Made by a program: the position numbers and the translations under genes
Sequence record: OR896837.1
DNA from: Escherichia phage vB_Eco_mar004NP2
Strand: one strand, 5' to 3'
DNA: 64,000 bases
Part shown: positions 1 to 64,000 of the stretch, in pieces
Layout of the letters: each line of letters opens with the position of its first letter
Position numbering within the stretch: position 1 is the first letter of the stretch
The notes under the pieces: generated by a model
What the model was told of the DNA's origin: nothing
What the model saw: the letters and a program-made list of their open reading frames with translations, nothing else
The model's database searches: none

Positions 1-408
1 ATGATCGCCGATGGCCCATTTCATACCATCAGCTATTGGCTCTAACCAAGGCTCTAGCTTTTCCGCCAGATCACCAGGAAGCATACCAAGAGACTTACCT
101 AGAGGTTCATTAGGACGTACGAGAATCACTTGCTCAATATCTGAGTGAATGTCTACGAGTTCCTGAGCTGCAAGAACGGACGGAATAAAGGTTTTACCAG
201 TACCTGGCTCACCGATACCCACAGTCACTGTGTTGTTCTTGATCATATTGATATATGATTTTTGCTCGCGGTTTTTACCTACTAGGGATTTAGCAACTGG
301 GTTAGCGTAATCATTAGAAAAATTAGTCTGAATTACGTTATTCTCATATTTGTTGCCACGCTTTCTTGAACCATTGCGGTTCTCTCTTTTTTGACGTGCT
401 TTTCCCAT
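1..408 (-). CDS. phoH: PhoH-like ATPase, N-terminal 136 aa only (gene runs off the window start)
   Basis: Own minus-strand translation from ATG at 408-406: MGKARQKRENRNG...; Walker A GIGEPGTGKT and LGMLPGDLAEK motif. Absent from ORF track because truncated by window edge. Confidence 0.65.
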   Translation of the reverse strand, partial: MGKARQKRENRNGSRKRGNKYENNVIQTNFSNDYANPVAKSLVGKNREQKSYINMIKNNTVTVGIGEPGTGKTFIPSVLAAQELVDIHSDIEQVILVRPNEPLGKSLGMLPGDLAEKLEPWLEPIADGMKWAIGDH

Positions 409-702
409 AAATAACACTCCTATAGTGTACTTCGCTAACAGAGGATCAACAAAAAGATCTTGTTTATCAACTTACAAATATATTATACCAATATATACAG
501 TAAAAAGCAACTACAATTTTAAATAAGCCTATGATATTGCATTTAAATAAAAAATTTGCTTGCTTTTAACGTGAGATGTGTGATACTAGATAATCATTTT
601 ATATCGCGTGTACGAGTGCGTGATTATACAATTTTTAATAGAGATTGGCAAATAAAATTTTTTGACTCAGATCATGTTACAGAACTTTATAGTAAAATAT
701 TG

Positions 703-731
703 TTGACATCTGCCCTCGAATGAGTTATAAT
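703..731 (+). promoter_or_regulatory. sigma70-type promoter upstream of nrdD
   Basis: TTGACA 703-708, 17-nt spacer, TATAAT 726-731, about 30 nt before the nrdD SD/ATG. Confidence 0.45.
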
Positions 732-760
732 AGTAGTCTTAGTTATAGAAGGAGAGTATA

Positions 761-2635
761 ATGAATCGCAATGAAGAACTAAAGTATAAAGAAATGCAGG
801 CGTTAATTAGAAACTGCAAAGAGATTATCGAAGGGTCAGCAGATGAAGAGCTGCTGTTTAATAATGCCAATAAACCCTCAGAACGTTTCCCTACACAAAG
901 GGATATGCTTGCAGGTGAATTGAGTAAGTATCTGATTCTAGAAGAAATGCCAATTCAGATTCGAAATGCTCATATGATTGGGGATATTCATTTCCATGAT
1001 GCTGATTATGCTGCATTAGGCATGACTAACTGTTGCCTGGTAGCTCTGGAAGATATGTTGAAGAATGGTATGAAGGTTGGTAATGCTGAAATTAGCACTC
1101 CAAACTCTATCACTACTGCGGCGGCTATCACTGCTCAGATTATCACTCAAGTTAGCTCCCATCAGTATGGTGGTACTTCTGTAGATCGCCTTGATGAAGT
1201 ATTAGCACCTTATGTTCGTAAATCCTATGACAAAAATCATGCGTTTGCAAAACGTTGGACTAAGGATGAAGCCAAAGCATCCGTAATGGCTACGGAGATG
1301 ACTGAAAAAGAAGTCTATGACGCTTGTCAGGGTTTAGAATATGAAATCAATACCATGTTCAACTCTAATGGTCAGAGTCCGTTTATTACCTTTGGTTTTG
1401 GTCTAGGAACTTCTTGGGAAGCACGTCTAGTACAGAAAGCAATACTGAAAGTACGCATGGATGGTTTAGGTATCAATAAGCGTACAGCTATCTTCCCGAA
1501 ACTGGTATTTGTACTCCGTGATGGCGTTAACATGAAACCAGGAGATGTTAATTATGACATCAAGAAGTTAGCTATGAAATGTACTGCTGAACGTATGTAT
1601 CCAGATTATATCAGCTATGATAAGGTTGTGGAAGTTACTGGAGACTATAAAGTTTCTATGGGCTGCCGTTCATTCCTAGCTGCTACAGAAGATGGTGAAA
1701 CTGCCGGTCGTAATAACTTAGGTGTTGTTTCTGTAAACTTGCCTAGAATTGCTATCGAAGCTGAAGGAAATATTGACCTATTCTTTGATTTGCTTGAGCT
1801 ACGTGTGGATACAGCGTTAAAAGCATTGGAGTGGAGAGTTGATCGCTTAAAATACATCCAAGCTAAAGCTGCGCCCATCCTCTATATGTCAGGAGCCTTT
1901 GGACTGCGCTTGGAGCCTGATGAATATGTATTCGATCATTTCTATAACCGTGCTTCTGTATCTCTAGGGTATATTGGTTGCCATGAAATGCTACAGTTCA
2001 TGTTTGGCAAAGATGTAGACACAATGTCCGAGACCTGCATCAAGTTTGTTCAGCGTGTATTGCAGTACATGCGGGATAGAGTCGATCAGAAGAAGGAAGA
2101 AACTAAGTTAGGTTATAGCCTGTATGCTACACCATCAGAATCCCTATGTGACCGTTTTTGTCGTCTAGACCGCGAATATTTCCCGGAGCATGAAGATATT
2201 CTGTCTAAAGGATACTACACTAACTCGCACCACCTTGATGTAGAACGTAAGGTTGCTCCCAATGTGAAATTTGATTATGAATCTAACTTTACGCCTATTG
2301 CTTCTGGTGGGTGCATTTCCTATGTAGAACTACCAGATATGAAACGATTCCCAGATGCACTGGAATGGGTTATTAATTATGCTGCTAGTAAAGTTCATTA
2401 CTTCGGTATTAATACTCCAGTGGATTCTTGCGGTAAATGTGGATTCTTAGGTGAAACAGTAGCATCCGAAGATGGGTTTAAGTGCCCTATCTGTGGTAAT
2501 CATGATCCCGAAACTCTTGAAGTAACTCGCCGAGTTTGTGGGTATCTTGGAAATCCAGGTGCTCGTCCATTTAACCCTGGTAAACAGCACGAGGTTATGG
2601 GCAGGGTGAAACATCAGGATATTCGAGCTAAATAA
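761..2635 (+). CDS. nrdD: Anaerobic ribonucleoside-triphosphate reductase (class III RNR)
   Basis: 624 aa ORF; C-terminal glycyl-radical motif TRRVCGYLGNP and CGKCG...CPICG zinc ribbon; SD ggagag before ATG. Confidence 0.9.
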   Translation: MNRNEELKYKEMQALIRNCKEIIEGSADEELLFNNANKPSERFPTQRDMLAGELSKYLILEEMPIQIRNAHMIGDIHFHDADYAALGMTNCCLVALEDMLKNGMKVGNAEISTPNSITTAAAITAQIITQVSSHQYGGTSVDRLDEVLAPYVRKSYDKNHAFAKRWTKDEAKASVMATEMTEKEVYDACQGLEYEINTMFNSNGQSPFITFGFGLGTSWEARLVQKAILKVRMDGLGINKRTAIFPKLVFVLRDGVNMKPGDVNYDIKKLAMKCTAERMYPDYISYDKVVEVTGDYKVSMGCRSFLAATEDGETAGRNNLGVVSVNLPRIAIEAEGNIDLFFDLLELRVDTALKALEWRVDRLKYIQAKAAPILYMSGAFGLRLEPDEYVFDHFYNRASVSLGYIGCHEMLQFMFGKDVDTMSETCIKFVQRVLQYMRDRVDQKKEETKLGYSLYATPSESLCDRFCRLDREYFPEHEDILSKGYYTNSHHLDVERKVAPNVKFDYESNFTPIASGGCISYVELPDMKRFPDALEWVINYAASKVHYFGINTPVDSCGKCGFLGETVASEDGFKCPICGNHDPETLEVTRRVCGYLGNPGARPFNPGKQHEVMGRVKHQDIRAK

Positions 2636-2677
2636 GCTAATCAGCCGGGTTGCTAGTCGACCTGGCTTTTATTTTAT

Positions 2678-2706
2678 TTGCTTTCAGCCAAAAATTTATG
2701 TATAAT
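2678..2706 (+). promoter_or_regulatory. sigma70-type early promoter with conserved leader (ATAAATTTGAGAGGAG)
   Basis: TTGCTT 2678-2683, 17-nt spacer, TATAAT 2701-2706; leader tgatttataaatttgagaggag precedes ATG 2735. Confidence 0.5.
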
Positions 2707-2734
2707 TGATTTATAAATTTGAGAGGAGAAAGCT

Positions 2735-2947
2735 ATGAGAGTTCACAAGGTAGATAAAGAACGTATCTATTTTATTATGGATTCTGGGGCGTATGGTTCC
2801 ATTCTCCGTGGGGATATAGCTAAATTATGTTTAGTAAATACTTGGATGGACGAAGGGAAGATTGATCCTAGGGTGGGATTGTGCTTATCTGGGCCCGCCC
2901 TTTATATTGCTAGTGCAGAAATTGAAATGTTTGAGGAACAAGAATGA
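2735..2947 (+). CDS. Hypothetical protein (70 aa)
   Basis: ORF track; SD gagaggag upstream; first gene of a translationally coupled run. Confidence 0.5.
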   Translation: MRVHKVDKERIYFIMDSGAYGSILRGDIAKLCLVNTWMDEGKIDPRVGLCLSGPALYIASAEIEMFEEQE

Positions 2948-3147
2948 AGAACGTAAAACATCTTAAATATCGCTTAATTTACAACGGACGTATGGAAACA
3001 GAAGACCTGGCCCAGTTAGCTATTAATTCTAATGAGGTTACAGTGCGTGCGCTGGCAATTGAAAAGTTGCGTGCTTCTTATGAAAATCGTGTTATGGAAC
3101 TAGAGGAGAAACTTTATGGCATTCTCGAAGCCGATGCTACCAGATAA
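2944..3147 (+). CDS. Hypothetical protein (67 aa)
   Basis: ORF track; ATGA overlap with upstream stop; SD gagga 6 nt upstream. Confidence 0.5.
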   Translation: MKNVKHLKYRLIYNGRMETEDLAQLAINSNEVTVRALAIEKLRASYENRVMELEEKLYGILEADATR

Positions 3148-3337
3148 GGGTTTAAATGCCGCTTTGGAAAACGCATTAATGCAGCATTGGGAAACTGGCT
3201 ATAAGGATGGTGTTGAATCCTGCGCTAATATGCTAGAAGTTATTGCTAATACCTTAATGGAGAAAGGCAATAAAGAATTAGCTGAGCTATTAGACAGTAT
3301 TGGGCAAAACTTCAGAGAACAGGTGGAAAATGCGTAG
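3116..3337 (+). CDS. Hypothetical protein (73 aa)
   Basis: ORF track; ggag 8 nt upstream of ATG; overlaps neighbours by a few codons. Confidence 0.45.
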   Translation: MAFSKPMLPDKGLNAALENALMQHWETGYKDGVESCANMLEVIANTLMEKGNKELAELLDSIGQNFREQVENA

Positions 3338-4148
3338 ATTAATTATTATTAGCGGTGCGGGTTTGAGTGTTGAAAGTGGTGTACGAGCTTTTCGTACTGA
3401 TACTGCTAGTGGTAAAGCACTGTGGGATGATTATGATCTAGAAGAAGTATGTAATATTCATGCCTTTCGTAGTAATTTTTACCATAAAACCCATATGTTT
3501 TACAACAAACGTCGTGAAGAGCTAAAAACTGTTGAACCCAATCTTGCACATTTGCGTATTGGTGAATGGTATAAACAATATCCAGGTCAGGTAGTAAACT
3601 TGACTACCAACGTTGATGACCTTATTGAGCGTGCTGGCGTTCCACATAGTGACATTCTGCACATTCACGGATATTTAAAAGAGGTTATTGTAGCTGATAG
3701 CTACAATAGTAGCAATAAACGGATTATTGATGTAGGGTACAATTCTATTGATCCAGATGATTATAAATGGGTTAAACCTAATGTAATCTTCTTTGGGGAG
3801 CATGCTCCAGCGTATGCAGAAATGTACAATATTTTTGATGGTATTACCAGTCAAGATATGATCATTGTGGTTGGTTGCTCTAACCAAGTAATTAACTTCT
3901 ACTGGGAATTATTTCCTGTTCTTAATTTGACTGCTGCGAAACTTATGGTTGTTAACTACTATGATAGTGCCCTCGCAGCGGAACCGGGCTATCAAGGTAT
4001 GACTCGTAGTGAGATGTACCAGCTGGAAGAACGTGGTATCCCTTACTGGAGTAAAGGTGCGGTAGATGCTTTCAACGACCCTGATTTTATTGCTCGTGTA
4101 GAAGCCCATTTAGAGGGTAGACCTTATGTGTCGAGAAGCAAGAAATAA
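3330..4148 (+). CDS. Sir2-family (sirtuin-like) NAD-dependent enzyme
   Basis: Start taken at ATG 3330 (MRRLIIISGAG) preceded by aggtgga; Sir2 motifs GAGLSVESGVRAFR, TTNVDDLIERAG, HIHGYL, KPNVIFFGE, VVGCSNQV read in translation; no CxxC zinc ribbon seen. Confidence 0.65.
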   Translation: MRRLIIISGAGLSVESGVRAFRTDTASGKALWDDYDLEEVCNIHAFRSNFYHKTHMFYNKRREELKTVEPNLAHLRIGEWYKQYPGQVVNLTTNVDDLIERAGVPHSDILHIHGYLKEVIVADSYNSSNKRIIDVGYNSIDPDDYKWVKPNVIFFGEHAPAYAEMYNIFDGITSQDMIIVVGCSNQVINFYWELFPVLNLTAAKLMVVNYYDSALAAEPGYQGMTRSEMYQLEERGIPYWSKGAVDAFNDPDFIARVEAHLEGRPYVSRSKK

Positions 4149-4240
4149 TGAATGGGATATTTTTATAGCTTAGTCTGGCACTTGGTGTTATATATATGTT
4201 GATACGGTTGAGTATGATACGTTCTTAGAAAGGAACAAAA

Positions 4241-4747
4241 ATGGAAATAAGTAATACTCCAATTATTTTTCTAGACATTGATGGGGTGCTCAATTCGAGC
4301 ATCTCCCATCATCATGCACCTGATAATGAAAAGATTTTCTTTGGAAGTGACTGGGTTTTCAAACCGCTTCTCAAGGCTTTTCAGGATTTTATTCGTCCTT
4401 CTCCGATAATGATTGTTGGAGTATCCTCATGGTTCTCTGTTAGGAATGAGATGGAGAACGTTCAGATTATGACCGGATTAGGTCTTATCGATCGTTTTCT
4501 TGGTACAACTGATTTTACTGGGGGTGGGCTATCTAGAGGTAATTCTGTTCTCCGTTTCGTTGAAAAGCATAAGCTCAAACATTGGTGTGTGCTTGATGAT
4601 GCTGGTGCTACGATGTATCAGTATCCAACGGTTATAGTCAACGGTAGGACTGGGATAAATCTTCAAGATTTAAAAGCTGTTAGCTATATGCTAGAATTTA
4701 GCCCAGATATTGAAATGTGTAAATCCTTACAACAATTTAAGGTGTAA
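4241..4747 (+). CDS. HAD-superfamily hydrolase-like protein (possible nucleotidase/phosphatase)
   Basis: N-terminal FLDIDGVLN (DxDGxL HAD motif I); SD aggaac upstream. Confidence 0.55.
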   Translation: MEISNTPIIFLDIDGVLNSSISHHHAPDNEKIFFGSDWVFKPLLKAFQDFIRPSPIMIVGVSSWFSVRNEMENVQIMTGLGLIDRFLGTTDFTGGGLSRGNSVLRFVEKHKLKHWCVLDDAGATMYQYPTVIVNGRTGINLQDLKAVSYMLEFSPDIEMCKSLQQFKV

Positions 4748-4749
4748 AT

Positions 4750-5178
4750 ATGTTCAATAATGTATTCTCTAAAGAAGCTAACCCAATTTTGGTTAACTTT
4801 TGGCGTACTCTCCCAGCTAGCCTGTATAATGAGGCTATTAACTCTTTGAAAATATGGTGTGAGAATAACGAAATCTCCTTTGCTTTTAAGGATGATATTG
4901 ATGAGGCCCCCTGTATTGGTTTAATTGTGCAGGTAGAGGATGGTCTTGAAGAGATTGTGGGCTGGAAAGAGTTAGACGAAATGGGCTTAGTTTTTGCGTT
5001 AAACTATAAGCTGTTTATGCCTGCTAAGCATCGCCTAGTTGTTAACTATAAAACTAGTGAATCTCCTGGTTTTCAGGTTAATGAACGTTATGGTTGGTCT
5101 TACTCACCGGAAGAAGTGAATGAGGGGATTCAGAAACTTCGCCGTTTCGGGTATATGATCCCAGGTTTAACTGCTTAA
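4750..5178 (+). CDS. Hypothetical protein, paralog A of a tandem pair
   Basis: ORF track; shares a C-terminal block with the next ORF (EL-x-EMGLV-x-LN-x-LF-P...GY-x-IPGL). Confidence 0.55.
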   Translation: MFNNVFSKEANPILVNFWRTLPASLYNEAINSLKIWCENNEISFAFKDDIDEAPCIGLIVQVEDGLEEIVGWKELDEMGLVFALNYKLFMPAKHRLVVNYKTSESPGFQVNERYGWSYSPEEVNEGIQKLRRFGYMIPGLTA

Positions 5179-5187
5179 GGAGGCAGA

Positions 5188-5580
5188 ATGGAACAAGTAT
5201 ATTGGCGTCAGATTGATCCTAGTTTGGTGAAGCGTGCTGAGAAGCTGCTACAACGTTGGTTGGGGGTAAAGCAAGCCTCCTTCACTTTTCCAGAGCAGCA
5301 AATAGATGATCCCTGCACTGGCGTTTTCCTGTCTGGATATGCCGGGGAATGGGAGATGGACTGGAATGAATTGTCCTCTATGGGTTTAATTGTTTCCCTA
5401 AATTTCTCTTTGTTCCATCCACGTGGTTTTGCCATATGTCGTGTGCCTGATGACGGTTGTTCGCCCCATCTTTTACAGGTGAAAGATGATATTTGGGAGT
5501 ACACTCCAGATATTCTCAAAGAAGCTAAAGAACAATTAAACCGTGTTGGGATTTATGTTCCAGGCCTAAATGATGAATGA
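5188..5580 (+). CDS. Hypothetical protein, paralog B of a tandem pair
   Basis: ORF track; strong SD taaggagg; paralogous to 4750-5178. Confidence 0.55.
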   Translation: MEQVYWRQIDPSLVKRAEKLLQRWLGVKQASFTFPEQQIDDPCTGVFLSGYAGEWEMDWNELSSMGLIVSLNFSLFHPRGFAICRVPDDGCSPHLLQVKDDIWEYTPDILKEAKEQLNRVGIYVPGLNDE

Positions 5581-5671
5581 TTTTTACTAGCTGAACTCTG
5601 ATTACCGAGTCATTTTGGCTCGGTTTTCTCTGTACTCAAAGACACTGATAGCACCTTTGGGAAAAATTTAC

Positions 5672-5700
5672 TTGCACGGTGCTCAAAATCTTGATATAAT
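5672..5700 (+). promoter_or_regulatory. sigma70-type promoter reading into a ~0.45 kb region without a convincing ORF
   Basis: TTGCAC 5672-5677, 17-nt spacer, TATAAT 5695-5700, followed by the conserved leader-like atttatattgaattgagaga. Confidence 0.45.
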
Positions 5701-6199
5701 ATTTATATTGAATTGAGAGACATTAGTAAAAATTGATTTTGCTAATTTTTCTTGTTTACAATCCGCGATACGGAACAGTTAGGCTGCCCCATTAAGGGTT
5801 GTTTTAACTGTTACGTGTTAGTTTTTAAACAAATAGTTAATAGAATACTTAGCGATCTGCGTCCCGTAGGAACCCTGGTAAGGCCTCGAAGCAACCTAGA
5901 TAGAGGTGGTTGTGAAGTGAGACGGGAGGAGTGAAAAACTCCGAGACGTGATTCTGTAAGTTATATTGCATCTAGTATGAGCTAGTATATGAAGCATTAG
6001 GTGAGCAAATCTGGCTTAGCGGCCATCCTCAAGGATTTGTGCGGTATAGCAAAGCAGCAGCGCAGCGTGAAAGTGGAAGTTGCCACCCCACTTCAGTATT
6101 TGCGATTAATTTGTTGAGAAATTGACAGTAACAGTTGTTCTATTCTTTCTGAATAGTCCTAAAGAAAACTTATTTCATTTCCAACACAGGAGTATTGTT

Positions 6200-8989
6200 G
6201 TGTTTTCAATCCTACAAGGTCATGCAGGATTTCATCGCGATTTAGCCACAGGCAATTGGCGAGAAGTTAAAGCAGAAGATTATCTTTTTGCTAAAAGATT
6301 TTCCTCAAAGCATCCTGAAGGTAAACCAGCTTCAATGCCCTTCAAGTTTGATGTAATTGACGAAGTTGATCCTCAAACCCTAGTAGAAATGCTTCCTCTT
6401 ATGAGACGTTTAACGTCTGACCCTCATATCGTTGCGGTACGAGGTCGATGTCTTGCACCTAAAAATAATGTGCGGCGTAAGAATGGCAACTTTAATGTAT
6501 CTAACCCAAGTCATATAATTGCAATGGATGTGGATGGTATTGTAGATACAGGTGGTTGTAACAAGTTTGATCTTGTTGGCATGGCTCGACATATTATTAG
6601 AATGTTAAATAGTATTAGTGAGGATATGTTTCCTCTTGATGCAGGGTTTATCGCTCATGCATCGTCTTCGGCTGGGCTAAAACCAGGTATCCGAATGCAC
6701 TTAATACTAGAATCTAATGTTAAAGTAACTCAGGGTCAAATCAAATTCTTATTTACATCTATCAACGAAAGTAGTAGACAAAAGTATGGCTTTGATATTG
6801 CCGACTTAGCTTATTACTCTTCCGTACAGCTCCATTATTTTGCAGATCCGTTATTTACCGATGGTATAGTAGATCCGTTTAAAGAGGAGGGTGCTTCACG
6901 TCTGGTATTTGTTAAGGGTTCTAAAGTAAATTTACCCAATAATCTGGTTGACTATGAAACAACTAGAGGTGAGTTTAAAGAAGAGTTCTACTCTTTACTA
7001 GACCAAATTAAGGGTAAAAAAGCTGCCTCTGATAAAGTAGAAGAAACCATCAGCGAACTAGAAGAAGCTGAGGATGGAGTGTATCTACGTATTATTCCTA
7101 AACTCTATCACAGGGCTTTAGAGGATGGTGTTGATTTTGCATGGCTAGAAAAAGAAATCCGTCCAGCCTTATCAGAATATATTGCAACTAAAGATAATAG
7201 TCGTAATATTCAAGACTACTTTAATAATGGTCGTAAACAGGCTCTAAAAGCATTTGTTAATAATTCTAAACGTTATATACCGGATGTTTTAAAAGGTATT
7301 CCACTCAAAAAGCTAGAAACTAACTCTTTAGAGACTGATAACTTCTTGAAATTAAATACTGTGCCACCAGAAGGTTATATGACTTTTGTAAAAGCGAGTC
7401 TAGGTACAGGTAAAACTACAGCGGTTGTGCGTTGGTTAGATTCAGGAGTTATTAAAGGTAATTTCTTAGCAATTACCAATACTCGAGCACTGGTATCTTC
7501 CAATGCTAAGAAATTTAGTGCAGGACAATATGATAAGTCTGTAGATATGCTTAATTTTAAGCGTGGTGCTATTGACCGTATGTCCACAACTATTCACTCT
7601 TTGCATAAGTTCAAGAGTTTTATTGGTCAAATTGATGCAATCTTTATCGATGAATGTGATGCAGTAATGAACGACCTATTATTCGCCCCGGTTGTTAAAC
7701 AACGTCGTGAATGTATTCAGGTTCTTCGGGATATTCTTGCAACTGCAAAAATCATTATATTATCAGATGGTGATATTAGTGCAGAAACAATTGAAGCATA
7801 TGGTTCTTTGATCGAGTTTGATAAACCGGTTGCATTTTATAATCATCACCGTAAAATGCTGTCAAAAGCTCATGCTTATGAGTTTCCTGATGAATCCAGT
7901 ATTTGGGTTGCACTTCAGACTTCTCTAGAGATGGGTGAGAAATCTATTCTGGTATCTGATTGTGGCCCTGATGAGCTGAATGAGAAGGGTATGGCATTAC
8001 GTCGTAATACGGGTGCGTTAGTTAAGGAAATCCACTCAAATTCTACGTCTGATGTGGATATTAGACGTATTCTGGATTACACAACTAATGAGCTGATTGA
8101 TCAACAAATTGATTGCTTATTATGTAGTCCATCCGTAACGAGTGGAGTTGACTTCAACTATTTTGATAACGTATTCGTTATTACTAGAACCAGTAACCAA
8201 GCGCCAAACATGCGTTTTCAAGCAATCAGGCGCGACCGTGGTGCTCAGAATATCTATTATTTTATTGATAAATCTACGAGTGGATTCTCTGCAGGTTCTG
8301 AACAATATAATATTGATGAGGGCTGGCTGGAGTTAGCACAGCAATTATATGCACGTCGTAGAGAGCTGGAATCTAGAAATTATACTAGTACTTTACGTTA
8401 TTACTTGCTTGATCAGGGTGCAACTATTGATATTTTCAGCGAAAGCTGGGGAACTATTGAAGGTGCAGGGAAAGAATATATGGAAGAGCGAATCAAAGCT
8501 ATTCTACATTCAACTCCTGATTATTGTGCTCCACGTCATGCGGATGCGTATGAAGCTAAACTACTTCTTGTTCGCTATTATCATCTTGAGTCTATTAAAG
8601 ATGTAACAGTTGAGCATGTTGAACAATATATCAAGGATAAACCTAATGATCGAGCGGCATTCTTCCATAAAATGCACGAGATGTTTTGGGAAGATATTAA
8701 GAAGTGTTCAAACGTCACTATCAAACCATTCATAGAAGCTCTGAAAGGTAAGAAGAAGGACTTCTTCCTTAAAACAGGTCAGAGTGCTAACCCAAAATAT
8801 GCTAGAATGTATCTTGGTATGATGGGTATTGGTAAGGATATGAACACTGAAAATATTGTAGACTGGTACAGAACCTATTGTAAAATCGAGTGTATGCCAA
8901 TTCCTTATAAGTTTATGACTGATGAGGAGAAACATATGCATGATGAAGCAATGGCAGAGCTAGGTGCTAGAAATGACAGTGAAGAATAA
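6200..8989 (+). CDS. Large SF2 helicase-like protein (possibly replication-origin-binding / primase-helicase-like)
   Basis: ORF track 6122-8989 (TTG); start placed at GTG 6200 after aggag with 7-nt spacing (uncertain); Walker A SLGTGKTT, Walker B FIDECD; N-terminal IIAMDVDG acidic motif. Confidence 0.65.
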   Translation: MFSILQGHAGFHRDLATGNWREVKAEDYLFAKRFSSKHPEGKPASMPFKFDVIDEVDPQTLVEMLPLMRRLTSDPHIVAVRGRCLAPKNNVRRKNGNFNVSNPSHIIAMDVDGIVDTGGCNKFDLVGMARHIIRMLNSISEDMFPLDAGFIAHASSSAGLKPGIRMHLILESNVKVTQGQIKFLFTSINESSRQKYGFDIADLAYYSSVQLHYFADPLFTDGIVDPFKEEGASRLVFVKGSKVNLPNNLVDYETTRGEFKEEFYSLLDQIKGKKAASDKVEETISELEEAEDGVYLRIIPKLYHRALEDGVDFAWLEKEIRPALSEYIATKDNSRNIQDYFNNGRKQALKAFVNNSKRYIPDVLKGIPLKKLETNSLETDNFLKLNTVPPEGYMTFVKASLGTGKTTAVVRWLDSGVIKGNFLAITNTRALVSSNAKKFSAGQYDKSVDMLNFKRGAIDRMSTTIHSLHKFKSFIGQIDAIFIDECDAVMNDLLFAPVVKQRRECIQVLRDILATAKIIILSDGDISAETIEAYGSLIEFDKPVAFYNHHRKMLSKAHAYEFPDESSIWVALQTSLEMGEKSILVSDCGPDELNEKGMALRRNTGALVKEIHSNSTSDVDIRRILDYTTNELIDQQIDCLLCSPSVTSGVDFNYFDNVFVITRTSNQAPNMRFQAIRRDRGAQNIYYFIDKSTSGFSAGSEQYNIDEGWLELAQQLYARRRELESRNYTSTLRYYLLDQGATIDIFSESWGTIEGAGKEYMEERIKAILHSTPDYCAPRHADAYEAKLLLVRYYHLESIKDVTVEHVEQYIKDKPNDRAAFFHKMHEMFWEDIKKCSNVTIKPFIEALKGKKKDFFLKTGQSANPKYARMYLGMMGIGKDMNTENIVDWYRTYCKIECMPIPYKFMTDEEKHMHDEAMAELGARNDSEE

Positions 8990-9206
8990 AAAATGGGAAA
9001 CAAGGAAGTTCCCAGTAAAAGAGCGTAAAGTTCCTGTTTACGATACTTCGGAAAAGCTATGTAGGGTGGTTCCTGCTAGATTAGCTGGCATCCCTAACAT
9101 ATCCGAGTGGTTACTTAAACAACGGAAAACAAACGTGTCTCTTCGCATCGGCTTTGAATTAGATAAAGTCTATGCTGAACTTGCTTCTTTGCTCAAGGAA
9201 TCGTAA
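8973..9206 (+). CDS. Hypothetical small protein
   Basis: ORF track 8964-9206; ATG 8973 overlaps the end of the upstream gene; weak support. Confidence 0.3.
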   Translation: MTVKNKKWETRKFPVKERKVPVYDTSEKLCRVVPARLAGIPNISEWLLKQRKTNVSLRIGFELDKVYAELASLLKES

Positions 9207-9214
9207 AAATTTAT

Positions 9215-9243
9215 TTGCATAGTGCAAAAAATTTCTGTATAAT
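9215..9243 (+). promoter_or_regulatory. Strong T5-type (PN25-like) sigma70 promoter
   Basis: TTGCAT 9215-9220, 17-nt spacer, TATAAT 9238-9243, AT-rich upstream block, leader tagattcataaatttgagagaggag closely resembling the classic T5 PN25 promoter (from memory). Confidence 0.6.
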
Positions 9244-9274
9244 AGATTCATAAATTTGAGAGAGGAGTTTAAAT

Positions 9275-9979
9275 ATGGCTGGTTCTCGTAGAAAGAAACA
9301 TATCCATGAAATCCCGGATGAAGTCTTTAAAAAGGTTATAGAGCATCTGGAGAACGGTGGTACTAAGAAAGCAGCATGTGAAATGCTCGGCGTATCATCT
9401 AATCCAACTATGGAAAGAATGATTGAAGAATGGCAAGACCGCCAGATTCAAGTTGCCGAAATGAAGAAAAAGAAACGTGGCACACTCATTGAAGGCATTG
9501 AGTTAGCTAACGTTATTGAGCAGTATTTATCTGGTGATTCTTTTGAAGAAATTGCCGATCGTAATTACCGCTCTGTAGCAATGGTTAAATCTGTTCTGGA
9601 ACGATATGGTGCTCTACTTCGTTTGAACGATATTGTAGATCCATTGAATCCTCCAATTATTCCTGATGATGCTGTAGCAGAAGAATTTGCAGTTGGTGAG
9701 CTTGTTTGGGTTCCTGGATACCAGTGTATCGGTGAAATCAAAAAAGCAATGGATAATCCTGTTGGTTGTTACCGTGTATGGCTTCTATCGGAAGGCAAAC
9801 AACAGAACGTCCATTATATGAATTACGAGTTGGCCTCTGTTAAGCATCTAGAAAAGTTAGGGGTTGACGTAAAATCTCTAGGGTACAAGTGGACTCGTGA
9901 AGAAATTATTACGTTGATTAACGAAGCTGTTAAGGCCGCCCTGAAGCTTGATAAAGAAAAAGGAAAACGCCGTGAGTAA
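9275..9979 (+). CDS. Putative DNA-binding protein (N-terminal HTH-like)
   Basis: ORF track; strong SD gagaggag; N-terminal GGTKKAACEMLGVSSNPTMERMIEEW resembles an HTH. Confidence 0.55.
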   Translation: MAGSRRKKHIHEIPDEVFKKVIEHLENGGTKKAACEMLGVSSNPTMERMIEEWQDRQIQVAEMKKKKRGTLIEGIELANVIEQYLSGDSFEEIADRNYRSVAMVKSVLERYGALLRLNDIVDPLNPPIIPDDAVAEEFAVGELVWVPGYQCIGEIKKAMDNPVGCYRVWLLSEGKQQNVHYMNYELASVKHLEKLGVDVKSLGYKWTREEIITLINEAVKAALKLDKEKGKRRE

Positions 9980-10235
9980 GCTAACAGATTTGCTTAAAGA
10001 TGGAGATGTAAAATATCTCCAGCGGGATAGCTGGGGTAATTGGGACGCTCGTACTTATTACTCTACTATTATAAAAGTAGATGTTGATAATAATGATATT
10101 GTCGAGTTTACCTGGTGGCTCAATGAAGGTGGGTATACCAAGTTCGATATAAAAGACGCAACATGGAAAACCTCCTCCCTAACCCTAGAAGAAGCTCTGG
10201 CGGATGATTGGGAGATCGTTGAGCTAGATGTGTAG
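9972..10235 (+). CDS. Hypothetical protein
   Basis: ORF track 9948-10235 (TTG); GTG 9972 preceded by aaggaaaa is the preferred start; uncertain. Confidence 0.4.
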   Translation: MSKLTDLLKDGDVKYLQRDSWGNWDARTYYSTIIKVDVDNNDIVEFTWWLNEGGYTKFDIKDATWKTSSLTLEEALADDWEIVELDV

Positions 10236-10256
10236 CAATTACAGAAAAAATTTCAG

Positions 10257-10285
10257 TTGCTTAATCCTATAATTCTTGATATAAT
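10257..10285 (+). promoter_or_regulatory. sigma70-type early promoter
   Basis: TTGCTT 10257-10262, 17-nt spacer, TATAAT 10280-10285. Confidence 0.45.
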
Positions 10286-10342
10286 ATTCTCATAGTTTGA
10301 AAGAACTATTCTGTTTAATTATTAATTAAGGAAATATAAAAT

Positions 10343-10753
10343 ATGACTACTCCAACTCAGTGGACTGATGAACTGTTCGAAAAAATGTCTTCCGAATACG
10401 TTGCTCGTATGGAGCAATTCCCAGAGGATGAACGTCCGGGTGTTAGCATGGAAATTGTTAGCGAAATTGCCCAGGAAAATGGTGTAACTCCGAACGGTTT
10501 TCGTATGAAGCTAACTAAAGCAGGTGTGTATATCAAGAAAGCTGCTGGCTCTGCTTCTAAATCTAGCGCATCTACTGGAGAAAAAGCTTCTGGTGGTTCT
10601 CGTACTTCCAAAGCCCAAGCTCATGCCGATCTTCGTTCAGCATTCTCTGATGCTGGCTTAGCACCAGATTTTCTGGATGATGCAATTATCGACAAACTGA
10701 CCGGTAAAGCGGCTGCTCATCTGGCAGAAGCAATCCGAGCTATCACTAAGTAA
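10343..10753 (+). CDS. Hypothetical protein (136 aa)
   Basis: ORF track; SD aagga upstream; Ser/Ala-rich central linker. Confidence 0.55.
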   Translation: MTTPTQWTDELFEKMSSEYVARMEQFPEDERPGVSMEIVSEIAQENGVTPNGFRMKLTKAGVYIKKAAGSASKSSASTGEKASGGSRTSKAQAHADLRSAFSDAGLAPDFLDDAIIDKLTGKAAAHLAEAIRAITK

Positions 10754-10789
10754 TTTCTAGATAAATCCACCAACAAAAGGAACACAGTT

Positions 10790-11083
10790 ATGACCAAAGC
10801 TGAAATTATCGCACAATGTGAAAAATTTGGTGAGTTTTATCTTCATTACGAGAAACTTCGTCAGAAAGGAACCACGTACCTTCAGGGTACGATGGAATTT
10901 GATCCAGCCCAAGATAAATATCTGGCTGAGCGTATTAAACGTGAACGTATTCGTAAAGCGAAAGATGATGAGATCCTTGTCTTCTCTCGTACTAATGATA
11001 GCTTCCGTTTTATTCCTGTCGAGAAAGTCCGTCGTGTGACTAGCCTCCAATCAGAGTTAGATCGTGCTTCTCCAGTAGGCTGA
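10790..11083 (+). CDS. Hypothetical protein (97 aa)
   Basis: ORF track; SD aaagga upstream; followed by a terminator. Confidence 0.55.
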   Translation: MTKAEIIAQCEKFGEFYLHYEKLRQKGTTYLQGTMEFDPAQDKYLAERIKRERIRKAKDDEILVFSRTNDSFRFIPVEKVRRVTSLQSELDRASPVG

Positions 11084-11096
11084 TAAGAAACCAATT

Positions 11097-11117
11097 AGCC
11101 CCTATATGGGGCTTTTT
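11097..11117 (+). terminator. Rho-independent terminator
   Basis: Hairpin agcccc-tatat-ggggct followed by TTTT. Confidence 0.6.
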
Positions 11118-11136
11118 GTGTATTTGGGATATGTAA

Positions 11137-11445
11137 ATGAGCGAACAGGTAAATCAAAACTATGAAGGACACGTTGATGACCAGTCCATCATACTCTGGG
11201 AGAAGGAGGGAGAACAAGTAAGATTAACAGTATCTGAATTTCGTGGGAATCTATACATGGGTATTCGTTACTGGCTTCTTGATATTAATGATGAATGGTT
11301 TCCAACGAAATCTGGCTTCTCTTTTCCTTACACCCTAGAAACAACATCGCAGCTTTTCTATGCGTTTACACAGATTCTTAGCGAATCTGAGGTTTTACAT
11401 GAAGTACAGAAACGAGCTGAAGAACTCAAAGCCAAGAATGCCTAG
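11137..11445 (+). CDS. Hypothetical protein (102 aa)
   Basis: ORF track; weak SD. Confidence 0.45.
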   Translation: MSEQVNQNYEGHVDDQSIILWEKEGEQVRLTVSEFRGNLYMGIRYWLLDINDEWFPTKSGFSFPYTLETTSQLFYAFTQILSESEVLHEVQKRAEELKAKNA

Positions 11446-11472
11446 TTCTTGGCTTTTTCTTTATAAATGTAT

Positions 11473-11501
11473 TTGCTTTCAACTCAGTTTTGTTATATAA
11501 T
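11473..11501 (+). promoter_or_regulatory. sigma70-type early promoter upstream of ligase subunit A
   Basis: TTGCTT 11473-11478, 17-nt spacer, TATAAT 11496-11501, leader tatttatataaattaatgagag. Confidence 0.5.
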
Positions 11502-11532
11502 ATTTATATAAATTAATGAGAGATACAAATAA

Positions 11533-12504
11533 ATGACTAATGTAAAAGACTTTATTAAACGTTGCCAAGAAGCATATTACCAGGGAATGTCTTTAATCTC
11601 TGACGAAGAATATGATCGTCTGATTAAAAGATTTCCGTTAGAAGAAGAGATCGGGCCTAAGGGCGATATTCCACATCTGTATCGTATGTATTCTTTACAG
11701 AAAGTTTATTATAATCGTGGAGATAAACCTCCGTTTAACCCATTAGGTCAGGTAGAAACTGATAAGTTAGATGGTTGTGCGATTTCTCTGTTATATATTA
11801 ATGGCGAATTTGTTCAAGCATTAACTCGTGGTAATGGCATTCTAGGGAATGATGTCACAAGCAACGTAAGATTGCTGAACATCCCTAAAAAGATTTCCCA
11901 AAAAGTACCTACTCAAATCACTGGTGAAGTTCTAATTACAAAAGAAGTAGAAAATAAACGTAACTTTGCCTCTGGTGCTATTAACCTCAAGGATAGAGAT
12001 GATTTCGTACAACGTATCGGGGAAGGTGGTTTAATCTTCGTTGCATATGGTATCCAGTGTTCTGCTGAATCTGTAGGTATTACAGAAGCGTATTTAAAAG
12101 ATATGCTTTGGCTGGAGAATGAGAACTTCTTAACAGTTGTTAATGTGCGTTCCTTCTTTAAATGGATTCCGACGGACGGTAAAGTTGTTCGTATCAATGA
12201 CAATAACAAATTCTTCCGAGAAGGCTGGACTAATAAATTCCCTCGTGGAGCATTCGCTATTAAAGAGGATGAAGAAGGCGAAATTACAACTCTTACTAAA
12301 GTTGAATGGCAGGTAGGGGCTTCTGGTAAAGTAACTCCAGTTGGTTATTTTGAACCGGTAATTATTGATGATGCTACAATTGTTAAAGCGACTCTTAATA
12401 ACGTTGATTATATTAACTCTCTCGATCTAGAGATCGGTTGCCAGATTCGAGTGATTCGTGCTGGTGGTGTAATCCCGTGTATAGTAGAGCGAGTATACGA
12501 TTAA
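11533..12504 (+). CDS. NAD-dependent DNA ligase, adenylation-domain subunit (split ligase, part A)
   Basis: KxDG adenylation motif (ETDKLDGCAIS) and LigA-like N-terminus; ends before the Zn-finger/HhH/BRCT portion, which is encoded by the next gene. Confidence 0.8.
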   Translation: MTNVKDFIKRCQEAYYQGMSLISDEEYDRLIKRFPLEEEIGPKGDIPHLYRMYSLQKVYYNRGDKPPFNPLGQVETDKLDGCAISLLYINGEFVQALTRGNGILGNDVTSNVRLLNIPKKISQKVPTQITGEVLITKEVENKRNFASGAINLKDRDDFVQRIGEGGLIFVAYGIQCSAESVGITEAYLKDMLWLENENFLTVVNVRSFFKWIPTDGKVVRINDNNKFFREGWTNKFPRGAFAIKEDEEGEITTLTKVEWQVGASGKVTPVGYFEPVIIDDATIVKATLNNVDYINSLDLEIGCQIRVIRAGGVIPCIVERVYD

Positions 12505-12554
12505 TACATAACCCTTTGCTACCCATCTACCATATCGGAATTATAAAGTGGTTA

Positions 12555-12583
12555 TTGACATTTTCGCCGCTTAGGTATATACT
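12555..12583 (+). promoter_or_regulatory. sigma70-type promoter in the ligase A/B intergenic region
   Basis: TTGACA 12555-12560, 17-nt spacer, TATACT 12578-12583. Confidence 0.4.
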
Positions 12584-12647
12584 ATTATCATTCAGTTGAG
12601 GGATAGAAAGTTATGGCGAGGGTAAGCAAAGTTAGTTAAAATTGTAG

Positions 12648-12676
12648 TTGCTAAATGCTTAAATACTTGCTATAAT
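12648..12676 (+). promoter_or_regulatory. sigma70-type promoter immediately upstream of ligase subunit B
   Basis: TTGCTA 12648-12653, 17-nt spacer, TATAAT 12671-12676, leader atttatataaattgataaggaag. Confidence 0.45.
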
Positions 12677-12706
12677 ATTTATATAAATTGATAAGGAAGA
12701 AATTTG

Positions 12707-13486
12707 ATGAAAATCGAAATTCCAACACAATGTCCCTCTTGTGGTTCTAAGCTAGATCTTGTCAACGGACAATTATTCTGTCGGAATAAGTCCAACTGTC
12801 CAGCGCAATCAAGTAAGTTAATTGAGAACTTCTGTTCAAAAATGAAGTTAAAGGGCTTTGGCCCAAAAACTATTGAGAAGCTGGAGCTGACGAAGATTTC
12901 AGAACTATTTTACCTAACCGAAGAAGATTTGGTTAGAGCCGTGGGTAGCAAGGTTGCCGCTAAGTTAATTAGCGAATTAAATACTAAAGTTCGCGGAGAC
13001 ATTGACTTTGGTTCAGTTCTCGGTTCTTTAGGAATCCCTCTAATTGGAGAGGTTGCAGCAAAGAAATTATCCCAAAATTACACTAGCTTCCATGATGTGA
13101 AGGCTGACGGCAAGGCTGGAGAAAATTACAAAGCCTGGCTAAATTCCCCACAAGGCAAGGATGTTATCGAACTACCGTGGAAATTTTCAACTGGTATTAA
13201 GGGCACTAAAGCTGACGTCATCATTACAGATGAATTAGTTGCCCAGCCAAATGGAATCGCGGTATGTATTACCGGATCTTTGCAAGATTTTGCAAATCGA
13301 ACGGATGCAACAAACTATTTAGAAGGTCTAGGGTATACGGTTAAGAAATCCGTTACTAAAGACGTCAAATACCTAATCTGTGAGGATGAATCAAAACGTT
13401 CTTCCTCATCTTATAAGAAAGCCGAAACGAATGGGATAGAAATCCTGTCGATTAAAGAACTATTGGAGAAAAATAATAATGTCTAA
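12707..13486 (+). CDS. NAD-dependent DNA ligase, C-terminal subunit (Zn finger, HhH, BRCT; split ligase, part B)
   Basis: ORF track 12704 (TTG); ATG 12707 preferred; CPSCGSKL...CRNKSNC zinc finger then helix-hairpin-helix-like and BRCT-like C-terminus. Confidence 0.8.
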   Translation: MKIEIPTQCPSCGSKLDLVNGQLFCRNKSNCPAQSSKLIENFCSKMKLKGFGPKTIEKLELTKISELFYLTEEDLVRAVGSKVAAKLISELNTKVRGDIDFGSVLGSLGIPLIGEVAAKKLSQNYTSFHDVKADGKAGENYKAWLNSPQGKDVIELPWKFSTGIKGTKADVIITDELVAQPNGIAVCITGSLQDFANRTDATNYLEGLGYTVKKSVTKDVKYLICEDESKRSSSSYKKAETNGIEILSIKELLEKNNNV

Positions 13487-14246
13487 ACTGAACTGGAACG
13501 TAGAAGGTGTAACCGAGTCTCTGAAAGCAAAAGCCACTGCTCTGGGTGTTGCTGTAATCTCTCAAGAACAAGTAGCTGCTATCGCTGCTGAACTGGCTGC
13601 TGAAACTGGCAAAGACGTTACCGCTCGCTCTGTTGGCTCTAAGCTGCGTAAAGAAGGTTTTGAAGTACAAAAAGCTAACGAAGTACAGAAATCCCCGTGG
13701 ACTCCTGAGCAGGAAGCTGAACTGGTTGATTTCCTGAACGCTCATGCTGGTCAGTATACCTATGCTGAAATCGCTGCTGCTGTAGCTGGTGGTCAATTTG
13801 GTGCTAAGCAGGTACAGGGTAAGATCCTGAGTCTGGAAATGACCGCCTCTGTTAAACCAACTGAAAAAGCTGCTGCTGTTCGTTCCTTCACTCCTGATGA
13901 AGAAACCGATTTTGTTAATCAGGTTGTTGCTGGGGCTACTATTGAAGCTATCGCTGCTCACTTCGGTCGTAATATCAAGCAGATCCGTGGTAAAGCTCTG
14001 AGCCTGCTTCGTGAAGGTCGTATCGCTGCTATGCCGGTACAGGAAACTTCAAGTGCTAAAACTCGTGAAGATCTGTTAGAAGGTCTGGATCTGGCTAACA
14101 TGACTGTTGCTGAGATCGCTGAGAAAACTGGTAAATCTGAGCGCGGTGTTAAATCTATGCTGTCTCGTCGTGGTCTAGTTGCTAAGGACTATGATGGTGC
14201 TGCTAAGCGTGCTAAACTGGATGCAAAAGCTGCGGCTGCTGAATAA
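13479..14246 (+). CDS. Highly expressed protein with three internal ~50-aa repeats (function unknown, possibly DNA-binding)
   Basis: ORF track; strongly biased codon use (GCT/CTG/GGT/CGT); repeats built on TPEQEAELVDFL / TPDEETDFVNQV / TREDLLEGLDL; followed by a strong terminator. Confidence 0.6.
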   Translation: MSKLNWNVEGVTESLKAKATALGVAVISQEQVAAIAAELAAETGKDVTARSVGSKLRKEGFEVQKANEVQKSPWTPEQEAELVDFLNAHAGQYTYAEIAAAVAGGQFGAKQVQGKILSLEMTASVKPTEKAAAVRSFTPDEETDFVNQVVAGATIEAIAAHFGRNIKQIRGKALSLLREGRIAAMPVQETSSAKTREDLLEGLDLANMTVAEIAEKTGKSERGVKSMLSRRGLVAKDYDGAAKRAKLDAKAAAAE

Positions 14247-14263
14247 TCTGGTAAATTAAACCT

Positions 14264-14296
14264 AAGGGGAGGGGGCTATGCTCCTTCCCCTTTTTT
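14264..14296 (+). terminator. Rho-independent terminator
   Basis: 12-bp GC-rich stem (aaggggaggggg / ctccttcccctt) with 5-nt loop then TTTTTT. Confidence 0.65.
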
Positions 14297-14317
14297 GCAT
14301 TTAGAAGGCACGAAAGC

Positions 14318-15802
14318 GTGCAAAGGAGAATGACCTTGTTTAACGTGCAAGCTGTAGTGTTGAAGATGCTTCTTGCTTCTGAACAGAAGCAAATAGCATT
14401 GGAAACATTCTCAAAACTGCATAAAGATCATTTTAATGACGCTTTCTCCTCAATTTACCAAGCCGTCCAGAATTATTATAAAAAATATAACACAATGCCG
14501 TCCATTGACGCACTTATGCTTGAAGCTAATAGGAACGCCCGCCTTTCTCAAGCTCTAGTCGTCTTAGCTAACACTCAAATTCCAGAAGTGAGCATGGAAC
14601 AGGCACTTGAAGTCCTAGAGGCCGAATATACACAAGATTTATTCCTAAAGCTTCTAGAAACAGATGTGCTTCAAGATTTAACAATGCTGGATCAGGGAGA
14701 AATTCTCAACCGAGTTGCCTCCCTTCACTTAAAATTAGAAGAGAAAGTAACGAATACTGGAAAAGTATTCAACGCAGATAACATGCGTATTTTCCAGAGA
14801 GAAGAAGATACCAAACTGAACTTAATCGCTCTTGGTATTTGTAATGAGTTCGACGCTCAAATTGGTTTAGCTCGCACAGAAACGTTACTGCTTGGTGGTT
14901 GGCGTGGTACTGGTAAATCCATTATCTGTTCAAACATACAGGTTCAGCAATATTTGAATGGAGATATTGCTCCATACTTCTCAATTGAGATGAAAGAACA
15001 TGAAGTATTTAGACGTAATCTAGCCATGTTAGCTGGTGTATCAGCATTAGCAATGCGTAATAATACTCTAGAAGGTGCAGCTCTGTTGAGATTGGCCAGA
15101 ACTAGAGCTAGGATGTTCAACGGGGGTGAGGAGCTTTTCGATAACTTCGTTAAACAGTATACAATGGCTAAGATGAGTGATTTCTACGATATGGAGAGTA
15201 AGCTAATAGAAGGATATGAGCTACATACTCCTATGATTATTGTTTATGACCCTGAGCTGTCCATTACAACAGTTGACGTAGAATTAAATAAATTAGTTGC
15301 TAGATACGGAGATAAAGTTACAGTAGCTTTACTGGACTATATTAACCAAACCCGACTTCCAGACTCTAAAACCATTGATATGTATGACTGGAAAGAACAG
15401 ATGGTTGTCAGCTCGTCTTTCAAATCTATCTGCCAGAAACATAACGTGGCTGGTGTAGCTCCTTACCAGATTGATCAAGATGGTAGAACACGTATGTCAA
15501 AGGGGATTCTTGATTCCGCAGACATGGCTGCTAATCTTAATGCTGCAAAAGCTGATAATGGTCAAGGTGCTATTATGTTTGACTTCGTTAAGACCCGTTC
15601 TTCTGATAGCGTGAAGTTTATGCCTAAAATGAACTGGGAAACCCTGCGGATGGATAACACTATCAACCTAGCAATGGAAGATATATCTCAAATGGAAGCT
15701 GAGTTCGTTATCCCTATTGAGAAGGATAAGCCGGCTCAATCTAAACGTGCTAAGAAAGACAAAGCTGAAAATTCAACAGGTGAACAGGCCAGCGATATAT
15801 GA
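14318..15802 (+). CDS. DnaB-like replicative DNA helicase
   Basis: P-loop LLGGWRGTGKS and DnaB-like ALLDYINQ block; start GTG 14318 or ATG 14330 uncertain. Confidence 0.7.
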   Translation: MQRRMTLFNVQAVVLKMLLASEQKQIALETFSKLHKDHFNDAFSSIYQAVQNYYKKYNTMPSIDALMLEANRNARLSQALVVLANTQIPEVSMEQALEVLEAEYTQDLFLKLLETDVLQDLTMLDQGEILNRVASLHLKLEEKVTNTGKVFNADNMRIFQREEDTKLNLIALGICNEFDAQIGLARTETLLLGGWRGTGKSIICSNIQVQQYLNGDIAPYFSIEMKEHEVFRRNLAMLAGVSALAMRNNTLEGAALLRLARTRARMFNGGEELFDNFVKQYTMAKMSDFYDMESKLIEGYELHTPMIIVYDPELSITTVDVELNKLVARYGDKVTVALLDYINQTRLPDSKTIDMYDWKEQMVVSSSFKSICQKHNVAGVAPYQIDQDGRTRMSKGILDSADMAANLNAAKADNGQGAIMFDFVKTRSSDSVKFMPKMNWETLRMDNTINLAMEDISQMEAEFVIPIEKDKPAQSKRAKKDKAENSTGEQASDI

Positions 15803-16689
15803 GTAGAATAACAGAACTACTTGATCTGAAAGGCATTGAGTATAAAGACACAGGTGGGGACATCCTCATCTGTTGTCTCAATCCAGATCATGACGATAAA
15901 CATCCAAGTTTGCGTATTGATCCTGAAACAGGTATTATGCACTGCTTGAGTTGTGGCTTCGGTAAAGGTATACCGAGCATTTACCATTATTTTAATGAGA
16001 CTCAGTACCGACAGTCTCCAAGACTATCGCAGGTACGTAAAAAGATTTCAGAGATTAGGAATGGATCTACGAATCTTGCAATTCCTGAATCTGCTTACCT
16101 TTTCGAAGGTGATTTCCGAGGTATAAGTTCTAAGACCTTGAAGAAATATTTTGCTTTCCAACACCAAGCAGATTGGGAGGGCAGAATTGTATTCCCAATC
16201 ACAGATGCTGTTGGACGCAATATCCTATTTTTGGGTCGTTCTATAAACAGTTCTGCCCCTCCTAAATACTTAGTAAAACCAAAACAAGTTTCACCACCGA
16301 TTTTCCCTGTACGATATAATACTCCAGTTCTTATTCTAGTTGAAGGTATCTTTGATATGCTGAACCTAGAGGATAATGGTATAGACTATGCTTCTTGCTG
16401 CTTTGGTACACATCAGTTTACTTCGGATAACATTGCAGATAAGTTCAGTCCTTATATTATTGCTGGTGTAAAAGTTGTTGTTATCTTACTAGATAATGAT
16501 GCTTCTGGTAATAAAACTGCACAAGCATTGGCTAAGCTAATTCGTACAAAAACGCGTTTAACACCTGTAGTTGCTAACTTTCTCCTACCTGAAGGCAAAG
16601 ATCCAGGTGATTTAAACAAAGATGAAATTGATATGTTAGCAAAACGTATTGAAATTTTAGTTGCTGAATCGCTTAAAGATTTGGTATAA
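15799..16689 (+). CDS. DnaG-like DNA primase
   Basis: CHC2 zinc finger (CCLNPDHDDKHPSL...CLSCGFGKG), TOPRIM-like LVEGIFDMLNL and LLDNDASG; ATGA overlap with helicase stop. Confidence 0.8.
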   Translation: MSRITELLDLKGIEYKDTGGDILICCLNPDHDDKHPSLRIDPETGIMHCLSCGFGKGIPSIYHYFNETQYRQSPRLSQVRKKISEIRNGSTNLAIPESAYLFEGDFRGISSKTLKKYFAFQHQADWEGRIVFPITDAVGRNILFLGRSINSSAPPKYLVKPKQVSPPIFPVRYNTPVLILVEGIFDMLNLEDNGIDYASCCFGTHQFTSDNIADKFSPYIIAGVKVVVILLDNDASGNKTAQALAKLIRTKTRLTPVVANFLLPEGKDPGDLNKDEIDMLAKRIEILVAESLKDLV

Positions 16690-16715
16690 TAGTCCTAAAT
16701 AACTGAGGAGCTACT

Positions 16716-17045
16716 ATGGAATATGTATATATTTATGCGGATGTTCCAGTGTATGATAGTGTAACACACAAAGAGGTTAAACTAGAGCGGTTTACAACAC
16801 TGGAGTCCCTTAATAAACGAAAGAATTTCCATTTATTTGGTGATCCTAAATTACCTGCATCTTATATTTACTTTAAAGTAAAAGATACAGGTCAAGAGGT
16901 ATACCTAACATATGATTGGGCTGTTGTAGAAAATACTGAGCAATCTATGAAAGCGCTAGATGCTTTTCTGCGTATAGATGAAGAATTTCGGGTACTAGAA
17001 AAGCAGCGCAATGAAATGCGTAAATTACTTCACACCTATAAATAG
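16716..17045 (+). CDS. Hypothetical protein (109 aa)
   Basis: ORF track; SD gaggag upstream. Confidence 0.55.
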   Translation: MEYVYIYADVPVYDSVTHKEVKLERFTTLESLNKRKNFHLFGDPKLPASYIYFKVKDTGQEVYLTYDWAVVENTEQSMKALDAFLRIDEEFRVLEKQRNEMRKLLHTYK

Positions 17046-17048
17046 TAT

Positions 17049-17077
17049 TTGCTATTATCCCAATATTTTGATATAAT
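17049..17077 (+). promoter_or_regulatory. sigma70-type promoter upstream of DNA polymerase, followed by a leader hairpin
   Basis: TTGCTA 17049-17054, 17-nt spacer, TATAAT 17072-17077; 9-bp stem ttggtaagt (17081-17089) / acttaccaa (17117-17125) just upstream of the SD. Confidence 0.45.
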
Positions 17078-17138
17078 ATATTGGTAAGTTAGAGAAGAAA
17101 CACTGAAGTTATACTTACTTACCAAGAGGAGATTAAAT

Positions 17139-19706
17139 TTGAAAATCGCAGTAGTTGATAAAGCTCTAAATAACACTCGTTATGATAAACATTTCCAGCT
17201 ATACGGCGAGGAAGTTGATGTATTCCATATGTGTAACGAGAAGTTATCCGGTCGTTTGCTCAAAAAGCATATTACTATCGGGACTCCGGAAAACCCATTT
17301 GACCCGAATGATTATGATTTTGTTATACTGGTAGGTGCCGAGCCTTTCCTGTACTTTGCAGGTAAGAAAGGCATTGGTGACTATACTGGTAAACGTGTAG
17401 AGTATAATGGATATGCTAACTGGATTGCGAGTATCAGCCCCGCCCAGTTACACTTTAAGCCTGAAATGAAACCAGTTTTCGATGCAACAGTAGAGAATAT
17501 CCACGATATTATCAATGGTCGTGAGAAGATTGCAAAAGCTGGTGATTACCGTCCTATTACTGACCCTGACGAGGCGGAAGAATATATCAAGATGGTGTAT
17601 AATATGGTTATCGGACCTGTCGCATTCGACTCCGAAACCTCAGCACTATACTGTCGAGATGGTTATCTGCTTGGTGTTTCTATGTCTCACCAAGAGTATC
17701 AGGGTGTATATATCGATTCTGATTGTCTCACAGAGGTTGCAGTATATTATCTCCAGAAAATTCTGGATAGTGAAAACCACACTATTGTTTTTCACAACTT
17801 GAAGTTTGATATGCACTTTTATAAGTACCATCTGGGACTTACTTTTGATAAAGCACATAAAGAACGCAGGCTCCATGATACCATGTTGCAGCATTATGTT
17901 CTAGATGAGCGTCGTGGTACTCATGGCTTGAAATCTCTAGCAATGAAGTATACCGATATGGGCGACTATGACTTTGAACTAGATAAGTTCAAGGAGGATT
18001 ACTGCAAAGCACATAAAATCAAGAAAGAAGATTTCACCTATGATTTAATTCCGTTTGATATTATGTGGCCTTACGCTGCAAAAGATACCGATGCCACCAT
18101 ACGTTTGCACAACTTCTTCTTATCAAAAATTGAGAAGAATGAAAAACTTTGCAGTCTGTATTATGATGTCCTAATGCCTGGTTGTGTATTTCTCCAGCGT
18201 GTTGAGGATCGTGGTGTACCTATTTCTATTGATCGTTTAAAAGAAGCTCAGTACCAGTTAACCCATAATCTGAATAAGGCTCGTGAGAAACTGTATACTT
18301 ATCCAGAAGTCGTTCAGCTAGAAAAAGACCAGAACGAGGCGTTTAACCCAAACTCTGTTAAGCAACTGCGTGTTCTTCTGTTTGATTATGTTGGCTTAAC
18401 TCCAACAGGTAAATTGACGGATACTGGGGCAGACTCTACAGATGCAGAAGCTCTGAATGAACTGGCTACGCAGCATCCAATTGCTAAGACTCTACTAGAG
18501 ATTCGTAAGCTGACTAAGCTGATCTCTACTTATGTTGAGAAGATTCTTCTGAGTATTGATGCAGATGGTTGCATTCGTACTGGTTTCCATGAACATATGA
18601 CTACTTCTGGTCGTCTGAGTTCTTCTGGTAAACTGAACCTGCAACAGTTACCTCGTGATGAATCTATTATCAAGGGTTGTGTAGTAGCTCCTCCCGGGTA
18701 TCGTGTAATTGCATGGGACTTAACAACTGCGGAAGTTTATTATGCTGCTGTTCTATCTGGTGATAGAAATATGCAACAAGTATTTATCAACATGAGAAAT
18801 GAACCTGATAAATACCCTGACTTCCACTCTAACATCGCACACATGGTATTTAAACTCCAATGCGAGCCTCGTGATGTTAAAAAGTTATTCCCAGCTCTGC
18901 GTCAGGCTGCTAAAGCAATCACCTTTGGTATTCTGTATGGTTCTGGCCCGGCTAAAGTAGCTCATTCTGTTAACGAAGCTCTTCTGGAACAGGCTGCTAA
19001 GACAGGTGAACCGTTTGTAGAGTGTACTGTTGCGGATGCGAAGGACTATATCGAAACTTACTTCGGTCAGTTCCCGCAGCTTAAGCGTTGGATTGATAAG
19101 TGTCACGACCAGATCAAGAATCATGGATTTATCTATAGTCACTTTGGTCGTAAACGTCGTCTGCATAATATCCATTCCGAAGACCGTGGTGTTCAGGGTG
19201 AAGAAATCCGTTCTGGATTTAACGCAATCATTCAGTCTGCTTCTTCCGACAGTCTCCTTTTAGGTGCTGTAGATGCAGATAATGAGATCATTTCTCTTGG
19301 CCTAGAACAAGAGATGAAGATTGTTATGCTAGTTCATGACTCCGTAGTTGCTATTGTTCGTGAAGACTTGATCGACCAATACAATGAAATCCTGATTCGT
19401 AATATTCAGAAAGACCGTGGTATTAGTATTCCTGGCTGTCCGATTGGTATTGATTCAGATTCTGAAGCAGGAGGTTCTCGTGACTATTCTTGTGGTAAGA
19501 TGAAGAAACAGCACCCATCAATCGCTTGTATTGATGATGATGAATATACTCGTTATGTCAAGGGTGTATTACTTGATGCAGAGTTCGAGTATAAGAAACT
19601 AGCTGCAATGGATAAAGAGCATCCAGATCATAGCAAGTACAAGGATGATAAGTTTATTGCTATATGTAAAGATTTGGATAACGTGAGAAGGATTCTCGGT
19701 GCTTAA
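17139..19706 (+). CDS. Family A DNA polymerase with 3'-5' exonuclease domain (T5-type)
   Basis: 855 aa; exo motif FDSETSAL, pol motifs KAITFGILYGSG and VHDSVV; TTG start after SD gaggag; N-terminus and length match my recollection of T5 DNA polymerase. Confidence 0.95.
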   Translation: MKIAVVDKALNNTRYDKHFQLYGEEVDVFHMCNEKLSGRLLKKHITIGTPENPFDPNDYDFVILVGAEPFLYFAGKKGIGDYTGKRVEYNGYANWIASISPAQLHFKPEMKPVFDATVENIHDIINGREKIAKAGDYRPITDPDEAEEYIKMVYNMVIGPVAFDSETSALYCRDGYLLGVSMSHQEYQGVYIDSDCLTEVAVYYLQKILDSENHTIVFHNLKFDMHFYKYHLGLTFDKAHKERRLHDTMLQHYVLDERRGTHGLKSLAMKYTDMGDYDFELDKFKEDYCKAHKIKKEDFTYDLIPFDIMWPYAAKDTDATIRLHNFFLSKIEKNEKLCSLYYDVLMPGCVFLQRVEDRGVPISIDRLKEAQYQLTHNLNKAREKLYTYPEVVQLEKDQNEAFNPNSVKQLRVLLFDYVGLTPTGKLTDTGADSTDAEALNELATQHPIAKTLLEIRKLTKLISTYVEKILLSIDADGCIRTGFHEHMTTSGRLSSSGKLNLQQLPRDESIIKGCVVAPPGYRVIAWDLTTAEVYYAAVLSGDRNMQQVFINMRNEPDKYPDFHSNIAHMVFKLQCEPRDVKKLFPALRQAAKAITFGILYGSGPAKVAHSVNEALLEQAAKTGEPFVECTVADAKDYIETYFGQFPQLKRWIDKCHDQIKNHGFIYSHFGRKRRLHNIHSEDRGVQGEEIRSGFNAIIQSASSDSLLLGAVDADNEIISLGLEQEMKIVMLVHDSVVAIVREDLIDQYNEILIRNIQKDRGISIPGCPIGIDSDSEAGGSRDYSCGKMKKQHPSIACIDDDEYTRYVKGVLLDAEFEYKKLAAMDKEHPDHSKYKDDKFIAICKDLDNVRRILGA

Positions 19707-20196
19707 TTTCAAATTGCCCGTATATGCTTTACGGGCGTTTGTATCAATTGAGCAAGAAGGTGATTATTCCGTAATTACAACAAGATATAATAAATATGTG
19801 CTAGATAACAGGAAGTTGCCTGGCACGTTTTCTCAACGTAGACTTATTCTATTTGAGAAACGGAAAGAATTACCATACAAGCTCTACCCTATTAGAGGTA
19901 GAATATCAATGTTGTCTCAATTAGTTGGGTCAAAGCGTAGCCAATTTATAGATTCTGATGGAAATCTTATTAACTGGAAGAAAACTACGTTCTATGATGT
20001 TGTCACCTCTAAAGTTTTGCATTCAGCTAGAATTTATAATGGAAAATACCAATGCTATGTGGCTAAAGTTCCTTATCCATTTGTATTATCCTATGTTCCA
20101 GCTTATATAAGCTATATTCTGGTAAATAATAGCCCTGTTATTTATCAAGTCCATCAAGAGGAGCCTGAAATTCCTAGACTTAGAATAAAATTATGA
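19699..20196 (+). CDS. Hypothetical protein (165 aa)
   Basis: ORF track; GTG start overlapping the polymerase stop, gaagga upstream; coupled to the next gene (ATGA overlap). Confidence 0.5.
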   Translation: MLNFKLPVYALRAFVSIEQEGDYSVITTRYNKYVLDNRKLPGTFSQRRLILFEKRKELPYKLYPIRGRISMLSQLVGSKRSQFIDSDGNLINWKKTTFYDVVTSKVLHSARIYNGKYQCYVAKVPYPFVLSYVPAYISYILVNNSPVIYQVHQEEPEIPRLRIKL

Positions 20197-21545
20197 AGGT
20201 TGTTATATCTAATAAAGCCTATTTCAAGCCCGATGATGAACTTTGGGATTATTGTAGTAAGCAAACCACTTATCACATTGAGACAATGACTAGTAAATAC
20301 CCTATTATGTATAAGAATAGTGGTGTTGTTGCCAAAGAGATTAAGTGGATTCCTATTACGCGTCTGGACTTACTAGATGCTAAAGGAGTAAAATACGAAT
20401 TAGTCGATAAACGCACATTAGCTCCGGTAGATATACCAAAACCTAAGTTCAAGCTGCGTGAAGAAGACCAGCTCCCAATATATGAAGAGTGTGATGATAC
20501 CTGTATTATTAATGGTAAGCCTGGATTTGGCAAAACTATCCTAGCCCTTGCACTTGCGTATAAATTTGGCCAGAAAACTCTGGTAATTTGTACTAACACA
20601 TCTATTCGTGAGATGTGGGCAGCAGAAGTTCGTAAATGGTTTGGATTTGAGCCAGGTATTATAGGTTCTGGGAAATACAATATTGATCCACCAATTGTAG
20701 TCAGTAATATTCAAACAGTGAATAAACATGCGAATAATCTTTCTAAAGTATTCGGTACTGTTATAGTTGATGAAGTTCACCATTGTGTGGCTACAACTTT
20801 CATTAACTTCCTAGAAATATCATGTGCTCGCTATAAGATTGGGCTATCTGGAACATTAAAACGTAAAGATGGTCTACAAGTTATGCTCAAAGATTTCTTT
20901 GGATATAAGATCTTTAGCCCACCGGTTAATAATACTGTTGCACCTACAATCCACAGGTACTCCGTACCAGTTGAGTTGTCTGGAAACCAAAACGTACCGT
21001 GGGCATTACGTGCTAATGATGTGTATAATCATCCTGAATATCGAGAAACTATTATAAACCTAGCACATTTATATGTGAATATGGGACATAAAGTACTCAT
21101 TGTAAGTGATAGAACAGAGTTAATCCAAACAGTACTAGAAGCTCTTGCACAACGTGGTGTTACAACATATGAAATTATAGGGTCAACTCACTTGGATGAC
21201 CGATTAAAAATTCAGGAAGATATAGCAAAAGGTGGGCCTTGTGTACTTGCAGCAGCTCAAAGTATCTTCTCTGAAGGTATTTCCCTTAATGAGCTGTCTT
21301 GTTTAATAATGGGAAGCCTCATTAATAATGAATCTCTCATTGAACAGCTTGCAGGACGTGTTCAACGTATTGTCGATGGTAAACTCGACCCTATTGTTGT
21401 AGATCTAATTATGAAAGGTGGCACTGGACTAAGGCAGGCTTCTGGACGTATGGCAGTATATCATAACAATGGGTGGAAAACTATTACCATGACTCCTGAG
21501 AAAGCAGTTCAATTAGCTAAAATTGCATTTGGCAACAGCTCATAA
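20193..21545 (+). CDS. SF2 DNA helicase (DEAH-type)
   Basis: Walker A NGKPGFGKT, DEVHH box, helicase C-like region later. Confidence 0.8.
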   Translation: MKVVISNKAYFKPDDELWDYCSKQTTYHIETMTSKYPIMYKNSGVVAKEIKWIPITRLDLLDAKGVKYELVDKRTLAPVDIPKPKFKLREEDQLPIYEECDDTCIINGKPGFGKTILALALAYKFGQKTLVICTNTSIREMWAAEVRKWFGFEPGIIGSGKYNIDPPIVVSNIQTVNKHANNLSKVFGTVIVDEVHHCVATTFINFLEISCARYKIGLSGTLKRKDGLQVMLKDFFGYKIFSPPVNNTVAPTIHRYSVPVELSGNQNVPWALRANDVYNHPEYRETIINLAHLYVNMGHKVLIVSDRTELIQTVLEALAQRGVTTYEIIGSTHLDDRLKIQEDIAKGGPCVLAAAQSIFSEGISLNELSCLIMGSLINNESLIEQLAGRVQRIVDGKLDPIVVDLIMKGGTGLRQASGRMAVYHNNGWKTITMTPEKAVQLAKIAFGNSS

Positions 21546-21629
21546 ATGATGTATAATAATATACATAAATTTGAGAGAGAAAGTTTCGGATTGATAAGAA
21601 AGTCCGAAGCAGAAAAATAAAAATTTTAG

Positions 21630-21659
21630 TTGCTAAATTCTCTCGAAATCTAGTATAAT
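21630..21659 (+). promoter_or_regulatory. sigma70-type promoter (second of two promoter-like elements in this gap)
   Basis: TTGCTA 21630-21635, 18-nt spacer, TATAAT 21654-21659, leader atatacataaattcgaggag; a similar TATAAT plus leader sits at 21552-21590. Confidence 0.4.
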
Positions 21660-21766
21660 ATATACATAAATTCGAGGAGAAAACAAAAATTAAATTCTTC
21701 GATTATGAAAAGCTATACTTACTAGCTAGAGGAAATTCCGACCTAATTATTAAGTTATTCAAAAGA

Positions 21767-22051
21767 ATGCTCATAGAGCCTGATGCTCACCAATTATTGG
21801 TCGGTTCCTCATTCATTTTGAATGAGTCAACAATAGTTGATAATCCAAATAAATTGTCTAATAGACAACTGGCAGAATATCTAGGAATTTTAAGTCTACG
21901 AAATTATGCCGAATACAAGTTTACAAACGATCCTAGTTTGAACATACAATATGTTCCAGTATGGATACCACGTTTAGTAATCGACACTAACCCACTAATC
22001 GCAATTAACAAATCGAAATTAATCTTTAAAGAGGAAATAAAATATGGCTAA
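21767..22051 (+). CDS. Hypothetical protein (doubtful)
   Basis: ORF track only; no clear SD. Confidence 0.25.
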   Translation: MLIEPDAHQLLVGSSFILNESTIVDNPNKLSNRQLAEYLGILSLRNYAEYKFTNDPSLNIQYVPVWIPRLVIDTNPLIAINKSKLIFKEEIKYG

Positions 22052-22817
22052 GTCTTGGGGCGAAACTACTGGCGGTTCTAACGATAAAATCGAATTCCTG
22101 AAGTTCAACAACGGTATCACTCGTGTCCGTATCGTTTCTGGTGTTCTTCCACGTTATGTCTATTGGCTGACTAATAAAGAGGGTAACGTAGCTCCTTTTG
22201 AATGTCTCCGTTTTAACCGTGACAAAGAGAGCTTTGTTCGTGGTAAAGCTGATCCGGTTCATGAGATGGGCTTCTTCGAGAAAGAGCTGGATAAAGACGG
22301 TAATCGTGTTCCGCTGAAACCGAAGAAAAACTATATCGCTTTTGTTATCGACCGTTCTGATAACAAACTGAAAGTAATGGAAGTCAAGGCTACTATTCTG
22401 AAAGGCATCCAGTCTATCATGAAGCAGTTGAATCTGGCAACTCCGTTTGATATTGATATTTCTATCGAGAAAAAAGGTAAAGGTTTCGATACTGAGTATG
22501 ATGTACAGCAGATTGCTGCTATGCAGTTCCAGATTAAGCTGCAAGATCCTAACAGTGCAGAATCTAAGCAATATGCTGCAGATGTAGATCTGATCGGTGA
22601 AGCTATGTGTGATGAAGATGGCGACATCATTAAGTTCGAAAAAGTTCCTTCTCTGGAACAAACCTATCCGGTTCCTACCTATGAAGAGCAGAAAGAAGCA
22701 ATTCAAGCCTTCATGGAGGGTCGTGAGAATAAAGATGATGATGCCAAATCTGGTAATAGCAATGCAGGCTCCCAGAAAGGTATTGACACAGAAGCTGCAA
22801 GCGATCTGGACGACTAA
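22044..22817 (+). CDS. Putative single-stranded DNA-binding protein
   Basis: Strong SD aaagaggaaat; highly biased codon use; acidic C-terminal tail (DTEAASDLDD) typical of SSBs; assignment is inference. Confidence 0.5.
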   Translation: MAKSWGETTGGSNDKIEFLKFNNGITRVRIVSGVLPRYVYWLTNKEGNVAPFECLRFNRDKESFVRGKADPVHEMGFFEKELDKDGNRVPLKPKKNYIAFVIDRSDNKLKVMEVKATILKGIQSIMKQLNLATPFDIDISIEKKGKGFDTEYDVQQIAAMQFQIKLQDPNSAESKQYAADVDLIGEAMCDEDGDIIKFEKVPSLEQTYPVPTYEEQKEAIQAFMEGRENKDDDAKSGNSNAGSQKGIDTEAASDLDD

Positions 22818-22824
22818 TAAATAG

Positions 22825-22848
22825 AGGGGCTTCGGCCCCTTTCTTTTT
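22825..22848 (+). terminator. Rho-independent terminator
   Basis: aggggc-ttcg-gcccct hairpin followed by TTCTTTTT. Confidence 0.65.
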
Positions 22849-22853
22849 AACTT

Positions 22854-23831
22854 ATGAGAATATTATTTAGTGCTGATCATCATATTAAGCTGGGCCAAGA
22901 TAAGATACCCAAAGAATGGCAGAAGCGTCGCTTCCTGATGCTAGGAGAACGGTTAAATGATATATTCCATAATCATAACTGTGATTTGCATATTATTGGT
23001 GGTGATTTATTTGATCATTCCGACCCGTCGTCGGAAGAAGTAGAACTTCTAGAAAAATTTATGTCTAGGCTAGATCATATAGGAATGGTATTTACAGGTA
23101 ATCATGAATTAATAACTAAGACTATTTCATGCCTATATCATTATGCAGGAGTTATTAATAAAGTAACGAGTGGTAAGTGGGAAGTAATTACCAAACCATA
23201 TCGTTCCCCTGAATTTGATATTGTTCCATATGACGAAATCCATAAATCTAAGTGGAAACCTCCTGTATCAAAACTATGTTTCACGCATGTTCGTGGTGAA
23301 ATCCCTCCACATGTAAAACCAGAAATTGATCTAACTAAGTACAACTGTTATGATACTGTAATTGCTGGCGATTTACATTCTTATACTAATAGCCAGACTA
23401 TCGGATCTACTAGACTTCTCTACCCAGGATCTCCATTAACTACATCGTTCCATAGAGAACGCACAAAAGGTACAAATGGTTGCTTTATCATTGATACCGA
23501 CACATTAAAAGTAGAATGGATTGAACTAGGTGATTTACCACAACTGATTCGTAAAACAATCGGAGCAGGTGAAGAGATGGAACCTAGTGATTATGATCGT
23601 GTAGTCTATGAAGTTACTGGTGACGTTGTTCAATTAAAGTCTATTAAAGACTCTGATTTGTTAGATAAGAAGATTAACCATCGAGTTACTAAAGACGCTA
23701 AGTTAAATCTTGTTGATCTTGATATGTTAGGGGAACTTGAACTTTACTTCCGTGAAGTCGAGAAGCTGTCTCAAGGCGACATTGATAGAATCTTGGCTAG
23801 AGCTGCGAAATATGTCAAAGATTACAATTAA
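22854..23831 (+). CDS. SbcD/Mre11-like nuclease subunit
   Basis: Calcineurin-like phosphoesterase motifs: SADHH, GGDLFDH, FTGNHE. Confidence 0.8.
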   Translation: MRILFSADHHIKLGQDKIPKEWQKRRFLMLGERLNDIFHNHNCDLHIIGGDLFDHSDPSSEEVELLEKFMSRLDHIGMVFTGNHELITKTISCLYHYAGVINKVTSGKWEVITKPYRSPEFDIVPYDEIHKSKWKPPVSKLCFTHVRGEIPPHVKPEIDLTKYNCYDTVIAGDLHSYTNSQTIGSTRLLYPGSPLTTSFHRERTKGTNGCFIIDTDTLKVEWIELGDLPQLIRKTIGAGEEMEPSDYDRVVYEVTGDVVQLKSIKDSDLLDKKINHRVTKDAKLNLVDLDMLGELELYFREVEKLSQGDIDRILARAAKYVKDYN

Positions 23832-25650
23832 GACACTAAAATTTAGTAACGTTATGTCTTACGGTAGGGACATCGTAATTCATTTCGATAAGAATCCAGT
23901 TACTCAGTTAATCGGAGGAAACGGTCTAGGGAAGTCCACTATTGCTACTGTTATTGAGGAATTGTTTTATAGCAAGAACTCACGTGGTATCAAGAAGGAC
24001 GCCCTATTCTCTTGGGGTTCTCCGAAGAAAGAGTATGATATGCATGCTTACTTCTCGAAAGATGAAGATGAGTATGAATTGCATAAAGTAGTTAAATCAA
24101 CTGCTAAGGTTACACTGATTAAGAATGGAGAAGATATCAGTGGACACACAGCAACTCAAACGTACAAGATGATTGAAGAGATTATGGGTGGTGACTTCCA
24201 AACATTCACTAAACTAATCTATCAATCTGTTGGTTCCAATCTAGACTTCCTCAAAGCAACAGATGCAACACGTAAGGCTTTTCTTGTTAACTTGTTCAAT
24301 CAAGAACAGTATAAAGAAATGTCAGAAACTATTAAGGCTGACCGTAAAGAAATAGCAAATACCTTAAATAATTTGCAGGGCCAAATGGCTGTAATTACAA
24401 AAATCCTTAATGGAAAGAATAACTTGGGAACCTTACAAGAACCAGTCGAAGTACCAGAATTTGATGAAGAACCATTAGCACAAGAACTTACAGAATCGAA
24501 AATTAAGGCGGCATTAGCCAAGTCTCAAGAGGCTAATATTACTAAATTGCGTAATTTGGACAAAGCTGTACAAGTTGCCGAACAATCTTTCGAGCCTTTC
24601 AAAAATTTGCCTGCGCCCACCGACCAAAATGAAGAGATCTCGAGTGTTACGCGTGACCTAACGATTGTGACCTCACGTGCGGGCGAAGTCAAGAAACGTT
24701 ATCAGAAGTTCAAGCAAGAGGCTTCAAATACTGAATGTCCTACTTGTGGTACTCACCTGGATACAACTGCTGCTCAAAAAGCAATGGATATGGCTAGAAC
24801 AGAATATGATCCTCTGTTCAAAGAGAAGCAATCTCTTGAAACCAAGCTAGAACAGCTGAAGAAAGAACAACTTGAGTACACTACGTATATTAGAGCAAAG
24901 GATGCTTTGGATAAAGCAGTAGCAGCTAGAGACGAGTTCAAAAATTCAATGAGTGATGCTTCTTTTGAAGAACTCAATGTGCAAAACCTACAGGTGCAAA
25001 TACGACAATTAGAACAGGAAATTGCTGATGGACGTTCTAAGGTTGCAATTGCCAAAGAGCATAATGCAAATGTTGAATTAGCCAATGCAAAATATAAAGC
25101 GAAACTAGAACAGATTGAGAAAGCTGAGGCAGAAATGTCTGAGATTACTTCCAAACTGGATGAAGTATCAGAAGCTGTTGCTGATCTCGATATTCTGATC
25201 GCCGCATTGAAAAATCTGGTAGGGTATAAGCTAGAGCATAGTGTGAAAGTATTTGAAGAACTAATTAATAAATACCTTTCCATTATGACTGGTGGTAAGT
25301 TCGCACTTGGATTTGAACTTGATGAAACAAAATTACAAGTAGTAATCTTCAATGATGGAAACCGTACCAGTATGGAGAACTGCTCTACTGGTCAGCAAAG
25401 TCGAATCAACCTAGCAACTCTGTTAGCTATTCGAATGCTACTAACATCTATTAGTAAAGTTAATATTAATCTTCTATTCCTTGATGAAGTAATTAGCTTT
25501 ATTGATACGAAAGGACTTGACACCCTTGTTGAATTATTAAATGAGGAAGAAAGTCTAAACTCTATCATTGTTTCTCATGGGCATACGCATCCATTGGCCC
25601 ATAAGATTACTGTCAAAAAAGATGCAGAAGGATTTTCCTACTTAGAATAA
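23812..25650 (+). CDS. SbcC/Rad50-like ATPase subunit
   Basis: ATG 23812 (MSKITIK) preferred over ORF-track 23737; P-loop GNGLGKST, zinc-hook CPTCG within coiled coil, Walker B LLFLDEV. Confidence 0.8.
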   Translation: MSKITIKTLKFSNVMSYGRDIVIHFDKNPVTQLIGGNGLGKSTIATVIEELFYSKNSRGIKKDALFSWGSPKKEYDMHAYFSKDEDEYELHKVVKSTAKVTLIKNGEDISGHTATQTYKMIEEIMGGDFQTFTKLIYQSVGSNLDFLKATDATRKAFLVNLFNQEQYKEMSETIKADRKEIANTLNNLQGQMAVITKILNGKNNLGTLQEPVEVPEFDEEPLAQELTESKIKAALAKSQEANITKLRNLDKAVQVAEQSFEPFKNLPAPTDQNEEISSVTRDLTIVTSRAGEVKKRYQKFKQEASNTECPTCGTHLDTTAAQKAMDMARTEYDPLFKEKQSLETKLEQLKKEQLEYTTYIRAKDALDKAVAARDEFKNSMSDASFEELNVQNLQVQIRQLEQEIADGRSKVAIAKEHNANVELANAKYKAKLEQIEKAEAEMSEITSKLDEVSEAVADLDILIAALKNLVGYKLEHSVKVFEELINKYLSIMTGGKFALGFELDETKLQVVIFNDGNRTSMENCSTGQQSRINLATLLAIRMLLTSISKVNINLLFLDEVISFIDTKGLDTLVELLNEEESLNSIIVSHGHTHPLAHKITVKKDAEGFSYLE

Positions 25651-25653
25651 AAC

Positions 25654-26136
25654 ATGGCTGTAGATAGTAGAGAGAAAGGTAAACGTGGTGAATATCAGGT
25701 AAGAGATATTCTACGCGAGCGTACAGGTCTTGAGTGGGAACGTGTTCCTGGCTCTGGTGCTTTTGGCCAGAGCCACGGACTGAAAGGTGACATCTACCTT
25801 CCACCACAAAGCGGACACATTAGTAAATACTGCTTCGAAGTTAAGTGGTATAAAGATGATAATATATCAAGTAATTTATTTAATGTCGGTGAATCCACTC
25901 TAGAGAAGTGGTGGCAGCAATGCTCACGTGAAGGTGAGCAGATGAACTCCAAGTCTGCATTAATATTCAAAAAAGACAGAGGACAGTGGTTAATAGCTTT
26001 GGATAGCGCAGACCCGATGGTTGACAACTTAATGAGTCGTACCCATATGGTGTTAAATAAGAAAGACATGGAAATCGTAATTGGTTTATTTGAACCGTGG
26101 CTACATCATGCATCTGTTGAGGACTTAATTAAATAA
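25654..26136 (+). CDS. Putative PD-(D/E)xK-type nuclease
   Basis: GDIYLP ... CFEVKWYKD arrangement resembles a D...ExK active site; weak. Confidence 0.45.
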   Translation: MAVDSREKGKRGEYQVRDILRERTGLEWERVPGSGAFGQSHGLKGDIYLPPQSGHISKYCFEVKWYKDDNISSNLFNVGESTLEKWWQQCSREGEQMNSKSALIFKKDRGQWLIALDSADPMVDNLMSRTHMVLNKKDMEIVIGLFEPWLHHASVEDLIK

Positions 26137-27011
26137 TGAGTAAATCCTGGGGAAAATTTATTGAAGAAGAGGAAGCTGAAATGGCTTCCCGTCGTAACCT
26201 AATGATTGTTGATGGAACTAACTTAGGCTTCCGCTTCAAACATAACAATAGTAAAAAACCATTTGCCTCAAGTTATGTTTCCACTATTCAGTCTCTAGCA
26301 AAATCTTATTCTGCTAGAACTACAATAGTTTTAGGGGATAAAGGAAAGTCTGCATTCCGCCTAGAGCATCTTCCAGAGTATAAAGGGAATCGAGATGAGA
26401 AATACTCTCAGCGTACGGAAGAGGAAAAAGCGTTAGATGAGCAGTTTTTCGAGTATTTGAAAGATGCTTTCGAACTATGTGAAACTACATTCCCAACCTT
26501 CACTATTCGTGGTGTAGAAGCAGATGATATGGCAGCTTATATTGTTAAGCTGATTGGGCATCTATATGATCATGTTTGGCTAATTTCTACCGATGGTGAC
26601 TGGGATACTTTATTAACTGATAAAGTTTCTCGCTTCTCTTTTACAACACGTCGTGAATATCATCTTCGTGATATGTATGAGCACCATAATGTTGACGATG
26701 TAGAGCAGTTTATCTCTCTGAAAGCAATTATGGGTGATTTAGGGGATAATATCCGTGGTGTTGAAGGTATTGGGGCAAAACGCGGGTATAATATTATTCG
26801 TGAATTTGGTAACGTTCTGGATATTATTGATCAGCTTCCACTACCTGGAAAACAGAAATATATACAGAATTTAAATGCTTCGGAAGAATTGCTTTATCGA
26901 AACCTAATTTTAGTTGATTTACCTACCTACTGTGTGGACGCTATTGCTGCTGTAGGTCAAGATGTATTAGATAAGTTTACAAAAGATATTTTGGAGATTG
27001 CAGAACAATGA
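26136..27011 (+). CDS. D15: 5'-3' exonuclease / flap endonuclease (T5 D15 type)
   Basis: 291 aa; N-terminus and length match my recollection of T5 D15 exonuclease; FEN acidic clusters (DGTNL, EADD, DGDWD, GDLGDN). Confidence 0.95.
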   Translation: MSKSWGKFIEEEEAEMASRRNLMIVDGTNLGFRFKHNNSKKPFASSYVSTIQSLAKSYSARTTIVLGDKGKSAFRLEHLPEYKGNRDEKYSQRTEEEKALDEQFFEYLKDAFELCETTFPTFTIRGVEADDMAAYIVKLIGHLYDHVWLISTDGDWDTLLTDKVSRFSFTTRREYHLRDMYEHHNVDDVEQFISLKAIMGDLGDNIRGVEGIGAKRGYNIIREFGNVLDIIDQLPLPGKQKYIQNLNASEELLYRNLILVDLPTYCVDAIAAVGQDVLDKFTKDILEIAEQ

Positions 27012-27454
27012 TTAAAATTAAATTAACTCATCCAGATTGTATGCCTAAGATTGGTTCCGAAGATGCCGCAGGTATGGATCTGCGAGCATTCTTTGGTACA
27101 AACCCTGCTGCAGATTTACGTGCTATTGCGCCAGGCAAATCCCTAATGATTGACACCGGTGTCGCGGTAGAAATTCCGCGAGGTTGGTTCGGTTTGGTGG
27201 TTCCTCGTAGCTCTTTAGGTAAGCGCTATTTGATGATTGCAAACACCGCAGGGGTGATCGACTCAGACTATCGTGGTACTATTAAGATGAACCTCTATAA
27301 TTACGGTTCTGAAATGCAAACTCTGGAGAATTTCGAGAGACTTTGTCAGCTAGTGGTATTGCCACATTACTCAACTCATAATTTTGAAATCGTTGATGAG
27401 TTAGAAGAGACTGTACGTGGAGAAGGAGGATTTGGAAGTTCAGGAAGTAAGTAA
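27008..27454 (+). CDS. dut: dUTP diphosphatase (dUTPase)
   Basis: 148 aa; dUTPase motifs AAGMDLRA, PRSSLG, GVIDSDYRG. Confidence 0.9.
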   Translation: MIKIKLTHPDCMPKIGSEDAAGMDLRAFFGTNPAADLRAIAPGKSLMIDTGVAVEIPRGWFGLVVPRSSLGKRYLMIANTAGVIDSDYRGTIKMNLYNYGSEMQTLENFERLCQLVVLPHYSTHNFEIVDELEETVRGEGGFGSSGSK

Positions 27455-27478
27455 TCTACATATAAAATAAATAATAAA

Positions 27479-27513
27479 CCCCAGTGGATTTTGTCCACTG
27501 GGATTTTCTTTTA
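27479..27513. terminator. Bidirectional rho-independent terminator at the early/late boundary
   Basis: 9-bp stem cccagtgga / tccactggg with ttttg loop, T-runs on both strands, between convergent dut and tail-fibre genes. Confidence 0.65.
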
Positions 27514-28158
27514 TTGTGATACTAATTGTACCTTTAATTGCTCAAGCTCTTTCTCTAGATCTTCAATCCGTTTAATAAGATCTTGCACAACATGCATAGT
27601 GTCAAGAAGCATTGGAGTTGTATCTAATTCCTTTTGCTCCTGCTCTATTCCGTCATCATTATAAAATTTTCTAGTTTTTACATAAAGTGGTTCTATAGTC
27701 TCTACTTGCTGAGCAATAACCCCACGTCGGACACGAGATTTTTCATCGTTATTATATACAAAGGATTGGAATTCTAATCCTTTTAATACCTCGATGGACT
27801 TAGTTGCGTCTATAGCCTTAATATCATGCTTTAAGCGAGAATCAGATACAGCATTTAATTGCAAAGTATAGGTTGCTGAAGCACCTGGCCACCAAGAATA
27901 AAAATAAATACTATTATTATTCGGCTGAATTTTTAAACGCACACCAAATTTATTATCATCATCTCCCGCTACCTGCCAACAAGAATCTGCAAATGAGCCT
28001 AAGTCATTATGAATTAATCCAAAATGTGCAGATGTCTTATACCCTGCGGAAGAAGACTGGGAACCGCTCAATATACTATTAAAGTTAAATGTACTACCTA
28101 TATTGACCTCGTTCTGAGAAAGAGTACCTTGTACCCAGCCAGTCTGAGACCACGCCAT
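27511..28158 (-). CDS. Tail-fibre C-terminal segment with intramolecular-chaperone (S74-type) domain; likely 3' part of a frameshift-split fibre gene
   Basis: SDSRLKHDIKAI autocleavage-type motif then coiled-coil C-terminus; 17 open in-frame codons upstream of the ATG. Confidence 0.6.
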   Translation of the reverse strand: MAWSQTGWVQGTLSQNEVNIGSTFNFNSILSGSQSSSAGYKTSAHFGLIHNDLGSFADSCWQVAGDDDNKFGVRLKIQPNNNSIYFYSWWPGASATYTLQLNAVSDSRLKHDIKAIDATKSIEVLKGLEFQSFVYNNDEKSRVRRGVIAQQVETIEPLYVKTRKFYNDDGIEQEQKELDTTPMLLDTMHVVQDLIKRIEDLEKELEQLKVQLVSQ

Positions 28159-28177
28159 GCCAGTAACTAATCTAGCT

Positions 28178-28927
28178 TTAAAACGATCCGTTACAAAATC
28201 CCCATTTATCTACAAGCTGGGCGGAATTCGATTTACCGGTAGATTTATTGTCTATTAGTAGTTCAGTAGAGTAGGTGCCACCAATAGTAGCTTTAGCTCG
28301 TAGTGTACTTACAGCCTCACTACTAGTACCTACTTTATACTCAGATAGTACACTCCCGCCATAAACAGTAGTACCAGTATTAGGTTTGACAGCATCACCA
28401 CTAATAACACTCCACGAAGTCTTTGCAGCCACGAACCCACCAGAAGCACGGATTACCCAGACACCTATAAAGCTGTTTGGAATAATAGTACCTTTTATTC
28501 CATAACGCCCATAAACAGGGTCCGCTAAGTTTGCATCAAAACTAAATCCGTATTGGTTATCAGGATTAACTACGGCGAATGATTTAGATGCACCTCCAGG
28601 AGCGGCACCTAAGCCGTTTTCACCACCAATCGCCCCAATAAGACCAAATCTAGATGAATATCTATTAAGCGCTTCTTCATATGCACCAGCAATAGCGCCA
28701 GGAAAACTACCAGTAATATTGGGTGCTGCAGCTTCTGATATTGAACCAGCTTGACCAGCATCCCCCCCCCCCCCACCGTCACCACGAGCGAATAACCCTT
28801 TGATTGAATTTAGTTGCACACCATTACGATCTGGGACGCGGAAAGTAGTGGTACCATCTCCCGTAGAATATTTCCCACGTTGTCCTACATCTGCTAACCA
28901 AACTGAATCATCTATAGCTCCAACCAT
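28178..28927 (-). CDS. Tail-fibre middle segment with phage tail-collar-type domain and poly-Gly tract
   Basis: Frame is open a further 53 codons upstream of its first ATG with no start codon; the collar motif SDGQLLNRADWPELW lies upstream of the Met, TTFRVPDRNG downstream. Confidence 0.55.
   Translation of the reverse strand: MVGAIDDSVWLADVGQRGKYSTGDGTTTFRVPDRNGVQLNSIKGLFARGDGGGGGDAGQAGSISEAAAPNITGSFPGAIAGAYEEALNRYSSRFGLIGAIGGENGLGAAPGGASKSFAVVNPDNQYGFSFDANLADPVYGRYGIKGTIIPNSFIGVWVIRASGGFVAAKTSWSVISGDAVKPNTGTTVYGGSVLSEYKVGTSSEAVSTLRAKATIGGTYSTELLIDNKSTGKSNSAQLVDKWGFCNGSF
28762..28774. repeat. 13-nt C/G homopolymer inside the tail-fibre coding sequence
   Basis: Plus-strand C13 (G13 on coding strand) encoding GDGGGGGD in frame. 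Confidence 0.9.
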
Positions 28928-28986
28928 TTGTGCATACGCCCAAAGTTCAGGCCAGTCAGCCCTGTTAAGAAGCTGCCCATCAGAAA

Positions 28987-29283
28987 CTACCTCATAAGGT
29001 TGAATATACGCACGGCTATCTCGAAGATGAAAATCCCCACCCCGTAGTTCATAACACCATTCATTGTGGGTCCTACTGTGCCAGTATTAAGTTTGTTCTC
29101 CACCCAACGCTTAGTTGCGGCATCATAGTCACTAACAGGATCTCCAGCAAGAGGGGTAGATCCAATAGGACGCACATTTAGCCATGCTGCACGGTCTGCT
29201 AAGTCACTCAGGTTATTATTTTTATTAAGTGACTCATTTTTAAGTTTTGTAATATCCGTAGGAATTACTGTTTTAGTTACCAT
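28987..29283 (-). CDS. Tail-fibre N-terminal segment (frameshifted relative to the downstream collar-domain frame)
   Basis: Fibre-like N-terminus (DYDAATKRWVENKL); last ~15 residues look like out-of-frame read-through. Confidence 0.5.
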   Translation of the reverse strand: MVTKTVIPTDITKLKNESLNKNNNLSDLADRAAWLNVRPIGSTPLAGDPVSDYDAATKRWVENKLNTGTVGPTMNGVMNYGVGIFIFEIAVRIFNLMR

Positions 29284-29292
29284 TATAAAACC

Positions 29293-29571
29293 TTATGCCC
29301 ATACTCTAAGAGGCTGTTCTAGCTGAACTATAAAAGGCTCGAAGGATTCGTAAGTAAAGGATTCATCAAGAATCCTTACATTAATATAATACCCTTCATT
29401 ACGGATGCATCTAGGTTCCTCATCACCTAGCGGAGAGATTTCAGTATAAGTATATCCAATTTCGTCAAGCATTATTTGGTTTTGCAAATTTTCATTAGTA
29501 TCCCACTCTATTTTTAAGAGAAAATCTTTATATGCTGATTTATCCGTGAATTTTAGGATTATATCTCTCAT
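29293..29571 (-). CDS. Hypothetical protein between the two tail-fibre genes
   Basis: ORF track; ATGA overlap with upstream gene. Confidence 0.5.
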   Translation of the reverse strand: MRDIILKFTDKSAYKDFLLKIEWDTNENLQNQIMLDEIGYTYTEISPLGDEEPRCIRNEGYYINVRILDESFTYESFEPFIVQLEQPLRVWA

Positions 29572-31625
29572 ACATACTCCTTCATTTGTCTATCAGTTAG
29601 TTCCTTATGCCAGATTCTAAAGTTTCTAACGTGCCCGAAAAGATGACGTTCGCCCCTAGTTGTTTGTCCTCCAATCCTTATAGTAGCCGTTGATTGTATG
29701 TATCTCCATTCCGTTTTTGTTTCGCTTGATATTCTGGCATTACTTACACAGCAAGTATTGTAATCACTCTTTACTCTCATTCCCATGATCATCTTTTTTA
29801 GTTTTGCATTCTCGTAAACCCTTCTGTTTGATTTACCTATATCGCAATAAGGGAAACCATCATTATCGCCTTCGGCAGATCCGAAAGCAAGAATAATAGC
29901 CGCTTCGGTTTGATGACCTCTGGTATCAAAAACACGTGGCGCTGCACTTGGCGTTATACTCCAGTTTTTATGAGCTTCCACAAGTACTGTAAACGGCAAA
30001 TTGTAAAGGTTGTTTTTTATTGGTAATGTGACCATATCGCTTGCCCGTGTTACTGGAGTCTCTTCTGTAATAATAAACGATGAAGCGCACGCCCCGCCTT
30101 CAACTTGAGGGGTAGCTACCTGTAAGTACTCTCCACCAGAATAAGTGCCAGGTGAAACAGGTGGAGCAATTTGGATCTGAGAGCTAACCATATTATCAAT
30201 AGCTTCAGATTGATATGTAACCTCGAAATAAATCCATCCATTAGATTCTTTCTCCGCTCGGGCGGTTATTCTTGCAGCCCCTACTTCCGTTTTTCTAATG
30301 GACATATCTGTTATATTAAGATATGCATCTGCTAGATAAAAATATGCGGATCCGTCATATCTTTCAAATCTTATACGACATTGTATATTAGCACTATCGC
30401 TTTTTACACGACATGATGTTGTAACATACTTTTCAGTTCCGGTAACATCGACACCTCTTCCTCCTGAAATCGCAGCGATATTCATTGCCGTATTTGTCCC
30501 AATTTTTTCGTCCTTTATTTGAAACCGCCCATAAGTAAATCCAAACTCATCAACACCACTTTCTGTTATAGTTACACTTGTTGTAGCTTCCCACTTAGAT
30601 GGCGTAAGTGAGTTAAGATGATAGTTAGTTCTTTGCCCCTCAATGAGCAAACCATCCTTTTCAAATCTAGGTTCATTAATCCCCGCAACAGTTAATACAC
30701 CTGATTTATTAATATATGTCGCAGTTGATGCACGTGTAAAGCTAACAATCTTGTCACTGGGCAGTGTTATTTCCTCATCACCGACTGTTATTTTTTTTTT
30801 ATAGTCTGGCGCAAAGCCGGTGATCATATCTAGAGAATCGTTAAACGGTATCCATACATCTGGAAGAGGTTGAATGTCGGGGGTAGAATTAGCAGCAGCT
30901 TCTGATCTATCAGCCTCAGTTTTTGAACGATCGGCTTCAGTTTTAGCAGTATTAGCACTATTAGCAGCATTAGTAGCTTGTTTTCCTGCTTCAGTAGCAG
31001 AATTAGCAGCACTAGTTGCAGAATTAGCAGCTTGGTTTTTTAGCGTGGTAGTTTCTGTTATCGCGCTATTCTTAATGCCTTGTGTGTCTGTTTTTAACTG
31101 CGCAACATCTGCCTTTATAGCTGTTGTCTCTGTTACAGCACTGTTTTTAATGGCCTGAGTATCTGATTTTAGCTGCTCAACATCTGATTTTAAGCCTTGA
31201 ATAGTAGTTACTGACTGACTAGCTGAAGTTGCGGAACTAGCTGCGTTATTCTCACTAGCTTTGGCTTTAGTCTCACTAGCTTTGGCTTTAGTCTCACTAG
31301 CTTTTGCATTAGTCTCGGATACTTTAGCAGCGGATGCAGATGTTGCAGCTTGTCTAGCGAATGTTTCTGCTTCATCCCTAAAACCTTTAGAATTGGCAGC
31401 AGACGCAGCAGCATTAGTCTCACTAATTTTAGCGTTAGTTTCGCTAATTTTTGCAGCCGCAGCAGATTTAGCAGCAGCCTCTATAGAAGATACTAACTCA
31501 TTAGCAGTAATAGAGCTAATAGAATTTCCAAGAGTTACTGTGTATCTAGGAAATTTACTAGCAGTAGCTTTAGTATCATCAATATTTAATATTTGTTGTA
31601 CAATAATCTTAGTAGTTATTGCCAT
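29568..31625 (-). CDS. L-shaped tail fibre protein (T5 pb1-like N-terminus, Ala/Ser/Thr-rich repeat shaft, distinct C-terminal domain)
   Basis: N-terminus resembles T5 pb1 as remembered; repeat shaft SETNAKASETKAKASETKAKASE; 685 aa, far shorter than T5 pb1. Confidence 0.7.
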   Translation of the reverse strand: MAITTKIIVQQILNIDDTKATASKFPRYTVTLGNSISSITANELVSSIEAAAKSAAAAKISETNAKISETNAAASAANSKGFRDEAETFARQAATSASAAKVSETNAKASETKAKASETKAKASENNAASSATSASQSVTTIQGLKSDVEQLKSDTQAIKNSAVTETTAIKADVAQLKTDTQGIKNSAITETTTLKNQAANSATSAANSATEAGKQATNAANSANTAKTEADRSKTEADRSEAAANSTPDIQPLPDVWIPFNDSLDMITGFAPDYKKKITVGDEEITLPSDKIVSFTRASTATYINKSGVLTVAGINEPRFEKDGLLIEGQRTNYHLNSLTPSKWEATTSVTITESGVDEFGFTYGRFQIKDEKIGTNTAMNIAAISGGRGVDVTGTEKYVTTSCRVKSDSANIQCRIRFERYDGSAYFYLADAYLNITDMSIRKTEVGAARITARAEKESNGWIYFEVTYQSEAIDNMVSSQIQIAPPVSPGTYSGGEYLQVATPQVEGGACASSFIITEETPVTRASDMVTLPIKNNLYNLPFTVLVEAHKNWSITPSAAPRVFDTRGHQTEAAIILAFGSAEGDNDGFPYCDIGKSNRRVYENAKLKKMIMGMRVKSDYNTCCVSNARISSETKTEWRYIQSTATIRIGGQTTRGERHLFGHVRNFRIWHKELTDRQMKEYV
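31251..31313. repeat. Three tandem 21-bp repeats inside the tail-fibre gene
   Basis: ctcactagctttggctttagt x2 plus a degenerate third copy; encodes the KASETKA heptad-like repeats. Confidence 0.7.
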
Positions 31626-32047
31626 TATCTAGTTACCCCATCACTGATAAATACTTTACCCTCCATTATACGAAAAGAGCTAATAGCTGATCCTATGACA
31701 TCTCGTGTCATAATTATATCATAGTATCCTGCAAAACGTTGGCGAGGGTTATACTTATCTCTCTCTTTGGTAGCTTTTTCACCAATATTATCTACCGCCT
31801 CTACAGGTAAACTTATAGCTATAGCACCTTGAGCAGCATCAATAATTTTAGTAGTAAAAGATGCCAAAGTTTCCGCGTTCTCATCAAGCCCCGCCTTTAT
31901 AGTACCCCTTAGGGAATACCCTGTTAAGTTAACAGGGGTATTTGTAGGTGGATAAGTACTATCATCAACATCTAAGAATTGCATCATTAGACCATAAGGT
32001 ACTTTTTCATCTATTACTAAGTCTATAACTCTATTTTCAGTACTCAT
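31625..32047 (-). CDS. Tail collar protein (T5 p132-like by size and position)
   Basis: 140 aa, immediately upstream of the L-shaped fibre gene. Confidence 0.55.
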
Positions 32048-32053
32048 TATTTA

Positions 32054-34126
32054 TTACCTTATATGGATATACCCACTATTTAGGTCTATCTTCATCTTGT
32101 AGTATGCCTCAGGGTTTACCGATAATGCAGCATTCTTATCATAAATGATGTTAACACCGATCTGAGATAAGAAAGCATTTCCTGCTACAATTTTATCTGC
32201 CGTCACCGTCCCATTAACAATCATGTTTCCATGGAGAACCATTGCAGGGTTAACCCAACCAGACCCGTTCCATTGCCTTGTAAATGCTGATTGGGGGGCA
32301 TTACTATTAAATTCAGTTAATACATCGTATTTAACTGGTGGAGAACCGAAGTTACTTTGAAAGAAGGAATTAGCTTGTCCATCATCCCAACCACCTAAAC
32401 CTGCTATACCTACAGAATACATCCCAGGACCACGTTGTCCATCATGCCCTATAGTACCTTCAGTACCACTCCACTGAACTACATCCGACCAGCTAGTACC
32501 CTCTAATAACCTATTAGTAACTGGATCAAGCGTACCTGTAGTGGTATAGATATTTTGTGTCATATCTGTACGGTTAGGTGGAGTTTTTGACCAACCAGGA
32601 GGCGGATAATCTTGTTCTAGTGGTTTAGCAGGTAGAGATGTTGCTAACTTATAAACAAATACTGTTTGCTTACCTTGCATACCAGTACCCAGATCTACAT
32701 CGCCATTAGGAGTTCCAATAACTACTCCACTAGAAATACGTAGCACATCACCATCATAACGTATCCATTGTGTGGCGTTACCAATGTCTAGTTTAGCTTT
32801 GGCAGAAGTATTATCCATACCCATCCAAATACCGGAGTTATTATCACCCCAAGATTTACCTTGAGTGTAAATTGCTGGATTATCCTTACCAGATAAGTTA
32901 GTCATGATAAAGTTCGCAGCATTAATATCTCTAGTAATTACTTTACCATCAACGTTAACAACACGGTTTATAGGGTCAAAAGAAATAGGTGCTTTTCCTT
33001 CTTCATCTAGCAGACCAATGTTAATAGCACCAGTAGCTGCGTCGATTAAGAATGTCTGTCTCCAGATTTCTCCATCTTTCATGCTGCCCTTAATAAAGGC
33101 ATAGTTAACATCAATACCAGTCTCATTGACAAAGCTGTTGTCTAGAGGAGTATCTTCATTAAGTATAAACGTTACAGGAGCTGATTCTGCTATATCTTGC
33201 TTATTTGGTCCCCAGGCAATTGATGATACCTTAAAAGTATGCTCAACTTTCCATGGGAATGATATAATCGTTGCGGCTCTGGCAGCACCAACGTTTATCT
33301 TTTGAGCTTTAGCCCAGCCAGTCTTAGAATATTCTTCAGAGTTTATATAAGTAACCAGAAATTCACGGACATTAGCACCAGCACCACGTTCCCAGTCCCA
33401 CTCTATTCTAACATCATATCGTTCCTTACCGTCTGCGATTCGTGCAGCTTTAAAGTCAATGTTAGTAGGTGCAGTAGGTGGTACGAAATTATAAGCTACA
33501 GTGAAAACGCTAGGATATTCATAATAGCCAGATGAGTCAACTGTAACACCATCTGGCATAGTAACTTGACCAGATATTCTGATCTTATAGTTGCCAACAG
33601 GAACACCACCAAATTTGATAGTAGGTCCCAGTGCTCCTATGTAATATTTAACCCATTCACTATCTTCTGATGCAGTACTTTTTAATTCAATAGTGCAGTA
33701 ACTAGCCTCACCAGCAGTCTCTACAACAACTATTGGAGCACCAACACCAACGTCAACGGGTTCTGATTCAGATCTTGCTGCAGTAATTATTGGCTTTTCC
33801 TTTGTTCTAAAGTTAGTTTCATTAGAGAGGTTGATACCAATCTTAGCTTCTAGTAACTCTGAGTCAATAATTGAGTCATAGAAAGCCCCCTGAATCTCAT
33901 AGGAGGTAGAGGGGGTTAAATTATTAATCATTACGAAGAAAGTATCTATACCGGTGTAATCACGTCTATCTATACTTTCTCCTATTTTTAACCAAAAAGA
34001 TCTACCAATAACATCATAATCAGTATAAATGGAGTGCTGGACATAAGCCAAAGTATATCCAGTCATTATACTATTTAAGACCATTTTGGCTGGTGCATTA
34101 TTTGAAATCATTAAATGGATGCCCAC
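32054..34126 (-). CDS. Central straight-fibre / tail-tip protein (T5 pb4-like)
   Basis: 690 aa, position between pb3-like and collar genes. Confidence 0.65.
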   Translation of the reverse strand: MGIHLMISNNAPAKMVLNSIMTGYTLAYVQHSIYTDYDVIGRSFWLKIGESIDRRDYTGIDTFFVMINNLTPSTSYEIQGAFYDSIIDSELLEAKIGINLSNETNFRTKEKPIITAARSESEPVDVGVGAPIVVVETAGEASYCTIELKSTASEDSEWVKYYIGALGPTIKFGGVPVGNYKIRISGQVTMPDGVTVDSSGYYEYPSVFTVAYNFVPPTAPTNIDFKAARIADGKERYDVRIEWDWERGAGANVREFLVTYINSEEYSKTGWAKAQKINVGAARAATIISFPWKVEHTFKVSSIAWGPNKQDIAESAPVTFILNEDTPLDNSFVNETGIDVNYAFIKGSMKDGEIWRQTFLIDAATGAINIGLLDEEGKAPISFDPINRVVNVDGKVITRDINAANFIMTNLSGKDNPAIYTQGKSWGDNNSGIWMGMDNTSAKAKLDIGNATQWIRYDGDVLRISSGVVIGTPNGDVDLGTGMQGKQTVFVYKLATSLPAKPLEQDYPPPGWSKTPPNRTDMTQNIYTTTGTLDPVTNRLLEGTSWSDVVQWSGTEGTIGHDGQRGPGMYSVGIAGLGGWDDGQANSFFQSNFGSPPVKYDVLTEFNSNAPQSAFTRQWNGSGWVNPAMVLHGNMIVNGTVTADKIVAGNAFLSQIGVNIIYDKNAALSVNPEAYYKMKIDLNSGYIHIR

Positions 34127-36963
34127 TCCACAGACTGTTCTCCATCATCCCCTTCAGCCCTAATACGAAAATACAATTTTCTATTTATACCTAGAGCACC
34201 GCTGTTCTGGAGAGCAAAGTCTGCCTTATTATATGTTAATAAATAGTCATAAGTATACTGATTTTCAATACGTACACTTCTTAACATCCTATTTTGCGAA
34301 TCGTGTATTTCAAGTGTATAAAATATACTCTCTATTATATCTTCTTCAGGTATTTTATCCCAAGCTAGTTTTACATCTGGGCCAACAAACTCAGTTACAT
34401 CTCCAGAAGCAGTATTAGTTACCATAAAATTAGATACTACACTAAGGTTTTTAGCAGAGTTAAGTTCTATAGACAGAGTCACCGGGGAACTTCTTCTACC
34501 ATTAATATCTACTGCTCTTATCTCAAATATAGCCAGACCTGCTGGTTCCCCAATTATTTCTTGGATCATACGTTCGTTAGGATTGGTCTCTAACTGTTGT
34601 ACTATGTAAGGTTCGGCATGGCCTGAGTGCACAATAGAGTAATAAACTACATTATTGGTTAGACTCGGAAGCCAGGATAACTCACCATTTTTACCTATAG
34701 AACCAACTAAGCCATCAGGTGGCTTAGGAGTATACTTAAAATCTCTAGGAGGAAGAACGTTGTTACTAATATCTGGTATATCATTACCACTATTATCTAT
34801 TTGATCAGAGTTGATGAATACATCTTTTCCATACTCCTGTAGAGTAACATTTATCTTTCCTTCCCTAGAGTTTTCGACTTCATCTACTAAAAAGTACTTC
34901 TTATCCCATCCGTAACGGTCGTATGTAAATGCAATAGCATCATTAGGCTCAATACCAATGAATTGATATGGTAAAGAAAATGAGAGGGTTCTAGAATACC
35001 TAGATTTCTTAAGTTCTCTGTCTGCAAAACTTCTAGCAGTATAGTAGTTAGTTATATTTGCAAAAGATAATTGTAATTTTTTGTCTAGGTTCTTGTCCTG
35101 TTCCTTATACTTGGAGTTATAGAATGTAATGGAATTAGTTTTCCAGCTAAGGGCTGGATCTACGATAGATGCTTGAACTGAGTTGAATTTATTTCTACCA
35201 GTAGTATCTGATAGCTCCAAATCACCGTAAGTATCTAGAAAATTAATCTCTAATGGAGTATTAGAGTATTTTTCTACAGTAATCCTGTACTGGCCAGATA
35301 AGTTGTTAATAGCCCCACCGTAGGACTCTAATAAACCTTGCACATTTTTAAATACTGATTCAGATGTATCCAGAATAGTATTCATTTGTACTATTTGTCT
35401 ATTTTCTGCTAGTGGATCAGTCCACCCAACGTATCTCCAATATGGCTGCCAAGATACCTGATAGGATTCATCTATAATATCTAAAATAGCTGCTTCCTGT
35501 ATTAATTGCTGAAGAGGGAACTGATCAATGGTAATATTAGCACCGTATCTATCGGAGGTTAAGTAGTCAAGTGTTTGCCAAATACCATTTAAACTAGTAC
35601 TATTAGCAGTTACTCTACCATCAGAATGATAGACTTTTACTTTTTTACCTTGAATTTCAGCACTAACTTCAGGAATCTCAGTCCTATTTTCATTAATAGT
35701 GAAGCGCACCACTGCGTATGCAGTATCTAGTAGTTTATACCTAGCATCCCAGTACTCCGGTCCATTGCCATTCATATTCTGAAGGTAGAACCCACGTTCT
35801 TTCGCTATGTCTACTAATACTTCAGAAGCCGTTTGATCAGCTTTTCCATGATAAGTCCAAATCCTTATATCACCATTACCATCATTATACTTATATTCCT
35901 GACCATGCACAGAAGGACTACTAGAAGATATTCCTGATGCTATTCTTTGCATGGTGTCTCCTGCTACTTTTTTAACACCGAAACAGGTTCTAGCAGAGCT
36001 ATCATTAGAGTCCATACAAATCATAGGGTTATCCCCGAAGGAAAAGTCAAGAAAACCGTCTATCTCCCCTTCAGCAAAGGCGTATACTACATAAACTATA
36101 TTAGGATTGTGTAGTTCCGTATCCGCAAAAATAGGTATTCCTGGTATTTTCTGTACACCATAAACTACTGGTATATACTTAGCAGCAAGGTTAAAATCTA
36201 TATCTACTTCTTTAGTAACAGTCTCATAATACTTTTTAAGACTATAGCTTCTAGATAGGCCAAATAGCTTTTTCTTAGACTTTAGCTTGTATCTCTCTTC
36301 CTGTACCTGATATTTTGCTAAAATAGAGATACTTTTATTAGCATGAAAGAACCCATAATCTTCTTGGTACTCAAGTCTTTTAGCCCCGTTAGATGGAACT
36401 AATTGCCCTGCTACAACCTCAAGCCCTCTATGAGAAGCATCATCAGTAAATCTACCGTTAACCCTATCAAAGTCATAGAATTGGTTAGAACAATTCCAAG
36501 TAATTGTGGAGGTTCCAACCCCAGAAGTACTAATGTTGTCCTTAATACCCCCACCGGTAATTCTCCCTCTAAAGTATAATAAAGGGCCATTTGTGTCTGG
36601 GTCTACAGGTAAAATAGAACCATCCTCTGTAATAATTGCTTGGTGGATTGTTACTATTCTATCTAAAAAGGACACACCATTCTGCACTAATTTCAGTACT
36701 TCATCCTGCGCTGTACCCGTAATAGTAAAAGATAGACTGCCAATAGATAAATCTCTATTTTGTTTATGTGTGCTAATGGACTTAACCTTACCGGCCTGGT
36801 ACAAAATACCATTATATAGTACATCTCTAAAATAATCAGTTAAATAAATAAAAGCAGTACTAGTACCAGTAGAGCCAGGTAATTCTAGGGAAATTAGACT
36901 AGCAGTTTTTATTCTGCTATTATTTTTTAAGTAGTTTCTAGCACTATCTAGTATTTTCTTCAT
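34111..36963 (-). CDS. Baseplate hub protein (T5 pb3-like)
   Basis: 950 aa, downstream of the Dit-like gene. Confidence 0.65.
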   Translation of the reverse strand: MKKILDSARNYLKNNSRIKTASLISLELPGSTGTSTAFIYLTDYFRDVLYNGILYQAGKVKSISTHKQNRDLSIGSLSFTITGTAQDEVLKLVQNGVSFLDRIVTIHQAIITEDGSILPVDPDTNGPLLYFRGRITGGGIKDNISTSGVGTSTITWNCSNQFYDFDRVNGRFTDDASHRGLEVVAGQLVPSNGAKRLEYQEDYGFFHANKSISILAKYQVQEERYKLKSKKKLFGLSRSYSLKKYYETVTKEVDIDFNLAAKYIPVVYGVQKIPGIPIFADTELHNPNIVYVVYAFAEGEIDGFLDFSFGDNPMICMDSNDSSARTCFGVKKVAGDTMQRIASGISSSSPSVHGQEYKYNDGNGDIRIWTYHGKADQTASEVLVDIAKERGFYLQNMNGNGPEYWDARYKLLDTAYAVVRFTINENRTEIPEVSAEIQGKKVKVYHSDGRVTANSTSLNGIWQTLDYLTSDRYGANITIDQFPLQQLIQEAAILDIIDESYQVSWQPYWRYVGWTDPLAENRQIVQMNTILDTSESVFKNVQGLLESYGGAINNLSGQYRITVEKYSNTPLEINFLDTYGDLELSDTTGRNKFNSVQASIVDPALSWKTNSITFYNSKYKEQDKNLDKKLQLSFANITNYYTARSFADRELKKSRYSRTLSFSLPYQFIGIEPNDAIAFTYDRYGWDKKYFLVDEVENSREGKINVTLQEYGKDVFINSDQIDNSGNDIPDISNNVLPPRDFKYTPKPPDGLVGSIGKNGELSWLPSLTNNVVYYSIVHSGHAEPYIVQQLETNPNERMIQEIIGEPAGLAIFEIRAVDINGRRSSPVTLSIELNSAKNLSVVSNFMVTNTASGDVTEFVGPDVKLAWDKIPEEDIIESIFYTLEIHDSQNRMLRSVRIENQYTYDYLLTYNKADFALQNSGALGINRKLYFRIRAEGDDGEQSVEWASI

Positions 36964-37574
36964 AAACTTTCCCGTAAATTTAATGAGATGCCGGAATATG
37001 TTCCGTTATTATTTAATGTAGATCCGAAAGCATCACCATTCATGAGTTTTGTTCTAAATAGTATTCCGTTAAACACTGGTTTCTCAGCCCCAGTAGTAGT
37101 TATAAATAAATCAGGGTATAAGTTTATAGACCACGTATTGCCTGATTTATTGAATGATGTTATTTTATATACTTTTGGATGGTTAGATAGCTTAAATAGA
37201 TCCCCTGGTTTTGGAATACCTGTGAGAAGTCCTTTTGTATCCATAGTTATATTAGAACTCTTCTGTCCAGCAGGTATATTTACTAGGCTAGTATTACCTC
37301 TAACTCTAAAAGCTTCGTATTGTGGTAATATAACATCTATATAACCACCAGTACTTTTGTATTCTAGAATAAATGCATCTAGAACACTATATTCATCTGG
37401 AAATAATTCTGGATAAGAAATATTTATACCCCAGTATTGAGCAGATACCTTAACTTCGTTAACTTTACCATTTGGTAACTCATCACGAATTACTGGGTCA
37501 TTATCAATCAGGTTAACACTTTCGAATCCTAAGCCTGAAAGTTCTGGATTCGTGTATGGGTCTGGTAATCTCAT
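36960..37574 (-). CDS. Distal tail protein Dit (T5 pb9-like)
   Basis: 204 aa, immediately after the tape measure gene; strong SD aaagaggagaaattaact-ATG. Confidence 0.65.
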   Translation of the reverse strand: MRLPDPYTNPELSGLGFESVNLIDNDPVIRDELPNGKVNEVKVSAQYWGINISYPELFPDEYSVLDAFILEYKSTGGYIDVILPQYEAFRVRGNTSLVNIPAGQKSSNITMDTKGLLTGIPKPGDLFKLSNHPKVYKITSFNKSGNTWSINLYPDLFITTTGAEKPVFNGILFRTKLMNGDAFGSTLNNNGTYSGISLNLRESL

Positions 37575-37601
37575 AGTTAATTTCTCCTCTTTAATAACAA
37601 T

Positions 37602-37630
37602 ATTATAATAGTATTAGAAAATTTTATCAA
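37602..37630 (-). promoter_or_regulatory. sigma70-like promoter on the minus strand upstream of the Dit-like gene
   Basis: Minus strand TTGATA (plus 37625-37630), 17-nt spacer, TATAAT (plus 37602-37607). Confidence 0.35.
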
Positions 37631-37639
37631 GAAATTTTT

Positions 37640-37677
37640 ATTTTTCCATAAAGAAAAGGAGGACTTTGAGTCCTCCT
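37640..37677 (-). terminator. Rho-independent terminator after the tape measure gene
   Basis: 9-bp stem aggaggact / agtcctcct then a T-rich run on the minus strand. Confidence 0.5.
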
Positions 37678-37683
37678 CCAGTT

Positions 37684-40600
37684 TTAAGAATTTCCTAATG
37701 TTTTCAGACTAGTACCGTTCTCATTCAGAGCTAATTCCACTGCGTCTCTTAGAGCACTACTATTACTAGAAGCAAACTCTCTAAAACTTGCAGCATCCAT
37801 AGCACTAATATTCAGGATGATAGGTCTTCCTGAAGTTGAGTTAGATGAGGTTTTTAGCTCATCATTAGGCGTAGCTTTCATAGGAACCATAGGGGTAACT
37901 ACTTCTGTACCATGCTCACCCATTTGATAGCTAACCCCAGGGTACATATTACCACCTTCGGCACGCGGCACAAATGAATTAGCATTACCAATACCTTGAT
38001 CACCACGTACATAAGATAGTTCTCCAGCATTAGCAGACATAGATACATCAATGTTCTTCTGACGCTCTCCAAGAGTTAAATAACTAGTGGTATCAGCTCC
38101 AGAATCTGCAATACTTGACATACTAGAGGCAGAGGATGCCTGCGCTAATGCCAGAGCACCTGCTAATCCTGCCGCTACCATCAGAGGGATAGAGAACGGG
38201 TATGGTACAGCTGTTGCTGCCTGCATAACTGCTACTGCAGTTTGGATGATAATCCGCTTCTTAGCTGCATCTTGTTGAATCTTCAGCTTTTCAGCTTCTA
38301 GCTTCTTCAATTTAGCTTTAGATGCTTCTGATTTACCATCACGTTTCTGCTCCGCTGCGATAGCTGCATCAATAGCACTAACCTGTTGACTAGTACTATA
38401 CTGAATCATAGAAGATACAGTTTGCATGCCAGAAGCAATCAAGGAGGTAGTATCTAGGGATCCCTGAGAGAACTGAATCATAGCGTTAGTTAAGTTACCC
38501 ATACTTTGAGCCACAGCGGTTGCTTCAGAATTTAATTCAGATAGCTTAGAGATTGCTTGGTCATAAGAAGCCATTCTATTTTGCATATCAGCAAAATCTT
38601 TATCTTCTCCAGATAATCCCGTTGTAGGAGTGTACACAGCACCTACAGAGGATCCTACCTGTTGTTGCATTTGAGCATTACGTTGCGCCGTTAAAGCAGA
38701 CATTTGAGCCCTTGTCTTAGCTATTTCAGCATTCCAGCGCATTTGCTCGTTAGCATTACCTTTGGTAAGTTCCTTCATCTGAGTATAAAAATCTAACTGC
38801 ATTTCCATTTTTTGCATTTCCCCTGCCAGAGGGAACATGGAAGTTAGAGTATTTTCAAAGGCTTCTTGCCTTTTACTGGTCATTTCAGCTTGCTGATCCT
38901 GACGGAATTTCCATATTTCACGTTCAATTTGAGCTTGAGAACGTCTAGACTGTTCAGCCTCTTTCTGTTTATCAGCCTGTTTTGTATACCATTCGTACTT
39001 CTCTTTTTCAATGGTCAATTCAAGATTTAACTGTGCTAGACGATACTGAGTATCTGTCATAGTACGGTTATTTAAGAGAGCTATCTCACGATCTACGCCA
39101 AGAATTTTATCTGTGTAATCCTTGACCTTCTTCTGAGCTTCCATACCCTGATTAGTAAGTTTAAGTTTCTCCAGCTGAATTTTTTCAATTTCTTTCTCAA
39201 CAGCTTTATTTCCCTGGTTTGTTTGAAGAACACGGCGTAAAGCAGCTTCTTGCTCTTCTAACTGTTGGAGTTCTAAACGTCTACCAGCTTCCTGAGCCTT
39301 TTCCTTATCCTTAGTTTGATTATACACATCAGCTATTTTCTGTTGAACTGCTAACTGATTTTTAGTTTCATTACCAGTTAGTTTAACATACTCAGATAGA
39401 GCCTGAGATGCAGTTTTCATTTCAGACAGGGTGTTATAACCCAGGTTAAGGTTTTTAACATATTCATCGGCACTCTTACCGGTACCTAAGGATAGAGATT
39501 CTATATTTTTTATAGCATCTGCCAAAGTAGCACTAGTTTTAGCAGCAGTATCTGTATTCTGAGCAACGTTCTGTATATCATTAGCTAAGTCACTAGCCGT
39601 TTTCTTAGTCTGATTGTACGCTTTCTGCTGCTCAGTTAGTCCTTTTAATACAGTAGAGTTAAAATCGTATACAGCATCAGGATCAGTAGTATCTCTCTGT
39701 AGATTAATTTGCTTCTGAAACTCTGGACTAGCCTTTGCAGCAGCGGCACCAGCAGCTTGATACGCTGATTTCCAAGCATTGAGATTCTCTGTAGAATCCT
39801 CTACTTCCTTACCAAGTCTAGTTACTTGTAGACCCATAGCTGCAGTTTCTGCTACAAATTGCTTATTGGCCTCCGAAGCACCTGCTGCTACAAGACCAAC
39901 AGGAATACCTTCACCAACTTGACGTATAGCTAATTTTGTATAGAAATCTGCTTGTTCCATTCGTTTATCAAACTCAGATTTTAGCTTATTACGCTTATCA
40001 AGAGATTCCTTATACATATCTAGAGCTTTATTATAGCCTTCTTCAGAAGCAGCTAAACTTAAAGCAACAGCACCAACGTTGGTAGGGTCTATCTGTCTAT
40101 TAGTTTTTTCTTGGGCCCTAGCTGCTTCAGCAGATATAGAAGCCTGAGATGTATAAAATACTGTGTTGATAGCATCAATTACTGGCCCTAAATACTTAGC
40201 AGCAGCTTGTTGTATTTTTCTTAGTGCAGCATCTGCATTAGCAGCAAATTGCTCCCACGGAGTTGCACGTAGTACTTCATCTAGGTAGCCAAAACGCTTA
40301 GTAGATTCAGCAATTACCGCGTTAGCGTATGCTTGTTGCTTCTGGAAAGTGGTAAGACTATTAACATTATATGTTATACCTGTGTTTGCAGCATTTAACT
40401 GTTTAGCATAATCAGCGTATGCATCATTAAGACGGATGGTGACACCCAGCTCATCCAGAAGTTCGATTTCTTGTTTAGATACGCCCTTAATTACACGGTT
40501 AAGTGCATCAGTCATATCAATGCCAAGAACAGCAGCCGCACGACGAGCTACTAAACCAAATTTATTAAGTTGTTCGGCATCAAATCCATAAGCAGATGCT

Positions 40601-41367
40601 GAAGATGCCTGTCTCATTGCTTCCTCAAAAGAAATAGCATATCCAGCAGCTTCTTGTAGTGATCTAGCAAGGGTCTGAACAGGAGTACCTGTCTGAGTAC
40701 CTACTATAACACCAAATTTTTCTAGACGATTTAGCTGATCACCTAGTTTAAGTTGTTCAAATGCTGATTGCAAAACGAAGATGTTGGAAGCAAGAGCTGC
40801 GTACATAATAGGTAGACTACCACCGATCTTAGCCATTGCCGCAAAATCACGAGTTGCACCACGTGCTGAACCAGAAGTATTACCAATAGCTCTAGAAGCT
40901 CTACCAGCGGCACCAGCAGTATCATTAAAACCCCTAGCTGTGCCACCTAATGCTCTATTAGTATCATATAATCTATCCTGGACTTTTTCTGTTGCAGCTG
41001 CAACATCATTACCTATTGTTTTAACAGATCTAGAAACTCCATCGAATCCAATTTCTAGTTTATCTGTCACTTCAATAAGCTGGATAGCTAGGTAATCTAG
41101 TTTATCACCAATATCATTAATAGATTTGGTGATACCAGCCATACCCCTACTAGCTTGCATTTTAGTAAGACTTTTTGCTGCTCTGTCTGCTGCCCTCTCA
41201 ATGGAATAAAGAGTTCTGGGCATTTTACCTAACTGCTCATTTGTCAGTTCGGAAGCAGCAGCAGCATTTTCCAACGCATCAGATACGTTTTCAATAGACT
41301 TTGCAGTACGAGTTGCTCCCTTCTGTTTAACGTCTATTAGTAATTCTCGTATTAGCTTATCAGTCAT
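37684..41367 (-). CDS. Tail tape measure protein (T5 pb2-like)
   Basis: 1227 aa, long coiled-coil-rich protein with hydrophobic segment near the C-terminus. Confidence 0.85.
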   Translation of the reverse strand: MTDKLIRELLIDVKQKGATRTAKSIENVSDALENAAAASELTNEQLGKMPRTLYSIERAADRAAKSLTKMQASRGMAGITKSINDIGDKLDYLAIQLIEVTDKLEIGFDGVSRSVKTIGNDVAAATEKVQDRLYDTNRALGGTARGFNDTAGAAGRASRAIGNTSGSARGATRDFAAMAKIGGSLPIMYAALASNIFVLQSAFEQLKLGDQLNRLEKFGVIVGTQTGTPVQTLARSLQEAAGYAISFEEAMRQASSASAYGFDAEQLNKFGLVARRAAAVLGIDMTDALNRVIKGVSKQEIELLDELGVTIRLNDAYADYAKQLNAANTGITYNVNSLTTFQKQQAYANAVIAESTKRFGYLDEVLRATPWEQFAANADAALRKIQQAAAKYLGPVIDAINTVFYTSQASISAEAARAQEKTNRQIDPTNVGAVALSLAASEEGYNKALDMYKESLDKRNKLKSEFDKRMEQADFYTKLAIRQVGEGIPVGLVAAGASEANKQFVAETAAMGLQVTRLGKEVEDSTENLNAWKSAYQAAGAAAAKASPEFQKQINLQRDTTDPDAVYDFNSTVLKGLTEQQKAYNQTKKTASDLANDIQNVAQNTDTAAKTSATLADAIKNIESLSLGTGKSADEYVKNLNLGYNTLSEMKTASQALSEYVKLTGNETKNQLAVQQKIADVYNQTKDKEKAQEAGRRLELQQLEEQEAALRRVLQTNQGNKAVEKEIEKIQLEKLKLTNQGMEAQKKVKDYTDKILGVDREIALLNNRTMTDTQYRLAQLNLELTIEKEKYEWYTKQADKQKEAEQSRRSQAQIEREIWKFRQDQQAEMTSKRQEAFENTLTSMFPLAGEMQKMEMQLDFYTQMKELTKGNANEQMRWNAEIAKTRAQMSALTAQRNAQMQQQVGSSVGAVYTPTTGLSGEDKDFADMQNRMASYDQAISKLSELNSEATAVAQSMGNLTNAMIQFSQGSLDTTSLIASGMQTVSSMIQYSTSQQVSAIDAAIAAEQKRDGKSEASKAKLKKLEAEKLKIQQDAAKKRIIIQTAVAVMQAATAVPYPFSIPLMVAAGLAGALALAQASSASSMSSIADSGADTTSYLTLGERQKNIDVSMSANAGELSYVRGDQGIGNANSFVPRAEGGNMYPGVSYQMGEHGTEVVTPMVPMKATPNDELKTSSNSTSGRPIILNISAMDAASFREFASSNSSALRDAVELALNENGTSLKTLGNS

Positions 41368-41380
41368 GTTTTATTTTTCC

Positions 41381-41415
41381 CAATAAAAAAGGCTCTGGGC
41401 AAATCACCCAGAGCC
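41381..41415 (-). terminator. Rho-independent terminator/attenuator immediately upstream of the tape measure gene
   Basis: Stem ggctctggg / cccagagcc then TTTTTTATT on the minus strand; shares the sequence TTTTTTATTGGGAAAAATAAA with the element at 46361-46388. Confidence 0.55.
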
Positions 41416-41450
41416 AAGCCTCATCGTGGAACGCCCATTGGAGGAAACTT

Positions 41451-41819
41451 TTACCGTGCACGAGATCTAGCATGTGGCTTAACGTTAGGAATCCTTCCGT
41501 TTTGCGGTTTATGCTTCTCAGCACGTTTACGTGCAGCATCTACAGCTTTAGCATCAAATATATTGATAATGTGTAGAACAAATTCTTTCTCTATAGGATC
41601 AGTAATCCCATAAATATCAAATAAAACACCTAGAGCAGCCTTATCTTTACCTATAAAGATAGGAAAGTCACCTGGTATGAAGCAGTCAATTAGACTGTTA
41701 TAAATATTCATACTAGTAGCCACAATAGGTGGAAAGTCTTCAAGTTCAACAGGCATGGCCTTAGGATCAGGCTCTATACCCATTGATTCACAAAGTATTA
41801 AATATTGTTGTTTAGTCAT
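41451..41819 (-). CDS. Hypothetical protein (possible tail assembly chaperone)
   Basis: Position between tail tube and tape measure genes; no motif evidence. Confidence 0.45.
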   Translation of the reverse strand: MTKQQYLILCESMGIEPDPKAMPVELEDFPPIVATSMNIYNSLIDCFIPGDFPIFIGKDKAALGVLFDIYGITDPIEKEFVLHIINIFDAKAVDAARKRAEKHKPQNGRIPNVKPHARSRAR

Positions 41820-41880
41820 TTTAGATGCTGAGCTTTTAATACACTTATCTGCAAAATCAGCAACAGCATCTAGGAGTTCT

Positions 41881-42300
41881 TTACGCTTTTGGGCTACGAA
41901 AAGTGTCTAAGTGGAACACTGTCTGGTTGATCCAAGAATCAAACGCAGCAGAGTTCTGCATGAGCATTACAGCATTATCGCGGCTAAAAGGAACTTCAGT
42001 AGCAGGATCAGCATCTGTTTCAATCAGCATCAGTTTTTCAACGTCACCTACAGTCAAACCGGTCCAACCTTTAATAGCTGCGTCAACGAAGGCTTCAATG
42101 AACTTATCATCATCCTGTACCTGAATCAAAGTACCATTAACCCATTCATCGCGTTTAGCAGAAGAAATAACACGTTTAGAGGTAGCACGAGACATATAGT
42201 TAAGTTCTAATTTAAAGTTCGGCATACCTGGGTAGGAAAGAGTAATAGTACGAGTATCAAGAGTAATATCTTTTAAATTAATCATTTTTAATTTCTCCAA
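41881..42300 (-). CDS. Hypothetical protein (possible tail assembly chaperone)
   Basis: Position only. Confidence 0.45.
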   Translation of the reverse strand: MEKLKMINLKDITLDTRTITLSYPGMPNFKLELNYMSRATSKRVISSAKRDEWVNGTLIQVQDDDKFIEAFVDAAIKGWTGLTVGDVEKLMLIETDADPATEVPFSRDNAVMLMQNSAAFDSWINQTVFHLDTFRSPKA

Positions 42301-43180
42301 AGAAATCTATTCTCACTGGGTCTGAAGAAGCAGTAGGTATAATATCCCACTCAACTCTATACACATCTGAGAAATCTAGGCGTTTTGTAATACGTGCTGA
42401 AGGAAAATCTATAGAAATATTATTATTTCTTATATTTAAAGGTACATCTGTCTCCGGTTCGATATTGTAAACCATATCTCCTGCAAAACGTTTTAAGTAA
42501 TATAGAGAAATGGTTGCCGAAGCATTCATTTCAGTTACATAGGCTCTTTTATTATTATAAATTTTATTTATATCAAAAACACTCTTATCCTCTCTCCAAG
42601 AGCACTGCTGCTGGAAAGATAAAGAGGCAGAAATAAGACCGGGTAAGATGCTGCCATTAGTAGAAGCTATTACTGGGCTGTAAGACATTACTTCACCCTG
42701 TATAATAGAAGCTGCTTCTCTATAGGTAGATACTTCTGAGAATTTCCCAGACTCAATACCAACATTAAGAATTGGTATGTTCTTATCTAAAGAAAAATCT
42801 ACCGTAGATACATAACAGTTTTCAAAATATACACAGTTATTATCTTTATTTACTATATAGATATTGAACATAATAGGTTCAATATTACTACTATATAGTG
42901 GGAGTAAGAAAGTATTACCTTTTCTATCAAAACCTAACCATTCAAAGAAGTTAGCTTCAGTAAGAGTATTACTGAAATTTACTGCTAGAGAGATAGAAGA
43001 GGGGGTTTGAGCATTTATAATAGAGTCTGCATAGTTAGTTCTATGATGAACAGTCCTACGAAGAGTCTTGAATTCCTCGTAGGAAGTCTGTATATCATAG
43101 TTTGATAGGGCATCAAAATGAAATGCCCTACCATCATACTCAACTATAACTTTTGACTCTCTCATTAGAGAGTAGTACAT
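42278..43180 (-). CDS. Tail protein (possibly collar p140-like)
   Basis: 300 aa directly downstream of the tail tube gene; assignment by position. Confidence 0.45.
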   Translation of the reverse strand: MYYSLMRESKVIVEYDGRAFHFDALSNYDIQTSYEEFKTLRRTVHHRTNYADSIINAQTPSSISLAVNFSNTLTEANFFEWLGFDRKGNTFLLPLYSSNIEPIMFNIYIVNKDNNCVYFENCYVSTVDFSLDKNIPILNVGIESGKFSEVSTYREAASIIQGEVMSYSPVIASTNGSILPGLISASLSFQQQCSWREDKSVFDINKIYNNKRAYVTEMNASATISLYYLKRFAGDMVYNIEPETDVPLNIRNNNISIDFPSARITKRLDFSDVYRVEWDIIPTASSDPVRIDFFGEIKND

Positions 43181-43184
43181 TTAA

Positions 43185-44555
43185 TTAGCCACCAGAACCG
43201 TCTTTAGCTACAGCTTTCACAGTAACTTCTCCAGTCTTAGTAGTATCCGCAGTTAATAGACCAGATTCTGGATCAATTGTAGCTGCATCACCGCTAGAAA
43301 TAGACCAAGTTACAGCACTATTAGTAGCATCTGACGGAGTTACTTCAACAGACATCTGTAGAGTATTGCTATTCTCCACTGAAGTGACATTACCAGCTGA
43401 TTTAACTGTGATTGATTCAACTAGTTTTGGTGGAGTTTTAGCGCCATCTCCTGTAGCAATCAGATTAGCCACAGTGGTTTTAGTATACTTGTTAGAAAAA
43501 CCAAGATAACCTTCATCACCAGTATCCAGATCTGTAGGGATAGCTTTAAACTCTACTGAAGTACCAAGTACATCAACAGTCTCAATATTAGGAATATTAA
43601 CATGCGCCTGTTTAGCAACTAACACAGCTGCCGGACGTTCATCATCATATTCACCACCAAGGATAAGTGCAACTTCAAACTTGTTAACTACCTTAAGAGT
43701 TTTAATTAGATCTTTATATAGCTCCATAGATCCTAGAGCTTTATCATTAAGGTAAGCTGTCAGAGAACCAGTTAGTTCAAACGCACCAGTAAATGAACCG
43801 ATCGGAATATTTACACGGGACATAATATTGGGGGTTAGGTACGTAATATTGTTATTAATGGTGAAAGTACCTCCAGTAATAGGGATATCATATGCCTTAT
43901 CAGAATCCATATCCTTAATTTTCAGGATAGTCAATTTGTTCTTGATATAAGAACTCTGAATAGTCATATAAGTTTCATCATCAACACCTACAGTATCAGG
44001 ATCAAATGGTTGCTCATCCAAAGGAATAAGCTGGTTACCATTACCTGACCAAGTTACACGACCAATATCCTCAATATCAACGTTAACTTCTGCCTGGTTG
44101 ATCTGGCAAGAGTCGATGTAACTCCATGCTTTGTCAGTCAGGATGTAGATATGCAGCATTGCCAGTTCGTGGTACGCGTTATCTTTAAAGTTAACCATAA
44201 AATTGGTTTCGTTATTATGTGCTCCTGTATCACCTTTTAGGTTAAGAGCTTTACCGCTAGAAATAGCATGCCATAACATATAGTCAGGGACAATCTGTTT
44301 GTTAGTAGTTTTATCTATATATGGCAGGATATAAGTAGAGAAACTCCACTCAGCCGCGTTTAAAGAGTCATTAAAACGTTTAGAACCACGAGTTGGACGC
44401 GGACCAGCTTCATTAACAGTAATATCTGTTAAGTTACTGTCCTGACCCCAAGAAATATCATCCTGAACTAGAATCTCTTGCGTGTTGGTCTTATTATGAC
44501 CAGTCTTAACCGTAGACACGAAGATTCGAGTATTACGTAATAGTTGTAAAGACAT
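43185..44555 (-). CDS. Major tail tube protein (T5 pb6-like) with C-terminal Ig-like domain
   Basis: 456 aa; C-terminal Ig-like block (NSAVTWSISSGDAATIDPESGLLTA). Confidence 0.8.
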   Translation of the reverse strand: MSLQLLRNTRIFVSTVKTGHNKTNTQEILVQDDISWGQDSNLTDITVNEAGPRPTRGSKRFNDSLNAAEWSFSTYILPYIDKTTNKQIVPDYMLWHAISSGKALNLKGDTGAHNNETNFMVNFKDNAYHELAMLHIYILTDKAWSYIDSCQINQAEVNVDIEDIGRVTWSGNGNQLIPLDEQPFDPDTVGVDDETYMTIQSSYIKNKLTILKIKDMDSDKAYDIPITGGTFTINNNITYLTPNIMSRVNIPIGSFTGAFELTGSLTAYLNDKALGSMELYKDLIKTLKVVNKFEVALILGGEYDDERPAAVLVAKQAHVNIPNIETVDVLGTSVEFKAIPTDLDTGDEGYLGFSNKYTKTTVANLIATGDGAKTPPKLVESITVKSAGNVTSVENSNTLQMSVEVTPSDATNSAVTWSISSGDAATIDPESGLLTADTTKTGEVTVKAVAKDGSGG

Positions 44556-44581
44556 TTAATTATTTTCTCCTAATCTGTAAC

Positions 44582-45067
44582 TTATCTGCGAAGTGACCTA
44601 CGTGGAGGCTGATACCTCACTGTTACATTTATTTCTGCTAAACCATATGGGGCCAGTAGACCCTCATCTGTACTAACTGATGTAATGATCATATCAGTTG
44701 CCTCACATGGGAAGGTCGATCCATTAGGTTTACTAACAGTATATTCTAAATTTCCACCTGTGTCAATAACGGTTTTTATATCCACTACGAGTTTTTCAAG
44801 TTGCTCTTGAATGTCTGTTTTCTCTTTATCATACACCAGGATTGGAAGTTCTAAAAACATCCACTGTTGGCCTGAAGGAAGATACTGCCCAGTTTCAGTT
44901 CCGATATGAACTGCCACATAAGGAAACTCTCGTATTTCCTCAAATTTATAAGTTTGACGAGAAACGTTTCCATATAGGTTATTAAAATATTCGTCAGGTT
45001 GAGAACCGTCCAACTGTTTAGATATACGGTCAACCAGAGCTTGTGCAATACTTGTTCTATGGTCCAT
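44582..45067 (-). CDS. Tail terminator-like protein
   Basis: 161 aa immediately upstream of the tail tube gene. Confidence 0.5.
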   Translation of the reverse strand: MDHRTSIAQALVDRISKQLDGSQPDEYFNNLYGNVSRQTYKFEEIREFPYVAVHIGTETGQYLPSGQQWMFLELPILVYDKEKTDIQEQLEKLVVDIKTVIDTGGNLEYTVSKPNGSTFPCEATDMIITSVSTDEGLLAPYGLAEINVTVRYQPPRRSLRR

Positions 45068-45070
45068 TTA

Positions 45071-45838
45071 TTAGGTTCCTTGATTAACCTTGATTTTATA
45101 TCTAGAGTGAATCAGGTCTCTTGCAGCTTTTGCTATAGCCTCACCAATAAGTTTTTGTGGATTTCTAGCGCCAGGATAAGGTCTTAGAGATAATCTTCTA
45201 TACGTAGATACTGCAGGGTTGAATACAGAATATGGACGAGTCATATAATTATATGTTACGTTCAATTCAGGAGAGCCTTTACTAGTCTCTGCATCTCTAA
45301 GTATAACATCCTTAATTTTCAGAGAATTTGCAAAGCGACCGGTTCTAAATTTTAATGGCGCTCCTGTCTTTTTCATATCCTTTATTAAGTACTCTTTAGC
45401 AACTATCTCTAATATAACCTTCATATTGCTATTTGATACAAAACGTCCGGAAGCACCTGTTATTGCACCTGAGTATCCATCCTCTACGTCTCTAGGATCC
45501 CCAAAGTTTACCTGTACTCTGCCTGTAGAACGTTTTTTACCTACAGCAGATTTTTTACCAGCGGTTGCTTGTATTAAATTCTCTAAAGCACCTAAATCTC
45601 CCGAAAGATCTAAACTAGAGGATACAGCTTTTAGTATAGAGGCTGTTCTAACATCAAGAAGATCTTGGGATACAGGCTTTGAAAACTTAAAAGATACTTG
45701 AGCAACAGTACCATCTCTGGTAGGATCTTTTAGCCCTGTTTCAACAGAGTATACAACAGTATTCTTATTATTTTCAGATCGTCCTGCAGTATCTAGCTGC
45801 TCTTTAATAATTTGTTTAGCTAGATCGGAAAGAGACAT
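45071..45838 (-). CDS. Head-tail connector / neck protein
   Basis: Position between capsid and tail genes. Confidence 0.45.
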   Translation of the reverse strand: MSLSDLAKQIIKEQLDTAGRSENNKNTVVYSVETGLKDPTRDGTVAQVSFKFSKPVSQDLLDVRTASILKAVSSSLDLSGDLGALENLIQATAGKKSAVGKKRSTGRVQVNFGDPRDVEDGYSGAITGASGRFVSNSNMKVILEIVAKEYLIKDMKKTGAPLKFRTGRFANSLKIKDVILRDAETSKGSPELNVTYNYMTRPYSVFNPAVSTYRRLSLRPYPGARNPQKLIGEAIAKAARDLIHSRYKIKVNQGT

Positions 45839-46350
45839 TATACTCTCCTATATACTTCAATAATAGTACGAATATGCTCTGGAATACCAGACTTAGTGCT
45901 ATTGAAGGTTACTGTTTCACCACCAATTGTTTTAGCTTGGCGATAATCTTGTTTGTGCCAATGATCTACTAACATACATGCTGCAAGTTTGAGATCTTCA
46001 GGTATTGGATTGAATCCACCTTGTGTATATGCTACATCCATATAACCTTCTGGAGGATTAAATTTGAGAAGGATAATACCGTCAGAGTATAGCCTATACT
46101 GCTCTGGGTCAATCTCATTATCGTTAATCGTCACTTTAGTTACGGAGGTAGCAGATGGTGAGCTCAGAAAATATTTCCTACGTGTAGGTTTTGTATTGAT
46201 TAACTGGTCTACCGCATCAGCGTCATCCATGCCTAGAAGGCTTGTGATCAGCGCATTGGCAGCAGTAATCATCATTTCTACACCAGATTCTAATTCAGGT
46301 CGTTTTAAACCACCATATAATCTATAATCTTCGTCTGTGATGATTTGCAT
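45838..46350 (-). CDS. Head completion / adaptor protein
   Basis: Position; ATG overlap with downstream gene. Confidence 0.45.
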   Translation of the reverse strand: MQIITDEDYRLYGGLKRPELESGVEMMITAANALITSLLGMDDADAVDQLINTKPTRRKYFLSSPSATSVTKVTINDNEIDPEQYRLYSDGIILLKFNPPEGYMDVAYTQGGFNPIPEDLKLAACMLVDHWHKQDYRQAKTIGGETVTFNSTKSGIPEHIRTIIEVYRRV

Positions 46351-46360
46351 TTATTTTTCC

Positions 46361-46388
46361 CAATAAAAAAGGAGAGCCGAAGCTCTCC
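46361..46388 (-). terminator. Rho-independent terminator after the major capsid gene
   Basis: Stem ggagagc / gctctcc with cgaa loop then TTTTTTATT on the minus strand. Confidence 0.6.
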
Positions 46389-46409
46389 TTATCGGCTGAA
46401 AAGCCTGTA

Positions 46410-47786
46410 TTAAGATGCAGCGTAAGCACCAGATACAACGCCGTTTTTGAAGTAACGTTGCAGGTTAACACGCTGAGTAACGTAGTACGCATCACGCTGT
46501 TTACCAGCTTGGCGCTCACGTTCAACAGTAACAGCACGCTGACGCGGCATTACGAAGTTATCTTTATAAACAATAACTGCGAACTCTTTACCTACTGCTT
46601 TATCTGGGAAGTATTCAGAAACTACAACCGGAAGACCATAGATACGACCAACCTGACCTTGCAGTTTAACAGCATCGTTACCAACCTGTGCAACATCCTG
46701 CCATTCTTCGTCTTCCAGCAGATCGTAGTAAGCATCCATAGATACTATCAGTACCAGTTTGCTCAGTTTCAGACCATGACGACCCAGTTTACGACGCAGT
46801 TTAGAGATAGTTTTAGCAGTTACCAGAACAGTACCATCAGCTTTAGCTTCAGTAGTAACTTTAGCTTTATCATCTTCAGCCAGTTTCAACAGACCTTTCG
46901 GCTTACCAGTACCATCACCAGTCATAAAAGCTTCTTCGATAGAAACAGCATGTGCTTCAATCAGACGCTTACGCAGCAGCGGCAGCAGGGAGAAGATTGC
47001 ATCTTCTTCAGTTTCATCAGTAATGAAGGACTTAGCAGCCAGTTTGTAGGTTTTAAAACTAATTTCAGTCAGAGTACCTTGAACTTCGTTACCAACAGTA
47101 TCATCAGTACCGTAGGAACCAGCATCTACCCAAGTAGCTTTTCCAGCTTCAGGCTCAACCAGCATAGTAAGAATTTTGCTGGACATTGGCAGTTCATCGA
47201 ACAGTGCACCAACTACTAACTCTTTCTGCAGGTCACGAAGGATACGGGTAGAGAAAATAGTTTCGTAGTTTTCACTGAAAACCTGTACAGAGGAAGAAGT
47301 ATTAACAGCGTTAATGTGGGCTTTACCATGTTCAGTTTCAAATACGTCCTTCTCCATCATATAAGACAGGAGAACTAGTTTTTCAACTTCATCTTCAAAA
47401 GCTTCCTGAGTACCATACAGTGCTTTAGCTACGCTATCACCGACGAAGGAACGACCTTCACGAGCTGCTAGCAGAGATTTAATTTCATCCTGAAGACCAA
47501 CAATGGTTTCCTGCTGCTTTTCTACAGTCTGTGCGAACAGTTCTGCGCTCTTCTTAGATTTTTCATCCAGAGACTTAACCAGTTCCAGAGCTTGTTCCAG
47601 TTTCTGACGATCTTCGCCAACTGCTTTAGAAACCAGGTCATTCATACGAGCCAGTTCTTTTTCTTCCTGCTCTTTACGCATACGTTCAGCTTCCTGGGCT
47701 TTCTGAGCAGCGGTCAGACCTTCCAGAGATTTAGCCAGATCACCCAGACCAAGTTCTTCTTTCAGCTTATTAATATCAATAGTCAT
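46410..47786 (-). CDS. Major capsid protein precursor (HK97 fold, T5 pb8-like)
   Basis: 458 aa with long coiled-coil N-terminal delta-like domain; strong SD; followed by a terminator. Confidence 0.85.
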   Translation of the reverse strand: MTIDINKLKEELGLGDLAKSLEGLTAAQKAQEAERMRKEQEEKELARMNDLVSKAVGEDRQKLEQALELVKSLDEKSKKSAELFAQTVEKQQETIVGLQDEIKSLLAAREGRSFVGDSVAKALYGTQEAFEDEVEKLVLLSYMMEKDVFETEHGKAHINAVNTSSSVQVFSENYETIFSTRILRDLQKELVVGALFDELPMSSKILTMLVEPEAGKATWVDAGSYGTDDTVGNEVQGTLTEISFKTYKLAAKSFITDETEEDAIFSLLPLLRKRLIEAHAVSIEEAFMTGDGTGKPKGLLKLAEDDKAKVTTEAKADGTVLVTAKTISKLRRKLGRHGLKLSKLVLIVSMDAYYDLLEDEEWQDVAQVGNDAVKLQGQVGRIYGLPVVVSEYFPDKAVGKEFAVIVYKDNFVMPRQRAVTVERERQAGKQRDAYYVTQRVNLQRYFKNGVVSGAYAAS

Positions 47787-47803
47787 TTTTAAATAATTCT
47801 CCG

Positions 47804-48436
47804 TTATTCTTTAACGTAGCCTAAAGCTATCGCAAGTTTTTCTAGTTCAGAAAGATTACGTTCTTGAGCTGGGACAGCTTTAGAACTTATTGCAGTAAAA
47901 GATTTACGCCATTCAGTATAATCATGACCATTCATGCTCTTAGCGAGATTGAATGTTGAGTCCTGATTACAAGGTACAGAAACTACCGAAACTTCGTATA
48001 GTTCTAAATCTTTAATAATAAATATATCAGTAGCTTCATCCCACTCTGCATCTAGGCAGTGGAATCCGATACTAAAAGTTTTCAGTACACCGTTTTTAAT
48101 TAGTGAAAAGATAGCCGGGTCAGAACTTTCATAGATCTCGCATTCGATTTCGAGACCCATTTCAGTGGGGTTAAGATCAATACACTTACCGATTGGACGA
48201 CGATGATCGTGTCCGAAAAGAATAATCGGGTTTTTCATGTAGTTAGTAAGTGCATTAGATGTTTTCCATGCAGAAGCAGGAATTACATCACCAGCGCGAT
48301 CTTTACTAATTGTATTAGCGAATCCACGTATTTTTACAACACCCTCTTTGGATTCGCTATCAATAGATTTAATATAAGCATCTAAATGAACCGGTGCTGA
48401 TTTTAACTTGTTATAGTCAATAGCAGCTTGTGTCAT
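47804..48436 (-). CDS. Prohead maturation protease (T5 pb11-like)
   Basis: 210 aa, between decoration and capsid genes; size matches T5 pb11 from memory. Confidence 0.75.
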   Translation of the reverse strand: MTQAAIDYNKLKSAPVHLDAYIKSIDSESKEGVVKIRGFANTISKDRAGDVIPASAWKTSNALTNYMKNPIILFGHDHRRPIGKCIDLNPTEMGLEIECEIYESSDPAIFSLIKNGVLKTFSIGFHCLDAEWDEATDIFIIKDLELYEVSVVSVPCNQDSTFNLAKSMNGHDYTEWRKSFTAISSKAVPAQERNLSELEKLAIALGYVKE

Positions 48437-48439
48437 TTA

Positions 48440-48922
48440 TTAGCCTCCAGAAACAGTAGGATTAACTGTTACAGCACATGCAGTAGAATCCTTACTTACT
48501 TGCTTACTATCTGTTACAGTTACTTTATAAGAGCCGGCATCCTTAGCTGCTGTAGGCTTAGTATAGGTAGCTCCTGAAGCACCAGGAATAGGAGAACCAT
48601 CTTTAGTCCATGCATAAGTATATGGACCAGTACCCCCAGTTGCAGTAACAGAAAGTGTTAATGCTGCTCCCTCTTCAACTGACATGCTCGCAATTAAATC
48701 TTTAGAAAGAGTTAATGGTGGAGCCGGAGGAATTGCTTTACCATAAGCCTCTACAAATTTCTTCCATACTTTACGATTAGTATGCGCAGATGAAAGCCCT
48801 AGTTCTCTACGCAGAAAAGCATAGCTAGGAACATATTTATGCGCAGCAACCGTAGCAAAGAAGATATGAGATTCTGGCAGTTTTTCACCAAAAATGGTCC
48901 TCAGACCACTATAATCAATCAT
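48440..48922 (-). CDS. Capsid decoration protein with Ig-like domain (T5 pb10-like)
   Basis: C-terminal Ig-like segment LTLSVTATGGTGPYTYAWTKDGSPIPGASGATY. Confidence 0.65.
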   Translation of the reverse strand: MIDYSGLRTIFGEKLPESHIFFATVAAHKYVPSYAFLRRELGLSSAHTNRKVWKKFVEAYGKAIPPAPPLTLSKDLIASMSVEEGAALTLSVTATGGTGPYTYAWTKDGSPIPGASGATYTKPTAAKDAGSYKVTVTDSKQVSKDSTACAVTVNPTVSGG

Positions 48923-48924
48923 TC

Positions 48925-50136
48925 TTAATCTCCCTCGGTGGAACTCTTGGGTCTACCACCTTCTTGACCAGATACACCTGTTGCAGAACCAGCGACGTTA
49001 GCAGGAATACGGATCTTATTCATCTGCTCATCATCTAAAGGTTCAAGGTTCAGCTCTGAACGAGCTTCGTTACCGGTTATAATACCATTATTAACCAATG
49101 AGGTTAAATGTTTAGCCTCTGCTTCTTTATCTGGTGTTAATGCTGCGACTTCCTTAGTATTCGGAGTGATCTTATAACCAAAAAAGAAAGTAAGAGAACT
49201 AGTCAGTTTGCTCAGCATAGGAATGACAGTCATATAATAGAACAGTTCGATGTTTGGTCGAATGTTCGCATTATTACCCCCACCAAGCAACACTTGCGGA
49301 ACACCAAAGGCTAGACAGATAGATTTATTAAATCCTTCAATGTCTTCCTTAAAGTCTAGATCTTTAAAGGAGGATATTTGGGAGTACGGTTTAGCTTTCA
49401 TACCACCATCTAGAATCAGGACAGAAGACTGACCAGTACTAGGATTATAATCGAGTTGTAATTCTTCTTGTTTACGCTCACGCAATTTCTTGTTCAGGAT
49501 TTCATCCGTCTCAAGAATAAGACCAATCACGGTTCCGTTATCTAGGAATTTCTCTTTAAAGTTAAGCATCTTAGAACGCTTTTCAAGAGAATCAATAACA
49601 GTAGCAACACGAGATTGTCCAGAAATTTGAGAATTTGTGCCACACACGTAACTGTTATCCTTTATGAAGATAATCTCATCTACGCGATAGTCTATCTGAT
49701 TATTAAATGTAAATTTTTTGATAAACTTATTGGCATCTGCCTCGACCTGCATAAGAGCAGCCGGGACATGGTAAAGCGATGTGCCATCCCAATAGATGTA
49801 TGCACAACCTTCAAAAAGTAGGTCAGTGACTACAAGTCTACGGAATGTGCTTATATCCATGAATGGATTAGGTCGTACATTTAAGAGAGTGTCTAGAGTC
49901 TTTGTTTTGACGCCATTAGCGTACGTAACAATATTATATTTATCTCCGACAGTATAAGAACACTCCGCCGCACTATCTATAACCATATTGGCAGTTCGAT
50001 TGAGAATCTCAATCTTGCTATAGGCTTGTCCAGTGGTAAAAGGCTTACGGTTAGTGCGATGACTAACTGGTTCCATGTCTCTTATAATACGTTGACCCGG
50101 ATTTAGCTTTTCAGTAATCCAGCTTTTAAAACCCAT
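48925..50136 (-). CDS. Portal protein (T5 pb7-like)
   Basis: 403 aa, upstream of the protease/capsid genes; size matches T5 portal from memory. Confidence 0.8.
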   Translation of the reverse strand: MGFKSWITEKLNPGQRIIRDMEPVSHRTNRKPFTTGQAYSKIEILNRTANMVIDSAAECSYTVGDKYNIVTYANGVKTKTLDTLLNVRPNPFMDISTFRRLVVTDLLFEGCAYIYWDGTSLYHVPAALMQVEADANKFIKKFTFNNQIDYRVDEIIFIKDNSYVCGTNSQISGQSRVATVIDSLEKRSKMLNFKEKFLDNGTVIGLILETDEILNKKLRERKQEELQLDYNPSTGQSSVLILDGGMKAKPYSQISSFKDLDFKEDIEGFNKSICLAFGVPQVLLGGGNNANIRPNIELFYYMTVIPMLSKLTSSLTFFFGYKITPNTKEVAALTPDKEAEAKHLTSLVNNGIITGNEARSELNLEPLDDEQMNKIRIPANVAGSATGVSGQEGGRPKSSTEGD

Positions 50137-50588
50137 TATAAGAACCTTGCGAATCCTGATTTTGTTTCAGTCTTGACTTGTGTCTTTTCTTGAGGATTCT
50201 GTAATTTGTCTTTCTGCTTTTGAACCCACGCTTTTTGCTTATTAGCAGAAAATAAAGGAGGTTCTTTTGTGTAAACCTTATGTAATAATTGGTGATGGTG
50301 CTGGCACAATGTTACCACGTCCCTAACTAACTCATGCTCATATTTCTTGTAGAATGCTTCCCTATTTGAAAGGACGATATTCTCATCAGTGAAATCCAGC
50401 TGGAGTTCTTTAGCAAATTTTTTTATTAGCTGAGATATAGTATGATAATGGTGAAGTTCTAGGTCTTCACTACTACCACATATAGCACAGCAACCATCCT
50501 TACTATACCTAGATTTTATACCATCCCTCATTATGGAAATGGCATCACGTTTGTACTTAGTATTAGTGGCCATAATCCTCCAATCCAA
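50136..50588 (-). CDS. HNH endonuclease (free-standing, homing-type)
   Basis: CCAICGSSEDLELHHYH ... CQHHHQLLH: HNH signature with zinc-binding Cys pairs. Confidence 0.7.
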   Translation of the reverse strand: MDWRIMATNTKYKRDAISIMRDGIKSRYSKDGCCAICGSSEDLELHHYHTISQLIKKFAKELQLDFTDENIVLSNREAFYKKYEHELVRDVVTLCQHHHQLLHKVYTKEPPLFSANKQKAWVQKQKDKLQNPQEKTQVKTETKSGFARFL

Positions 50589-51237
50589 AGCTACTTAGAA
50601 AGATTACTATATCCTCAGGAGCAACATTAAAAAATTCCGTGCTTCCTGTAAAATTAGAAAACCCACAGTTTTTATTATAATATTCTCTGTGAACTTCCTT
50701 TTCTAAATCTAAAGCAGTCTCTCTATCTGGCAGATGATACATGGTGAACAAGTATAGGTCAGAAAATCCAGATTCTCTTTTAACTTCATTCAGCCGTTTC
50801 TCAGGGTATAAGCTTATGCCTACTTTAGTACCACTAGAGGAGGACATGATATAGAGGAATCCGCCATTCTCCCACTTAAGAGAACAATAAGGACATCTCT
50901 TACCTTGAGTCAATCCATCTAAGGTAATTAAACAGTCATGCCCATTATTGCAGCGTAGATGTAGTTTTGTTTTAGCATTAGTATAGCTGCTTAACAGAGT
51001 ATACCCTATATTAGATATTCTGTTATTAACTTCATCTAACGATATTGTATTATTGGAGCAGTGTGGACAACCTCTCCCCATATGGAGTATAGAATGTGGT
51101 GTTGCTTCCCAAACATGTGCTCTCTGGCATTTAAATACTGTTTTTGTACGTTGGTTTACATACTCACCGACAATTTGGATTCCACGATCAGCTAATCTAA
51201 TATTTATATCTTTTATTGTTAGCTTTTGTCGACCCAT
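50563..51237 (-). CDS. Putative zinc-finger endonuclease (homing-endonuclease-like, possible GIY-YIG-type C-terminal half)
   Basis: Two CPxC pairs; C-terminal GGFLYIM...GTKVGIS...R...E block reminiscent of GIY-YIG; weak. Confidence 0.45.
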   Translation of the reverse strand: MGRQKLTIKDINIRLADRGIQIVGEYVNQRTKTVFKCQRAHVWEATPHSILHMGRGCPHCSNNTISLDEVNNRISNIGYTLLSSYTNAKTKLHLRCNNGHDCLITLDGLTQGKRCPYCSLKWENGGFLYIMSSSSGTKVGISLYPEKRLNEVKRESGFSDLYLFTMYHLPDRETALDLEKEVHREYYNKNCGFSNFTGSTEFFNVAPEDIVIFLSSFGLEDYGH

Positions 51238-51408
51238 AGAATCTCCTACACCCCATGTAGAGCATTAATTTTTCTTGTTTACGTTCTATTATGGGAGAAG
51301 TTCTCCCGATCAATGAATATAGTATACATAATCGTATCGAATTTGTAAAGGGGATTTTAAAATGCAGGAATGGGATACCAACTGAGTAGTATCCCTTCCT
51401 ATACTTAT

Positions 51409-52725
51409 TTATTTACCACGGGAAATAGAGTAAATTCCATAGCGCAGTGCATCACAAAGGTGAGAGTTAGCATCATGACGTGGTTTTTCACGTGATAATT
51501 TTTCTTCACCTTCTTGGAAATCCCATTTATAGTTCTGCAACGCATGGATTAATGAGGAACATGAAACATCTACAATAATCTTGCCTTGTTGGAATAGCGC
51601 TTGCAAGCATGCTAGGCCATCTAGGACAGATTTTTTAGCAGGGGCTGATGCAATTTCATGTTCATAAGCTAAGTCCTGGCGGAACTGAGCTGCCGCGGAG
51701 TCAACAAAAATACGATCAACTTTATAACGATCTATACAGTGCTGAATGTAAGCAGCATGCTGAGCTGTAGTTTTCTCCGCCTGCTGATACTCTTCTAATA
51801 CATAGTAAGTATCCGTATCGTAATGATACTTAATAGTAAGAACTGCTGTAGGATCACGATAACCAACGTCGATACCAAGCAACGTTTCGAATGCTTCATC
51901 ATCTTTAAAGAAATGACGCATACCCTTAAGGTCTTTAACATGGTCAATAGCATTGAAAGTATCAAAAATCTGACCTTCAAATACAGAGAAGTCAGCTTCA
52001 TATTCCTGGCGGAAGTAGTTTTTACTAACCGTACGACGTGCTTCTTCTATATCATTCAGGTCAGCACGAGGGTTATCACGATATGTACCATGAATAGATA
52101 CCCAGTTAGGCAACGTATCATCAAATCCGTAGGCGTAAAACTCTTTAAACCAGTTACCTCCACGAGGTGTGGAAATAAATAGAGCCTTAGAATTAGGTTT
52201 ATCTAGAGTAGGACGCAGCTGAACCCTGAAGGCATCACCACCCACATCGGAAATTGCCGCCTCGTCAAAGATGATAAAATCATATGAACGTCCAACCGCG
52301 GAGTCAGCCTGAGCAGCGGAAGCTAGTTTAAACAGAGAACCATTAGCTAACTCAATTTCCTTATCTTTAGCGTTCTCACGTTCAGTTTGTAGGCCATATT
52401 TTTTAATAAGACCACGAATCTGAGACCATCCGATGTTGGCCAGTGAATAGTTAGGAGCAACTACTAACACCTTCACATTAGGTTCCAGCAATTTTAGGAA
52501 CCCAAGAGTATATGCGATGAAGGATTTACCTACACGGCGTGATACACACGCCGTTACAAAACGATGTCTAGGATCCTCTAGAGCATTAATAATCGCTATT
52601 TGAGGACCATTAGGTGTAATACCTTCTTGTGCTAGTATTCCCGAAACAGGTAGACGAAAGAAACGTTTATCTATTCCGAAATCAATAACATCTACTGTAT
52701 TAACGTAAGGTCTTGATACTTCCAT
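51409..52725 (-). CDS. Terminase large subunit
   Basis: 438 aa; ATPase Walker A (ACVSRRVGKS) and nuclease half. Confidence 0.85.
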   Translation of the reverse strand: MEVSRPYVNTVDVIDFGIDKRFFRLPVSGILAQEGITPNGPQIAIINALEDPRHRFVTACVSRRVGKSFIAYTLGFLKLLEPNVKVLVVAPNYSLANIGWSQIRGLIKKYGLQTERENAKDKEIELANGSLFKLASAAQADSAVGRSYDFIIFDEAAISDVGGDAFRVQLRPTLDKPNSKALFISTPRGGNWFKEFYAYGFDDTLPNWVSIHGTYRDNPRADLNDIEEARRTVSKNYFRQEYEADFSVFEGQIFDTFNAIDHVKDLKGMRHFFKDDEAFETLLGIDVGYRDPTAVLTIKYHYDTDTYYVLEEYQQAEKTTAQHAAYIQHCIDRYKVDRIFVDSAAAQFRQDLAYEHEIASAPAKKSVLDGLACLQALFQQGKIIVDVSCSSLIHALQNYKWDFQEGEEKLSREKPRHDANSHLCDALRYGIYSISRGK

Positions 52726-53207
52726 TACTTCTTACCTCCAGTAGCTAGGGAAGTAATTAAGTCCATGTAGTTTTGATCCCCAGCTCCAGCAATAATATTA
52801 TTCTGGATGTTGGTCTGGTTAGCTGGAGTACGGGCTGCTGCCTTCACTTTCTCCAGTTCTACCATCATTTTCATTTCTTCCATTTTCATTTTATGTGCTT
52901 TCCAGAGAATATCCATAATATCTTGGTCAGAACCCATGCCAGTTTCTTCTAGTTCCTCTAGTTTACGCTTGATAACTTCATCCAGAACACCAAATAAACG
53001 ATCTCTGTTACGGAAACCACTCTCCATAAAAATATCATTTAAGTAGTTCTTAACTTCACTACGATTCATAATATCTCGAAAAGCAATTTCGGACATCCCA
53101 AGACTACGTGCGGCAGAAGGCACATCGCTGCCACACTGTAAATATGCTTCAATTACATCCATCCCTTCAGGGGACATAAGATCTGGTACTAATACATCAT
53201 TTGCCAT
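52725..53207 (-). CDS. Terminase small subunit (putative)
   Basis: 160 aa with N-terminal HTH-like segment, immediately upstream of the large subunit with overlapping stop/start. Confidence 0.55.
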
Positions 53208-53217
53208 ATTTCCTCCT

Positions 53218-54975
53218 TTAGGTAAGGCGTTGAACTGTTACTCTTAATCTCGGTAGGAAAACTGCACTACCTAAACTTACGTGCATAACTACCCCTAACT
53301 CTACATTTCCATTCCCCAGATTTTTAGCAGTATATATAAAACTATTTCTACTTAGGGCATTGTTAGGTGTGTACCTAAAAGCAGATGTAGTATGAAAAGG
53401 TACTAAATACCCTACTGGTAATGTTAAAATCTGGTGGAATATTGCATCTCCATTACTATAGCTATATGCTCTTCTTCCTTGCACTTGAAACACACCGTTA
53501 TTCCATGTATTAGCAGGAACACCTGCACAGTTAAGGTTACCTGATATAACTTCAGTGGTAAGAATTACTGTAGCATTGCCACCCGGTATACCTAGCCCAA
53601 TAGTTGATAAACCAACGTATCTATCCCCTGTTCCCGGGTAGCTGGGAGTAATATCATCCCCCATGTAAGAGCTACCTACATTTCCACCAAAAAGTCGTAA
53701 TGGAACTGCTGATGGTCCCCAAACAACCCCGTGTTCATTACCGATAGTATTATCCCTAGAGTTTACATACCATTGCTTACCCGCTCCGAATTTGTAAATG
53801 CTAATTTGGGATTTAGCTCCACCATAGTCTACAGGAGACCATAATCCTCCATTACTAGACCCTACAAGTTCACACCTTGCCGTGGTATCCCCAAAAACCC
53901 CGGTATACGCTGCGTTATTTCCTATATACTCCATATCAGGACGGTAACCTAGGTTACCAAAAGCATTCTGATTTATAAATTTATACCCGGTATTAGGGAG
54001 ACTTACCCCTTTAATTATGAAATTAGAAGGAGATATAAGAATATCAGAACCAGTAAAGGGGTTGCCTGAAATACTCATTCCACCATTAGAGTACCTTAAA
54101 TTAAGAACATACCAAATAACCTTAGTAGGGGTTATATTATACCAATCCTGTAGTATTGTAGAGTCACCCGACTGGTTAGCTAAATTAGTAGTAGATCCCC
54201 TACAAACAAATCTGTTCCCACCGTCGTGGTACATAGTATTTACATTACCTGGGAGCCCTTGTCTAACCCCACCGTATCCACGTATATTAGAGTTGCAAAC
54301 ATAAAACCAATCATGCCCTCTATGTGCTGCTCCTAGAGGCGACATCCATCCAGGATCCCAATAGTACGGGTTATTCCCATCTACAGGTACTGTGCTACTA
54401 TTAGTAGGAAAACCTAATTGTGCAAAGGCTTCTGCAACAGTAACACCTACAGGAGCTCCCGCACCAGGCCTAACTATCCCATGGTAGGTACTATGTAACG
54501 TAGTACCACCTGTACCACTCCTAGAGATAGATTCTTCGTGCCATATCGATGGGTTATAATTATAAGTTCCAGATGCTAGACTATTACCAAATGCAAATCC
54601 ACTGGTTTGAGAAACACTAGCAAAAGATCTAAAGGGGTCTGCTTGAGTGGCAACTATAGTTTGACCAACTTTACTCTGAGTACCATTAAGAAAAGCTCTG
54701 TGAGTACCATTAATCTCAATAGCAGTTAGTATAACTCTACCAGGATCATTAGATTTAATATTTACTATATCAGGAGGCATCTGACATACGAAAAACCCAT
54801 TCCCGGCATCACCTAATCCTGCCTCATAAGTACCCTCAACTAGAACAAATGGCATATCACTATGAAAAATACTATTATTACTTGGACTATAGTGACGATT
54901 AATGTCACCCCCAGATTCAGTATTTAAAGATAGTACGGTCTTACCATCGCTATACTTTCCAGCGAAAAAACCCAT
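53218..54975 (-). CDS. Receptor-binding tail protein (T5 pb5/Oad-like)
   Basis: 585 aa, divergent from the adjacent lipoprotein gene as oad/llp are in T5. Confidence 0.6.
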
Positions 54976-55000
54976 ATAATCTCCTATTATAAAAATGTAT

Positions 55001-55029
55001 TTGCTTTCATCCCTCTATTTTGCTATAAT
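55001..55029 (+). promoter_or_regulatory. sigma70-type promoter for the llp-like gene
   Basis: TTGCTT 55001-55006, 17-nt spacer, TATAAT 55024-55029, conserved leader aattcataaattagaaatggagag. Confidence 0.5.
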
Positions 55030-55060
55030 AAATTCATAAATTAGAAATGGAGAGATAAAT

Positions 55061-55327
55061 ATGAAAAAGTTTGTAATTGCACTAGTTGCCACAGTTATAT
55101 TATCTGGTTGTGTACCTGCTCCCAAACCATTTTGTACGGGATTTGTAAAATCTTTTGGTGGTGCGGGAGAAGAATATTACGGTCTCAAGGTTCAAAAAGT
55201 TCGTATTAAGGGAGATCGCTTTCCAGTAGTACAGCTCCGTACTAAATTTGGGTGGTGGGATCTCAGTCAGTTTGACCTTAAATATGGTGATTGTAAATTT
55301 AAACTAGAGCAATCTAATTACCTGTAA
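55061..55327 (+). CDS. llp: Lipoprotein, Llp-like (receptor-blocking superinfection-exclusion protein)
   Basis: Signal peptide with lipobox ILSGC; 88 aa; divergent from the receptor-binding protein gene. Confidence 0.65.
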   Translation: MKKFVIALVATVILSGCVPAPKPFCTGFVKSFGGAGEEYYGLKVQKVRIKGDRFPVVQLRTKFGWWDLSQFDLKYGDCKFKLEQSNYL

Positions 55328-55494
55328 TTAGTATAAAACAAAAAGACATCCAAGTAAACTAAATTTTTTATTTCTTGGATGGTATATTGGCAGAAACCAC
55401 TATGTAAGAAAAGTAGAAGTCCTTCTAGGAGTCCACAAGCACGGTTGGTTATGCACATATTTTAAAATATCACATTTATGGGAGCACGAAAGAT

Positions 55495-55623
55495 ATGTCA
55501 AACAAAAGAAATAATAGACGCGGAGAGGTGTATGAGAGTTGGATAAATAGTTTTGGGTTCGGAACTCTCCTATTCTTTATTTTCGTAGGTTTTTGGTTAG
55601 CAGCTATGGCGGGGTGGATTTAA
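55495..55623 (+). CDS. Small membrane protein (42 aa), first of four overlapping tiny genes
   Basis: Own translation MSNKRNNRRGEVYESWINSFGFGTLLFFIFVGFWLAAMAGWI; ggag 10 nt upstream; below ORF-track size cut-off. Confidence 0.3.
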   Translation: MSNKRNNRRGEVYESWINSFGFGTLLFFIFVGFWLAAMAGWI

Positions 55624-55730
55624 TGGAATGGGTAATTATTGCACTATTAGGGATTGTGATTATTGGGCAATGTATTTTAGATAATCACTTAGCTAGAATT
55701 GAAACTTTATTGCTGGAGAAACGTAAATGA
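55623..55730 (+). CDS. Small membrane protein (35 aa)
   Basis: Own translation MEWVIIALLGIVIIGQCILDNHLARIETLLLEKRK; TAATG overlap with upstream stop. Confidence 0.25.
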   Translation: MEWVIIALLGIVIIGQCILDNHLARIETLLLEKRK

Positions 55731-55921
55731 TGGAAGTGGCAGCTACATTAATAGTAATATTAATCTGGGCAATTTTCATTGTTTCTTATACCGCGTATGT
55801 TCGCCTAAAAACTCTAGAGGCCCAGGTAAAGCAGCAACAATTTGCACTAGAAAAATTAGTAGAGCTTCAACGCTGTGATAGTACCCGTATTCTGCAAATT
55901 GAGAGGGAATTAGATGTTTAG
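55727..55921 (+). CDS. Small single-pass membrane protein (64 aa)
   Basis: ORF track; N-terminal TM helix then coiled-coil-like tail; ATGA overlap with upstream gene. Confidence 0.45.
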   Translation: MMEVAATLIVILIWAIFIVSYTAYVRLKTLEAQVKQQQFALEKLVELQRCDSTRILQIERELDV

Positions 55922-56159
55922 TATTGTAATTGCTTTTATTATCGGGATACTCGCGGGAGTTTTCGGGACGACTGCGGCAATCAATAAGCATCGTAAATAT
56001 ATTGCGGGAGTGACGCGGGAGATTGCGGAAAGGGAGCGGAAGTTTGACGAGAAACGTGCGGAGTTTGAGCGGGAGTGGTCGGATGGATCTCGGGCGTCGC
56101 GGAAGAGATTCCGTGAGTTCAGACCAGAATACAGGTTTGATGACCCTTCTATGCGCTAA
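55914..56159 (+). CDS. Small single-pass membrane protein (81 aa) with Arg/Glu-rich tail
   Basis: ORF track; N-terminal TM helix; 3' end lies in the first copy of the 76-bp tandem repeat. Confidence 0.45.
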   Translation: MFSIVIAFIIGILAGVFGTTAAINKHRKYIAGVTREIAERERKFDEKRAEFEREWSDGSRASRKRFREFRPEYRFDDPSMR

Positions 56160-56264
56160 TTTGACTTTTGCCAATTTCTTTGGATTACGTGAGTTCAGAC
56201 CAGAATACAGGTTTGATGACCCTTCTATGCGCTAATTTGACTTTTGCCAATTTCTTTGGATTAC
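56113..56264. repeat. Perfect 76-bp tandem duplication (2 copies)
   Basis: 56113-56188 is identical to 56189-56264. Confidence 0.95.
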
Positions 56265-56336
56265 GTACGCGTGGGTGTGTCCAGTGGCCCCCCAGATGAG
56301 AATGAGTCTCATTACCGCCCGGTACTTAGCAGGCTA

Positions 56337-56373
56337 ATAGTCACGGCATGGTATCATTACACACCGTGACTAT
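56337..56373. terminator. Hairpin between convergent genes (possible terminator)
   Basis: 10-bp stem atagtcacgg / ccgtgactat with 17-nt loop; flanking U-tract weak. Confidence 0.3.
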
Positions 56374-56387
56374 TTCAACTTTAATTG

Positions 56388-57122
56388 TTAGGCAACTTTT
56401 AATTTCTCAATATATTGTTGAGGACTGCAACTATATTCTGCGCGTTCTTCCTCGGTCATACCTTCCCAGCATAATTTTAAACGGTCAGCTAGGAATTGAT
56501 AATCATTATCATCGTCGAGAGATTCATCAATAAAGGTTTCACCTATCAATGCCACGCCGATTGATAGAATATCATTAACGGCTTGTGCGTCCAGCGTTTT
56601 AAATCCGTATGACGCTGCCGCTGATAGCACGCCTTTATGATCATCAATCATTGTAAAATCAGCGTTAGGATATAACTGTTTAAATAATTCAAAATAATAA
56701 GATTTATATACTGCGTCTTTGCTGTGGTATATTTCGCTAACCTTATCAGCTTTAAAATATTTGTGTAGTGTATCGCGGGAAAATACGCGGATATTACTAT
56801 TACCACGACCGCGCAACCCTTGTTTACGCAAGAAATAATAGTCCGACTTACTCATCAGTCGAGCGGTGCAAATAATGTTTAAAGTATTTGCGTCATTCAT
56901 GCACTGGCGCATATATTCAACCAATGGCAATAAAGTATCTTGCATTATTAAATGGTGTTTACACGCTTCATTTTTATACTTATTTAAATCTAAATTGCCC
57001 TCGCTATCAAAGCAGGGTGCTATACGATGGAAAGAATTAATGATAGTGCCGTCTAAATCCCAAATCATGACGCGGGAAATATGCGGGAAGCTGCGGGAAA
57101 GATTCATGATAGCTTTATTCAT
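56388..57122 (-). CDS. dmp: HAD-family 5'-deoxyribonucleotidase (T5 Dmp-like)
   Basis: 244 aa; HAD motif I WDLDGTI near N-terminus; sits in a pre-early-type module with A1/A2-like genes. Confidence 0.7.
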   Translation of the reverse strand: MNKAIMNLSRSFPHISRVMIWDLDGTIINSFHRIAPCFDSEGNLDLNKYKNEACKHHLIMQDTLLPLVEYMRQCMNDANTLNIICTARLMSKSDYYFLRKQGLRGRGNSNIRVFSRDTLHKYFKADKVSEIYHSKDAVYKSYYFELFKQLYPNADFTMIDDHKGVLSAAASYGFKTLDAQAVNDILSIGVALIGETFIDESLDDDNDYQFLADRLKLCWEGMTEEERAEYSCSPQQYIEKLKVA

Positions 57123-57201
57123 TTGTTACGTTCTCCATTTAAGGGATTAGATTAATTCAGCATTACCCGCTATTTATAAGCGGGTAATAATAAATTAACT
57201 A

Positions 57202-57594
57202 TTAAAGACCATAAGCCAACGCATCGGCGATAAAACTAACATCCTCACCTGATACATGGGAACGAATCCCCGCACAAGTATATACTTTTGCAGAAATCAA
57301 TTGATCATCAAGGCAAGCGGGGCAAGGCGCGACAACTGCAAAGGCTAGACCGGATTTTACTGCGTCGATGATAATCGTTTCTTGTTTCGCCGTGTCAACA
57401 TAAACGCCTTTTGCTTTAATATGGCTAGTTAGTTTGCCTTGCATATATGCAAATGTTGTAACCTGCAAAGCGTCATTGAAATCTAGCAATTCATCAATAA
57501 CGTGCCCCGCCTCGACGTGGTAACGCTCACCATTAGAATAAACCAGAACAATTGAGGATTGAGCGCGGTCAAATGGAATATTTTGCTTTTTCAT
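57202..57594 (-). CDS. Hypothetical pre-early-module protein (130 aa)
   Basis: ORF track; PCPAC motif; conserved leader upstream. Confidence 0.5.
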   Translation of the reverse strand: MKKQNIPFDRAQSSIVLVYSNGERYHVEAGHVIDELLDFNDALQVTTFAYMQGKLTSHIKAKGVYVDTAKQETIIIDAVKSGLAFAVVAPCPACLDDQLISAKVYTCAGIRSHVSGEDVSFIADALAYGL

Positions 57595-57632
57595 GTTTAT
57601 AAAACTCCAATTAGTTTAATAATGGATTTAAT

Positions 57633-57890
57633 TTATTTGATAATAATCTGCATCTGGTACGGTGTTAATTCACCGTTTACGGGTAAATTATTATCGCTTA
57701 GCCACTCATAAAAAGCACCATCATCGTCAAAGGGTACAATATCATTATCACTATAATCGACCGTAATAATCCCATCAGTATTAGTTTTGGCGGCTAGAAT
57801 AGGCCCGAAGCTGTAAACTTTATCGGATTCCATTTCATCCGGTGAAATAAATGCTTTTTCGTCTAGCGTTTTGGGTAATGTAACTTTCAT
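57633..57890 (-). CDS. Small acidic protein (85 aa; candidate DNA-mimic / host-takeover factor)
   Basis: 16 Asp/Glu versus 6 Lys and no Arg by my count; location in the pre-early-type module. Confidence 0.5.
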   Translation of the reverse strand: MKVTLPKTLDEKAFISPDEMESDKVYSFGPILAAKTNTDGIITVDYSDNDIVPFDDDGAFYEWLSDNNLPVNGELTPYQMQIIIK

Positions 57891-57946
57891 TCTAATTTAG
57901 CTCCTGTAATAGCGGCTATATTTCAAGCCGCTAGGGGATTAATTAT

Positions 57947-59611
57947 TTACGCAAAGAATTTACCGTTTTTAAAGTCAATCAAAGTGCGCTGACCGTTTGC
58001 ATAGGTAATTAAATGCGTTTGCGTCCAGCTTGACGCGCCAACGTTGTAACCCATGTCCAGACTACCAGCTACGCCAGCGGTATACACGCCGCCATAAATG
58101 CTGGCGGTGTGAGTGTGTCCGGTGTTTAATTTGCCCAATTTCTTAAATTGTTTAGGATTGCCACGGCTGCCGTTAATGCCGTTGTGACCGTGTACGCCGC
58201 ATTCAATGCCTACAATCTTGAAAGATTGGTCAGTAGTTAGAAAAATGGCGTTAAACTCACAACCTGCAACCTTGCGCAGCGCATAATCTAGCACGTTGAA
58301 AGTATCGTCTTTTTCTGCAATAGCTCCATAAATCGCGGCATTTAGGCGGTGATATAGTTCCGCGTTTGCTGGATCGTCTTTAATGTTAGCATTACGATCA
58401 TCAAGCCAACGGGATAGCGCCAAATCGTGATTAGATTCAACAATGATTGTTTGCGAGAAATCACGTTCCATTGATTCCAGCACGCGCCCCGTATCGATAA
58501 GATCATCTAATACCTTATCACGTCCGGCGGCGTATTGTTTTGCTAGGAATACACCGGATGCGCGGTTGTGATGGTTGCGTGATGTAAAATCATGCACGTC
58601 ATGGATAAACTGATATTTAGGCTTGAGAATATCAAGCAAGCTATTTTCGCCAGCCCATGACGCAACGGCACAATCATCATCTAGTTTTTCTGCGTGAATA
58701 TCGCCGTATTGCAAGCCTAAAACATGCCCCGATGTCTCATAGCATCCGGCAGGAGTAGCGCACACATTCAGATCATAAAATACCCCGCTTTCGTCCATCG
58801 TTTCGAGCTGGCGTACAAAAAATTCCCCGTCCTCGTCGAACTCGACAATTAGCGCACCGAAGTTATGCAGCGCCTCGGCCTTTTGTCCTGCTTTCTGCTG
58901 AATGTAGTTTTTGAGCGTTGCCGTTCCGGTTGAGTACATACGGCGCACTACTTCACCTTTTAAAGCTGGCACGCTTTCAGCGGTAATTTTAGCGTGACCA
59001 ATTGCCAGACCTTCCAGATTAAGCGCCGTTGCAGTTTCAGCGAATCCAGAAAGCGGATAATCTGCGGTTGGCAAAACGTTAATTTCAGCCATGAAAGCAA
59101 AACGGCGGTTATTTAAAAACACGTTTTTATTGCAGATATATTTGTCAAATGCGGAATCATATTTTATTCCTTCTGCACCCTCGCCATTTTGAAAACCGTT
59201 TTTGTTATAAATAAACTTGCTAACCAGCAAATCAGCGCCGATATATTTAGCAAATTGCTCCAATGAGGCTAAAAAGTTTTTATGCGGGAAAGTATTATTC
59301 TGAATCGACGTAATAATAAAGCGTTTACCCTGCTTTACTTCCCATTGCTCAACCGTGCTAGAAACAATCCCCGCCGCTTCTGGACGCTCATCGTTTTTAA
59401 TGGCTTTTGCTACTTTCGCCGCTTTCGGTTTAGCTGGTTTATTTGCTTCCAACCAGTCGCAGATAGCGGTCGAGTGTTTTGTTGTATCGTAGACCGCTTT
59501 TGATATATCGTCGCAGACCTCCAGTTTAGTAGCGCGCAGACGTTTACCATAGAAATTAAAGTCAGCGGCCATTTTCAGGATAACGGTTTGTTTTTCTGTG
59601 GAAATAATCAT
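57947..59611 (-). CDS. A1: A1-like pre-early protein (metallophosphoesterase-type nuclease-like)
   Basis: 554 aa; calcineurin-like motifs GDIHAEKLDD, VESNHD, GHTHTA; size close to T5 A1 from memory. Confidence 0.7.
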   Translation of the reverse strand: MIISTEKQTVILKMAADFNFYGKRLRATKLEVCDDISKAVYDTTKHSTAICDWLEANKPAKPKAAKVAKAIKNDERPEAAGIVSSTVEQWEVKQGKRFIITSIQNNTFPHKNFLASLEQFAKYIGADLLVSKFIYNKNGFQNGEGAEGIKYDSAFDKYICNKNVFLNNRRFAFMAEINVLPTADYPLSGFAETATALNLEGLAIGHAKITAESVPALKGEVVRRMYSTGTATLKNYIQQKAGQKAEALHNFGALIVEFDEDGEFFVRQLETMDESGVFYDLNVCATPAGCYETSGHVLGLQYGDIHAEKLDDDCAVASWAGENSLLDILKPKYQFIHDVHDFTSRNHHNRASGVFLAKQYAAGRDKVLDDLIDTGRVLESMERDFSQTIIVESNHDLALSRWLDDRNANIKDDPANAELYHRLNAAIYGAIAEKDDTFNVLDYALRKVAGCEFNAIFLTTDQSFKIVGIECGVHGHNGINGSRGNPKQFKKLGKLNTGHTHTASIYGGVYTAGVAGSLDMGYNVGASSWTQTHLITYANGQRTLIDFKNGKFFA

Positions 59612-59708
59612 ATTAATAAAACTCCATTAAAGGGATTAAAAAACGTTTGTTATTGGCAAATATTGCCAAATATAACGCCTTGAATAATAGGCGTTATAAT
59701 TTGCAACA

Positions 59709-59906
59709 TTAATTTAAAGGCATAAGGCTAGAACTAACACCACAAGCAATGGCGGCAATAAAACAAATCAGACCTAAACGCTTTGCCAATTTAGACTTAC
59801 GTTTAAAATAATATGAGTCTAAATCATTTTGAAAATAAGCGAATAATAACGAGGCCGCCATAATAAATAAGCCTAGAATTAACGATTCAGTGGGGTAAAA
59901 GATCAT
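59709..59906 (-). CDS. Small two-TM membrane protein
   Basis: ORF track; two hydrophobic helices separated by a basic loop (KRKSKLAKR). Confidence 0.45.
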   Translation of the reverse strand: MIFYPTESLILGLFIMAASLLFAYFQNDLDSYYFKRKSKLAKRLGLICFIAAIACGVSSSLMPLN

Positions 59907-59962
59907 TTTAAAACTCCAGTCAAAGAGAAATTATAGTGGGGAATATTCCCCGCTAATTAAAT

Positions 59963-60370
59963 TTATTCACCTGCGGCCTGTTTTACTTCATCGGCAACGC
60001 CTAACAGTTGCGCTACGGCGTCCAGCGTTTCAAGTTTTGCACTTTCCAGACTTGCCAGACCGTCGGCGTCTTTAATAATGCCGGAATCAATAGCATGTTT
60101 AGCGATAACGCGTACATAGTGAGCTTTGCGGATTGAGCTACCGCCGCCAACTTTGCGAGGCTTATCGCTTTTCTGATACGCTTTTGCGCTGGTCAATTTT
60201 GATCGAACAGACACGGGAGAAGACGCGCCCACTGCTTTTGCAATCTCTTTTAAACCGTCGCTATTTGCGAAATCTAAACCGTTTTCATTAATTAACTGCT
60301 GGTACATAGAAACAGCTTTTTGAGTGTTTTCTTCATTCCAAGCAAATTTTGCGGTTTTAACGTTAGTCAT
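59963..60370 (-). CDS. A2: A2-like pre-early DNA-binding protein (tentative)
   Basis: 135 aa following the A1-like gene; size and position only. Confidence 0.45.
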   Translation of the reverse strand: MTNVKTAKFAWNEENTQKAVSMYQQLINENGLDFANSDGLKEIAKAVGASSPVSVRSKLTSAKAYQKSDKPRKVGGGSSIRKAHYVRVIAKHAIDSGIIKDADGLASLESAKLETLDAVAQLLGVADEVKQAAGE

Positions 60371-60466
60371 GGTAAAAACTCCTATTAGTTTAATTTAAGG
60401 GATAAGATTAACATAATGTTAATCGTTATATCCCCCGAACTACTGGGGGATATAAAAGTAACACTA

Positions 60467-60718
60467 TTACGCTACAGCTTCCCATTTTTCGTTACGCTGT
60501 ACAACCTTTACAACGTCGCCGGATTTAACGCGAACGCTAAAAACGGTTTTGCCGTTGTTACTACGTTCATTTTCAGCGTATACCGCGTCGATTGTATCAA
60601 ACGGCATAAGCGCCGCACCTTTAATACGTTCGGCTTTTCCGGTTAGTTCATCCGTTTTAGTAACGAAAGGAATAAAAACGGATTGACCAATTTTAGGCGC
60701 GGTAATAACGTTTTGCAT
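60467..60718 (-). CDS. Hypothetical protein (83 aa)
   Basis: ORF track; conserved leader upstream. Confidence 0.45.
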   Translation of the reverse strand: MQNVITAPKIGQSVFIPFVTKTDELTGKAERIKGAALMPFDTIDAVYAENERSNNGKTVFSVRVKSGDVVKVVQRNEKWEAVA

Positions 60719-60754
60719 AGTATAAACTCCAAGTTATTTAGGGGATTGTTCCGC

Positions 60755-60781
60755 ATTACCTGCTAGAAAGTAGCAGGTAAT
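60755..60781. repeat. Perfect 11-bp-arm palindrome with 5-nt centre
   Basis: attacctgcta-gaaag-tagcaggtaat, about 35 nt upstream of the 60718 start codon. Confidence 0.8.
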
Positions 60782-60917
60782 AAGCAACAATCCGCTCACC
60801 GCTATAATCAATTTAAGGAACTCCACGCAGGCTGCTATATCCCAGTTAGGGGGCAGGATGATTTATGGGGAATCACCTAACCGTCAAATTGTATCAAGTT
60901 ATCGCTCTCATCGAACT

Positions 60918-61206
60918 GGGTACATCTTAAAGCCTATCGGCTAGGGTGTCAAACTGTTTTTTGCAGTTTTTTATGATTTTCTTTCAGGTCGATCATAATA
61001 TTACGCCAGATCATTTCTAAACCCTGCTGGCGGCCTTTCTTGTACTGAGCAAATCGGTATTTTACGGATTGCTGGGCTATTGTCAACAATTTTTTAGTAG
61101 TACCATCTAATTTTTTAGCTGGTTTACCAGTGATCAATAAAGTTTGTTTCATATCTGCGATTCCTTATAATATAAGTTTACCGCCGATAGACTTTAAGAT
61201 GTACCC
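60918..61206. repeat. 24-bp inverted repeat pair (23/24 match) bracketing a small basic-protein gene
   Basis: gggtacatcttaaagcctatcggc (60918-60941) versus reverse complement of gccgatagactttaagatgtaccc (61183-61206). Confidence 0.85.
60949..61152 (-). CDS. Small basic protein (67 aa, Lys-rich)
   Basis: ORF track; 16 Lys/Arg versus 4 Asp/Glu by my count; SD aagga 9 nt upstream; enclosed by the inverted repeats. Confidence 0.45.
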   Translation of the reverse strand: MKQTLLITGKPAKKLDGTTKKLLTIAQQSVKYRFAQYKKGRQQGLEMIWRNIMIDLKENHKKLQKTV

Positions 61207-61575
61207 AATTTTTAAAGAGCGCGGCGGTAAACTTCCCGCCGTGTAGTTCGTCATTGCCGCCCTACGAGATAAATAATAGCAAATAGTAAAAATGGCGCAA
61301 CCTTATTTTTGTAAAGAAACGTAAAGACAAAATGCCACCGGACACCGTGCGGCGACCTGGGCGCGGCGCACTAAAATTAAAGGAAACGGGCGCGCGAATA
61401 CCATAAAACCCAGCAGGTTGGCAAGTAATTTTTTCATTTATATTTGCCTTGCCCTACTTGACAAAAACTAAAAAGCTCGTGGTAGCGATAAACGAGGGTA
61501 GGCAATGCAATGGCATGGCTAAAAACTTCATCGCGTTATAGGGCGTTTTAGGCGCATTCTAGCCTTGTTGATAAC

Positions 61576-62017
61576 TTATCCCCAAAAGCAAAAATGAAAT
61601 TTTCCTAGTTATCCACTTGACTTTTATTTTCCAGTGGATAACTACTTATTTTATGAAATAAATTAATTGACTTTTATTTGTTAGTATGCATCGGAAAGAT
61701 AGCAGACTAATAGTTGCTAGGATGATAATCATGCTGGTGGATTGTAATAGCCGGAACTGTTAGCAGACTATTAATCACGGAAAATCTCATTAGCCAACTA
61801 ACTATTTCATGATATATAATATACTTATAAATTAATGAGAAATAATAATTATAAGAAATCGTAACCGATAGAAATAATAACTATAAGAAACTATCGTCCT
61901 AAGTGAGAACCACTATCGTTTAAGTTATCCACAAGTTTATTAACAGCACAAAATGATTTGACACGATAGGCGACGATATAAGGACTTATCCACAGACTTA
62001 TCCACATGTTATCCTAC
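61576..62017. promoter_or_regulatory. DnaA-box cluster in a 1.1-kb non-coding region (origin / injection-stop-like region)
   Basis: TTATCCACA-type boxes at 61609-61617 (+), 61633-61641 (-, palindromic pair with 15-bp spacer), 61925-61933, 61986-61994, 61998-62006, plus weaker 61576-61584 and 62009-62017. Confidence 0.6.
61839..61890. repeat. Two 20-bp direct repeats (iteron-like)
   Basis: gaaataataattataagaaa (61839-61858) and gaaataataactataagaaa (61871-61890), 19/20 identical. Confidence 0.8.
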
Positions 62018-62298
62018 TGTATAAATATACAGGGTAAAAAGGTAGTGTTAACAACTGCAATCAATTTTAGGCGGCCTAAAACGCTTTCTAACGAGCTAAA
62101 TGCGGTGGGGTAATATTAAAGTGAAGCCTTCACCCGTCGCCCTGGTGGCTTCACCGTGTTTTGCTCTTTACTGTACCGCTGCGCGGTTAGCATAAAACTA
62201 GGCGCTAGGCAAGGAAAATAAAAAGGTAAAATAATATTTGCCTATGCTAGAAAATTGCCTTTATCATTCACTCACCGATTAACGAGGGAGGCCAACAA

Positions 62299-63060
62299 AT
62301 GAGGCTATATAAACCAGGTAACGCAACCGTCTTAAAAGGTGCGCTGCGTAACCTGCTGGACGGTAGCAGAACAACCAGCATTAAACATTTTATTAACAAG
62401 GCTGAAACTATTCACCAAAACTTTTTTGGTGATTTCGATGCCTATGATATGAATAGTTTTCTACCGTTATATAAACAAGGGGCAACGCTTGTTTTATATA
62501 ATCAAGATTATCAATTGCTCACTAGTCGAGGGCCGGATACTGATTTCATAATCGTAAAAGGTAGCACAGTAAAAGCCTATGATACTGGGGCAGGCTTAGA
62601 AGTTTTTTCAATAGAAAATTATGAAGCCAACCCCAATGATCTTTATGATATTGAAAATTTTCTTGATTCATTTTGGCGTTATTTATCAGTTGGCTGGAAT
62701 CGGTCGGATTGTGACGGGTATCGTTTCGCGGCTGTAATGGCCTTTGATGATAACGGTAATTTTTTGTTACCGTCGGAAGTGTACCCTTATGTATATGAGG
62801 GGGATATTGAAAGCGCGGGCTTTTCTTTCTGGAAGGAGGAAGATCAGCCTATTGACAACACGGAAAAACATGCTGTAAATTCTAACACTCAAAGCGTTAA
62901 CACTCAAACTACTGAAAACAAAGGAAATAATACCATGACCAAGATCGCTAATATCGTTGCCGCTAATAAATCCGCTGTTGTAAATGCTGCAAAACTGGAA
63001 GCTGGCAAAATTGCATTGACTCAAATCACGAAAGTAGCGGCTAAAAACCGCCGTTTATGA
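62299..63060 (+). CDS. Hypothetical protein (253 aa)
   Basis: ORF track; SD gggagg upstream. Confidence 0.55.
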   Translation: MRLYKPGNATVLKGALRNLLDGSRTTSIKHFINKAETIHQNFFGDFDAYDMNSFLPLYKQGATLVLYNQDYQLLTSRGPDTDFIIVKGSTVKAYDTGAGLEVFSIENYEANPNDLYDIENFLDSFWRYLSVGWNRSDCDGYRFAAVMAFDDNGNFLLPSEVYPYVYEGDIESAGFSFWKEEDQPIDNTEKHAVNSNTQSVNTQTTENKGNNTMTKIANIVAANKSAVVNAAKLEAGKIALTQITKVAAKNRRL

Positions 63061-63290
63061 TTAAAGGTTATATTGATACGCCGATTGGTCGGGTAGTTAT
63101 TGCTAACCTGCTGAGCGTAGCGGTTGACCAGTACGCCCCGAATAACCAGAAAGCGAAAGCGGTAGCAGGCGCAGCTATGGAAGCGGCAATGCTAGAAATG
63201 GTGCAAAGTTTTAACATCGCTGAAATGATTGATGAAATGGTGAAAGGTATCGATATTTCTACTTTTACCACTAGCACCGAAAGCGAGTAA
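63057..63290 (+). CDS. Hypothetical protein (77 aa)
   Basis: ORF track; ATGA overlap with upstream gene. Confidence 0.45.
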   Translation: MIKGYIDTPIGRVVIANLLSVAVDQYAPNNQKAKAVAGAAMEAAMLEMVQSFNIAEMIDEMVKGIDISTFTTSTESE

Positions 63291-63355
63291 TAATATTTAG
63301 TGGGGATTGTTTCCCCGCTTTACTATTCCCTTATTAATTAATAGGAGGCTAATAA

Positions 63356-63850
63356 ATGGCTGAGGAAAAATATGGGTTTTCGCTAGGGGAAGTGAGCAAG
63401 GCTAAACATGATATGATCATTTTGGTCGATTGTCATACTGGCTATTGCGGTGAAGGGAATACTGAGGAATATTTTGTTCCTGCTGGTACGGATCTCGACG
63501 CTTTCGCTCATGAAATGGCTGTTGATAATGCTTCTCGTTTTGGTAGCGATGGCTATGAAGATGAGGAAACGGGCGAATGGTATGAGAATGATAATGTATA
63601 TGCAAGCCTTTATCATTATCAATTAAGTAAATCCGGCACATATGTAAACGGCGGCGATCCTATTAATTCCGTCATGAAATTAATTATTAAATATGGTGGC
63701 GCTGAAATAATCGGAAATAAAGCGGTAATATACGCAAACCGACTAAAACAGCTTGTTTATATCCCTGATAGTACCCGATGGGATGAATACGCTGTTTTGC
63801 ATGACGAATTGAAACGATGTTTCAATATTGAAACATTACAAGTAGTTTAA
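63356..63850 (+). CDS. Hypothetical protein (164 aa)
   Basis: ORF track; strong SD taggagg; followed by a terminator-like hairpin. Confidence 0.55.
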   Translation: MAEEKYGFSLGEVSKAKHDMIILVDCHTGYCGEGNTEEYFVPAGTDLDAFAHEMAVDNASRFGSDGYEDEETGEWYENDNVYASLYHYQLSKSGTYVNGGDPINSVMKLIIKYGGAEIIGNKAVIYANRLKQLVYIPDSTRWDEYAVLHDELKRCFNIETLQVV

Positions 63851-63863
63851 TGTAAAGTTTTGT

Positions 63864-63892
63864 AAAGGTCGCCATAATTGGTGGCCTTTTTT
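63864..63892 (+). terminator. Rho-independent terminator (stem includes G-U pairs)
   Basis: aaaggtcgcc / ggtggccttt stem followed by TTTTTT. Confidence 0.45.
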
Positions 63893-63956
63893 GTTATAAT
63901 GCCTTTACACCGTTTAAGGACGGTTGAAAATTTTCCCAAAAATTTGGAGGCTTAAA

Positions 63957-64000
63957 ATGGTTGCTTATTCTTCTGCTAGTCATCTGTTTACCGCGCAAGG
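63957..64000 (+). CDS. Hypothetical protein, N-terminal fragment (continues beyond window end)
   Basis: ATG 63957 preceded by ggagg at 6-nt spacing; only 14 codons in window. Confidence 0.35.
   Translation, partial: MVAYSSASHLFTAQ

Follow-up and report, generated by a model that had tools for sequence, protein, structure and literature searches.

The locus analyzed here raises the question of which outer-membrane receptor is targeted by its two divergent genes. It is located in a 64,000-nucleotide stretch of phage DNA, which was analyzed as a whole and is herein referred to as the window. In the initial annotation, the two genes were described as a receptor-specificity cassette equivalent to the T5 pair pb5 (Oad)/Llp, with a receptor that may differ from FhuA. 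The equivalence to the T5 pair is borne out by the protein families found, PHROG 4815 and PHROG 1119, and by the T5-like gene order.

Gene Order and Expression Signals

The following features were found in the cassette and its surroundings:

52725-53207, (-) strand: terminase small subunit gene (terS); ORF, annotated so in the 99.9% identical record NC_048205
53218-54975, (-) strand: gene for the receptor-binding protein (RBP; pb5/Hrs family, 585 aa); ORF, protein begins MGFFAGK
54980-54984, (-) strand: ribosome-binding site (RBS) of the RBP gene, GGAGA, 4 nt upstream of the ATG, sequence reading
55001-55029, (+) strand: putative llp promoter, TTGCTT-N17-TGcTATAAT; T5-type early sigma-70, extended -10
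55049-55054, (+) strand: RBS of llp, GGAGAG, 6 nt upstream of the ATG, sequence reading
55061-55327, (+) strand: llp (88-aa lipoprotein); ORF, protein begins MKKFVIALVATVILSGC
55495-56159, (+) strand: four small ORFs of about 42, 35, 64, and 81 aa, in the orientation of llp

The RBP gene and llp are located back to back, with an 85-bp spacer between them (54976-55060). The RBP gene is followed immediately by terS and terL in the same orientation, as seen from the ORFs of the window and from the RefSeq record of vB_Eco_mar004NP2 (herein mar004NP2). The oad gene of T5 likewise precedes terS/terL without a change of strand, and the assignment of the 585-aa protein to the pb5/Oad position was thereby confirmed. 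The complete layout, with the RBP gene, terS/terL, llp, and the small ORFs, is the same in BF23, DT57C, and T5.

The 2.4-kb stretch at 53100-55500 has 99.9% DNA identity to mar004NP2, Salmonella phage SPLA5b, and PMBT29, and over the final 24 kb of the window, identity to mar004NP2 and SPLA5b is 99.0%. The cassette is distinguished from that of mar004NP2 by two SNPs, both inside the RBP ORF, and no functional difference is expected from them. Taxonomically, mar004NP2 belongs to Tequintavirus (Demerecviridae, Markadamsvirinae). In its RefSeq record, the products of the gene pair are labeled "receptor binding tail protein" and "Cor superinfection exclusion protein."

The four ORFs that follow llp have annotated homologues in mar004NP2, DT57C, BF23, and T5; those of T5 are T5.159-T5.162, described in the T5 record as single-transmembrane proteins. 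No terminator-like structure was found between llp and these ORFs by a terminator scan and RNA folding, and the fold of the region 3' of llp (55320-55470) was not more stable than those of its shuffles (z = -0.54). A 46-aa ORF on the opposite strand (55318-55458, (-) strand) was left without support and was rejected.

Three further observations were made in the vicinity. A 76-nt tandem duplication (copies 56107-56182 and 56183-56258, 99% identical) spans the stop codon of the 81-aa ORF (55914-56159; a membrane protein according to the T5 record) and is located just ahead of the region matching the terminal-repeat boundary of BF23, DT57C, and T5. The same unit is present as a single copy in mar004NP2, which is otherwise 99-99.9% identical, as well as in DT57C, BF23, and T5; the duplication may be genuine, or it may have arisen in the assembly close to the repeat boundary. 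From 56388-57122 ((-) strand) onward, pre-early (first-step-transfer) genes, annotated in mar004NP2 as deoxynucleoside-5'-monophosphatase and DNA transfer protein, directly follow the ORFs on the llp side. This order indicates that in the source assembly the terminal repeat is collapsed, or that the assembly is circularly permuted, relative to T5. Finally, an endonuclease-like ORF (224 aa, 50563-51237, (-) strand) is intact in the window; in mar004NP2 it is split by a 1-bp deletion (indel near 51098) into two CDSs, annotated as "homing endonuclease" and "hypothetical protein."

A sigma-70 promoter specific to llp had been proposed in the initial annotation, and the present analysis agrees with this prediction. 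The -35 hexamer TTGCTT (55001-55006) and the -10 hexamer TATAAT (55024-55029) were found by sequence reading at a distance of 17 nt, with a TG at 55021-55022 that makes the -10 element an extended one. TTGCTT/TATAAT hexamers, preceded by a stretch rich in A and followed by ATTCATAAAT, constitute what we take to be the classic strong type of T5 early promoter, e.g., PN25. This promoter was not listed by a generic sigma-70 scan because TTGCTT matches TTGACA at three of six positions; the total hits of the generic sigma-70 and terminator scan were at or below the shuffle expectation. The pattern TTGCTT-N16-18-TATAAT has five exact occurrences in the window, with 0.14 expected. Besides the one upstream of llp, these are:

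482-510, (-) strand: TTGCTT-N16-18-TATAAT match
2678-2706, (+) strand: TTGCTT-N16-18-TATAAT match
10257-10285, (+) strand: TTGCTT-N16-18-TATAAT match
11473-11501, (+) strand: TTGCTT-N16-18-TATAAT match

In an alignment with the BF23 record DQ097178, the llp hexamers fall exactly on the columns of its annotated llp -35 and -10 elements, and both hexamers are invariant across BF23, DT57C, and T5. The excess of the pattern, the alignment with BF23, and the invariance of the hexamers together support the llp promoter. Thus, llp has a predicted sigma-70 promoter of its own and would not depend on the transcript of the RBP gene, whose product we infer from homology to be a late protein. The published cloning primer BF23Llp42-F (GGAGAGATAAATATGAAAAAGTTTGTAATTGCACTAGTTGC) has an exact match in the window that starts at the RBS of llp, at 55049 (PMC4728585).

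The Lipoprotein and Blocking of the Receptor

The 88-aa product of llp has the following features:

residues 1-16: signal peptide
lipobox: LSG followed by Cys17 (codon 55109-55111)
further cysteines: Cys25 and Cys78

In agreement with the initial annotation, the protein has a lipoprotein signal peptide and a lipobox with Cys at +1. Residues 1-17 matched the Pfam family LPAM_1 (lipoprotein lipid-attachment site; E = 1.6e-4, above the curated cut-off), and this motif was the only Pfam match of the protein. Gly16 and Cys17 are invariant among 11 Llp homologues. The protein belongs to PHROG 1119 ("Cor superinfection exclusion protein," E = 7e-24) and is nearly identical to the characterized Llp proteins of BF23 (95.5%) and DT57C (96.6%); its identity to the Llp of IrisVonRoten is 96.6%.

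The earlier impression that the lipoprotein is unlike T5 Llp held for the pairwise comparison, with an identity of 22.2% and a window protein that is 11 aa longer. It did not hold at the level of families, as T5 Llp also belongs to the Cor family PHROG 1119 (E = 1e-19). The low pairwise identity accounts for the lipoprotein not having been recognized from sequence in the initial annotation. A profile of 11 BF23-type Llps was aligned with T5 Llp by hhalign with a probability of 90%, with the signal peptide supplying much of the score, and the fold similarity between the two proteins is weak. Cys25 and Cys78 are invariant among the 11 homologues and align with both cysteines of T5 Llp, the mature form of which contains the disulphide Cys11-Cys58; this conserved pair would therefore correspond to the T5 disulphide. 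Searches of PDB sequences with Llp (phmmer and the profile of 11 homologues) returned signal-peptide matches only, and T5 Llp was not found among them. A large protein search with Llp yielded 10 clusters only, all at least 60% identical, and did not reach distant Cor proteins.

The activity of this type of lipoprotein is known from other phages. Cloned llp of DT57C reduced the plating of BF23 and of DT57C-group isolates more than 100-fold and left T5 unaffected (PMC4728585). BF23 Llp is also described as blocking BtuB-dependent phages in the same paper, where Mondigler et al. are cited (PMC4728585). Receptor blocking by BF23-type Llp is experimentally established, for related proteins of other phages.

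According to the proposed mechanism, early transcription of llp would be driven by the strong sigma-70 promoter that precedes it, and the lipoprotein would be exported and lipidated at Cys17. In Lol sorting, Asp at position +2 acts as the avoidance signal. Since Llp has Val at +2, and thus no Asp Lol-avoidance signal, it is predicted to be sorted to the inner leaflet of the outer membrane. There it would inactivate BtuB as a phage receptor, most likely by binding the periplasmic face and plug of BtuB and folding the extracellular loops over the RBP site, by analogy with T5. Superinfecting BtuB-dependent phages would be excluded in this way, and progeny would be spared adsorption to debris. This periplasmic "reverse allostery" on BtuB is what we infer from the T5 system, and an extension of the mechanism to other TonB-dependent transporters was proposed in the paper on the T5 structure.

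The blocking could also proceed by another route: instead of jamming the plug on its periplasmic side in the manner of T5 Llp, the lipoprotein might block BtuB at the cell surface, mask it, or degrade it. The weak link to T5 Llp in both fold and sequence is compatible with this route, and no BtuB-Llp structure was found in the PDB sequence searches with the window Llp and its profile. An early in vitro study, cited in PMC9586334, also placed T5 Llp outside the cell. Such surface action or masking is considered rather unlikely, and the periplasmic mechanism is preferred.

The Receptor-Binding Protein and the Terminal Receptor

The 585-aa protein is a full-length homologue of pb5/Hrs. It matched PHROG 4815 ("receptor binding tail protein") over residues 1-585 (E = 9e-272), as T5 pb5 likewise matches this family, and it matched the solved T5 pb5 chains 8b14_B and 8a8c_B in a HMMER search of PDB sequences (E = 4e-50). 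No Pfam family was matched by the RBP. The length of T5 pb5 given in the initial annotation (640 aa) was correct, and the window RBP is 55 aa shorter.

The identities of the RBP to its homologues are as follows:

mar004NP2 RBP: 99.8%
IrisVonRoten (BASEL phage Bas32) RBP: 97.8%
DT57C RBP (586 aa): 73.5%
BF23 Hrs (595 aa): 66.4%
Yersinia phiR2-01 RBP: 54.8%
T5 pb5 (640 aa): 30.0%
Klebsiella phage RBPs: about 29%
S124 RBP (FepA type): 27.8%

Thus, the homology search against the pb5/Llp families that had been suggested in the initial annotation groups the RBP with BtuB binders (55-98%) and not with the FhuA and FepA types (28-30%). Across phage records, the identities form discrete groups. At least 90% identity was found in 104 records, and 60-80% identity in 293 records (the DT57C, BF23, and Epseptimavirus types). 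Identities below 60% were found in 143 records in all, including the T5/FhuA type (about 30%), S124, and the Klebsiella phages. The window RBP is a third, common allele of the BtuB clade, beside the BF23 and DT57C alleles; among these, it is the most common one in Tequintavirus. The same clade includes the RBPs of EPS7, phiR2-01, and the BASEL T5-like phages.

Residues 109-269 and 532-585 of the window RBP were left without alignment to T5 pb5 by HMMER. These segments would approximately coincide with the site of the FhuA-inserting loops L1, L2, and L4 of T5 pb5, a correspondence taken from global-alignment offsets and not from residue-by-residue mapping. The tips of L1 and L2 are placed at Gln115 and Phe170, and L4 at residues 570-590, in PMC9586334. 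In comparison with BF23 Hrs, identity is 32-54% over residues 100-250 and 58-60% over 450-550, vs. 80-88% elsewhere; these least conserved segments partly overlap those that are unaligned to T5 pb5.

The terminal receptor of the phage is almost certainly BtuB. For the RBP allele of the window, this assignment is made because of its 97-98% identical relatives (Bas32) and its cognate Llp; BtuB dependence and exclusion by Llp were both shown elsewhere, on 95-98% identical proteins from other phages. BtuB is listed as the terminal receptor of IrisVonRoten (Bas32) on E. coli K-12 (PMC8594841, S5 Table), and the same phage is described as BtuB-dependent in PMC10373560. For DT57C and DT571/2, BtuB was identified from btuB mutations in resistant hosts (PMC4728585). 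BtuB is also the receptor of BF23 (PMC10644984), and phiR2-01 is BtuB-dependent according to the title of the paper describing it (PMC8624392). In a 2026 preprint, genome-wide screens yielded 23 BtuB-binding Demerecviridae with RBPs about 30% identical to pb5; according to the same preprint, pb5 itself is carried only by T5 and CEV2.

The RBP, as the tip of the straight central fibre, would bind BtuB, the TonB-dependent vitamin-B12 transporter, irreversibly, and this binding would trigger the ejection of DNA. By analogy with the pb5-FhuA complex, the RBP may insert loops into the extracellular lumen of BtuB.

Two other receptor assignments were considered. The RBP could have moved to another or an additional receptor, such as FepA or another TonB-dependent transporter, with the inherited BtuB-blocking Llp retained in a mismatched module. 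Recombination between hrs and llp is documented (PMC4728585), and Llp with at least 90% identity occurs in 180 records vs. 104 for the RBP, as such a shift would allow. Nevertheless, all characterized RBPs of the clade, down to 55% identity, are BtuB-dependent; Bas32, with the same RBP allele, is listed as using BtuB; and DT57C, which combines a diverged RBP with the same Llp, still uses BtuB. A FepA-type RBP in particular was rejected, given the identity of only 27.8% to the S124 RBP. A shift of receptor is therefore very improbable.

Even less probable is FhuA, the receptor of T5, which was proposed in PMC12980165 for the 97.3% identical RBP of Citrobacter phage Cit2 (cassette at 319-2428 of OP745948) from a reported identity of 96.9% to the T5 RBP. 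However, direct alignment with T5 pb5 (NC_005859) gave 30.6% for the Cit2 RBP and 30.0% for the window RBP. The values of PMC12980165 for BF23 (66.7%) and DT57C (73.2%) match the identities computed here; its "T5" comparator was therefore probably a T5-like phage with the window allele. Moreover, the Llp of Cit2 is 100% identical to BF23 Llp, T5 is unaffected by DT57C Llp (PMC4728585), and IrisVonRoten, with its 97.8% identical RBP, is listed with BtuB. On the recomputed identities, the FhuA assignment of PMC12980165 was rejected; Cit2 would most likely use BtuB. Near identity to T5 pb5 and Llp, named in the initial annotation as evidence against a change of receptor, was found for neither protein (30.0% and 22.2%). 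Its suggestion that the receptor may differ from FhuA was well founded, with BtuB indicated by the Llp and by the RBP of IrisVonRoten.

Relation to Known Systems, Modularity, and Significance

With BtuB as the receptor, we regard the pair with high confidence as a BF23-type hrs/llp host-recognition module of Tequintavirus. In BF23 (DQ097178; Mondigler et al., 2006; BtuB), the gene order, divergence, llp promoter hexamers, and RBS are as in the window. The flanking terS and the small downstream ORFs are also the same, and the two RBPs are full-length homologues; the difference is in Hrs itself, which has 595 aa vs. 585 aa and 66.4% identity. The RBP of DT57C and DT571/2 (KM979354/KM979355; Golomidova et al., 2016; BtuB) is nearly equal in length to that of the window, with 586 aa, but represents a distinct allele (73.5% identity). 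The T5 pair oad (pb5)/llp (FhuA; structures 8A8C, 8B14, 8A60, and 7QJF) has its architecture, position, promoter hexamers, and protein families PHROG 4815 and PHROG 1119 in common with the window, whereas its RBP is longer by 55 aa and its receptor is FhuA instead of BtuB. The mechanisms are presumably the same: loops of the RBP enter a TonB-dependent transporter, which the lipoprotein then inactivates.

Records with Llp at 90% identity or more (180) exceed those with RBP at this level (104), which indicates that the same type of Llp is associated with several different RBP alleles. For example, BF23, DT57C, and vB_SpuM_X5 have a 94-97% identical Llp paired with a 66-74% identical RBP. The RBP alleles paired with one Llp type differ by 27-34%, mainly at residues 100-250 and 450-550. 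This pattern agrees with the recombination point between hrs and llp that was proposed by Golomidova et al. (2016; PMC4728585). The pairing of one conserved Llp with several RBP alleles that have diverged is compatible with blocking at a face of BtuB that is itself conserved. It is conceivable, though we advance this only tentatively, that the RBP alleles differ in the extracellular loops or the BtuB variants on which they dock across E. coli, Salmonella, Shigella, and Citrobacter, while one Llp neutralizes all of them through the conserved periplasmic face of the plug. If true, such varied docking with one Llp would be natural evidence for the "reverse allostery" of T5/FhuA on BtuB.

The module as such is already known, being described and annotated in public records with nearly identical GenBank sequences, and the result matters mainly for correct annotation, with little beyond. 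In this respect, the literature claim that Cit2, with the same RBP allele, uses FhuA fails direct sequence comparison. For users of the phage, the assignment means that BtuB is needed as the terminal receptor, that loss of btuB gives resistance, and that other T5-like phages dependent on BtuB will be excluded from infected cells. Knowledge of receptor, resistance, and exclusion is useful for the design of phage cocktails.

Follow-up and report, generated by a model that had tools for sequence, protein, structure and literature searches.

Between the late genes and the right terminal repeat of a T5-like phage genome lie four very short, overlapping open reading frames. This locus raises the question of whether the frames are genuine genes and, if so, what their products could do in the infected cell. 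The window, that is the whole stretch of DNA analysed, comprises 64,000 nt of Escherichia phage vB_Eco_mar004NP2 (OR896837.1); it derives from a T5-like phage (Tequintavirus), with 99.9% identity to both Salmonella phage SPLA5b and Escherichia phage Baret. A preliminary description made from the sequence alone had reported four consecutive plus-strand frames of 42, 35, 64 and 81 codons (here ORF1 to ORF4) and had placed them at the junction of the late genes and the terminal repeat. Both points proved correct: llp and a receptor-binding protein gene are situated to the left of the frames, dmp and A1 to the right. The features of the locus are listed below with their positions in the window.

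53218..54975, minus strand: receptor-binding tail protein gene (pb5-type, 585 aa; from the ORF list), divergent from llp
55001..55029, plus strand: putative sigma-70 promoter of the llp unit (TTGCTT, 17-nt spacer, TGcTATAAT with extended -10)
55061..55327, plus strand: llp, which opens the cluster and encodes a Cor-type receptor-blocking lipoprotein of 88 aa with the lipobox LSG|C
55347..55381: inverted repeat in the llp-ORF1 spacer (11-nt arms, 13-nt loop)
55495..55623, plus strand: ORF1, 42 aa, assigned to T5.159 (phrog_8596, E = 2.4e-30, full length)
55623..55730, plus strand: ORF2, 35 aa, assigned to T5.160 (phrog_6369, E = 1.7e-25)
55727..55921, plus strand: ORF3, 64 aa, assigned to T5.161 (phrog_5851, E = 1.9e-34)
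55914..56159, plus strand: ORF4, 81 aa, assigned to T5.162 (phrog_6447 "membrane protein", E = 2.6e-47)
56107..56266: tandem duplication of a 76-bp unit (2.1 copies), taking in the final 15 codons of ORF4 and a further 29 nt
56278..56372: interval in which the right terminal repeat starts (near 56278 going by T5 homology, near 56372 in the chee24 annotation)
56336..56374: inverted repeat between ORF4 and dmp with perfect 11-bp arms around a 17-nt loop; it probably terminates the convergent units
56388..57122, minus strand: dmp, for a 5'-deoxyribonucleotidase, with which the pre-early genes of the terminal repeat begin; it converges on ORF4
57947-59611, minus strand: A1, in the terminal repeat, right flank

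ORF1 to ORF4 are almost certainly the orthologues of the phage T5 genes T5.159-T5.162 (AY543070), which are synonymous with T5p155-158 in AY692264 and with ORF148-151 in AY587007. The proteins are 88%, 94%, 84% and 88% identical to T5.159,.160,.161 and.162, respectively, and gene order, the overlaps of 1, 4 and 8 nt and the site between llp and the right terminal repeat are the same in both phages. Each of the four is also 100% identical to an annotated CDS of phage Baret. These genes are therefore already known: they have long been annotated in T5, where GenBank labels them "hypothetical protein; contains single transmembrane domain", and the genome scan only re-identifies hypothetical genes. 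No mention of T5p155-158 or T5.159-162 was found in the searchable literature, and the papers on phiR2-01, on the Llp structure, on two-step injection of T5 DNA and on HIDEN-SEQ do not treat them. In contrast to the four frames, the upstream llp gene differs from that of T5, since its Cor-type product of 88 aa has no detectable similarity to T5 Llp.

The product of llp matched the Cor superinfection exclusion protein family phrog_1119 (E = 7e-24) as well as the Pfam lipid attachment site LPAM_1 (22.3 bits, cut-off 20), neither of which matched any of ORF1-4, and its dN/dS is 0.23. A receptor-binding protein is annotated at the syntenic place in chee24, Baret and NBSal005, and dmp is annotated as such in T5, chee24 and mar004NP2. 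According to the T5 annotation the terminal repeat begins 42 nt past the stop codon of T5.162. With the T5-based and the chee24-based boundary alike (the phiR2-01 annotation was also used) ORF1-4 lie outside the repeat. Because the cluster is located in unique DNA ahead of the right terminal repeat, it would enter the cell only with the second step of DNA transfer.

The four frames are genuine, conserved and lineage-specific genes. In-frame dN/dS values were 0.14 for ORF1, 0.18 for ORF2 and 0.37 for both ORF3 and ORF4, compared with 0.68-2.16 in the two shifted frames. All four gave full-profile PHROG matches (E = 1.7e-25 to 2.6e-47), and in 34 loci from two genera the start and stop codons and the overlaps are conserved. 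Adjacent genes overlap by 1, 4 or 8 nt in every one of the 34 related loci irrespective of gene content, and still do so after the loss of ORF2 or ORF3 and after the gain of a paralogue. As to the overlaps here, the TAATG (1 nt) between ORF1 and ORF2 and the ATGA (4 nt) between ORF2 and ORF3 are as described, whereas ORF3 and ORF4 share 8 nt (ATGTTTAG). A Shine-Dalgarno-like motif can be read ahead of each of the four start codons, and that of ORF1 is conserved in the relatives. The view of the frames as genes that are coupled in translation and encode tiny proteins crossing the membrane once is thus upheld by selection, hydropathy and overlap conservation, and it agrees with the T5 annotation. 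A minus-strand ORF of 132 aa at 55776-56174 was also considered as a gene and was rejected because its antisense frame evolves neutrally (dN/dS 0.92-0.94).

Each of the four proteins contains one strongly hydrophobic segment of 17-24 residues with a mean Kyte-Doolittle value of 2.2-2.9. A single transmembrane segment per protein is indicated by hydropathy, by the notes in the T5 annotation and, for ORF4, by the helix of an AlphaFold2 model. The charges beside every hydrophobic segment obey the positive-inside rule, and it is on this rule, not on a dedicated predictor, that our topology is based. The proteins are probably single-pass inner-membrane proteins with their soluble parts in the cytoplasm, ORF1 being N-in and ORF2-4 N-out/C-in. 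For ORF2-4 a periplasmic exposure of 0-3 residues is predicted, and their cytoplasmic tails are predicted to be helical and look amphipathic or coiled-coil-like. For each of the frames it had been proposed that the protein opens with a hydrophobic helix and continues as a charged tail. This arrangement was found in ORF2-4; the hydropathy of ORF1 shows the reverse order.

ORF1 starts with a basic N-terminus (MSNKRNNRRGEVYESW) followed by a membrane helix that reaches the C-terminus, and is predicted to be tail-anchored, N-in and devoid of an extramembrane C-terminus. RGEVYESW is a conserved motif of this protein, and WLAAMAGW is invariant across 27 distinct ORF1 sequences. ORF2 consists of an N-terminal membrane helix and a short amphipathic tail (NHLARIETLL), ORF3 of an N-terminal membrane helix and a helical C-terminal part which is coiled-coil-like by eye only. 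The membrane helix of ORF4 runs on without a break into a charged cytoplasmic helix that extends to residue 68, and a variable disordered tail follows; the AlphaFold2 model consists of one helix over residues 2-68 with a mean pLDDT of 75. G11, G15, G18 and A22 of the membrane helix are invariant in the family alignment and, being spaced at i, i+4, i+7 and i+11, would share one helix face. The dN/dS of ORF4 is 0.25 over residues 1-67 and 0.21 over residues 25-67.

The locus is variable in content among the relatives through paralogue gain and homing-endonuclease insertions. ORF2 is missing from phiR2-01 and falkor, and an ORF2 paralogue of 51 aa is inserted in some relatives; on direct comparison no similarity was found between this paralogue and ORF3. 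ORF3 is the most dispensable of the four cluster members, being absent from 10 of the 34 loci and merely 42-43% identical in Epseptimavirus. A tblastn search of all phage records found ORF1 in 447 of them, in T5-like genomes only; dmp was found by tblastn in 908 Demerecviridae records. As judged from these searches the ORF1-4 family is restricted to the Markadamsvirinae (T5-like phages). A word-indexed search with ORF4 returned 82 clusters, apparently all T5-like; most were nameless, and the named matches all were T5-like phages or a Salmonella record. An exhaustive search of 1.84 billion proteins with the ORF4-family profile gave five representatives, all from the family itself. The profile search of the PDB returned noise alone, scans of the four proteins against Pfam, NCBIfam and PADLOC gave nothing above the cut-offs, and no similarity to exclusion or defence-related families was found in Pfam, PHROGs, NCBIfam or PADLOC.

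A comparable arrangement is seen in the Klebsiella Sugarlandvirus GlastoCabaret, which has mini-proteins of 74 aa and 153 aa encoded between the receptor-binding protein gene and dmp in the same orientation. They share the architecture of the cluster, in that a membrane helix at the N-terminus leads into a long charged helix. However, they have no significant sequence similarity to ORF1-4, the locus has two such genes where the T5-like cluster has four, and an llp-like lipoprotein gene is lacking.

ORF1-4 appear to be cotranscribed with llp, as suggested by the shared strand, the terminator scan, the T5 annotations and the transcript levels of phage Bas33. Upstream of ORF1 the consensus scan for promoters and terminators gave nothing convincing. 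It also missed the putative llp promoter because the -35 hexamer of the latter matches the consensus at three of six positions; the T5 records have the "putative early promoter T5P41" at the matching place. Between llp and ORF4 no terminator-like site exceeded the scan threshold on either strand. The inverted repeat in the llp-ORF1 spacer is conserved in Tequintavirus relatives and is followed by a T-run on the minus strand only. The repeat between ORF4 and dmp fell short of the simple terminator scan; at its counterpart in T5 a putative rho-independent terminator is annotated (AY587007). Altogether, the T5 records show only the llp ("early") promoter upstream of the cluster and a terminator after ORF151.

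In phage Bas33, llp and the cluster had similar transcript levels 20 min after infection (13-460 TPM). In the presence of daunorubicin, when only the DNA of the first transfer step is expressed, llp and the cluster yielded zero reads and the adjacent dmp was on. The cluster region of Bas33 is consequently transcribed after the second step of DNA transfer and is not pre-early. The counts per gene were erratic, with one or two reads for the two shortest genes (homologues of 108 nt and 129 nt) while the ORF4 homologue had 10-20-fold fewer reads than the genes beside it. The near-zero counts of the shortest genes are most simply explained as a counting artefact, these genes being shorter than a read.

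We considered several alternatives for the function of the cluster, among them the holin/antiholin/spanin sets and the small toxin modules named in the preliminary description. Lysis cassettes and ORF1-4 have in common that small membrane-anchored proteins are encoded by overlapping genes, and ORF3 weakly matches the Rz-like spanin family phrog_739 (E = 0.16). The likeness is superficial. The T5 lysis genes are complete elsewhere, with strong family matches: endolysin T5.040, holin T5.041 (phrog_860, E = 2e-77) and the two spanins T5.044 and T5.045 (matching Rz-like PHROGs with E = 3.5e-30 and, for T5.045 against phrog_739, 8e-38) map to 20-23 kb, some 90 kb away from the counterpart of ORF1-4, and a relative whose ORF1 is 100% identical annotates i-spanin, holin and endolysin elsewhere. 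The neighbours of ORF1-4 are llp and dmp and not an endolysin gene, and no holin family in PHROGs or Pfam matched them at E <= 1. No lipobox was found in the four proteins, the LSG|C of the locus being that of llp: ORF1 and ORF4 lack Cys altogether, ORF3 carries its single Cys in the tail, and in ORF2 (IIGQ|C) the only Cys is preceded by Gln at -1 and a basic n-region is absent. Nor is a periplasmic domain predicted. An inner-membrane spanin is N-in/C-out with a periplasmic coiled coil; ORF2-4 are predicted to be N-out/C-in. ORF1-4 are not the T5 lysis cassette, and that they form a holin/spanin set in their own right is exceedingly improbable. A subtler role in lysis would be that of antiholin-like timing regulators acting on the holin T5.041 from the cytoplasmic side. 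The T4 holin is controlled by small antiholins, one of which (RIII) works in the cytoplasm. The T5 holin (218 aa) is recorded as a single-transmembrane protein, the T5 spanin pair is of the T4 type (PseT.2/PseT.3-like), and the helical tails of ORF2-4 are predicted to be cytoplasmic, all of which would fit. Against this role stand the distance of about 90 kb from the lysis cassette and the noise-level scores with antiholin and lysis families, the match of ORF3 to the Rz-like spanin being accompanied by one to MS2 L with E = 0.086; we regard it as improbable. Small hydrophobic toxins, either type-I-toxin-like or host-killing peptides, are a still more doubtful reading. Size and hydrophobicity resemble those of membrane-depolarising peptides, and the basic N-terminus and hydrophobic C-terminus of ORF1 recall lysis proteins of the MS2 L type. 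However, no toxin family was matched in Pfam, NCBIfam or PADLOC, and Rfam gave no credible match over 54900-56500, known antisense and regulatory RNA families included. The genes form a coupled operon of conserved stoichiometric architecture and do not stand alone, and the constraint on residues 25-67 of ORF4 is stronger than a mere hydrophobic peptide needs. Finally, two of the frames are very short and their Bas33 homologues have RNA-seq counts of about zero, as might be expected of spurious ORFs or of a noncoding element at the repeat boundary. This reading is effectively refuted by the frame-specific purifying selection on all four, and the conserved starts, stops and overlaps in two genera also argue against it; with no Rfam match and a fold of the llp-ORF1 spacer no better than that of shuffled sequence (z = 0.03), its probability is negligible.

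A different possibility, unrelated to exclusion, is that ORF1-4 are host-takeover or anti-defence modulators that bind and tune host inner-membrane proteins. Targets could be a protease, a transporter, the machinery of division or of envelope stress, or else an abortive-infection system bound to the membrane, and the models would be the bacterial small membrane regulators AcrZ, MgtS, PspB, LapA and YhcB. The cluster shares the architecture of the bitopic envelope regulators (LapA domain, YhcB/ZapG, PspB, FtsL), namely an N-terminal membrane helix, N-out, followed by a charged or coiled-coil cytoplasmic helix. The faces of the membrane helices are highly conserved, and the locus is accessory and variable. 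ORF4 matched the LapA domain (PF06305) with E = 1.6e-4, as did 15 of 17 members of its family with E values of only 1.6e-4 to 0.01, and gave sub-threshold matches to FtsL (E = 0.03) and a ZapG-like family (E = 0.25); ORF3 matched PspB (TIGR02976) over nearly its full length, likewise below threshold (E = 0.19). All of these scores are under the curated cut-offs, the LapA match reaching 21.9 bits (Pfam gathering cut-off 28) and the PspB match 12 bits (NCBIfam cut-off 51.7), and PADLOC gave no matches. Homology of ORF4 to E. coli LapA was rejected in a direct comparison, as hhalign gave a probability of 0.3% and BLASTP no alignment. For ORF3 and ORF4 the resemblance is thus one of architecture at sub-threshold scores and not of demonstrated homology, and we consider this kind of modulator a rather unlikely explanation of the cluster.

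The reading that we favour, tentatively, is that of an accessory inner-membrane module coexpressed with Llp and serving superinfection exclusion or envelope takeover. The four proteins would be synthesised along with Llp, driven by the llp promoter, would insert into the cytoplasmic membrane and would act through specific packing of their membrane helices, either among themselves or against a membrane protein of host or phage. The invariant G11/G15/G18/A22 of ORF4 and the invariant WLAAMAGW of ORF1 are consistent with such packing. In this accessory "lytic conversion" module, ORF1 and ORF4 would be the conserved core and ORF2 and ORF3 exchangeable adaptors. Its action at the inner membrane, independent of the receptor, would complement that of Llp, which acts at the outer membrane. 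The conservation of ORF1-4 in T5, whose Llp shares no homology with the Llp encoded here, speaks for independence from the receptor.

Superinfection exclusion at the membrane, also raised in the preliminary description, remains plausible because ORF1-4 sit in the putative llp transcription unit. With the Llp/Cor lipoproteins they share the strand, probably the transcription unit and the position beside the receptor-binding protein gene; in contrast to these lipoproteins, they carry neither signal peptide nor lipobox, and the prediction for them is an inner-membrane location with the tails in the cytoplasm. T4 Imm and HK97 gp15 are small phage-encoded inner-membrane exclusion proteins made during infection. 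They are our favoured functional model, but ORF1-4 have no sequence similarity to them and ORF2-4 expose almost nothing to the periplasm. Given the predicted exposure of ORF2-4, incoming phage proteins could be blocked only within the membrane or from the cytoplasmic side. A strict functional tie to Llp is weakened by the Sugarlandvirus mini-proteins, which occur without a lipoprotein gene.

A more specific version, which we regard as speculative and rather improbable, is that the four proteins form one inner-membrane complex via their conserved helix faces and constitute an unrecognised second, receptor-independent layer of "lytic conversion" that is produced along with Llp. Such a complex would either close the inner membrane to incoming phage DNA or mimic LapA/YhcB/PspB-like regulators and so reprogram the envelope. 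Some 450 sequenced T5-like phages would have this function in common, and Sugarlandvirus would have an analogous one. T5 is a classical model phage, and ORF1-4 adjoin the best-understood phage receptor-blocking gene. If the cluster is an exclusion or envelope-takeover module, a second layer would be added to the "lytic conversion" of T5. It would also be relevant to the design of therapeutic and biocontrol cocktails of T5-like phages, where cross-exclusion among related phages matters.

The apparent 76-bp duplication at the 3' end of ORF4 is a peculiarity of the phage analysed here. It is absent from T5, and it was likewise found neither in Baret, chee24 and HildyBeyeler nor in any record of the phage collection. 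Although it takes in the last codons of ORF4, the duplication leaves the ORF4 protein unchanged.

At the late / pre-early junction of the window, four overlapping plus-strand open reading frames (ORF1–ORF4) of 42, 35, 64, and 81 codons had been noticed in a preliminary description. Their positions and lengths were confirmed, as follows.

53218-54975, minus strand: receptor-binding tail protein gene, 585 aa, left flank
55061-55327, plus strand: llp, gene of an 88-aa lipoprotein, divergent from the receptor-binding protein gene
55495-55623, plus strand: ORF1, 42 aa
55623-55730, plus strand: ORF2, 35 aa
55727-55921, plus strand: ORF3, 64 aa
55914-56159, plus strand: ORF4, 81 aa
56388-57122, minus strand: dmp, pre-early gene of the terminal repeat, right flank, convergent with ORF1–4
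57947-59611, minus strand: A1, pre-early gene of the terminal repeat, right flank

The flanks show the typical T5 arrangement, with the receptor-binding protein gene and llp on the left and, on the right, dmp and A1, with which the pre-early genes of the terminal repeat begin; therefore the term late / pre-early junction is correct. The repeat starts at about 56278 by homology to the T5 annotation and at about 56372 by the chee24 annotation, and under either placement ORF1–4 lie in unique DNA outside the repeat. Of the TAATG and ATGA overlaps that had been claimed, TAATG (1 nt) is found between ORF1 and ORF2 and ATGA (4 nt) between ORF2 and ORF3, whereas ORF3 and ORF4 share 8 nt (ATGTTTAG). 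By reading, a purine-rich Shine-Dalgarno-like motif precedes each start (GGGAG, GGTGGA, GGAG, and GAGAGGGA for ORF1 to ORF4, respectively).

Homologues were located by tblastn in 34 related loci, which were drawn from GenBank phages and from IMG/VR with some genomes represented in both, and dN/dS was obtained from summed Nei-Gojobori estimates. The in-frame values were 0.14 for ORF1, 0.18 for ORF2, and 0.37 for both ORF3 and ORF4 (0.25 for the conserved residues 1-67 of ORF4). The two shifted plus-strand frames gave 0.68-2.16 and the antisense frames 0.92-1.17, except for the frame sharing third codon positions with the sense frame (0.47-0.53). A 132-aa minus-strand ORF (55776-56174) was rejected as a gene because the dN/dS of its frame is 0.92-0.94. 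In all 34 loci each gene overlaps the next by 1, 4, or 8 nt. This chain is kept in the 10 loci lacking ORF3 (in nine of them ORF2 and ORF4 overlap by 1 nt), in phiR2-01 without ORF2, in falkor without both ORF2 and ORF3, and in four loci with an inserted 51-aa paralogue of ORF2. The paralogue (pairwise E = 1e-6 to ORF2) lies between ORF1 and ORF2 with 1-nt overlaps on either side in some Tequintavirus phages, namely NBSal005 (locus L006, 1644-1799), HildyBeyeler/Bas33 (locus L011, 1643-1798), and locus L024. The start codon of ORF1 and its AGGAG motif are conserved, the Epseptimavirus protein beginning MSDDNRRK. Each of the four proteins has a full-length match to a PHROG family (E = 2e-25 to 3e-47) and a counterpart of 100% identity among the annotated CDSs of phage Baret. 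Judged by these comparisons ORF1–4 are real genes.

The orthologues in T5 are T5p155-158 (AY692264), identical with T5.159-T5.162 (AY543070) and ORF148-151 (AY587007); the identities are 88, 94, 84, and 88% for ORF1 to ORF4. In AY543070 each is noted as 'hypothetical protein; contains single transmembrane domain'. The preliminary observation, essentially correct, repeats this annotation almost verbatim, and the feature was already known, long annotated in T5 and in hundreds of relatives. The T5 gene names gave no full-text literature matches, and the orthologues are not discussed in the papers on T5 Llp, T5 two-step injection, and phage phiR2-01.

Over the 1.1 kb around ORF1–4, identity is 99.7-99.9% with Salmonella phages SPLA5b and PMBT29 and with Escherichia phages vB_Eco_mar004NP2 and Baret; a near-mode search with this stretch matched 345 records of T5-like phages, a distant-mode search 446. 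ORF1 was found in 447 phage records, all T5-like with genomes of 100-123 kb. For ORF4 a word-indexed search returned 82 clusters, the named ones all being T5-like phages or Salmonella records, and an exhaustive profile search of 1.84 billion representatives gave five matches, all of the same family. Set beside the neighbouring dmp, which occurs in 908 Demerecviridae records, these searches indicate that the cluster is specific to Markadamsvirinae. Proteus Novosibvirus and Vibrio relatives encode soluble proteins at this position. Between its receptor-binding protein gene and dmp, the Klebsiella Sugarlandvirus GlastoCabaret (locus L039, 4341-5030) encodes a 74-aa and a 153-aa protein, which share the ORF3/ORF4 architecture of an N-terminal membrane helix and a charged helix but are non-homologous to ORF1–4; no lipoprotein gene is present there.

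The 88-aa lipoprotein, which carries a lipid attachment site, matches phrog_1119, the family of Cor superinfection-exclusion proteins (E = 7e-24). No tblastn match to llp was found in T5, and the receptor-binding protein has 585 aa compared with the 640 aa implied by the T5 oad coordinates, which suggests that the receptor module differs from the FhuA module of T5, ORF1–4 being conserved all the same. ORF1–4 remain 84-94% identical in T5, even though no similarity could be detected between T5 Llp and the lipoprotein of the window; their role is therefore independent of the outer-membrane receptor used by the phage.

The following sites were considered for expression and for sequence duplication.

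55001-55029, upstream of llp: putative extended -10 promoter (TTGCTT-17-TGcTATAAT), read from the sequence
55347-55381, llp–ORF1 spacer: hairpin with a T-run after it on the minus strand only (TCTTTTTGTTTT), conserved in Tequintavirus
56107-56266: 76-bp tandem duplication, 2.1 copies with one mismatch, comprising the last 15 ORF4 codons and 29 nt
56336-56374: perfect 11-bp inverted repeat, counterpart of the rho-independent terminator annotated in T5

Upstream of llp, at the corresponding position, the T5 records carry a promoter annotation (labelled 'putative early promoter T5P41' in AY587007); from llp to ORF148 they show no further promoter, and a rho-independent terminator is marked shortly after the right repeat begins. 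A consensus scan of both strands from llp to ORF4 yielded no terminator-like site and no convincing promoter before ORF1. The 167-nt llp–ORF1 spacer is conserved within Tequintavirus, with no significant fold (z = 0.03) and no Rfam match. As the T-run is confined to the minus strand, the hairpin looks like an intrinsic terminator of leftward transcripts from the repeat and not of the llp transcript. In Epseptimavirus the spacer has 348 nt and holds an annotated 104-aa ORF (L004 1762-2076, L007 1262-1576), which at its 3' end runs into the start of the ORF1 homologue, in a different frame. The locus has also been invaded by HNH homing-endonuclease genes. In falkor, which lacks ORF2 and ORF3 and has a GTG start in its ORF1 homologue, one (L010 967-1509) separates llp from ORF1; in HildyBeyeler one (L011 2377-2916) lies directly 3' of ORF4, ahead of the terminal repeat.

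Expression data exist for the Bas33 homologues, bas33_0187-0191. At 20 min post infection, with two replicates, llp had 1108/531 reads, the ORF2 paralogue 479/334 (137-162 TPM), ORF3 1704/1243, and ORF4 104/51, these genes ranging from 13 to 460 TPM (PMC13250531, Dataset S1). With daunorubicin, which limits expression to first-step-transfer DNA, the cluster had zero reads and the adjacent dmp stayed on (PMC13250531). The cluster is therefore transcribed, and not pre-early, in this relative. Only 1-2 reads were counted for the 108-nt and 129-nt genes (PMC13250531, Dataset S1), most likely a counting artefact of genes shorter than a read. Coverage of the co-directional bas33_0186-0192 was very uneven, ORF4 (104/51) standing between neighbours with 1704/1243 and 5363/3739 reads (PMC13250531, Dataset S1). 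We infer that ORF1–4 are co-transcribed with llp; they would be made together with Llp from the llp promoter.

A single hydrophobic segment, 17-24 residues long, is present in each protein, in line with the T5 annotation and with the single-pass membrane proteins proposed before. ORF2–4 open with this helix, as had been stated for all four, whereas ORF1 has a basic start (MSNKRNNRRGEVYESW) and its helix reaches the C-terminus. By the positive-inside rule ORF1 is predicted to be N-in and tail-anchored and ORF2–4 N-out/C-in with cytoplasmic tails, that is, bitopic inner-membrane proteins with cytoplasmic helices. In ORF1 the basic N-terminus is followed by a near-invariant RGEVY(E/D)SW and a helix ending in the invariant WLAAMAGW. 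The ORF2 helix precedes an invariant QC(I/V)LDNHLARIE. ORF3, only 42-43% identical in Epseptimavirus, continues into a helical tail, coiled-coil-like by reading, with a conserved ERELDV at the end. For ORF4, AlphaFold2 (17-sequence alignment) gave a continuous helix of residues 2-68 (mean pLDDT 75) and a tail of low confidence. G11, G15, G18, and A22 are invariant at spacing i, i+4, i+7, i+11, which would bring them to a single face of the membrane helix; invariance extends to much of the charged cytoplasmic helix. The tail after R67 (56112-56159, residues 67-81) is mosaic, at least five unrelated endings following directly after the conserved ...SRKRFR among relatives (e.g. L004, L007, L023, L030).

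A likeness to holin/antiholin/spanin sets had been suggested. The T5 lysis set is complete at 20-23 kb, with holin T5.041 (phrog_860, E = 2e-77), endolysin T5.040 (phrog_465, E = 1e-54), and the T4 PseT.2/PseT.3-like spanin pair T5.044 and T5.045 (phrog_812, E = 3.5e-30; phrog_739, E = 8e-38). SIA3lw, a close relative with an identical ORF1, has i-spanin, holin, and endolysin annotated in the same early region. ORF1–4 show neither a lipobox nor a predicted periplasmic domain, no endolysin gene adjoins them, and their best lysis-family scores are noise (ORF3 to an Rz-like spanin, E = 0.16, and to MS2 L, E = 0.086). A holin/spanin set is thus hardly credible, and an influence on lysis timing through the holin is unlikely. 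The small toxin module also proposed is very improbable, there being no toxin-family match. The four coupled, lineage-specific genes outside the repeat are transcribed after second-step transfer and are not a lysis cassette.

ORF1–4 may instead be an accessory module altering the inner membrane of the infected cell, with ORF1 and ORF4 as core and ORF2 and ORF3 exchangeable; the membrane segments would be so conserved because the proteins act by specific helix packing. We tentatively favour superinfection exclusion or envelope takeover at the inner membrane, as a layer that would not depend on the receptor and would complement Llp. The nearest rival, modulation of host membrane proteins or anti-defence, is conceivable though doubtful. 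Defence families gave no match. The recurrent but sub-threshold likenesses are to bitopic proteins of the same generic architecture: ORF4 to LapA_dom (E = 1.6e-4; 15 of 17 family members match), FtsL (0.03), and ZapG-like proteins (0.25), and ORF3 to PspB (0.19). The LapA lead failed direct comparison with E. coli LapA. The analysis added no evidence of an unusual mechanism, and the value of ORF1–4 is that, in a model phage, they make a target that is well defined and conserved but uncharacterised.

The ORF4 tail has its mosaic breakpoint exactly where the 76-bp duplicated unit starts. The duplication, which ends 12 bp ahead of the repeat start inferred from T5, was found neither in the 99.9%-identical relatives nor in any other record across the phage collection. 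In relatives without the duplication, an imperfect 8-nt direct repeat (GATTCCGT...GATTACGT) flanks the unit, pointing to slippage during replication and not to an assembly overlap. A 70-aa TTG ORF (56023-56235) sharing the ORF4 tail is spurious, created by the duplication. Within ORF4, a 14-nt direct repeat, GCGGGAG..(T/G)CGG, occurs in three copies (55953-56082, spacings of 62 and 54 nt). The natural variants P0072, P0074, and P0079 carry in-frame deletions and one duplication in the charged-helix region, consistent with repeat-mediated slippage.

Follow-up and report, generated by a model that had tools for sequence, protein, structure and literature searches.

Background

In phages T4, T7 and lambda, tandem duplications and deletions arise between short direct repeats, through replication slippage or illegitimate recombination. 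The tandem duplication described here resembles these events in that its copies lie head to tail, its bounding repeats are imperfect, its junction is hybrid and its state is derived. It does not differ from them in kind; what is particular to it is its location, 12 nt from the start of a T5-type terminal repeat and at a mosaic breakpoint.

On the current view, 3' extension from staggered nicks regenerates direct terminal repeats (PMC5557969), and the mechanism by which T5 forms its ends is poorly understood (PMC13595956). A perfect repeat may also come from the assembly of a genome: artefactual 127-bp repeats left by SPAdes are documented, together with "terminal repeats" of 77 or 55 bp (PMC9331655).

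Results and discussion

Anatomy of the duplication and the gene that carries it

The window, by which we mean the whole stretch of 64,000 nucleotides that was analysed, belongs to the genome of a Tequintavirus. Tandem Repeats Finder (TRF), applied to this 64-kb window, returned a tandem array at 56107-56266 with a period of 76, 2.1 copies and a score of 313, which is the sole long-period repeat that it found within the window, and a separate repeat search of the window also returned the two 76-nt copies. A perfect repeat of 76 nt in 64 kb cannot arise by chance. The initial annotation, made from the letters of the window, had given 56113-56188 and 56189-56264 as identical, and direct comparison confirms this: the maximal exact register, in which every nucleotide i equals the nucleotide i+76, extends from i=56112 to i=56190, that is over 79 nt. 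To the left of this run of identity there is a single mismatch (C at 56111, A at 56187), after which GATT matches again. We place copy 1 at 56112-56187 and copy 2 at 56188-56263, both on the plus strand, head to tail and with no spacer between them.

The unit is bounded by two related octanucleotides. GATTCCGT stands at 56107-56114; it is ancestral, and in relatives it is where conservation ends before a mosaic breakpoint. GATTACGT is found at 56183 and again at 56259, and the downstream occurrence (56259-56266) is the one that belongs to the ancestral sequence. The middle repeat, at 56183-56190, covers the new junction and is a hybrid, since it consists of GATTA, which is of the downstream type, followed by the CGT which it has in common with the upstream repeat, and is continued by GAG as the upstream repeat is. 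The sequence across the junction between the two copies is TTTCTTTGGATTACGTGAGTTCAGACC. Read in this way, the sequence puts the crossover within CGT.

The gene concerned (55914-56159, plus strand) encodes an 81-aa single-pass membrane protein, which we identified as the homologue of T5.162 from the list of open reading frames, from PHROGs (phrog_6447, E=2.6e-47) and from the annotations of T5 and of Salmonella phage SPLA5b. With this gene the unique late DNA ends, and no other gene lies between it and the right terminal repeat. That the unit consists of the last 15 codons of this gene and of its 3' flank had been noticed from the start, and it holds: codon 67 begins at 56112, and in copy 1 codons 67-81 are followed by the TAA stop codon at 56157-56159 and by 28 nt of 3' flank. 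Despite the duplication the gene is intact: copy 1 completes it, and the identical copy 2 is untranslated and non-coding, and lengthens the 3' untranslated region. On the 3' side of the gene and on the opposite strand there follow dmp, for a deoxynucleoside-5'-monophosphatase (56388-57122, minus strand), which is the first gene of the terminal repeat and is convergent with the membrane-protein gene, and then the A1 homologue (57947-59611, minus strand). The first was assigned from the list of open reading frames and the annotations of relatives, the second from the same list and annotation.

Position of the terminal-repeat boundary

Position 1 of T5 (TGTCCACTGCC) aligns to position 56278 of the window, and so does the start of the right repeat as it is annotated in two independent records of T5 (NC_005859, at 111532; AY587007, at 111614). 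The boundary of phage SIA3lw, whose record has been re-organised with PhageTerm, falls at 56279. One contig (L032) ends exactly at the base before 56278 and another (L013) ends 3 nt later, and the records of KKP_3831, vB_EcoS_I14 and 8sent65 have a terminus no more than 1 nt away from the boundary. Some annotations are looser, that of Kenya-K16 corresponding to 56298 and that of chee24 to 56372. On the basis of homology to T5 position 1, we thus take the terminal repeat, with its pre-early region, to start at 56278, to run to the end of the window at 64000 and to continue past it.

The duplication had been proposed to sit where unique late DNA meets the terminal repeat, and this part of the proposal stands: T5 position 1 is 56278, and the two T5 records, SIA3lw and several record ends support this placing of the boundary. 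The array ends at 56266, so that 11 nt (56267-56277) separate it from the start of the repeat. These 11 nt, together with the conserved GGTG/TGTCCAGTGG (the slash marking the boundary), are single-copy and unchanged in the window.

Inside the repeat, 58 nt from its start and outside the duplication, a hairpin with an 11-bp stem is predicted at 56336-56374 (fold z-scores -4.1 and -4.8). In position it corresponds to a putative rho-independent terminator annotated in T5 (AY587007). A strong hairpin about 60-70 nt inside the repeat, with z from -4 to -7, occurs both in genomes of the window type and in those of the T5 type (in T5, 69-107 of locus L011); its position is the same and its sequence is wholly different.

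A single copy in relatives

The region of the window is matched by 446 records of T5-like phages (Tequintavirus and relatives). Among the records examined the closest is that of SPLA5b, which is about 99.5% identical over the whole window with a few mosaic segments; no record in the phage collection reaches full identity with it. Locally, four records (SPLA5b, PMBT29, mar004NP2 and Baret) share 99.8-99.9% of their sequence with the window, and the span which takes 1601 bp in the window takes 1525 bp in them. Alignment gives one copy of the unit in SPLA5b, SIA3lw, chee24, Kenya-K16, Kenya-K15, NBSal005 and T5. In SPLA5b and in the other close relatives aligned, GATTCCGT and GATTACGT occur once each, 76 nt apart.

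Searches of larger collections agree with the alignments. The 89 nt from the start of the unit to the boundary occur once per record among the matches listed (133 hits), as does the T5 allele of this stretch among the matches listed for it (100 hits). An 81-mer specific to the junction between the copies is covered in none of the 133 matching phage records of INPHARED, and a 33-mer of the junction has no exact match in IMG/VR, in GTDB genomes or in JGI metagenomes. In nine of the records listed, from seven distinct phages, the single copy shows 100% identity to both copies of the window. Four records matched in two places; two of these are Kenya-K44, by an oddity of the record, and FGS029, by the insertion of an HNH gene. 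Apart from these two, the related records that were inspected all have one copy.

The duplication is a derived state, most likely acquired on the terminal branch of this isolate. It had been suggested at the outset that such a duplication must be either very recent or an artefact of assembly, and the single copy in relatives that are 99.8-99.9% identical bears this out.

The oddity of the Kenya-K44 record (OQ291036.1) is of another nature. A segment of 59 nt, GACTTTTGCC...CCCCAGAT, is missing from the junction of the unique DNA with the right repeat (about 650 in locus L036; 255-314 in locus L038) and is found instead after the end of the right direct terminal repeat, at 114955-115013. This displacement looks like an error made in the construction of the record.

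Probable slippage at microhomology

We think it probable that the duplication is a genuine and very recent one, produced on the terminal branch by a slip or an unequal exchange at microhomology; both this mechanism and the presence of the duplication in virion DNA are inferred. In the ancestor the imperfect direct repeats GATTCCGT and GATTACGT, of 8 nt each, lay 76 nt apart, and slipped-strand mispairing or unequal exchange between them would have doubled the 76-nt unit. A slip within CGT would leave at the new junction precisely a hybrid repeat GATTA/CGT. The locus displays what is expected of a slipped-strand duplication: there is no spacer, the bounding direct repeats exist in the ancestor, the junction is hybrid and the state is derived.

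How often flanks of this quality would accompany a random join can be estimated. If any match of 7 nucleotides out of 8 is admitted, an extended statistic that was defined after the data were seen, the probability is P=0.005, and for the pattern actually present it is P=0.0012; the 3-nt exact microhomology alone is found by chance in 5.6% of random joins. Taken together, the microhomology, the hybrid middle repeat and the even period favour a real event over a join of k-mers. A perfect direct repeat of 76 nt should be readily lost in a recombination-proficient phage, which fits a very recent origin. In sum, the duplication is probably real and an ordinary event of a known kind; possibly it is a finishing error instead.

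A possible assembly or finishing artefact

The explanation that comes second, and which we regard as distinctly less probable, is that the duplication was created during assembly or finishing. It could be the untrimmed end overlap of a circularised contig (with k-1 = 76 for k=77), brought into the interior by a re-orientation of the sequence, or a cut-and-paste slip made when a second copy of the terminal repeat was stitched to the unique region. Some de Bruijn assemblers do leave overlaps of k-1, and 76 is the length that such an overlap would have with the widely used k of 77. The perfect identity of the copies and their presence in one genome only are also what an artefact would give. Furthermore, submitters stitch records at the junction of unique DNA and repeat, and the misplaced 59 nt of Kenya-K44 come from this very junction, which indicates that mis-stitching does occur here.

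The record of SIA3lw (PP094244.1) provides a control. Within its annotated terminal repeat, at a distance of 1265 nt from the boundary, it has a perfect tandem duplication of 127 bp (3570-3823 in locus L002), with a period of 127, a run of identity of exactly 127 and no microhomology at all. According to the paper on this phage, SPAdes was used at default settings on 2x250 reads, and the genome was then re-organised with PhageTerm. This repeat is almost certainly an untrimmed SPAdes overlap of k=127 which the re-organisation with PhageTerm carried inside the sequence. The duplication of the window is like it in being perfect, in occurring in a single record and in belonging to a type of genome that is routinely re-oriented with PhageTerm. 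It differs in that its period is even and that it has an exact microhomology of 3 nt, extended to 7 of 8, where SIA3lw has none.

The values of k used by SPAdes are odd, and the period of 76 is even. The overlap that SPAdes leaves is also equal to k, not to k-1, as can be seen in phage Salten, where SPAdes at k=77 left 77 nt too many in the contig (110,076 nt, as against 109,999). A SPAdes overlap with k=77 is therefore ruled out as the cause, as the period would then be 77. More generally, the period of the window is none of the odd values of k such as 55, 77, 99 or 127, and its flanks are alike beyond chance. The 7-of-8 microhomology of these flanks would have no reason to be present at an arbitrary join (P=0.001-0.005). 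Nor does the unit abut the boundary, 11 nt lying between the two, and a de Bruijn assembler cannot invent the k-mer of the junction, so that a join made after assembly would be required. For other records of this kind, a real slip can be told from a join of k-mers by comparing the period with k and by looking for microhomology at the junction. The duplication matters little in itself, and the record warrants a check against the reads, or trimming, before it is used.

A conserved block and a recombination hot spot before the boundary

The last bases of the unique DNA form a conserved non-coding block of 49 nt (56229-56277, plus strand), GCGCTAA...TTGCCAAATTTC...GATTAC...GGTG/, which ends at the last unique base before the repeat. 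In an alignment of 32 loci, comprising 28 distinct sequences, the mean pairwise identity is 0.77 for the block, compared with 0.56 in the 3' part of the gene upstream and 0.60 in the 50 nt with which the repeat begins. The block alone still matches in phages where the upstream gene or cassette is unrelated. The duplication copied 38 of its 49 nt, up to GATTACGT, and left out the last 11 nt and the boundary; the extra partial copy (GCGCTAA...GATTACGT) is at 56153-56190, on the plus strand. The 49-nt block is a candidate cis-element for the formation of the left end.

Upstream of the block the relatives are mosaic. In 7 of the 23 IMG/VR loci retrieved, nucleotide homology to the gene of the window breaks off at 56113/4, where the duplicated unit has its left edge, and is found again from GCGCTAA onwards. 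The homologue of T5.162 has two alternative C-terminal tails of 14 aa, EFRPEYRFDDPSMR and MSESGDKPVDRRSS. In relatives, the slot that separates codon 67 from the GCGCTAA block is filled by genes for HNH_3 endonucleases, of three types, or by an open reading frame of 67-71 aa (loci L023-L034, at about 1665-2260). In FGS029 (PP429240; 794-1330 in locus L037) an HNH gene lies between two diverged copies of the block. The free-standing HNH homing-endonuclease cassettes of T5-like phages occupy a slot which begins at the left edge of the unit duplicated in the window; the window differs in that it has no HNH gene here and that the DNA gained is self-derived and identical, not a cassette.

To judge from these comparisons, the final 170 nt of unique late DNA, in which the duplication lies, are a hot spot of recombination and insertion in T5-like phages. 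This location in a hot spot weakens the case for saying that the closeness of the duplication to the start of the repeat needs a special explanation. The conserved block before the boundary and the HNH hot spot are more useful by-products of this analysis than the duplication itself.

Relation to end formation and possible function

For a site taken at random, the probability of lying so close to the repeat boundary is about 0.0005-0.004. A generic slip would seem not to explain this closeness unless the argument of the hot spot is accepted. The duplication could also be the repair scar of a site-specific break, due either to a terminase cut or nick at the start of the repeat, 12 nt away, or to a cut by the homing HNH endonuclease of a co-infecting relative with a cassette in this slot, the broken DNA having been annealed at the nearest microhomology. 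We hold this to be rather improbable. The duplication does recall the processing of concatemer junctions of the T7/T5 type, being situated 11-12 nt upstream of the expected cut or nick of the left end and on the side of the 3' end which would prime the synthesis of the repeat. It departs from it in that the boundary of the window is unchanged and single-copy, and in that nothing of the kind recurs in other T5-like genomes: TRF detected no other duplication at the boundary in 33 related T5-like loci. Of the initial suggestion of a link to the repeat boundary or to a concatemer junction, the position has therefore been upheld while the link itself has not, as the boundary is not duplicated, the event does not recur and its anatomy is that of a generic slip. 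If the repair-scar reading were nevertheless true, the window would contain a natural case in which most of a conserved 49-nt element is present twice, and this element could be the packaging or cleavage signal of the T5 left end. A natural variant in which this block is partly doubled is a possible probe for T5 end formation.

Two comparisons with T5 gave little. The motif common to the left and right repeat boundaries of T5 is AAATTTC alone, at differing offsets, and the GCGC of the unit (TATGCGCTAA) does not match the T5 nick consensus R/GCGCRGG (PMC3517423) on either strand.

It is very improbable that a real duplication was kept for its use, in which case a doubled cis-element before the boundary, either a terminase or small-terminase site or an RNA signal of the 3' end, would alter packaging or expression. 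It is true that the 49-nt block is better conserved than its flanks and persists behind different upstream genes and cassettes, that the duplication takes in 38 nt of it, and that FGS029 also has two copies of the block, albeit diverged. Against this, the block is single-copy in the other related records inspected, with the exceptions of FGS029, where the copies flank the HNH gene, and of the displaced segment of Kenya-K44; the duplication includes neither the cut site nor the final 11 nt of the block; and the left and right boundaries of T5 have no motif in common beyond AAATTTC. The unit contains no promoter, terminator or structure: a scan of 55000-57300 gave no sigma-70-like promoter and no intrinsic terminator in the unit, and no excess over shuffled sequences. 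The DNA fold of the unit with the boundary has z=+0.57, and hence shows no structure which would favour slippage either. Rfam at E<=1 has no match in the unit, the two sub-threshold hits outside it being chance ones. Lastly, nothing in the zero divergence of the copies or in their presence on a single terminal branch points to retention over time.

The duplication affects neither the gene nor the boundary motif, and it leaves the downstream hairpin and dmp as they were. We regard it as most likely a neutral and unstable passenger, which adds 76 nt of 3' untranslated sequence; its neutrality is inferred. A preprint on the experimental evolution of a Tequintavirus reports no duplications.

Other features of the window

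Three further features of the window may be mentioned. At 57072-57103, in the 5' part of dmp, an 11-nt repeat, GCGGGAAAGAT, is present three times, and it is kept in most of the T5-like loci scanned. At 30945-31455 there are arrays of 21-nt (7-codon) repeats in the gene of the long tail fibre (pb1-like). The window is shorter than SPLA5b by about 339 nt in this interval, which points to a variation of the number of repeats in the coiled-coil part of the fibre. Finally, from the major tail protein to the tape-measure protein (38927-43199), the identity of the window to SPLA5b is 94%, whereas its identity to phage OSYSP is 98.7%. This means that the genome of the window is a mosaic of close relatives.

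Follow-up and report, generated by a model that had tools for sequence, protein, structure and literature searches.

Introduction

In phage T5, the pre-early proteins A1 and A2 are essential, and A1 is both necessary and sufficient for the degradation of host DNA in vivo (bioRxiv 10.64898/2026.04.02.716235). The same study reports that hdi, dmp and A1 are each toxic when expressed alone and that dmp aids virulence, and it describes T5.002, T5.005 and T5.007 as deleted in T5, dispensable and non-toxic. Hdi, the product of T5.008, targets FtsZ and inhibits division (PMC10714956). The non-coding Repeat Region 1 of T5 has also been described (bioRxiv 10.1101/866236), and terminal repeats with two divergent pre-early units are likewise on record for BF23 (PMC10644984).

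Here we analyse a 64-kb stretch of phage DNA (64,000 nucleotides, hereafter the window), which shares 99.8% nucleotide identity with the Tequintavirus records SPLA5b, PMBT29 and mar004NP2 and is matched by 484 phage records. The upstream part of the window has the layout of the T5 right arm, with plus-strand replication genes followed by minus-strand genes for tail, head and terminase. We can confidently describe the window as a Tequintavirus right arm, most probably continuing into its terminal repeat.

Results

Organization of the pre-early module

A preliminary examination of the letters of the window (the sequence-only reading) had listed eight minus-strand open reading frames at 56388-61152, and all eight were confirmed with the sizes and motifs that it gave. 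BLASTP against the T5 proteins found counterparts for seven of the eight, collinear, on the same strand and with 90-98% protein identity, while every one of the eight matched a PHROG family (E 1e-33 to 1e-244); they are therefore real genes rather than chance reading frames. Read in the direction of transcription, the leftward operon runs hdi, 007, A2, 005, A1, an 85-aa gene, 002 and dmp. The collinear series dmp-002-(003)-A1-005-A2-007-hdi is thus present on one strand, with the 85-aa gene occupying the 003 slot, and the annotations of SIA3lw, pork27 and mar004NP2 show the same layout. Very probably, the segment represents a T5-like phage's leftward pre-early operon, lying in the first 5 kb of a long direct terminal repeat.

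The assignments of dmp, A1 and A2 withstood full-length alignment (93%, 95% and 98% identity to T5, respectively, with order and orientation alike). The supposition that the module directly abuts the late genes, on the other hand, proved wrong: the last late gene, encoding the receptor-binding protein (53218-54975, minus strand), is separated from dmp by about 1.4 kb of plus-strand genes, comprising a gene for an Llp-type lipoprotein (55061-55327) and, homologous to T5.159-T5.162, four genes for small membrane proteins (55495-56159). T5 is arranged in the same manner.

Dmp, A1 and A2

The dmp gene (56388-57122, minus strand) encodes a deoxynucleoside-5'-monophosphatase of 244 aa that aligns with T5.001 over all 244 residues. 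Its sequence VMIWDLDGTI holds HAD motif I (DxDxT, here D22-L-D24-G-T26), and T86, K140 and D160-D161, which would supply motifs II (T/S), III (K) and IV (DD), are invariant in six homologues. The protein matches phrog_415 (E 2e-56), and a 100% identical product on a Logan contig (L011) carries the family model PF26880 (Phage_T5_dNMPase), which, together with the identity to the characterised T5 enzyme, places it in the phage T5 dNMPase family. Wider HAD relatives were reached weakly: Pfam HAD_2 scored 14.2 bits (E 0.048), below its cut-off of 23.8, and a profile search of the PDB retrieved HAD hydrolases at E 0.6.

A1 (57947-59611, minus strand; 554 aa) contains YGDIHAEKLDD, VESNHD and TGHTH, and all five metallophosphoesterase motif blocks (DxH, (G)DxxD, (G)NHD/E, H and GHxH) are present. 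Across 41 homologues, with identities down to 41%, no variation is seen at D304/H306, D338/D341, N394/H395/D396, H474 or H499/H501; since these metal-binding residues are invariant, the site is not degenerate, unlike that of the B subunits. Searches with A1 against Pfam Metallophos and its relatives gave no match even at E<=10 (the only return was the irrelevant DUF4899, E 0.09), NCBIfam and the PDB sequences gave none, and Foldseek with the predicted model found none at E<=1e-3, so that the fold assignment rests on that model and the motifs. The model suggests an N-terminal helical domain (in which some homologues have helix-turn-helix Pfam matches), a beta-rich middle domain and a C-terminal metallophosphoesterase domain with the predicted beta-sandwich phosphoesterase fold. 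As modelled, A1 is a very remote member of the metallophosphoesterases, detectable by fold and motifs only. Sequence searches of Pfam, NCBIfam and the PDB consequently miss this hallmark gene of the Demerecviridae, and automated pipelines label it 'DNA transfer protein' or 'hypothetical'.

A1 is thus a putative nuclease, and it might be no DNase itself: as a phosphoesterase or a regulator, it could instead switch on a nuclease of the host, its essential role being second-step transfer and transcription shut-off. We consider this unlikely, given that the canonical metal-binding residues are conserved throughout the homologues, that A1 alone suffices for chromosome loss in E. coli, and that the folds closest to it include the DP1 exonuclease, SbcD and Mre11. 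The preferred reading of A1 as a nuclease of metallophosphoesterase fold is the one carried forward below. The adjacent A2 gene (59963-60370, minus strand) encodes a DNA-binding protein of 135 aa that belongs to phrog_1725, and relatives have a recorded PF26822 (Phage_T5_A2) match.

Small proteins of the pre-early region

The sequence-only reading had left five small products unassigned, as candidates for host-takeover or anti-defence functions, and this needs correcting in part. Homology searches identified those of 130, 65, 83 and 67 aa as homologues of T5.002, T5.005, T5.007 and T5.008, the first three of which are the genes already deleted in T5 without loss of viability or sign of toxicity. 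The 67-aa product (60949-61152, minus strand; pI 10.4) is 97% identical to T5.008 over 67/67 aa and matches PF24188 (DUF7416, E 7e-37), which by sequence makes it Hdi, the host cell-division inhibitor. The T5.002 homologue (57202-57594, minus strand; 94% identity) belongs to phrog_4576. The T5.005 homologue (59709-59906, minus strand; 98% identity) is a small hydrophobic membrane protein: T5.005 is annotated with two transmembrane domains, the 65-aa product falls in phrog_4820 'membrane protein', and relatives encode, at this position, 65-aa products for which PF26907 is recorded. The T5.007 homologue (60467-60718, minus strand; 90% identity) is a DUF7177 protein (PF23801, E 3e-42).

The fifth product, an acidic protein of 85 aa (57633-57890, minus strand; pI 4.05; phrog_8297), occupies the T5.003 slot. 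BLASTP gives no match between it and T5.003, and its family HMM scores T5.003 at 10.5 bits, a value reached by 4 of 5000 shuffles; by sequence it would be, at best, a very diverged T5.003 homologue. The gene occurs in 182 phage records, always just downstream of A1, and the AF2 model of its product is unusable (pLDDT 45). A second acidic protein, of 164 aa (63356-63850, plus strand; pI 4.5; phrog_6741), is encoded after gene 011; it has no match among the T5 proteins and is found in 345 phage records, in all of which it is annotated as hypothetical. We tentatively put forward the 85-aa protein as the main candidate, and the 164-aa protein as the second, for an inhibitor of restriction or other nuclease-based defences, a role that for either is doubtful. 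Their slots are the natural first targets in looking for restriction-insensitivity or anti-defence functions of T5-like phages.

Control region and rightward unit

The best sigma-70-like promoter of the region, a putative TTGACA-16-TAAAAT element with 11 of 12 consensus matches (61059-61086, minus strand), lies inside hdi. The T5 promoter P-H22 (4799-4873) maps to window 61033-61107 through the hdi offset, and the putative promoter thus sits at the P-H22 position. A 39-nt inverted repeat (arms at 60903-60941 and 61183-61221, 82% complementary) brackets hdi and, judging by position, is probably the IRA/IRA' pair of Repeat Region 1. Beyond hdi extends a divergent, non-coding control region of 1.1 kb (61153-62298), in which Repeat Regions 1 and 2 of T5 are fused because the homing-endonuclease gene hegG is absent; T5 5419-6019, which holds that gene, has no counterpart in the window. 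According to Davison, the fused state is ancestral (bioRxiv 10.1101/866236).

By sequence, the control region couples the P-H22-like site with DnaA boxes, three of them perfect and four nearly so, within 61566-62006. The perfect boxes (TTATCCACA; 61925-62006, plus strand) are the only ones in the 64-kb window, and the other four, with one mismatch each, lie at 61566-61641. The surrounding segment (61901-62032) shows, in inverted orientation, 75% identity to part of the T5 injection-stop region (9411-9542), and it matches the published IRC-spacer-IRD element of Repeat Region 2 (bioRxiv 10.1101/866236).

The rightward pre-early unit opens with the T5.011 homologue (DUF7566; 62299-63290, plus strand), which is split into ORFs of 253 and 77 aa with an ATGA overlap. 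Compared with mar004NP2, T5 and SIA3lw, an A6 run near 63042 lacks one A, and the gene is split identically in SRR27112525, in an independent Logan contig.

Extent and copy number of the predicted terminal repeat

Position 1 of the T5 record (TGTCCAC...), the physical left end of T5 and the point at which its right repeat begins, aligns with window 56278, which puts the probable start of the terminal repeat 110 nt past the stop of dmp. The sequence of the right-repeat junction is conserved across 56278, as is the TGTCCA(C/G)T motif found at the T5 repeat start, and the repeat annotation of SIA3lw maps within 2 nt of the same point. Sequence alignment thus makes 56278 the most likely start. From the T5 alignment and the SIA3lw and pork27 repeat annotations, we predict that 56278-64000 is terminal-repeat DNA, that is, lies within the first-step-transfer region. 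The window would hold only the first 7.7 kb of a repeat expected to measure about 9.9-10.2 kb and to end near 66.2 kb, approximately 2.2 kb past the window end; the counterpart of the T5 injection stop region (9140-10149) is likewise expected outside, near 65-66 kb.

The annotations do not agree entirely, however, and a start some 94 nt further in, at about 56372 and 16 nt from the dmp stop, would follow the pork27/chee24 group, leaving the hairpin-containing stretch 56278-56371 as unique DNA. In pork27, the annotated right repeat begins at locus position 4305, leaving 16 nt to the end of dmp, and window 56286-56370 is of the pork27 sequence type rather than that of T5 and SIA3lw. Nevertheless, the ends used for T5 come from the reference record, the T5 repeat-start motif is present at 56278, SIA3lw agrees with that position, and the pork27 boundary may merely reflect how its record was built, all of which makes the inner start rather improbable and leaves 56278 as our preferred boundary.

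Just outside this boundary, in unique DNA, we observed a 76-bp tandem duplication (56107-56266; 2.1 copies) that ends 12 nt before the predicted repeat and provides context for the module without being part of it. Like the split of gene 011, it is a private peculiarity of this genome. Possibly, end-processing or recombination at the packaging cut site left it as a footprint.

As a single copy of the segment is seen in the 64-kb window, the repeat status of this genome derives from homology. In T5, pork27, chee24, SIA3lw and several further relatives whose assemblies include both ends, the segment occurs twice, with a terminal repeat annotated over it, and the proposal that the window spans unique DNA into a terminal repeat gains support from this homology and from the T5 and SIA3lw boundaries. 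That the repeat was lost or greatly shortened, so that the pre-early genes simply adjoin the late region, is very improbable: the nearest records (106.9-108.1 kb) do carry the segment once, as does the window, but a length of about 107 kb is that of the unique DNA and one repeat together, as is usual where a short-read assembly has collapsed the repeat, and two-step injection depends on the long terminal-repeat architecture.

Discussion

The mechanism established for T5 can be extended to this phage by analogy, since the proteins are 90-98% identical and synteny is complete. Injection would at first be confined to the genome's repeat-length left end, and host sigma-70 RNA polymerase would transcribe both divergent pre-early units, using strong promoters that lie within the 1.1-kb control region and in or near hdi. 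A1, with its predicted metallophosphoesterase fold resembling Mre11/SbcD and the PolD-DP1 exonuclease, would bring about rapid destruction of the host chromosome and would also be needed for pre-early transcription shut-off. Dmp would dephosphorylate the released dNMPs, allowing them to exit the cell as nucleosides, and Hdi would block FtsZ-dependent cell division, while 002, 005, 007 and the 85-aa protein would be accessory. The segment represents already published T5 biology and is unexceptional among these phages; its importance hardly goes beyond correct annotation, and the motif-based recognition of its T5 pre-early genes was sound.

Among metallophosphoesterase nucleases, Mre11/SbcD and the archaeal proofreading exonuclease PolD DP1 differ from A1 in having no detectable sequence similarity to it, and A1 has its own N-terminal helical and beta-rich middle domains. 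Furthermore, A1 lacks the Rad50/SbcC partner of Mre11/SbcD, its partner being A2.

T5 (NC_005859) is among the closest known systems. Gene order, strand and sizes follow T5.001-T5.008 of its left and right terminal repeats, a promoter-like site lies inside hdi, an inverted repeat surrounds it, and a DnaA-box element stands upstream of gene 011; the module also comes after pb5, llp and the four small membrane-protein genes, with the repeat-start motif conserved. In contrast to T5, the window has the 85-aa protein, dissimilar by BLASTP, instead of T5.003, lacks T5.009 and the HNH gene hegG, has a frameshift-split gene 011 followed by the extra 164-aa gene, begins its predicted repeat with about 90 nt of another sequence type, bears the tandem duplication just outside the boundary, and encodes a receptor-binding protein only 30% identical to pb5. 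The mar004NP2, SPLA5b and PMBT29 records are closer still, with their 99.8% nucleotide identity holding over 55000-64000 and an identical gene set that includes the 85-aa and 164-aa genes (mar004NP2 shows about 20 point differences in the 12 kb compared, 52000-64000). In these three records, unlike in the window, the 76-bp unit is present once and gene 011 is intact, at 330 aa.

The minus-strand module is a T5-type pre-early gene set

The sequence-only reading had recognised a pre-early-type module at 56388-61152, and every one of its ORFs was recovered in our ORF list with identical coordinates, sizes and motifs. Comparison of the window ORFs with the T5 proteins (BLASTP, NC_005859) bore out the assignment: seven ORFs are 90-98% identical to T5 pre-early proteins and keep the order and strand that they have in T5. 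All on the minus strand, these are the counterparts of the deoxynucleoside-5'-monophosphatase Dmp (T5.001; 56388-57122, 93% identity), T5.002 (57202-57594, 94%), A1 (57947-59611, 95%), T5.005 (59709-59906, 98%), A2 (59963-60370, 98%), T5.007 (60467-60718, 90%) and Hdi (T5.008; 60949-61152, 97%). The sole module ORF without a match among the T5 proteins encodes an 85-aa protein (57633-57890). A profile of six Dmp sequences had no significant match in the PDB, with HAD hydrolases appearing only at E 0.6.

The module was also said to abut the late genes directly. It does lie near them, but the two are separated by plus-strand genes, one for an Llp-type lipoprotein and the others homologues of T5.159-T5.162, over about 1.4 kb; the arrangement in T5 is exactly the same.

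Near-perfect hairpins with 20-26-nt arms occupy nearly all the gaps between genes in the leftward pre-early operon (57152-57198, 59659-59710, 59934-59955 and 60740-60796). T5 has kept the hairpin that separates dmp from 002 (889-935). Possible roles of these hairpins are attenuation, RNA processing or stabilisation. Separately, relatives' copies of the 65-aa membrane protein at 59709-59906 (-), the T5.005 homologue, are assigned to PF26907, which Pfam names 'Phage_Bf23_A1', and this homologue is labelled 'A1 protein' in the record of SIA3lw, a naming trap that invites confusion with the real 554-aa A1, for which no Pfam family is on record.

Relatives and overall layout

By megablast, 484 phage records match 55000-64000, the top matches being Salmonella phage SPLA5b, PMBT29 and Escherichia phage vB_Eco_mar004NP2 (99.8% identity across 100% of the query). 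Every match whose taxonomy was checked belongs to the Demerecviridae, and most to the genus Tequintavirus. GC skew and the mar004NP2 annotation show that the window is a classic T5 right arm, with replication genes on the plus strand from 1 to ~28 kb and, on the minus strand at ~28-55 kb, the tail, head, portal and terminase genes together with the receptor-binding protein; no tRNAs were found within the 64-kb window. The receptor-binding protein (53218-54975, minus strand) is 66% identical to the BtuB binder BF23 Hrs, as against 30% to the FhuA binder T5 pb5, and the lipoprotein beside it (55061-55327, plus strand) is of the Llp/Cor type, with a signal peptide ending in ...LSGC and no match among the T5 proteins. 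The receptor of the phage is probably other than FhuA.

The window enters a predicted terminal repeat

In the T5 record (NC_005859) the left repeat spans 1-10219, with dmp ending 123 nt from the physical end, and the right repeat begins at 111532. An alignment of the window, both T5 ends and three relatives equates window 56278 (TGTCCAG…), which lies 110 nt past the stop of dmp, with T5 nucleotide 1 (TGTCCAC…). The repeat annotated in SIA3lw starts within 2 nt of this position, and that of pork27 ~94 nt further in. Judging from the repeat lengths of relatives (9.9-10.2 kb), the predicted repeat would end near 66.2 kb, in which case the window would contain just its first 7.7 kb, without the injection-stop region. 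No second copy of the segment was found in the window (BLASTN of 56001-64000 against 1-56000), a search that is uninformative because the other genome end lies outside it. Among database records, the segment occurs once in the nearest (~107 kb) and twice in those assembled with both ends; the single copy is the usual collapse of repeats in short-read assemblies.

Over its first ~90 nt (56286-56370), the predicted repeat exists as two unrelated sequence types among close relatives, one in the window, mar004NP2 and pork27 and the other in T5 and SIA3lw. Both types have a hairpin, different in sequence but equally placed a short way downstream of the dmp stop; that of the window reads TAGTCACGG...CCGTGACTA.

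A tandem duplication and a split gene 011

A 76-bp unit is tandemly duplicated at 56107-56266 (2.1 copies), and the duplication stops 12 nt short of the predicted repeat boundary. Its exact shared block is 56112-56190, repeated as 56188-56266, and the junction reads …CTTTGGATTACGT joined to GAGTTCAG…. The unit is single-copy in T5, mar004NP2, SIA3lw, pork27 and ten further relatives, and the junction 30-mer is absent from IMG/VR, the JGI metagenomes and the 12 listed phage records best matching 56090-56300. We considered whether assembly, or cutting and pasting at the end of a contig, had produced the duplication as an artefact, and rejected this as the main reading since an independent Logan contig of SRR27112525 breaks at the duplicated block: contig SRR27112525_2 matches window 56237-59665 with 100% identity, and its end falls exactly on the last 30 nt of the block. 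Such an end is what is expected of a k=31 graph at a repeat branch, so the duplication is present in the reads. Where the unit is single-copy, it is flanked by GATTCCGT and GATTACGT; these share the microhomology GATT(C/A)CGT and suggest a microhomology-mediated origin of the duplication. Because the unit takes in the final 53 nt of the T5.162 homologue together with its stop codon, no protein is changed.

The T5.011 homologue (DUF7566, 62299-63290) is split into two ORFs of 253 and 77 aa with an ATGA overlap, because an A6 run near 63042 has lost one A and is now A5. Gene 011 is toxic in E. coli (bioRxiv 10.64898/2026.04.02.716235). The split also occurs in the independent Logan contig SRR27112525_16, and two SRR27112525 contigs encode exactly the A1 and the split gene 011 of the window, which makes this run its apparent source. 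The split is shared by the pork27/chee24 lineage, with a similar A5 state in pork27; an unbroken gene is present in mar004NP2, T5 and SIA3lw, as well as in ten other relatives (330 aa, or 328 aa in one) wherever the locus extends to it.

Control region and variable slots

Of the sigma-70-like sites, the best one (TTGACA-16-TAAAAT; 61086-61059, minus strand) falls within hdi and coincides in position with the T5 promoter P-H22, and a 39-nt inverted repeat is found on both sides of this gene. Beyond it, 61153-62298 is a non-coding stretch of 1.1 kb. The 64-kb window has three perfect DnaA boxes, and all of them fall in this stretch (61925-62006), as do four further boxes with one mismatch; the stretch also shows inverted homology to the T5 injection-stop region. 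This control region corresponds to Repeat Regions 1 and 2 as published (IRC-spacer-IRD; bioRxiv 10.1101/866236), which are contiguous in the window because hegG is absent, a state taken by Davison to be ancestral (bioRxiv 10.1101/866236). Within Repeat Region 1, described as 'untranslated', we observed a candidate ORF for a hydrophobic, basic 44-aa protein (61303-61437, minus strand); SIA3lw and several assemblies have it annotated as a gene, and it shows no homology to T5.009.

Two slots hold acidic proteins. The 85-aa protein (pI 4.05, family phrog_8297) occurs in 182 phage records, and its gene lies immediately downstream of A1 in all four relatives examined beyond the T5-like records already compared (the Epseptimavirus phages phiR2-01, S116 and CRW-SP6 and the unclassified phage Eos). 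BLASTP gave no match to T5.003; the family HMM aligns with T5.003 end to end at just 10.5 bits, a score reached by 4 of 5000 shuffles (empirical p ~8e-4). This is a hint that T5.003 and the 85-aa protein may be positional homologues that have diverged very far, and we do not claim homology. The structural model of the 85-aa protein, built from a 7-sequence alignment, is unusable (pLDDT 45). The 164-aa protein (63356-63850, plus strand; pI 4.5, net charge -15, phrog_6741), whose gene separates gene 011 from the T5.012 homologue, occurs in 345 phage records, in all of which it is annotated as hypothetical, and is without a counterpart in T5.

A1 and the published functions of the T5 pre-early genes

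A family assignment of A1 by database matching was dropped, as the protein had no match in Pfam (even at E<=10), in NCBIfam or, by phmmer, among PDB sequences. A database search returned 849 homologues at E<=1e-5, some of which carry N-terminal helix-turn-helix Pfam matches. Across an alignment of 41 homologues, down to 41% identity, D304, H306, H337, D338, D341, N346-H348, S393-D396, H474, H499 and H501 are invariant; these residues make up the five metallophosphoesterase motif blocks, which include the three motifs quoted in the sequence-only reading. When the predicted fold of A1 was compared with known protein folds, the values were 14.0 for the PolD DP1 proofreading exonuclease, 13.2 for MJ0936, 12.8 for YfcE, 11.8 for SbcD and 11.5 for Mre11, in agreement with a likeness to double-strand-break-repair and proofreading nucleases already stated in a recent preprint (bioRxiv 10.64898/2026.04.02.716235).

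According to the same preprint (bioRxiv 10.64898/2026.04.02.716235), A1 occurs in each of the 227 Demerecviridae genomes examined and is both required and sufficient for degradation of the chromosome in vivo; dmp raises virulence; dmp, A1, hdi, hegG, 011, 013 and 015 are toxic if expressed on their own; deletion of 002, 005 and 007 is tolerated; and 003, 009, 016 and hegG each occur in <15% of genomes. The five small proteins that had been listed as unassigned therefore include one of known function, Hdi, which inhibits division via FtsZ (PMC10714956), and three shown to be dispensable. The module finding itself is right and well reasoned, and what it describes is textbook T5 biology, already known and dissected experimentally, most recently in 2026.
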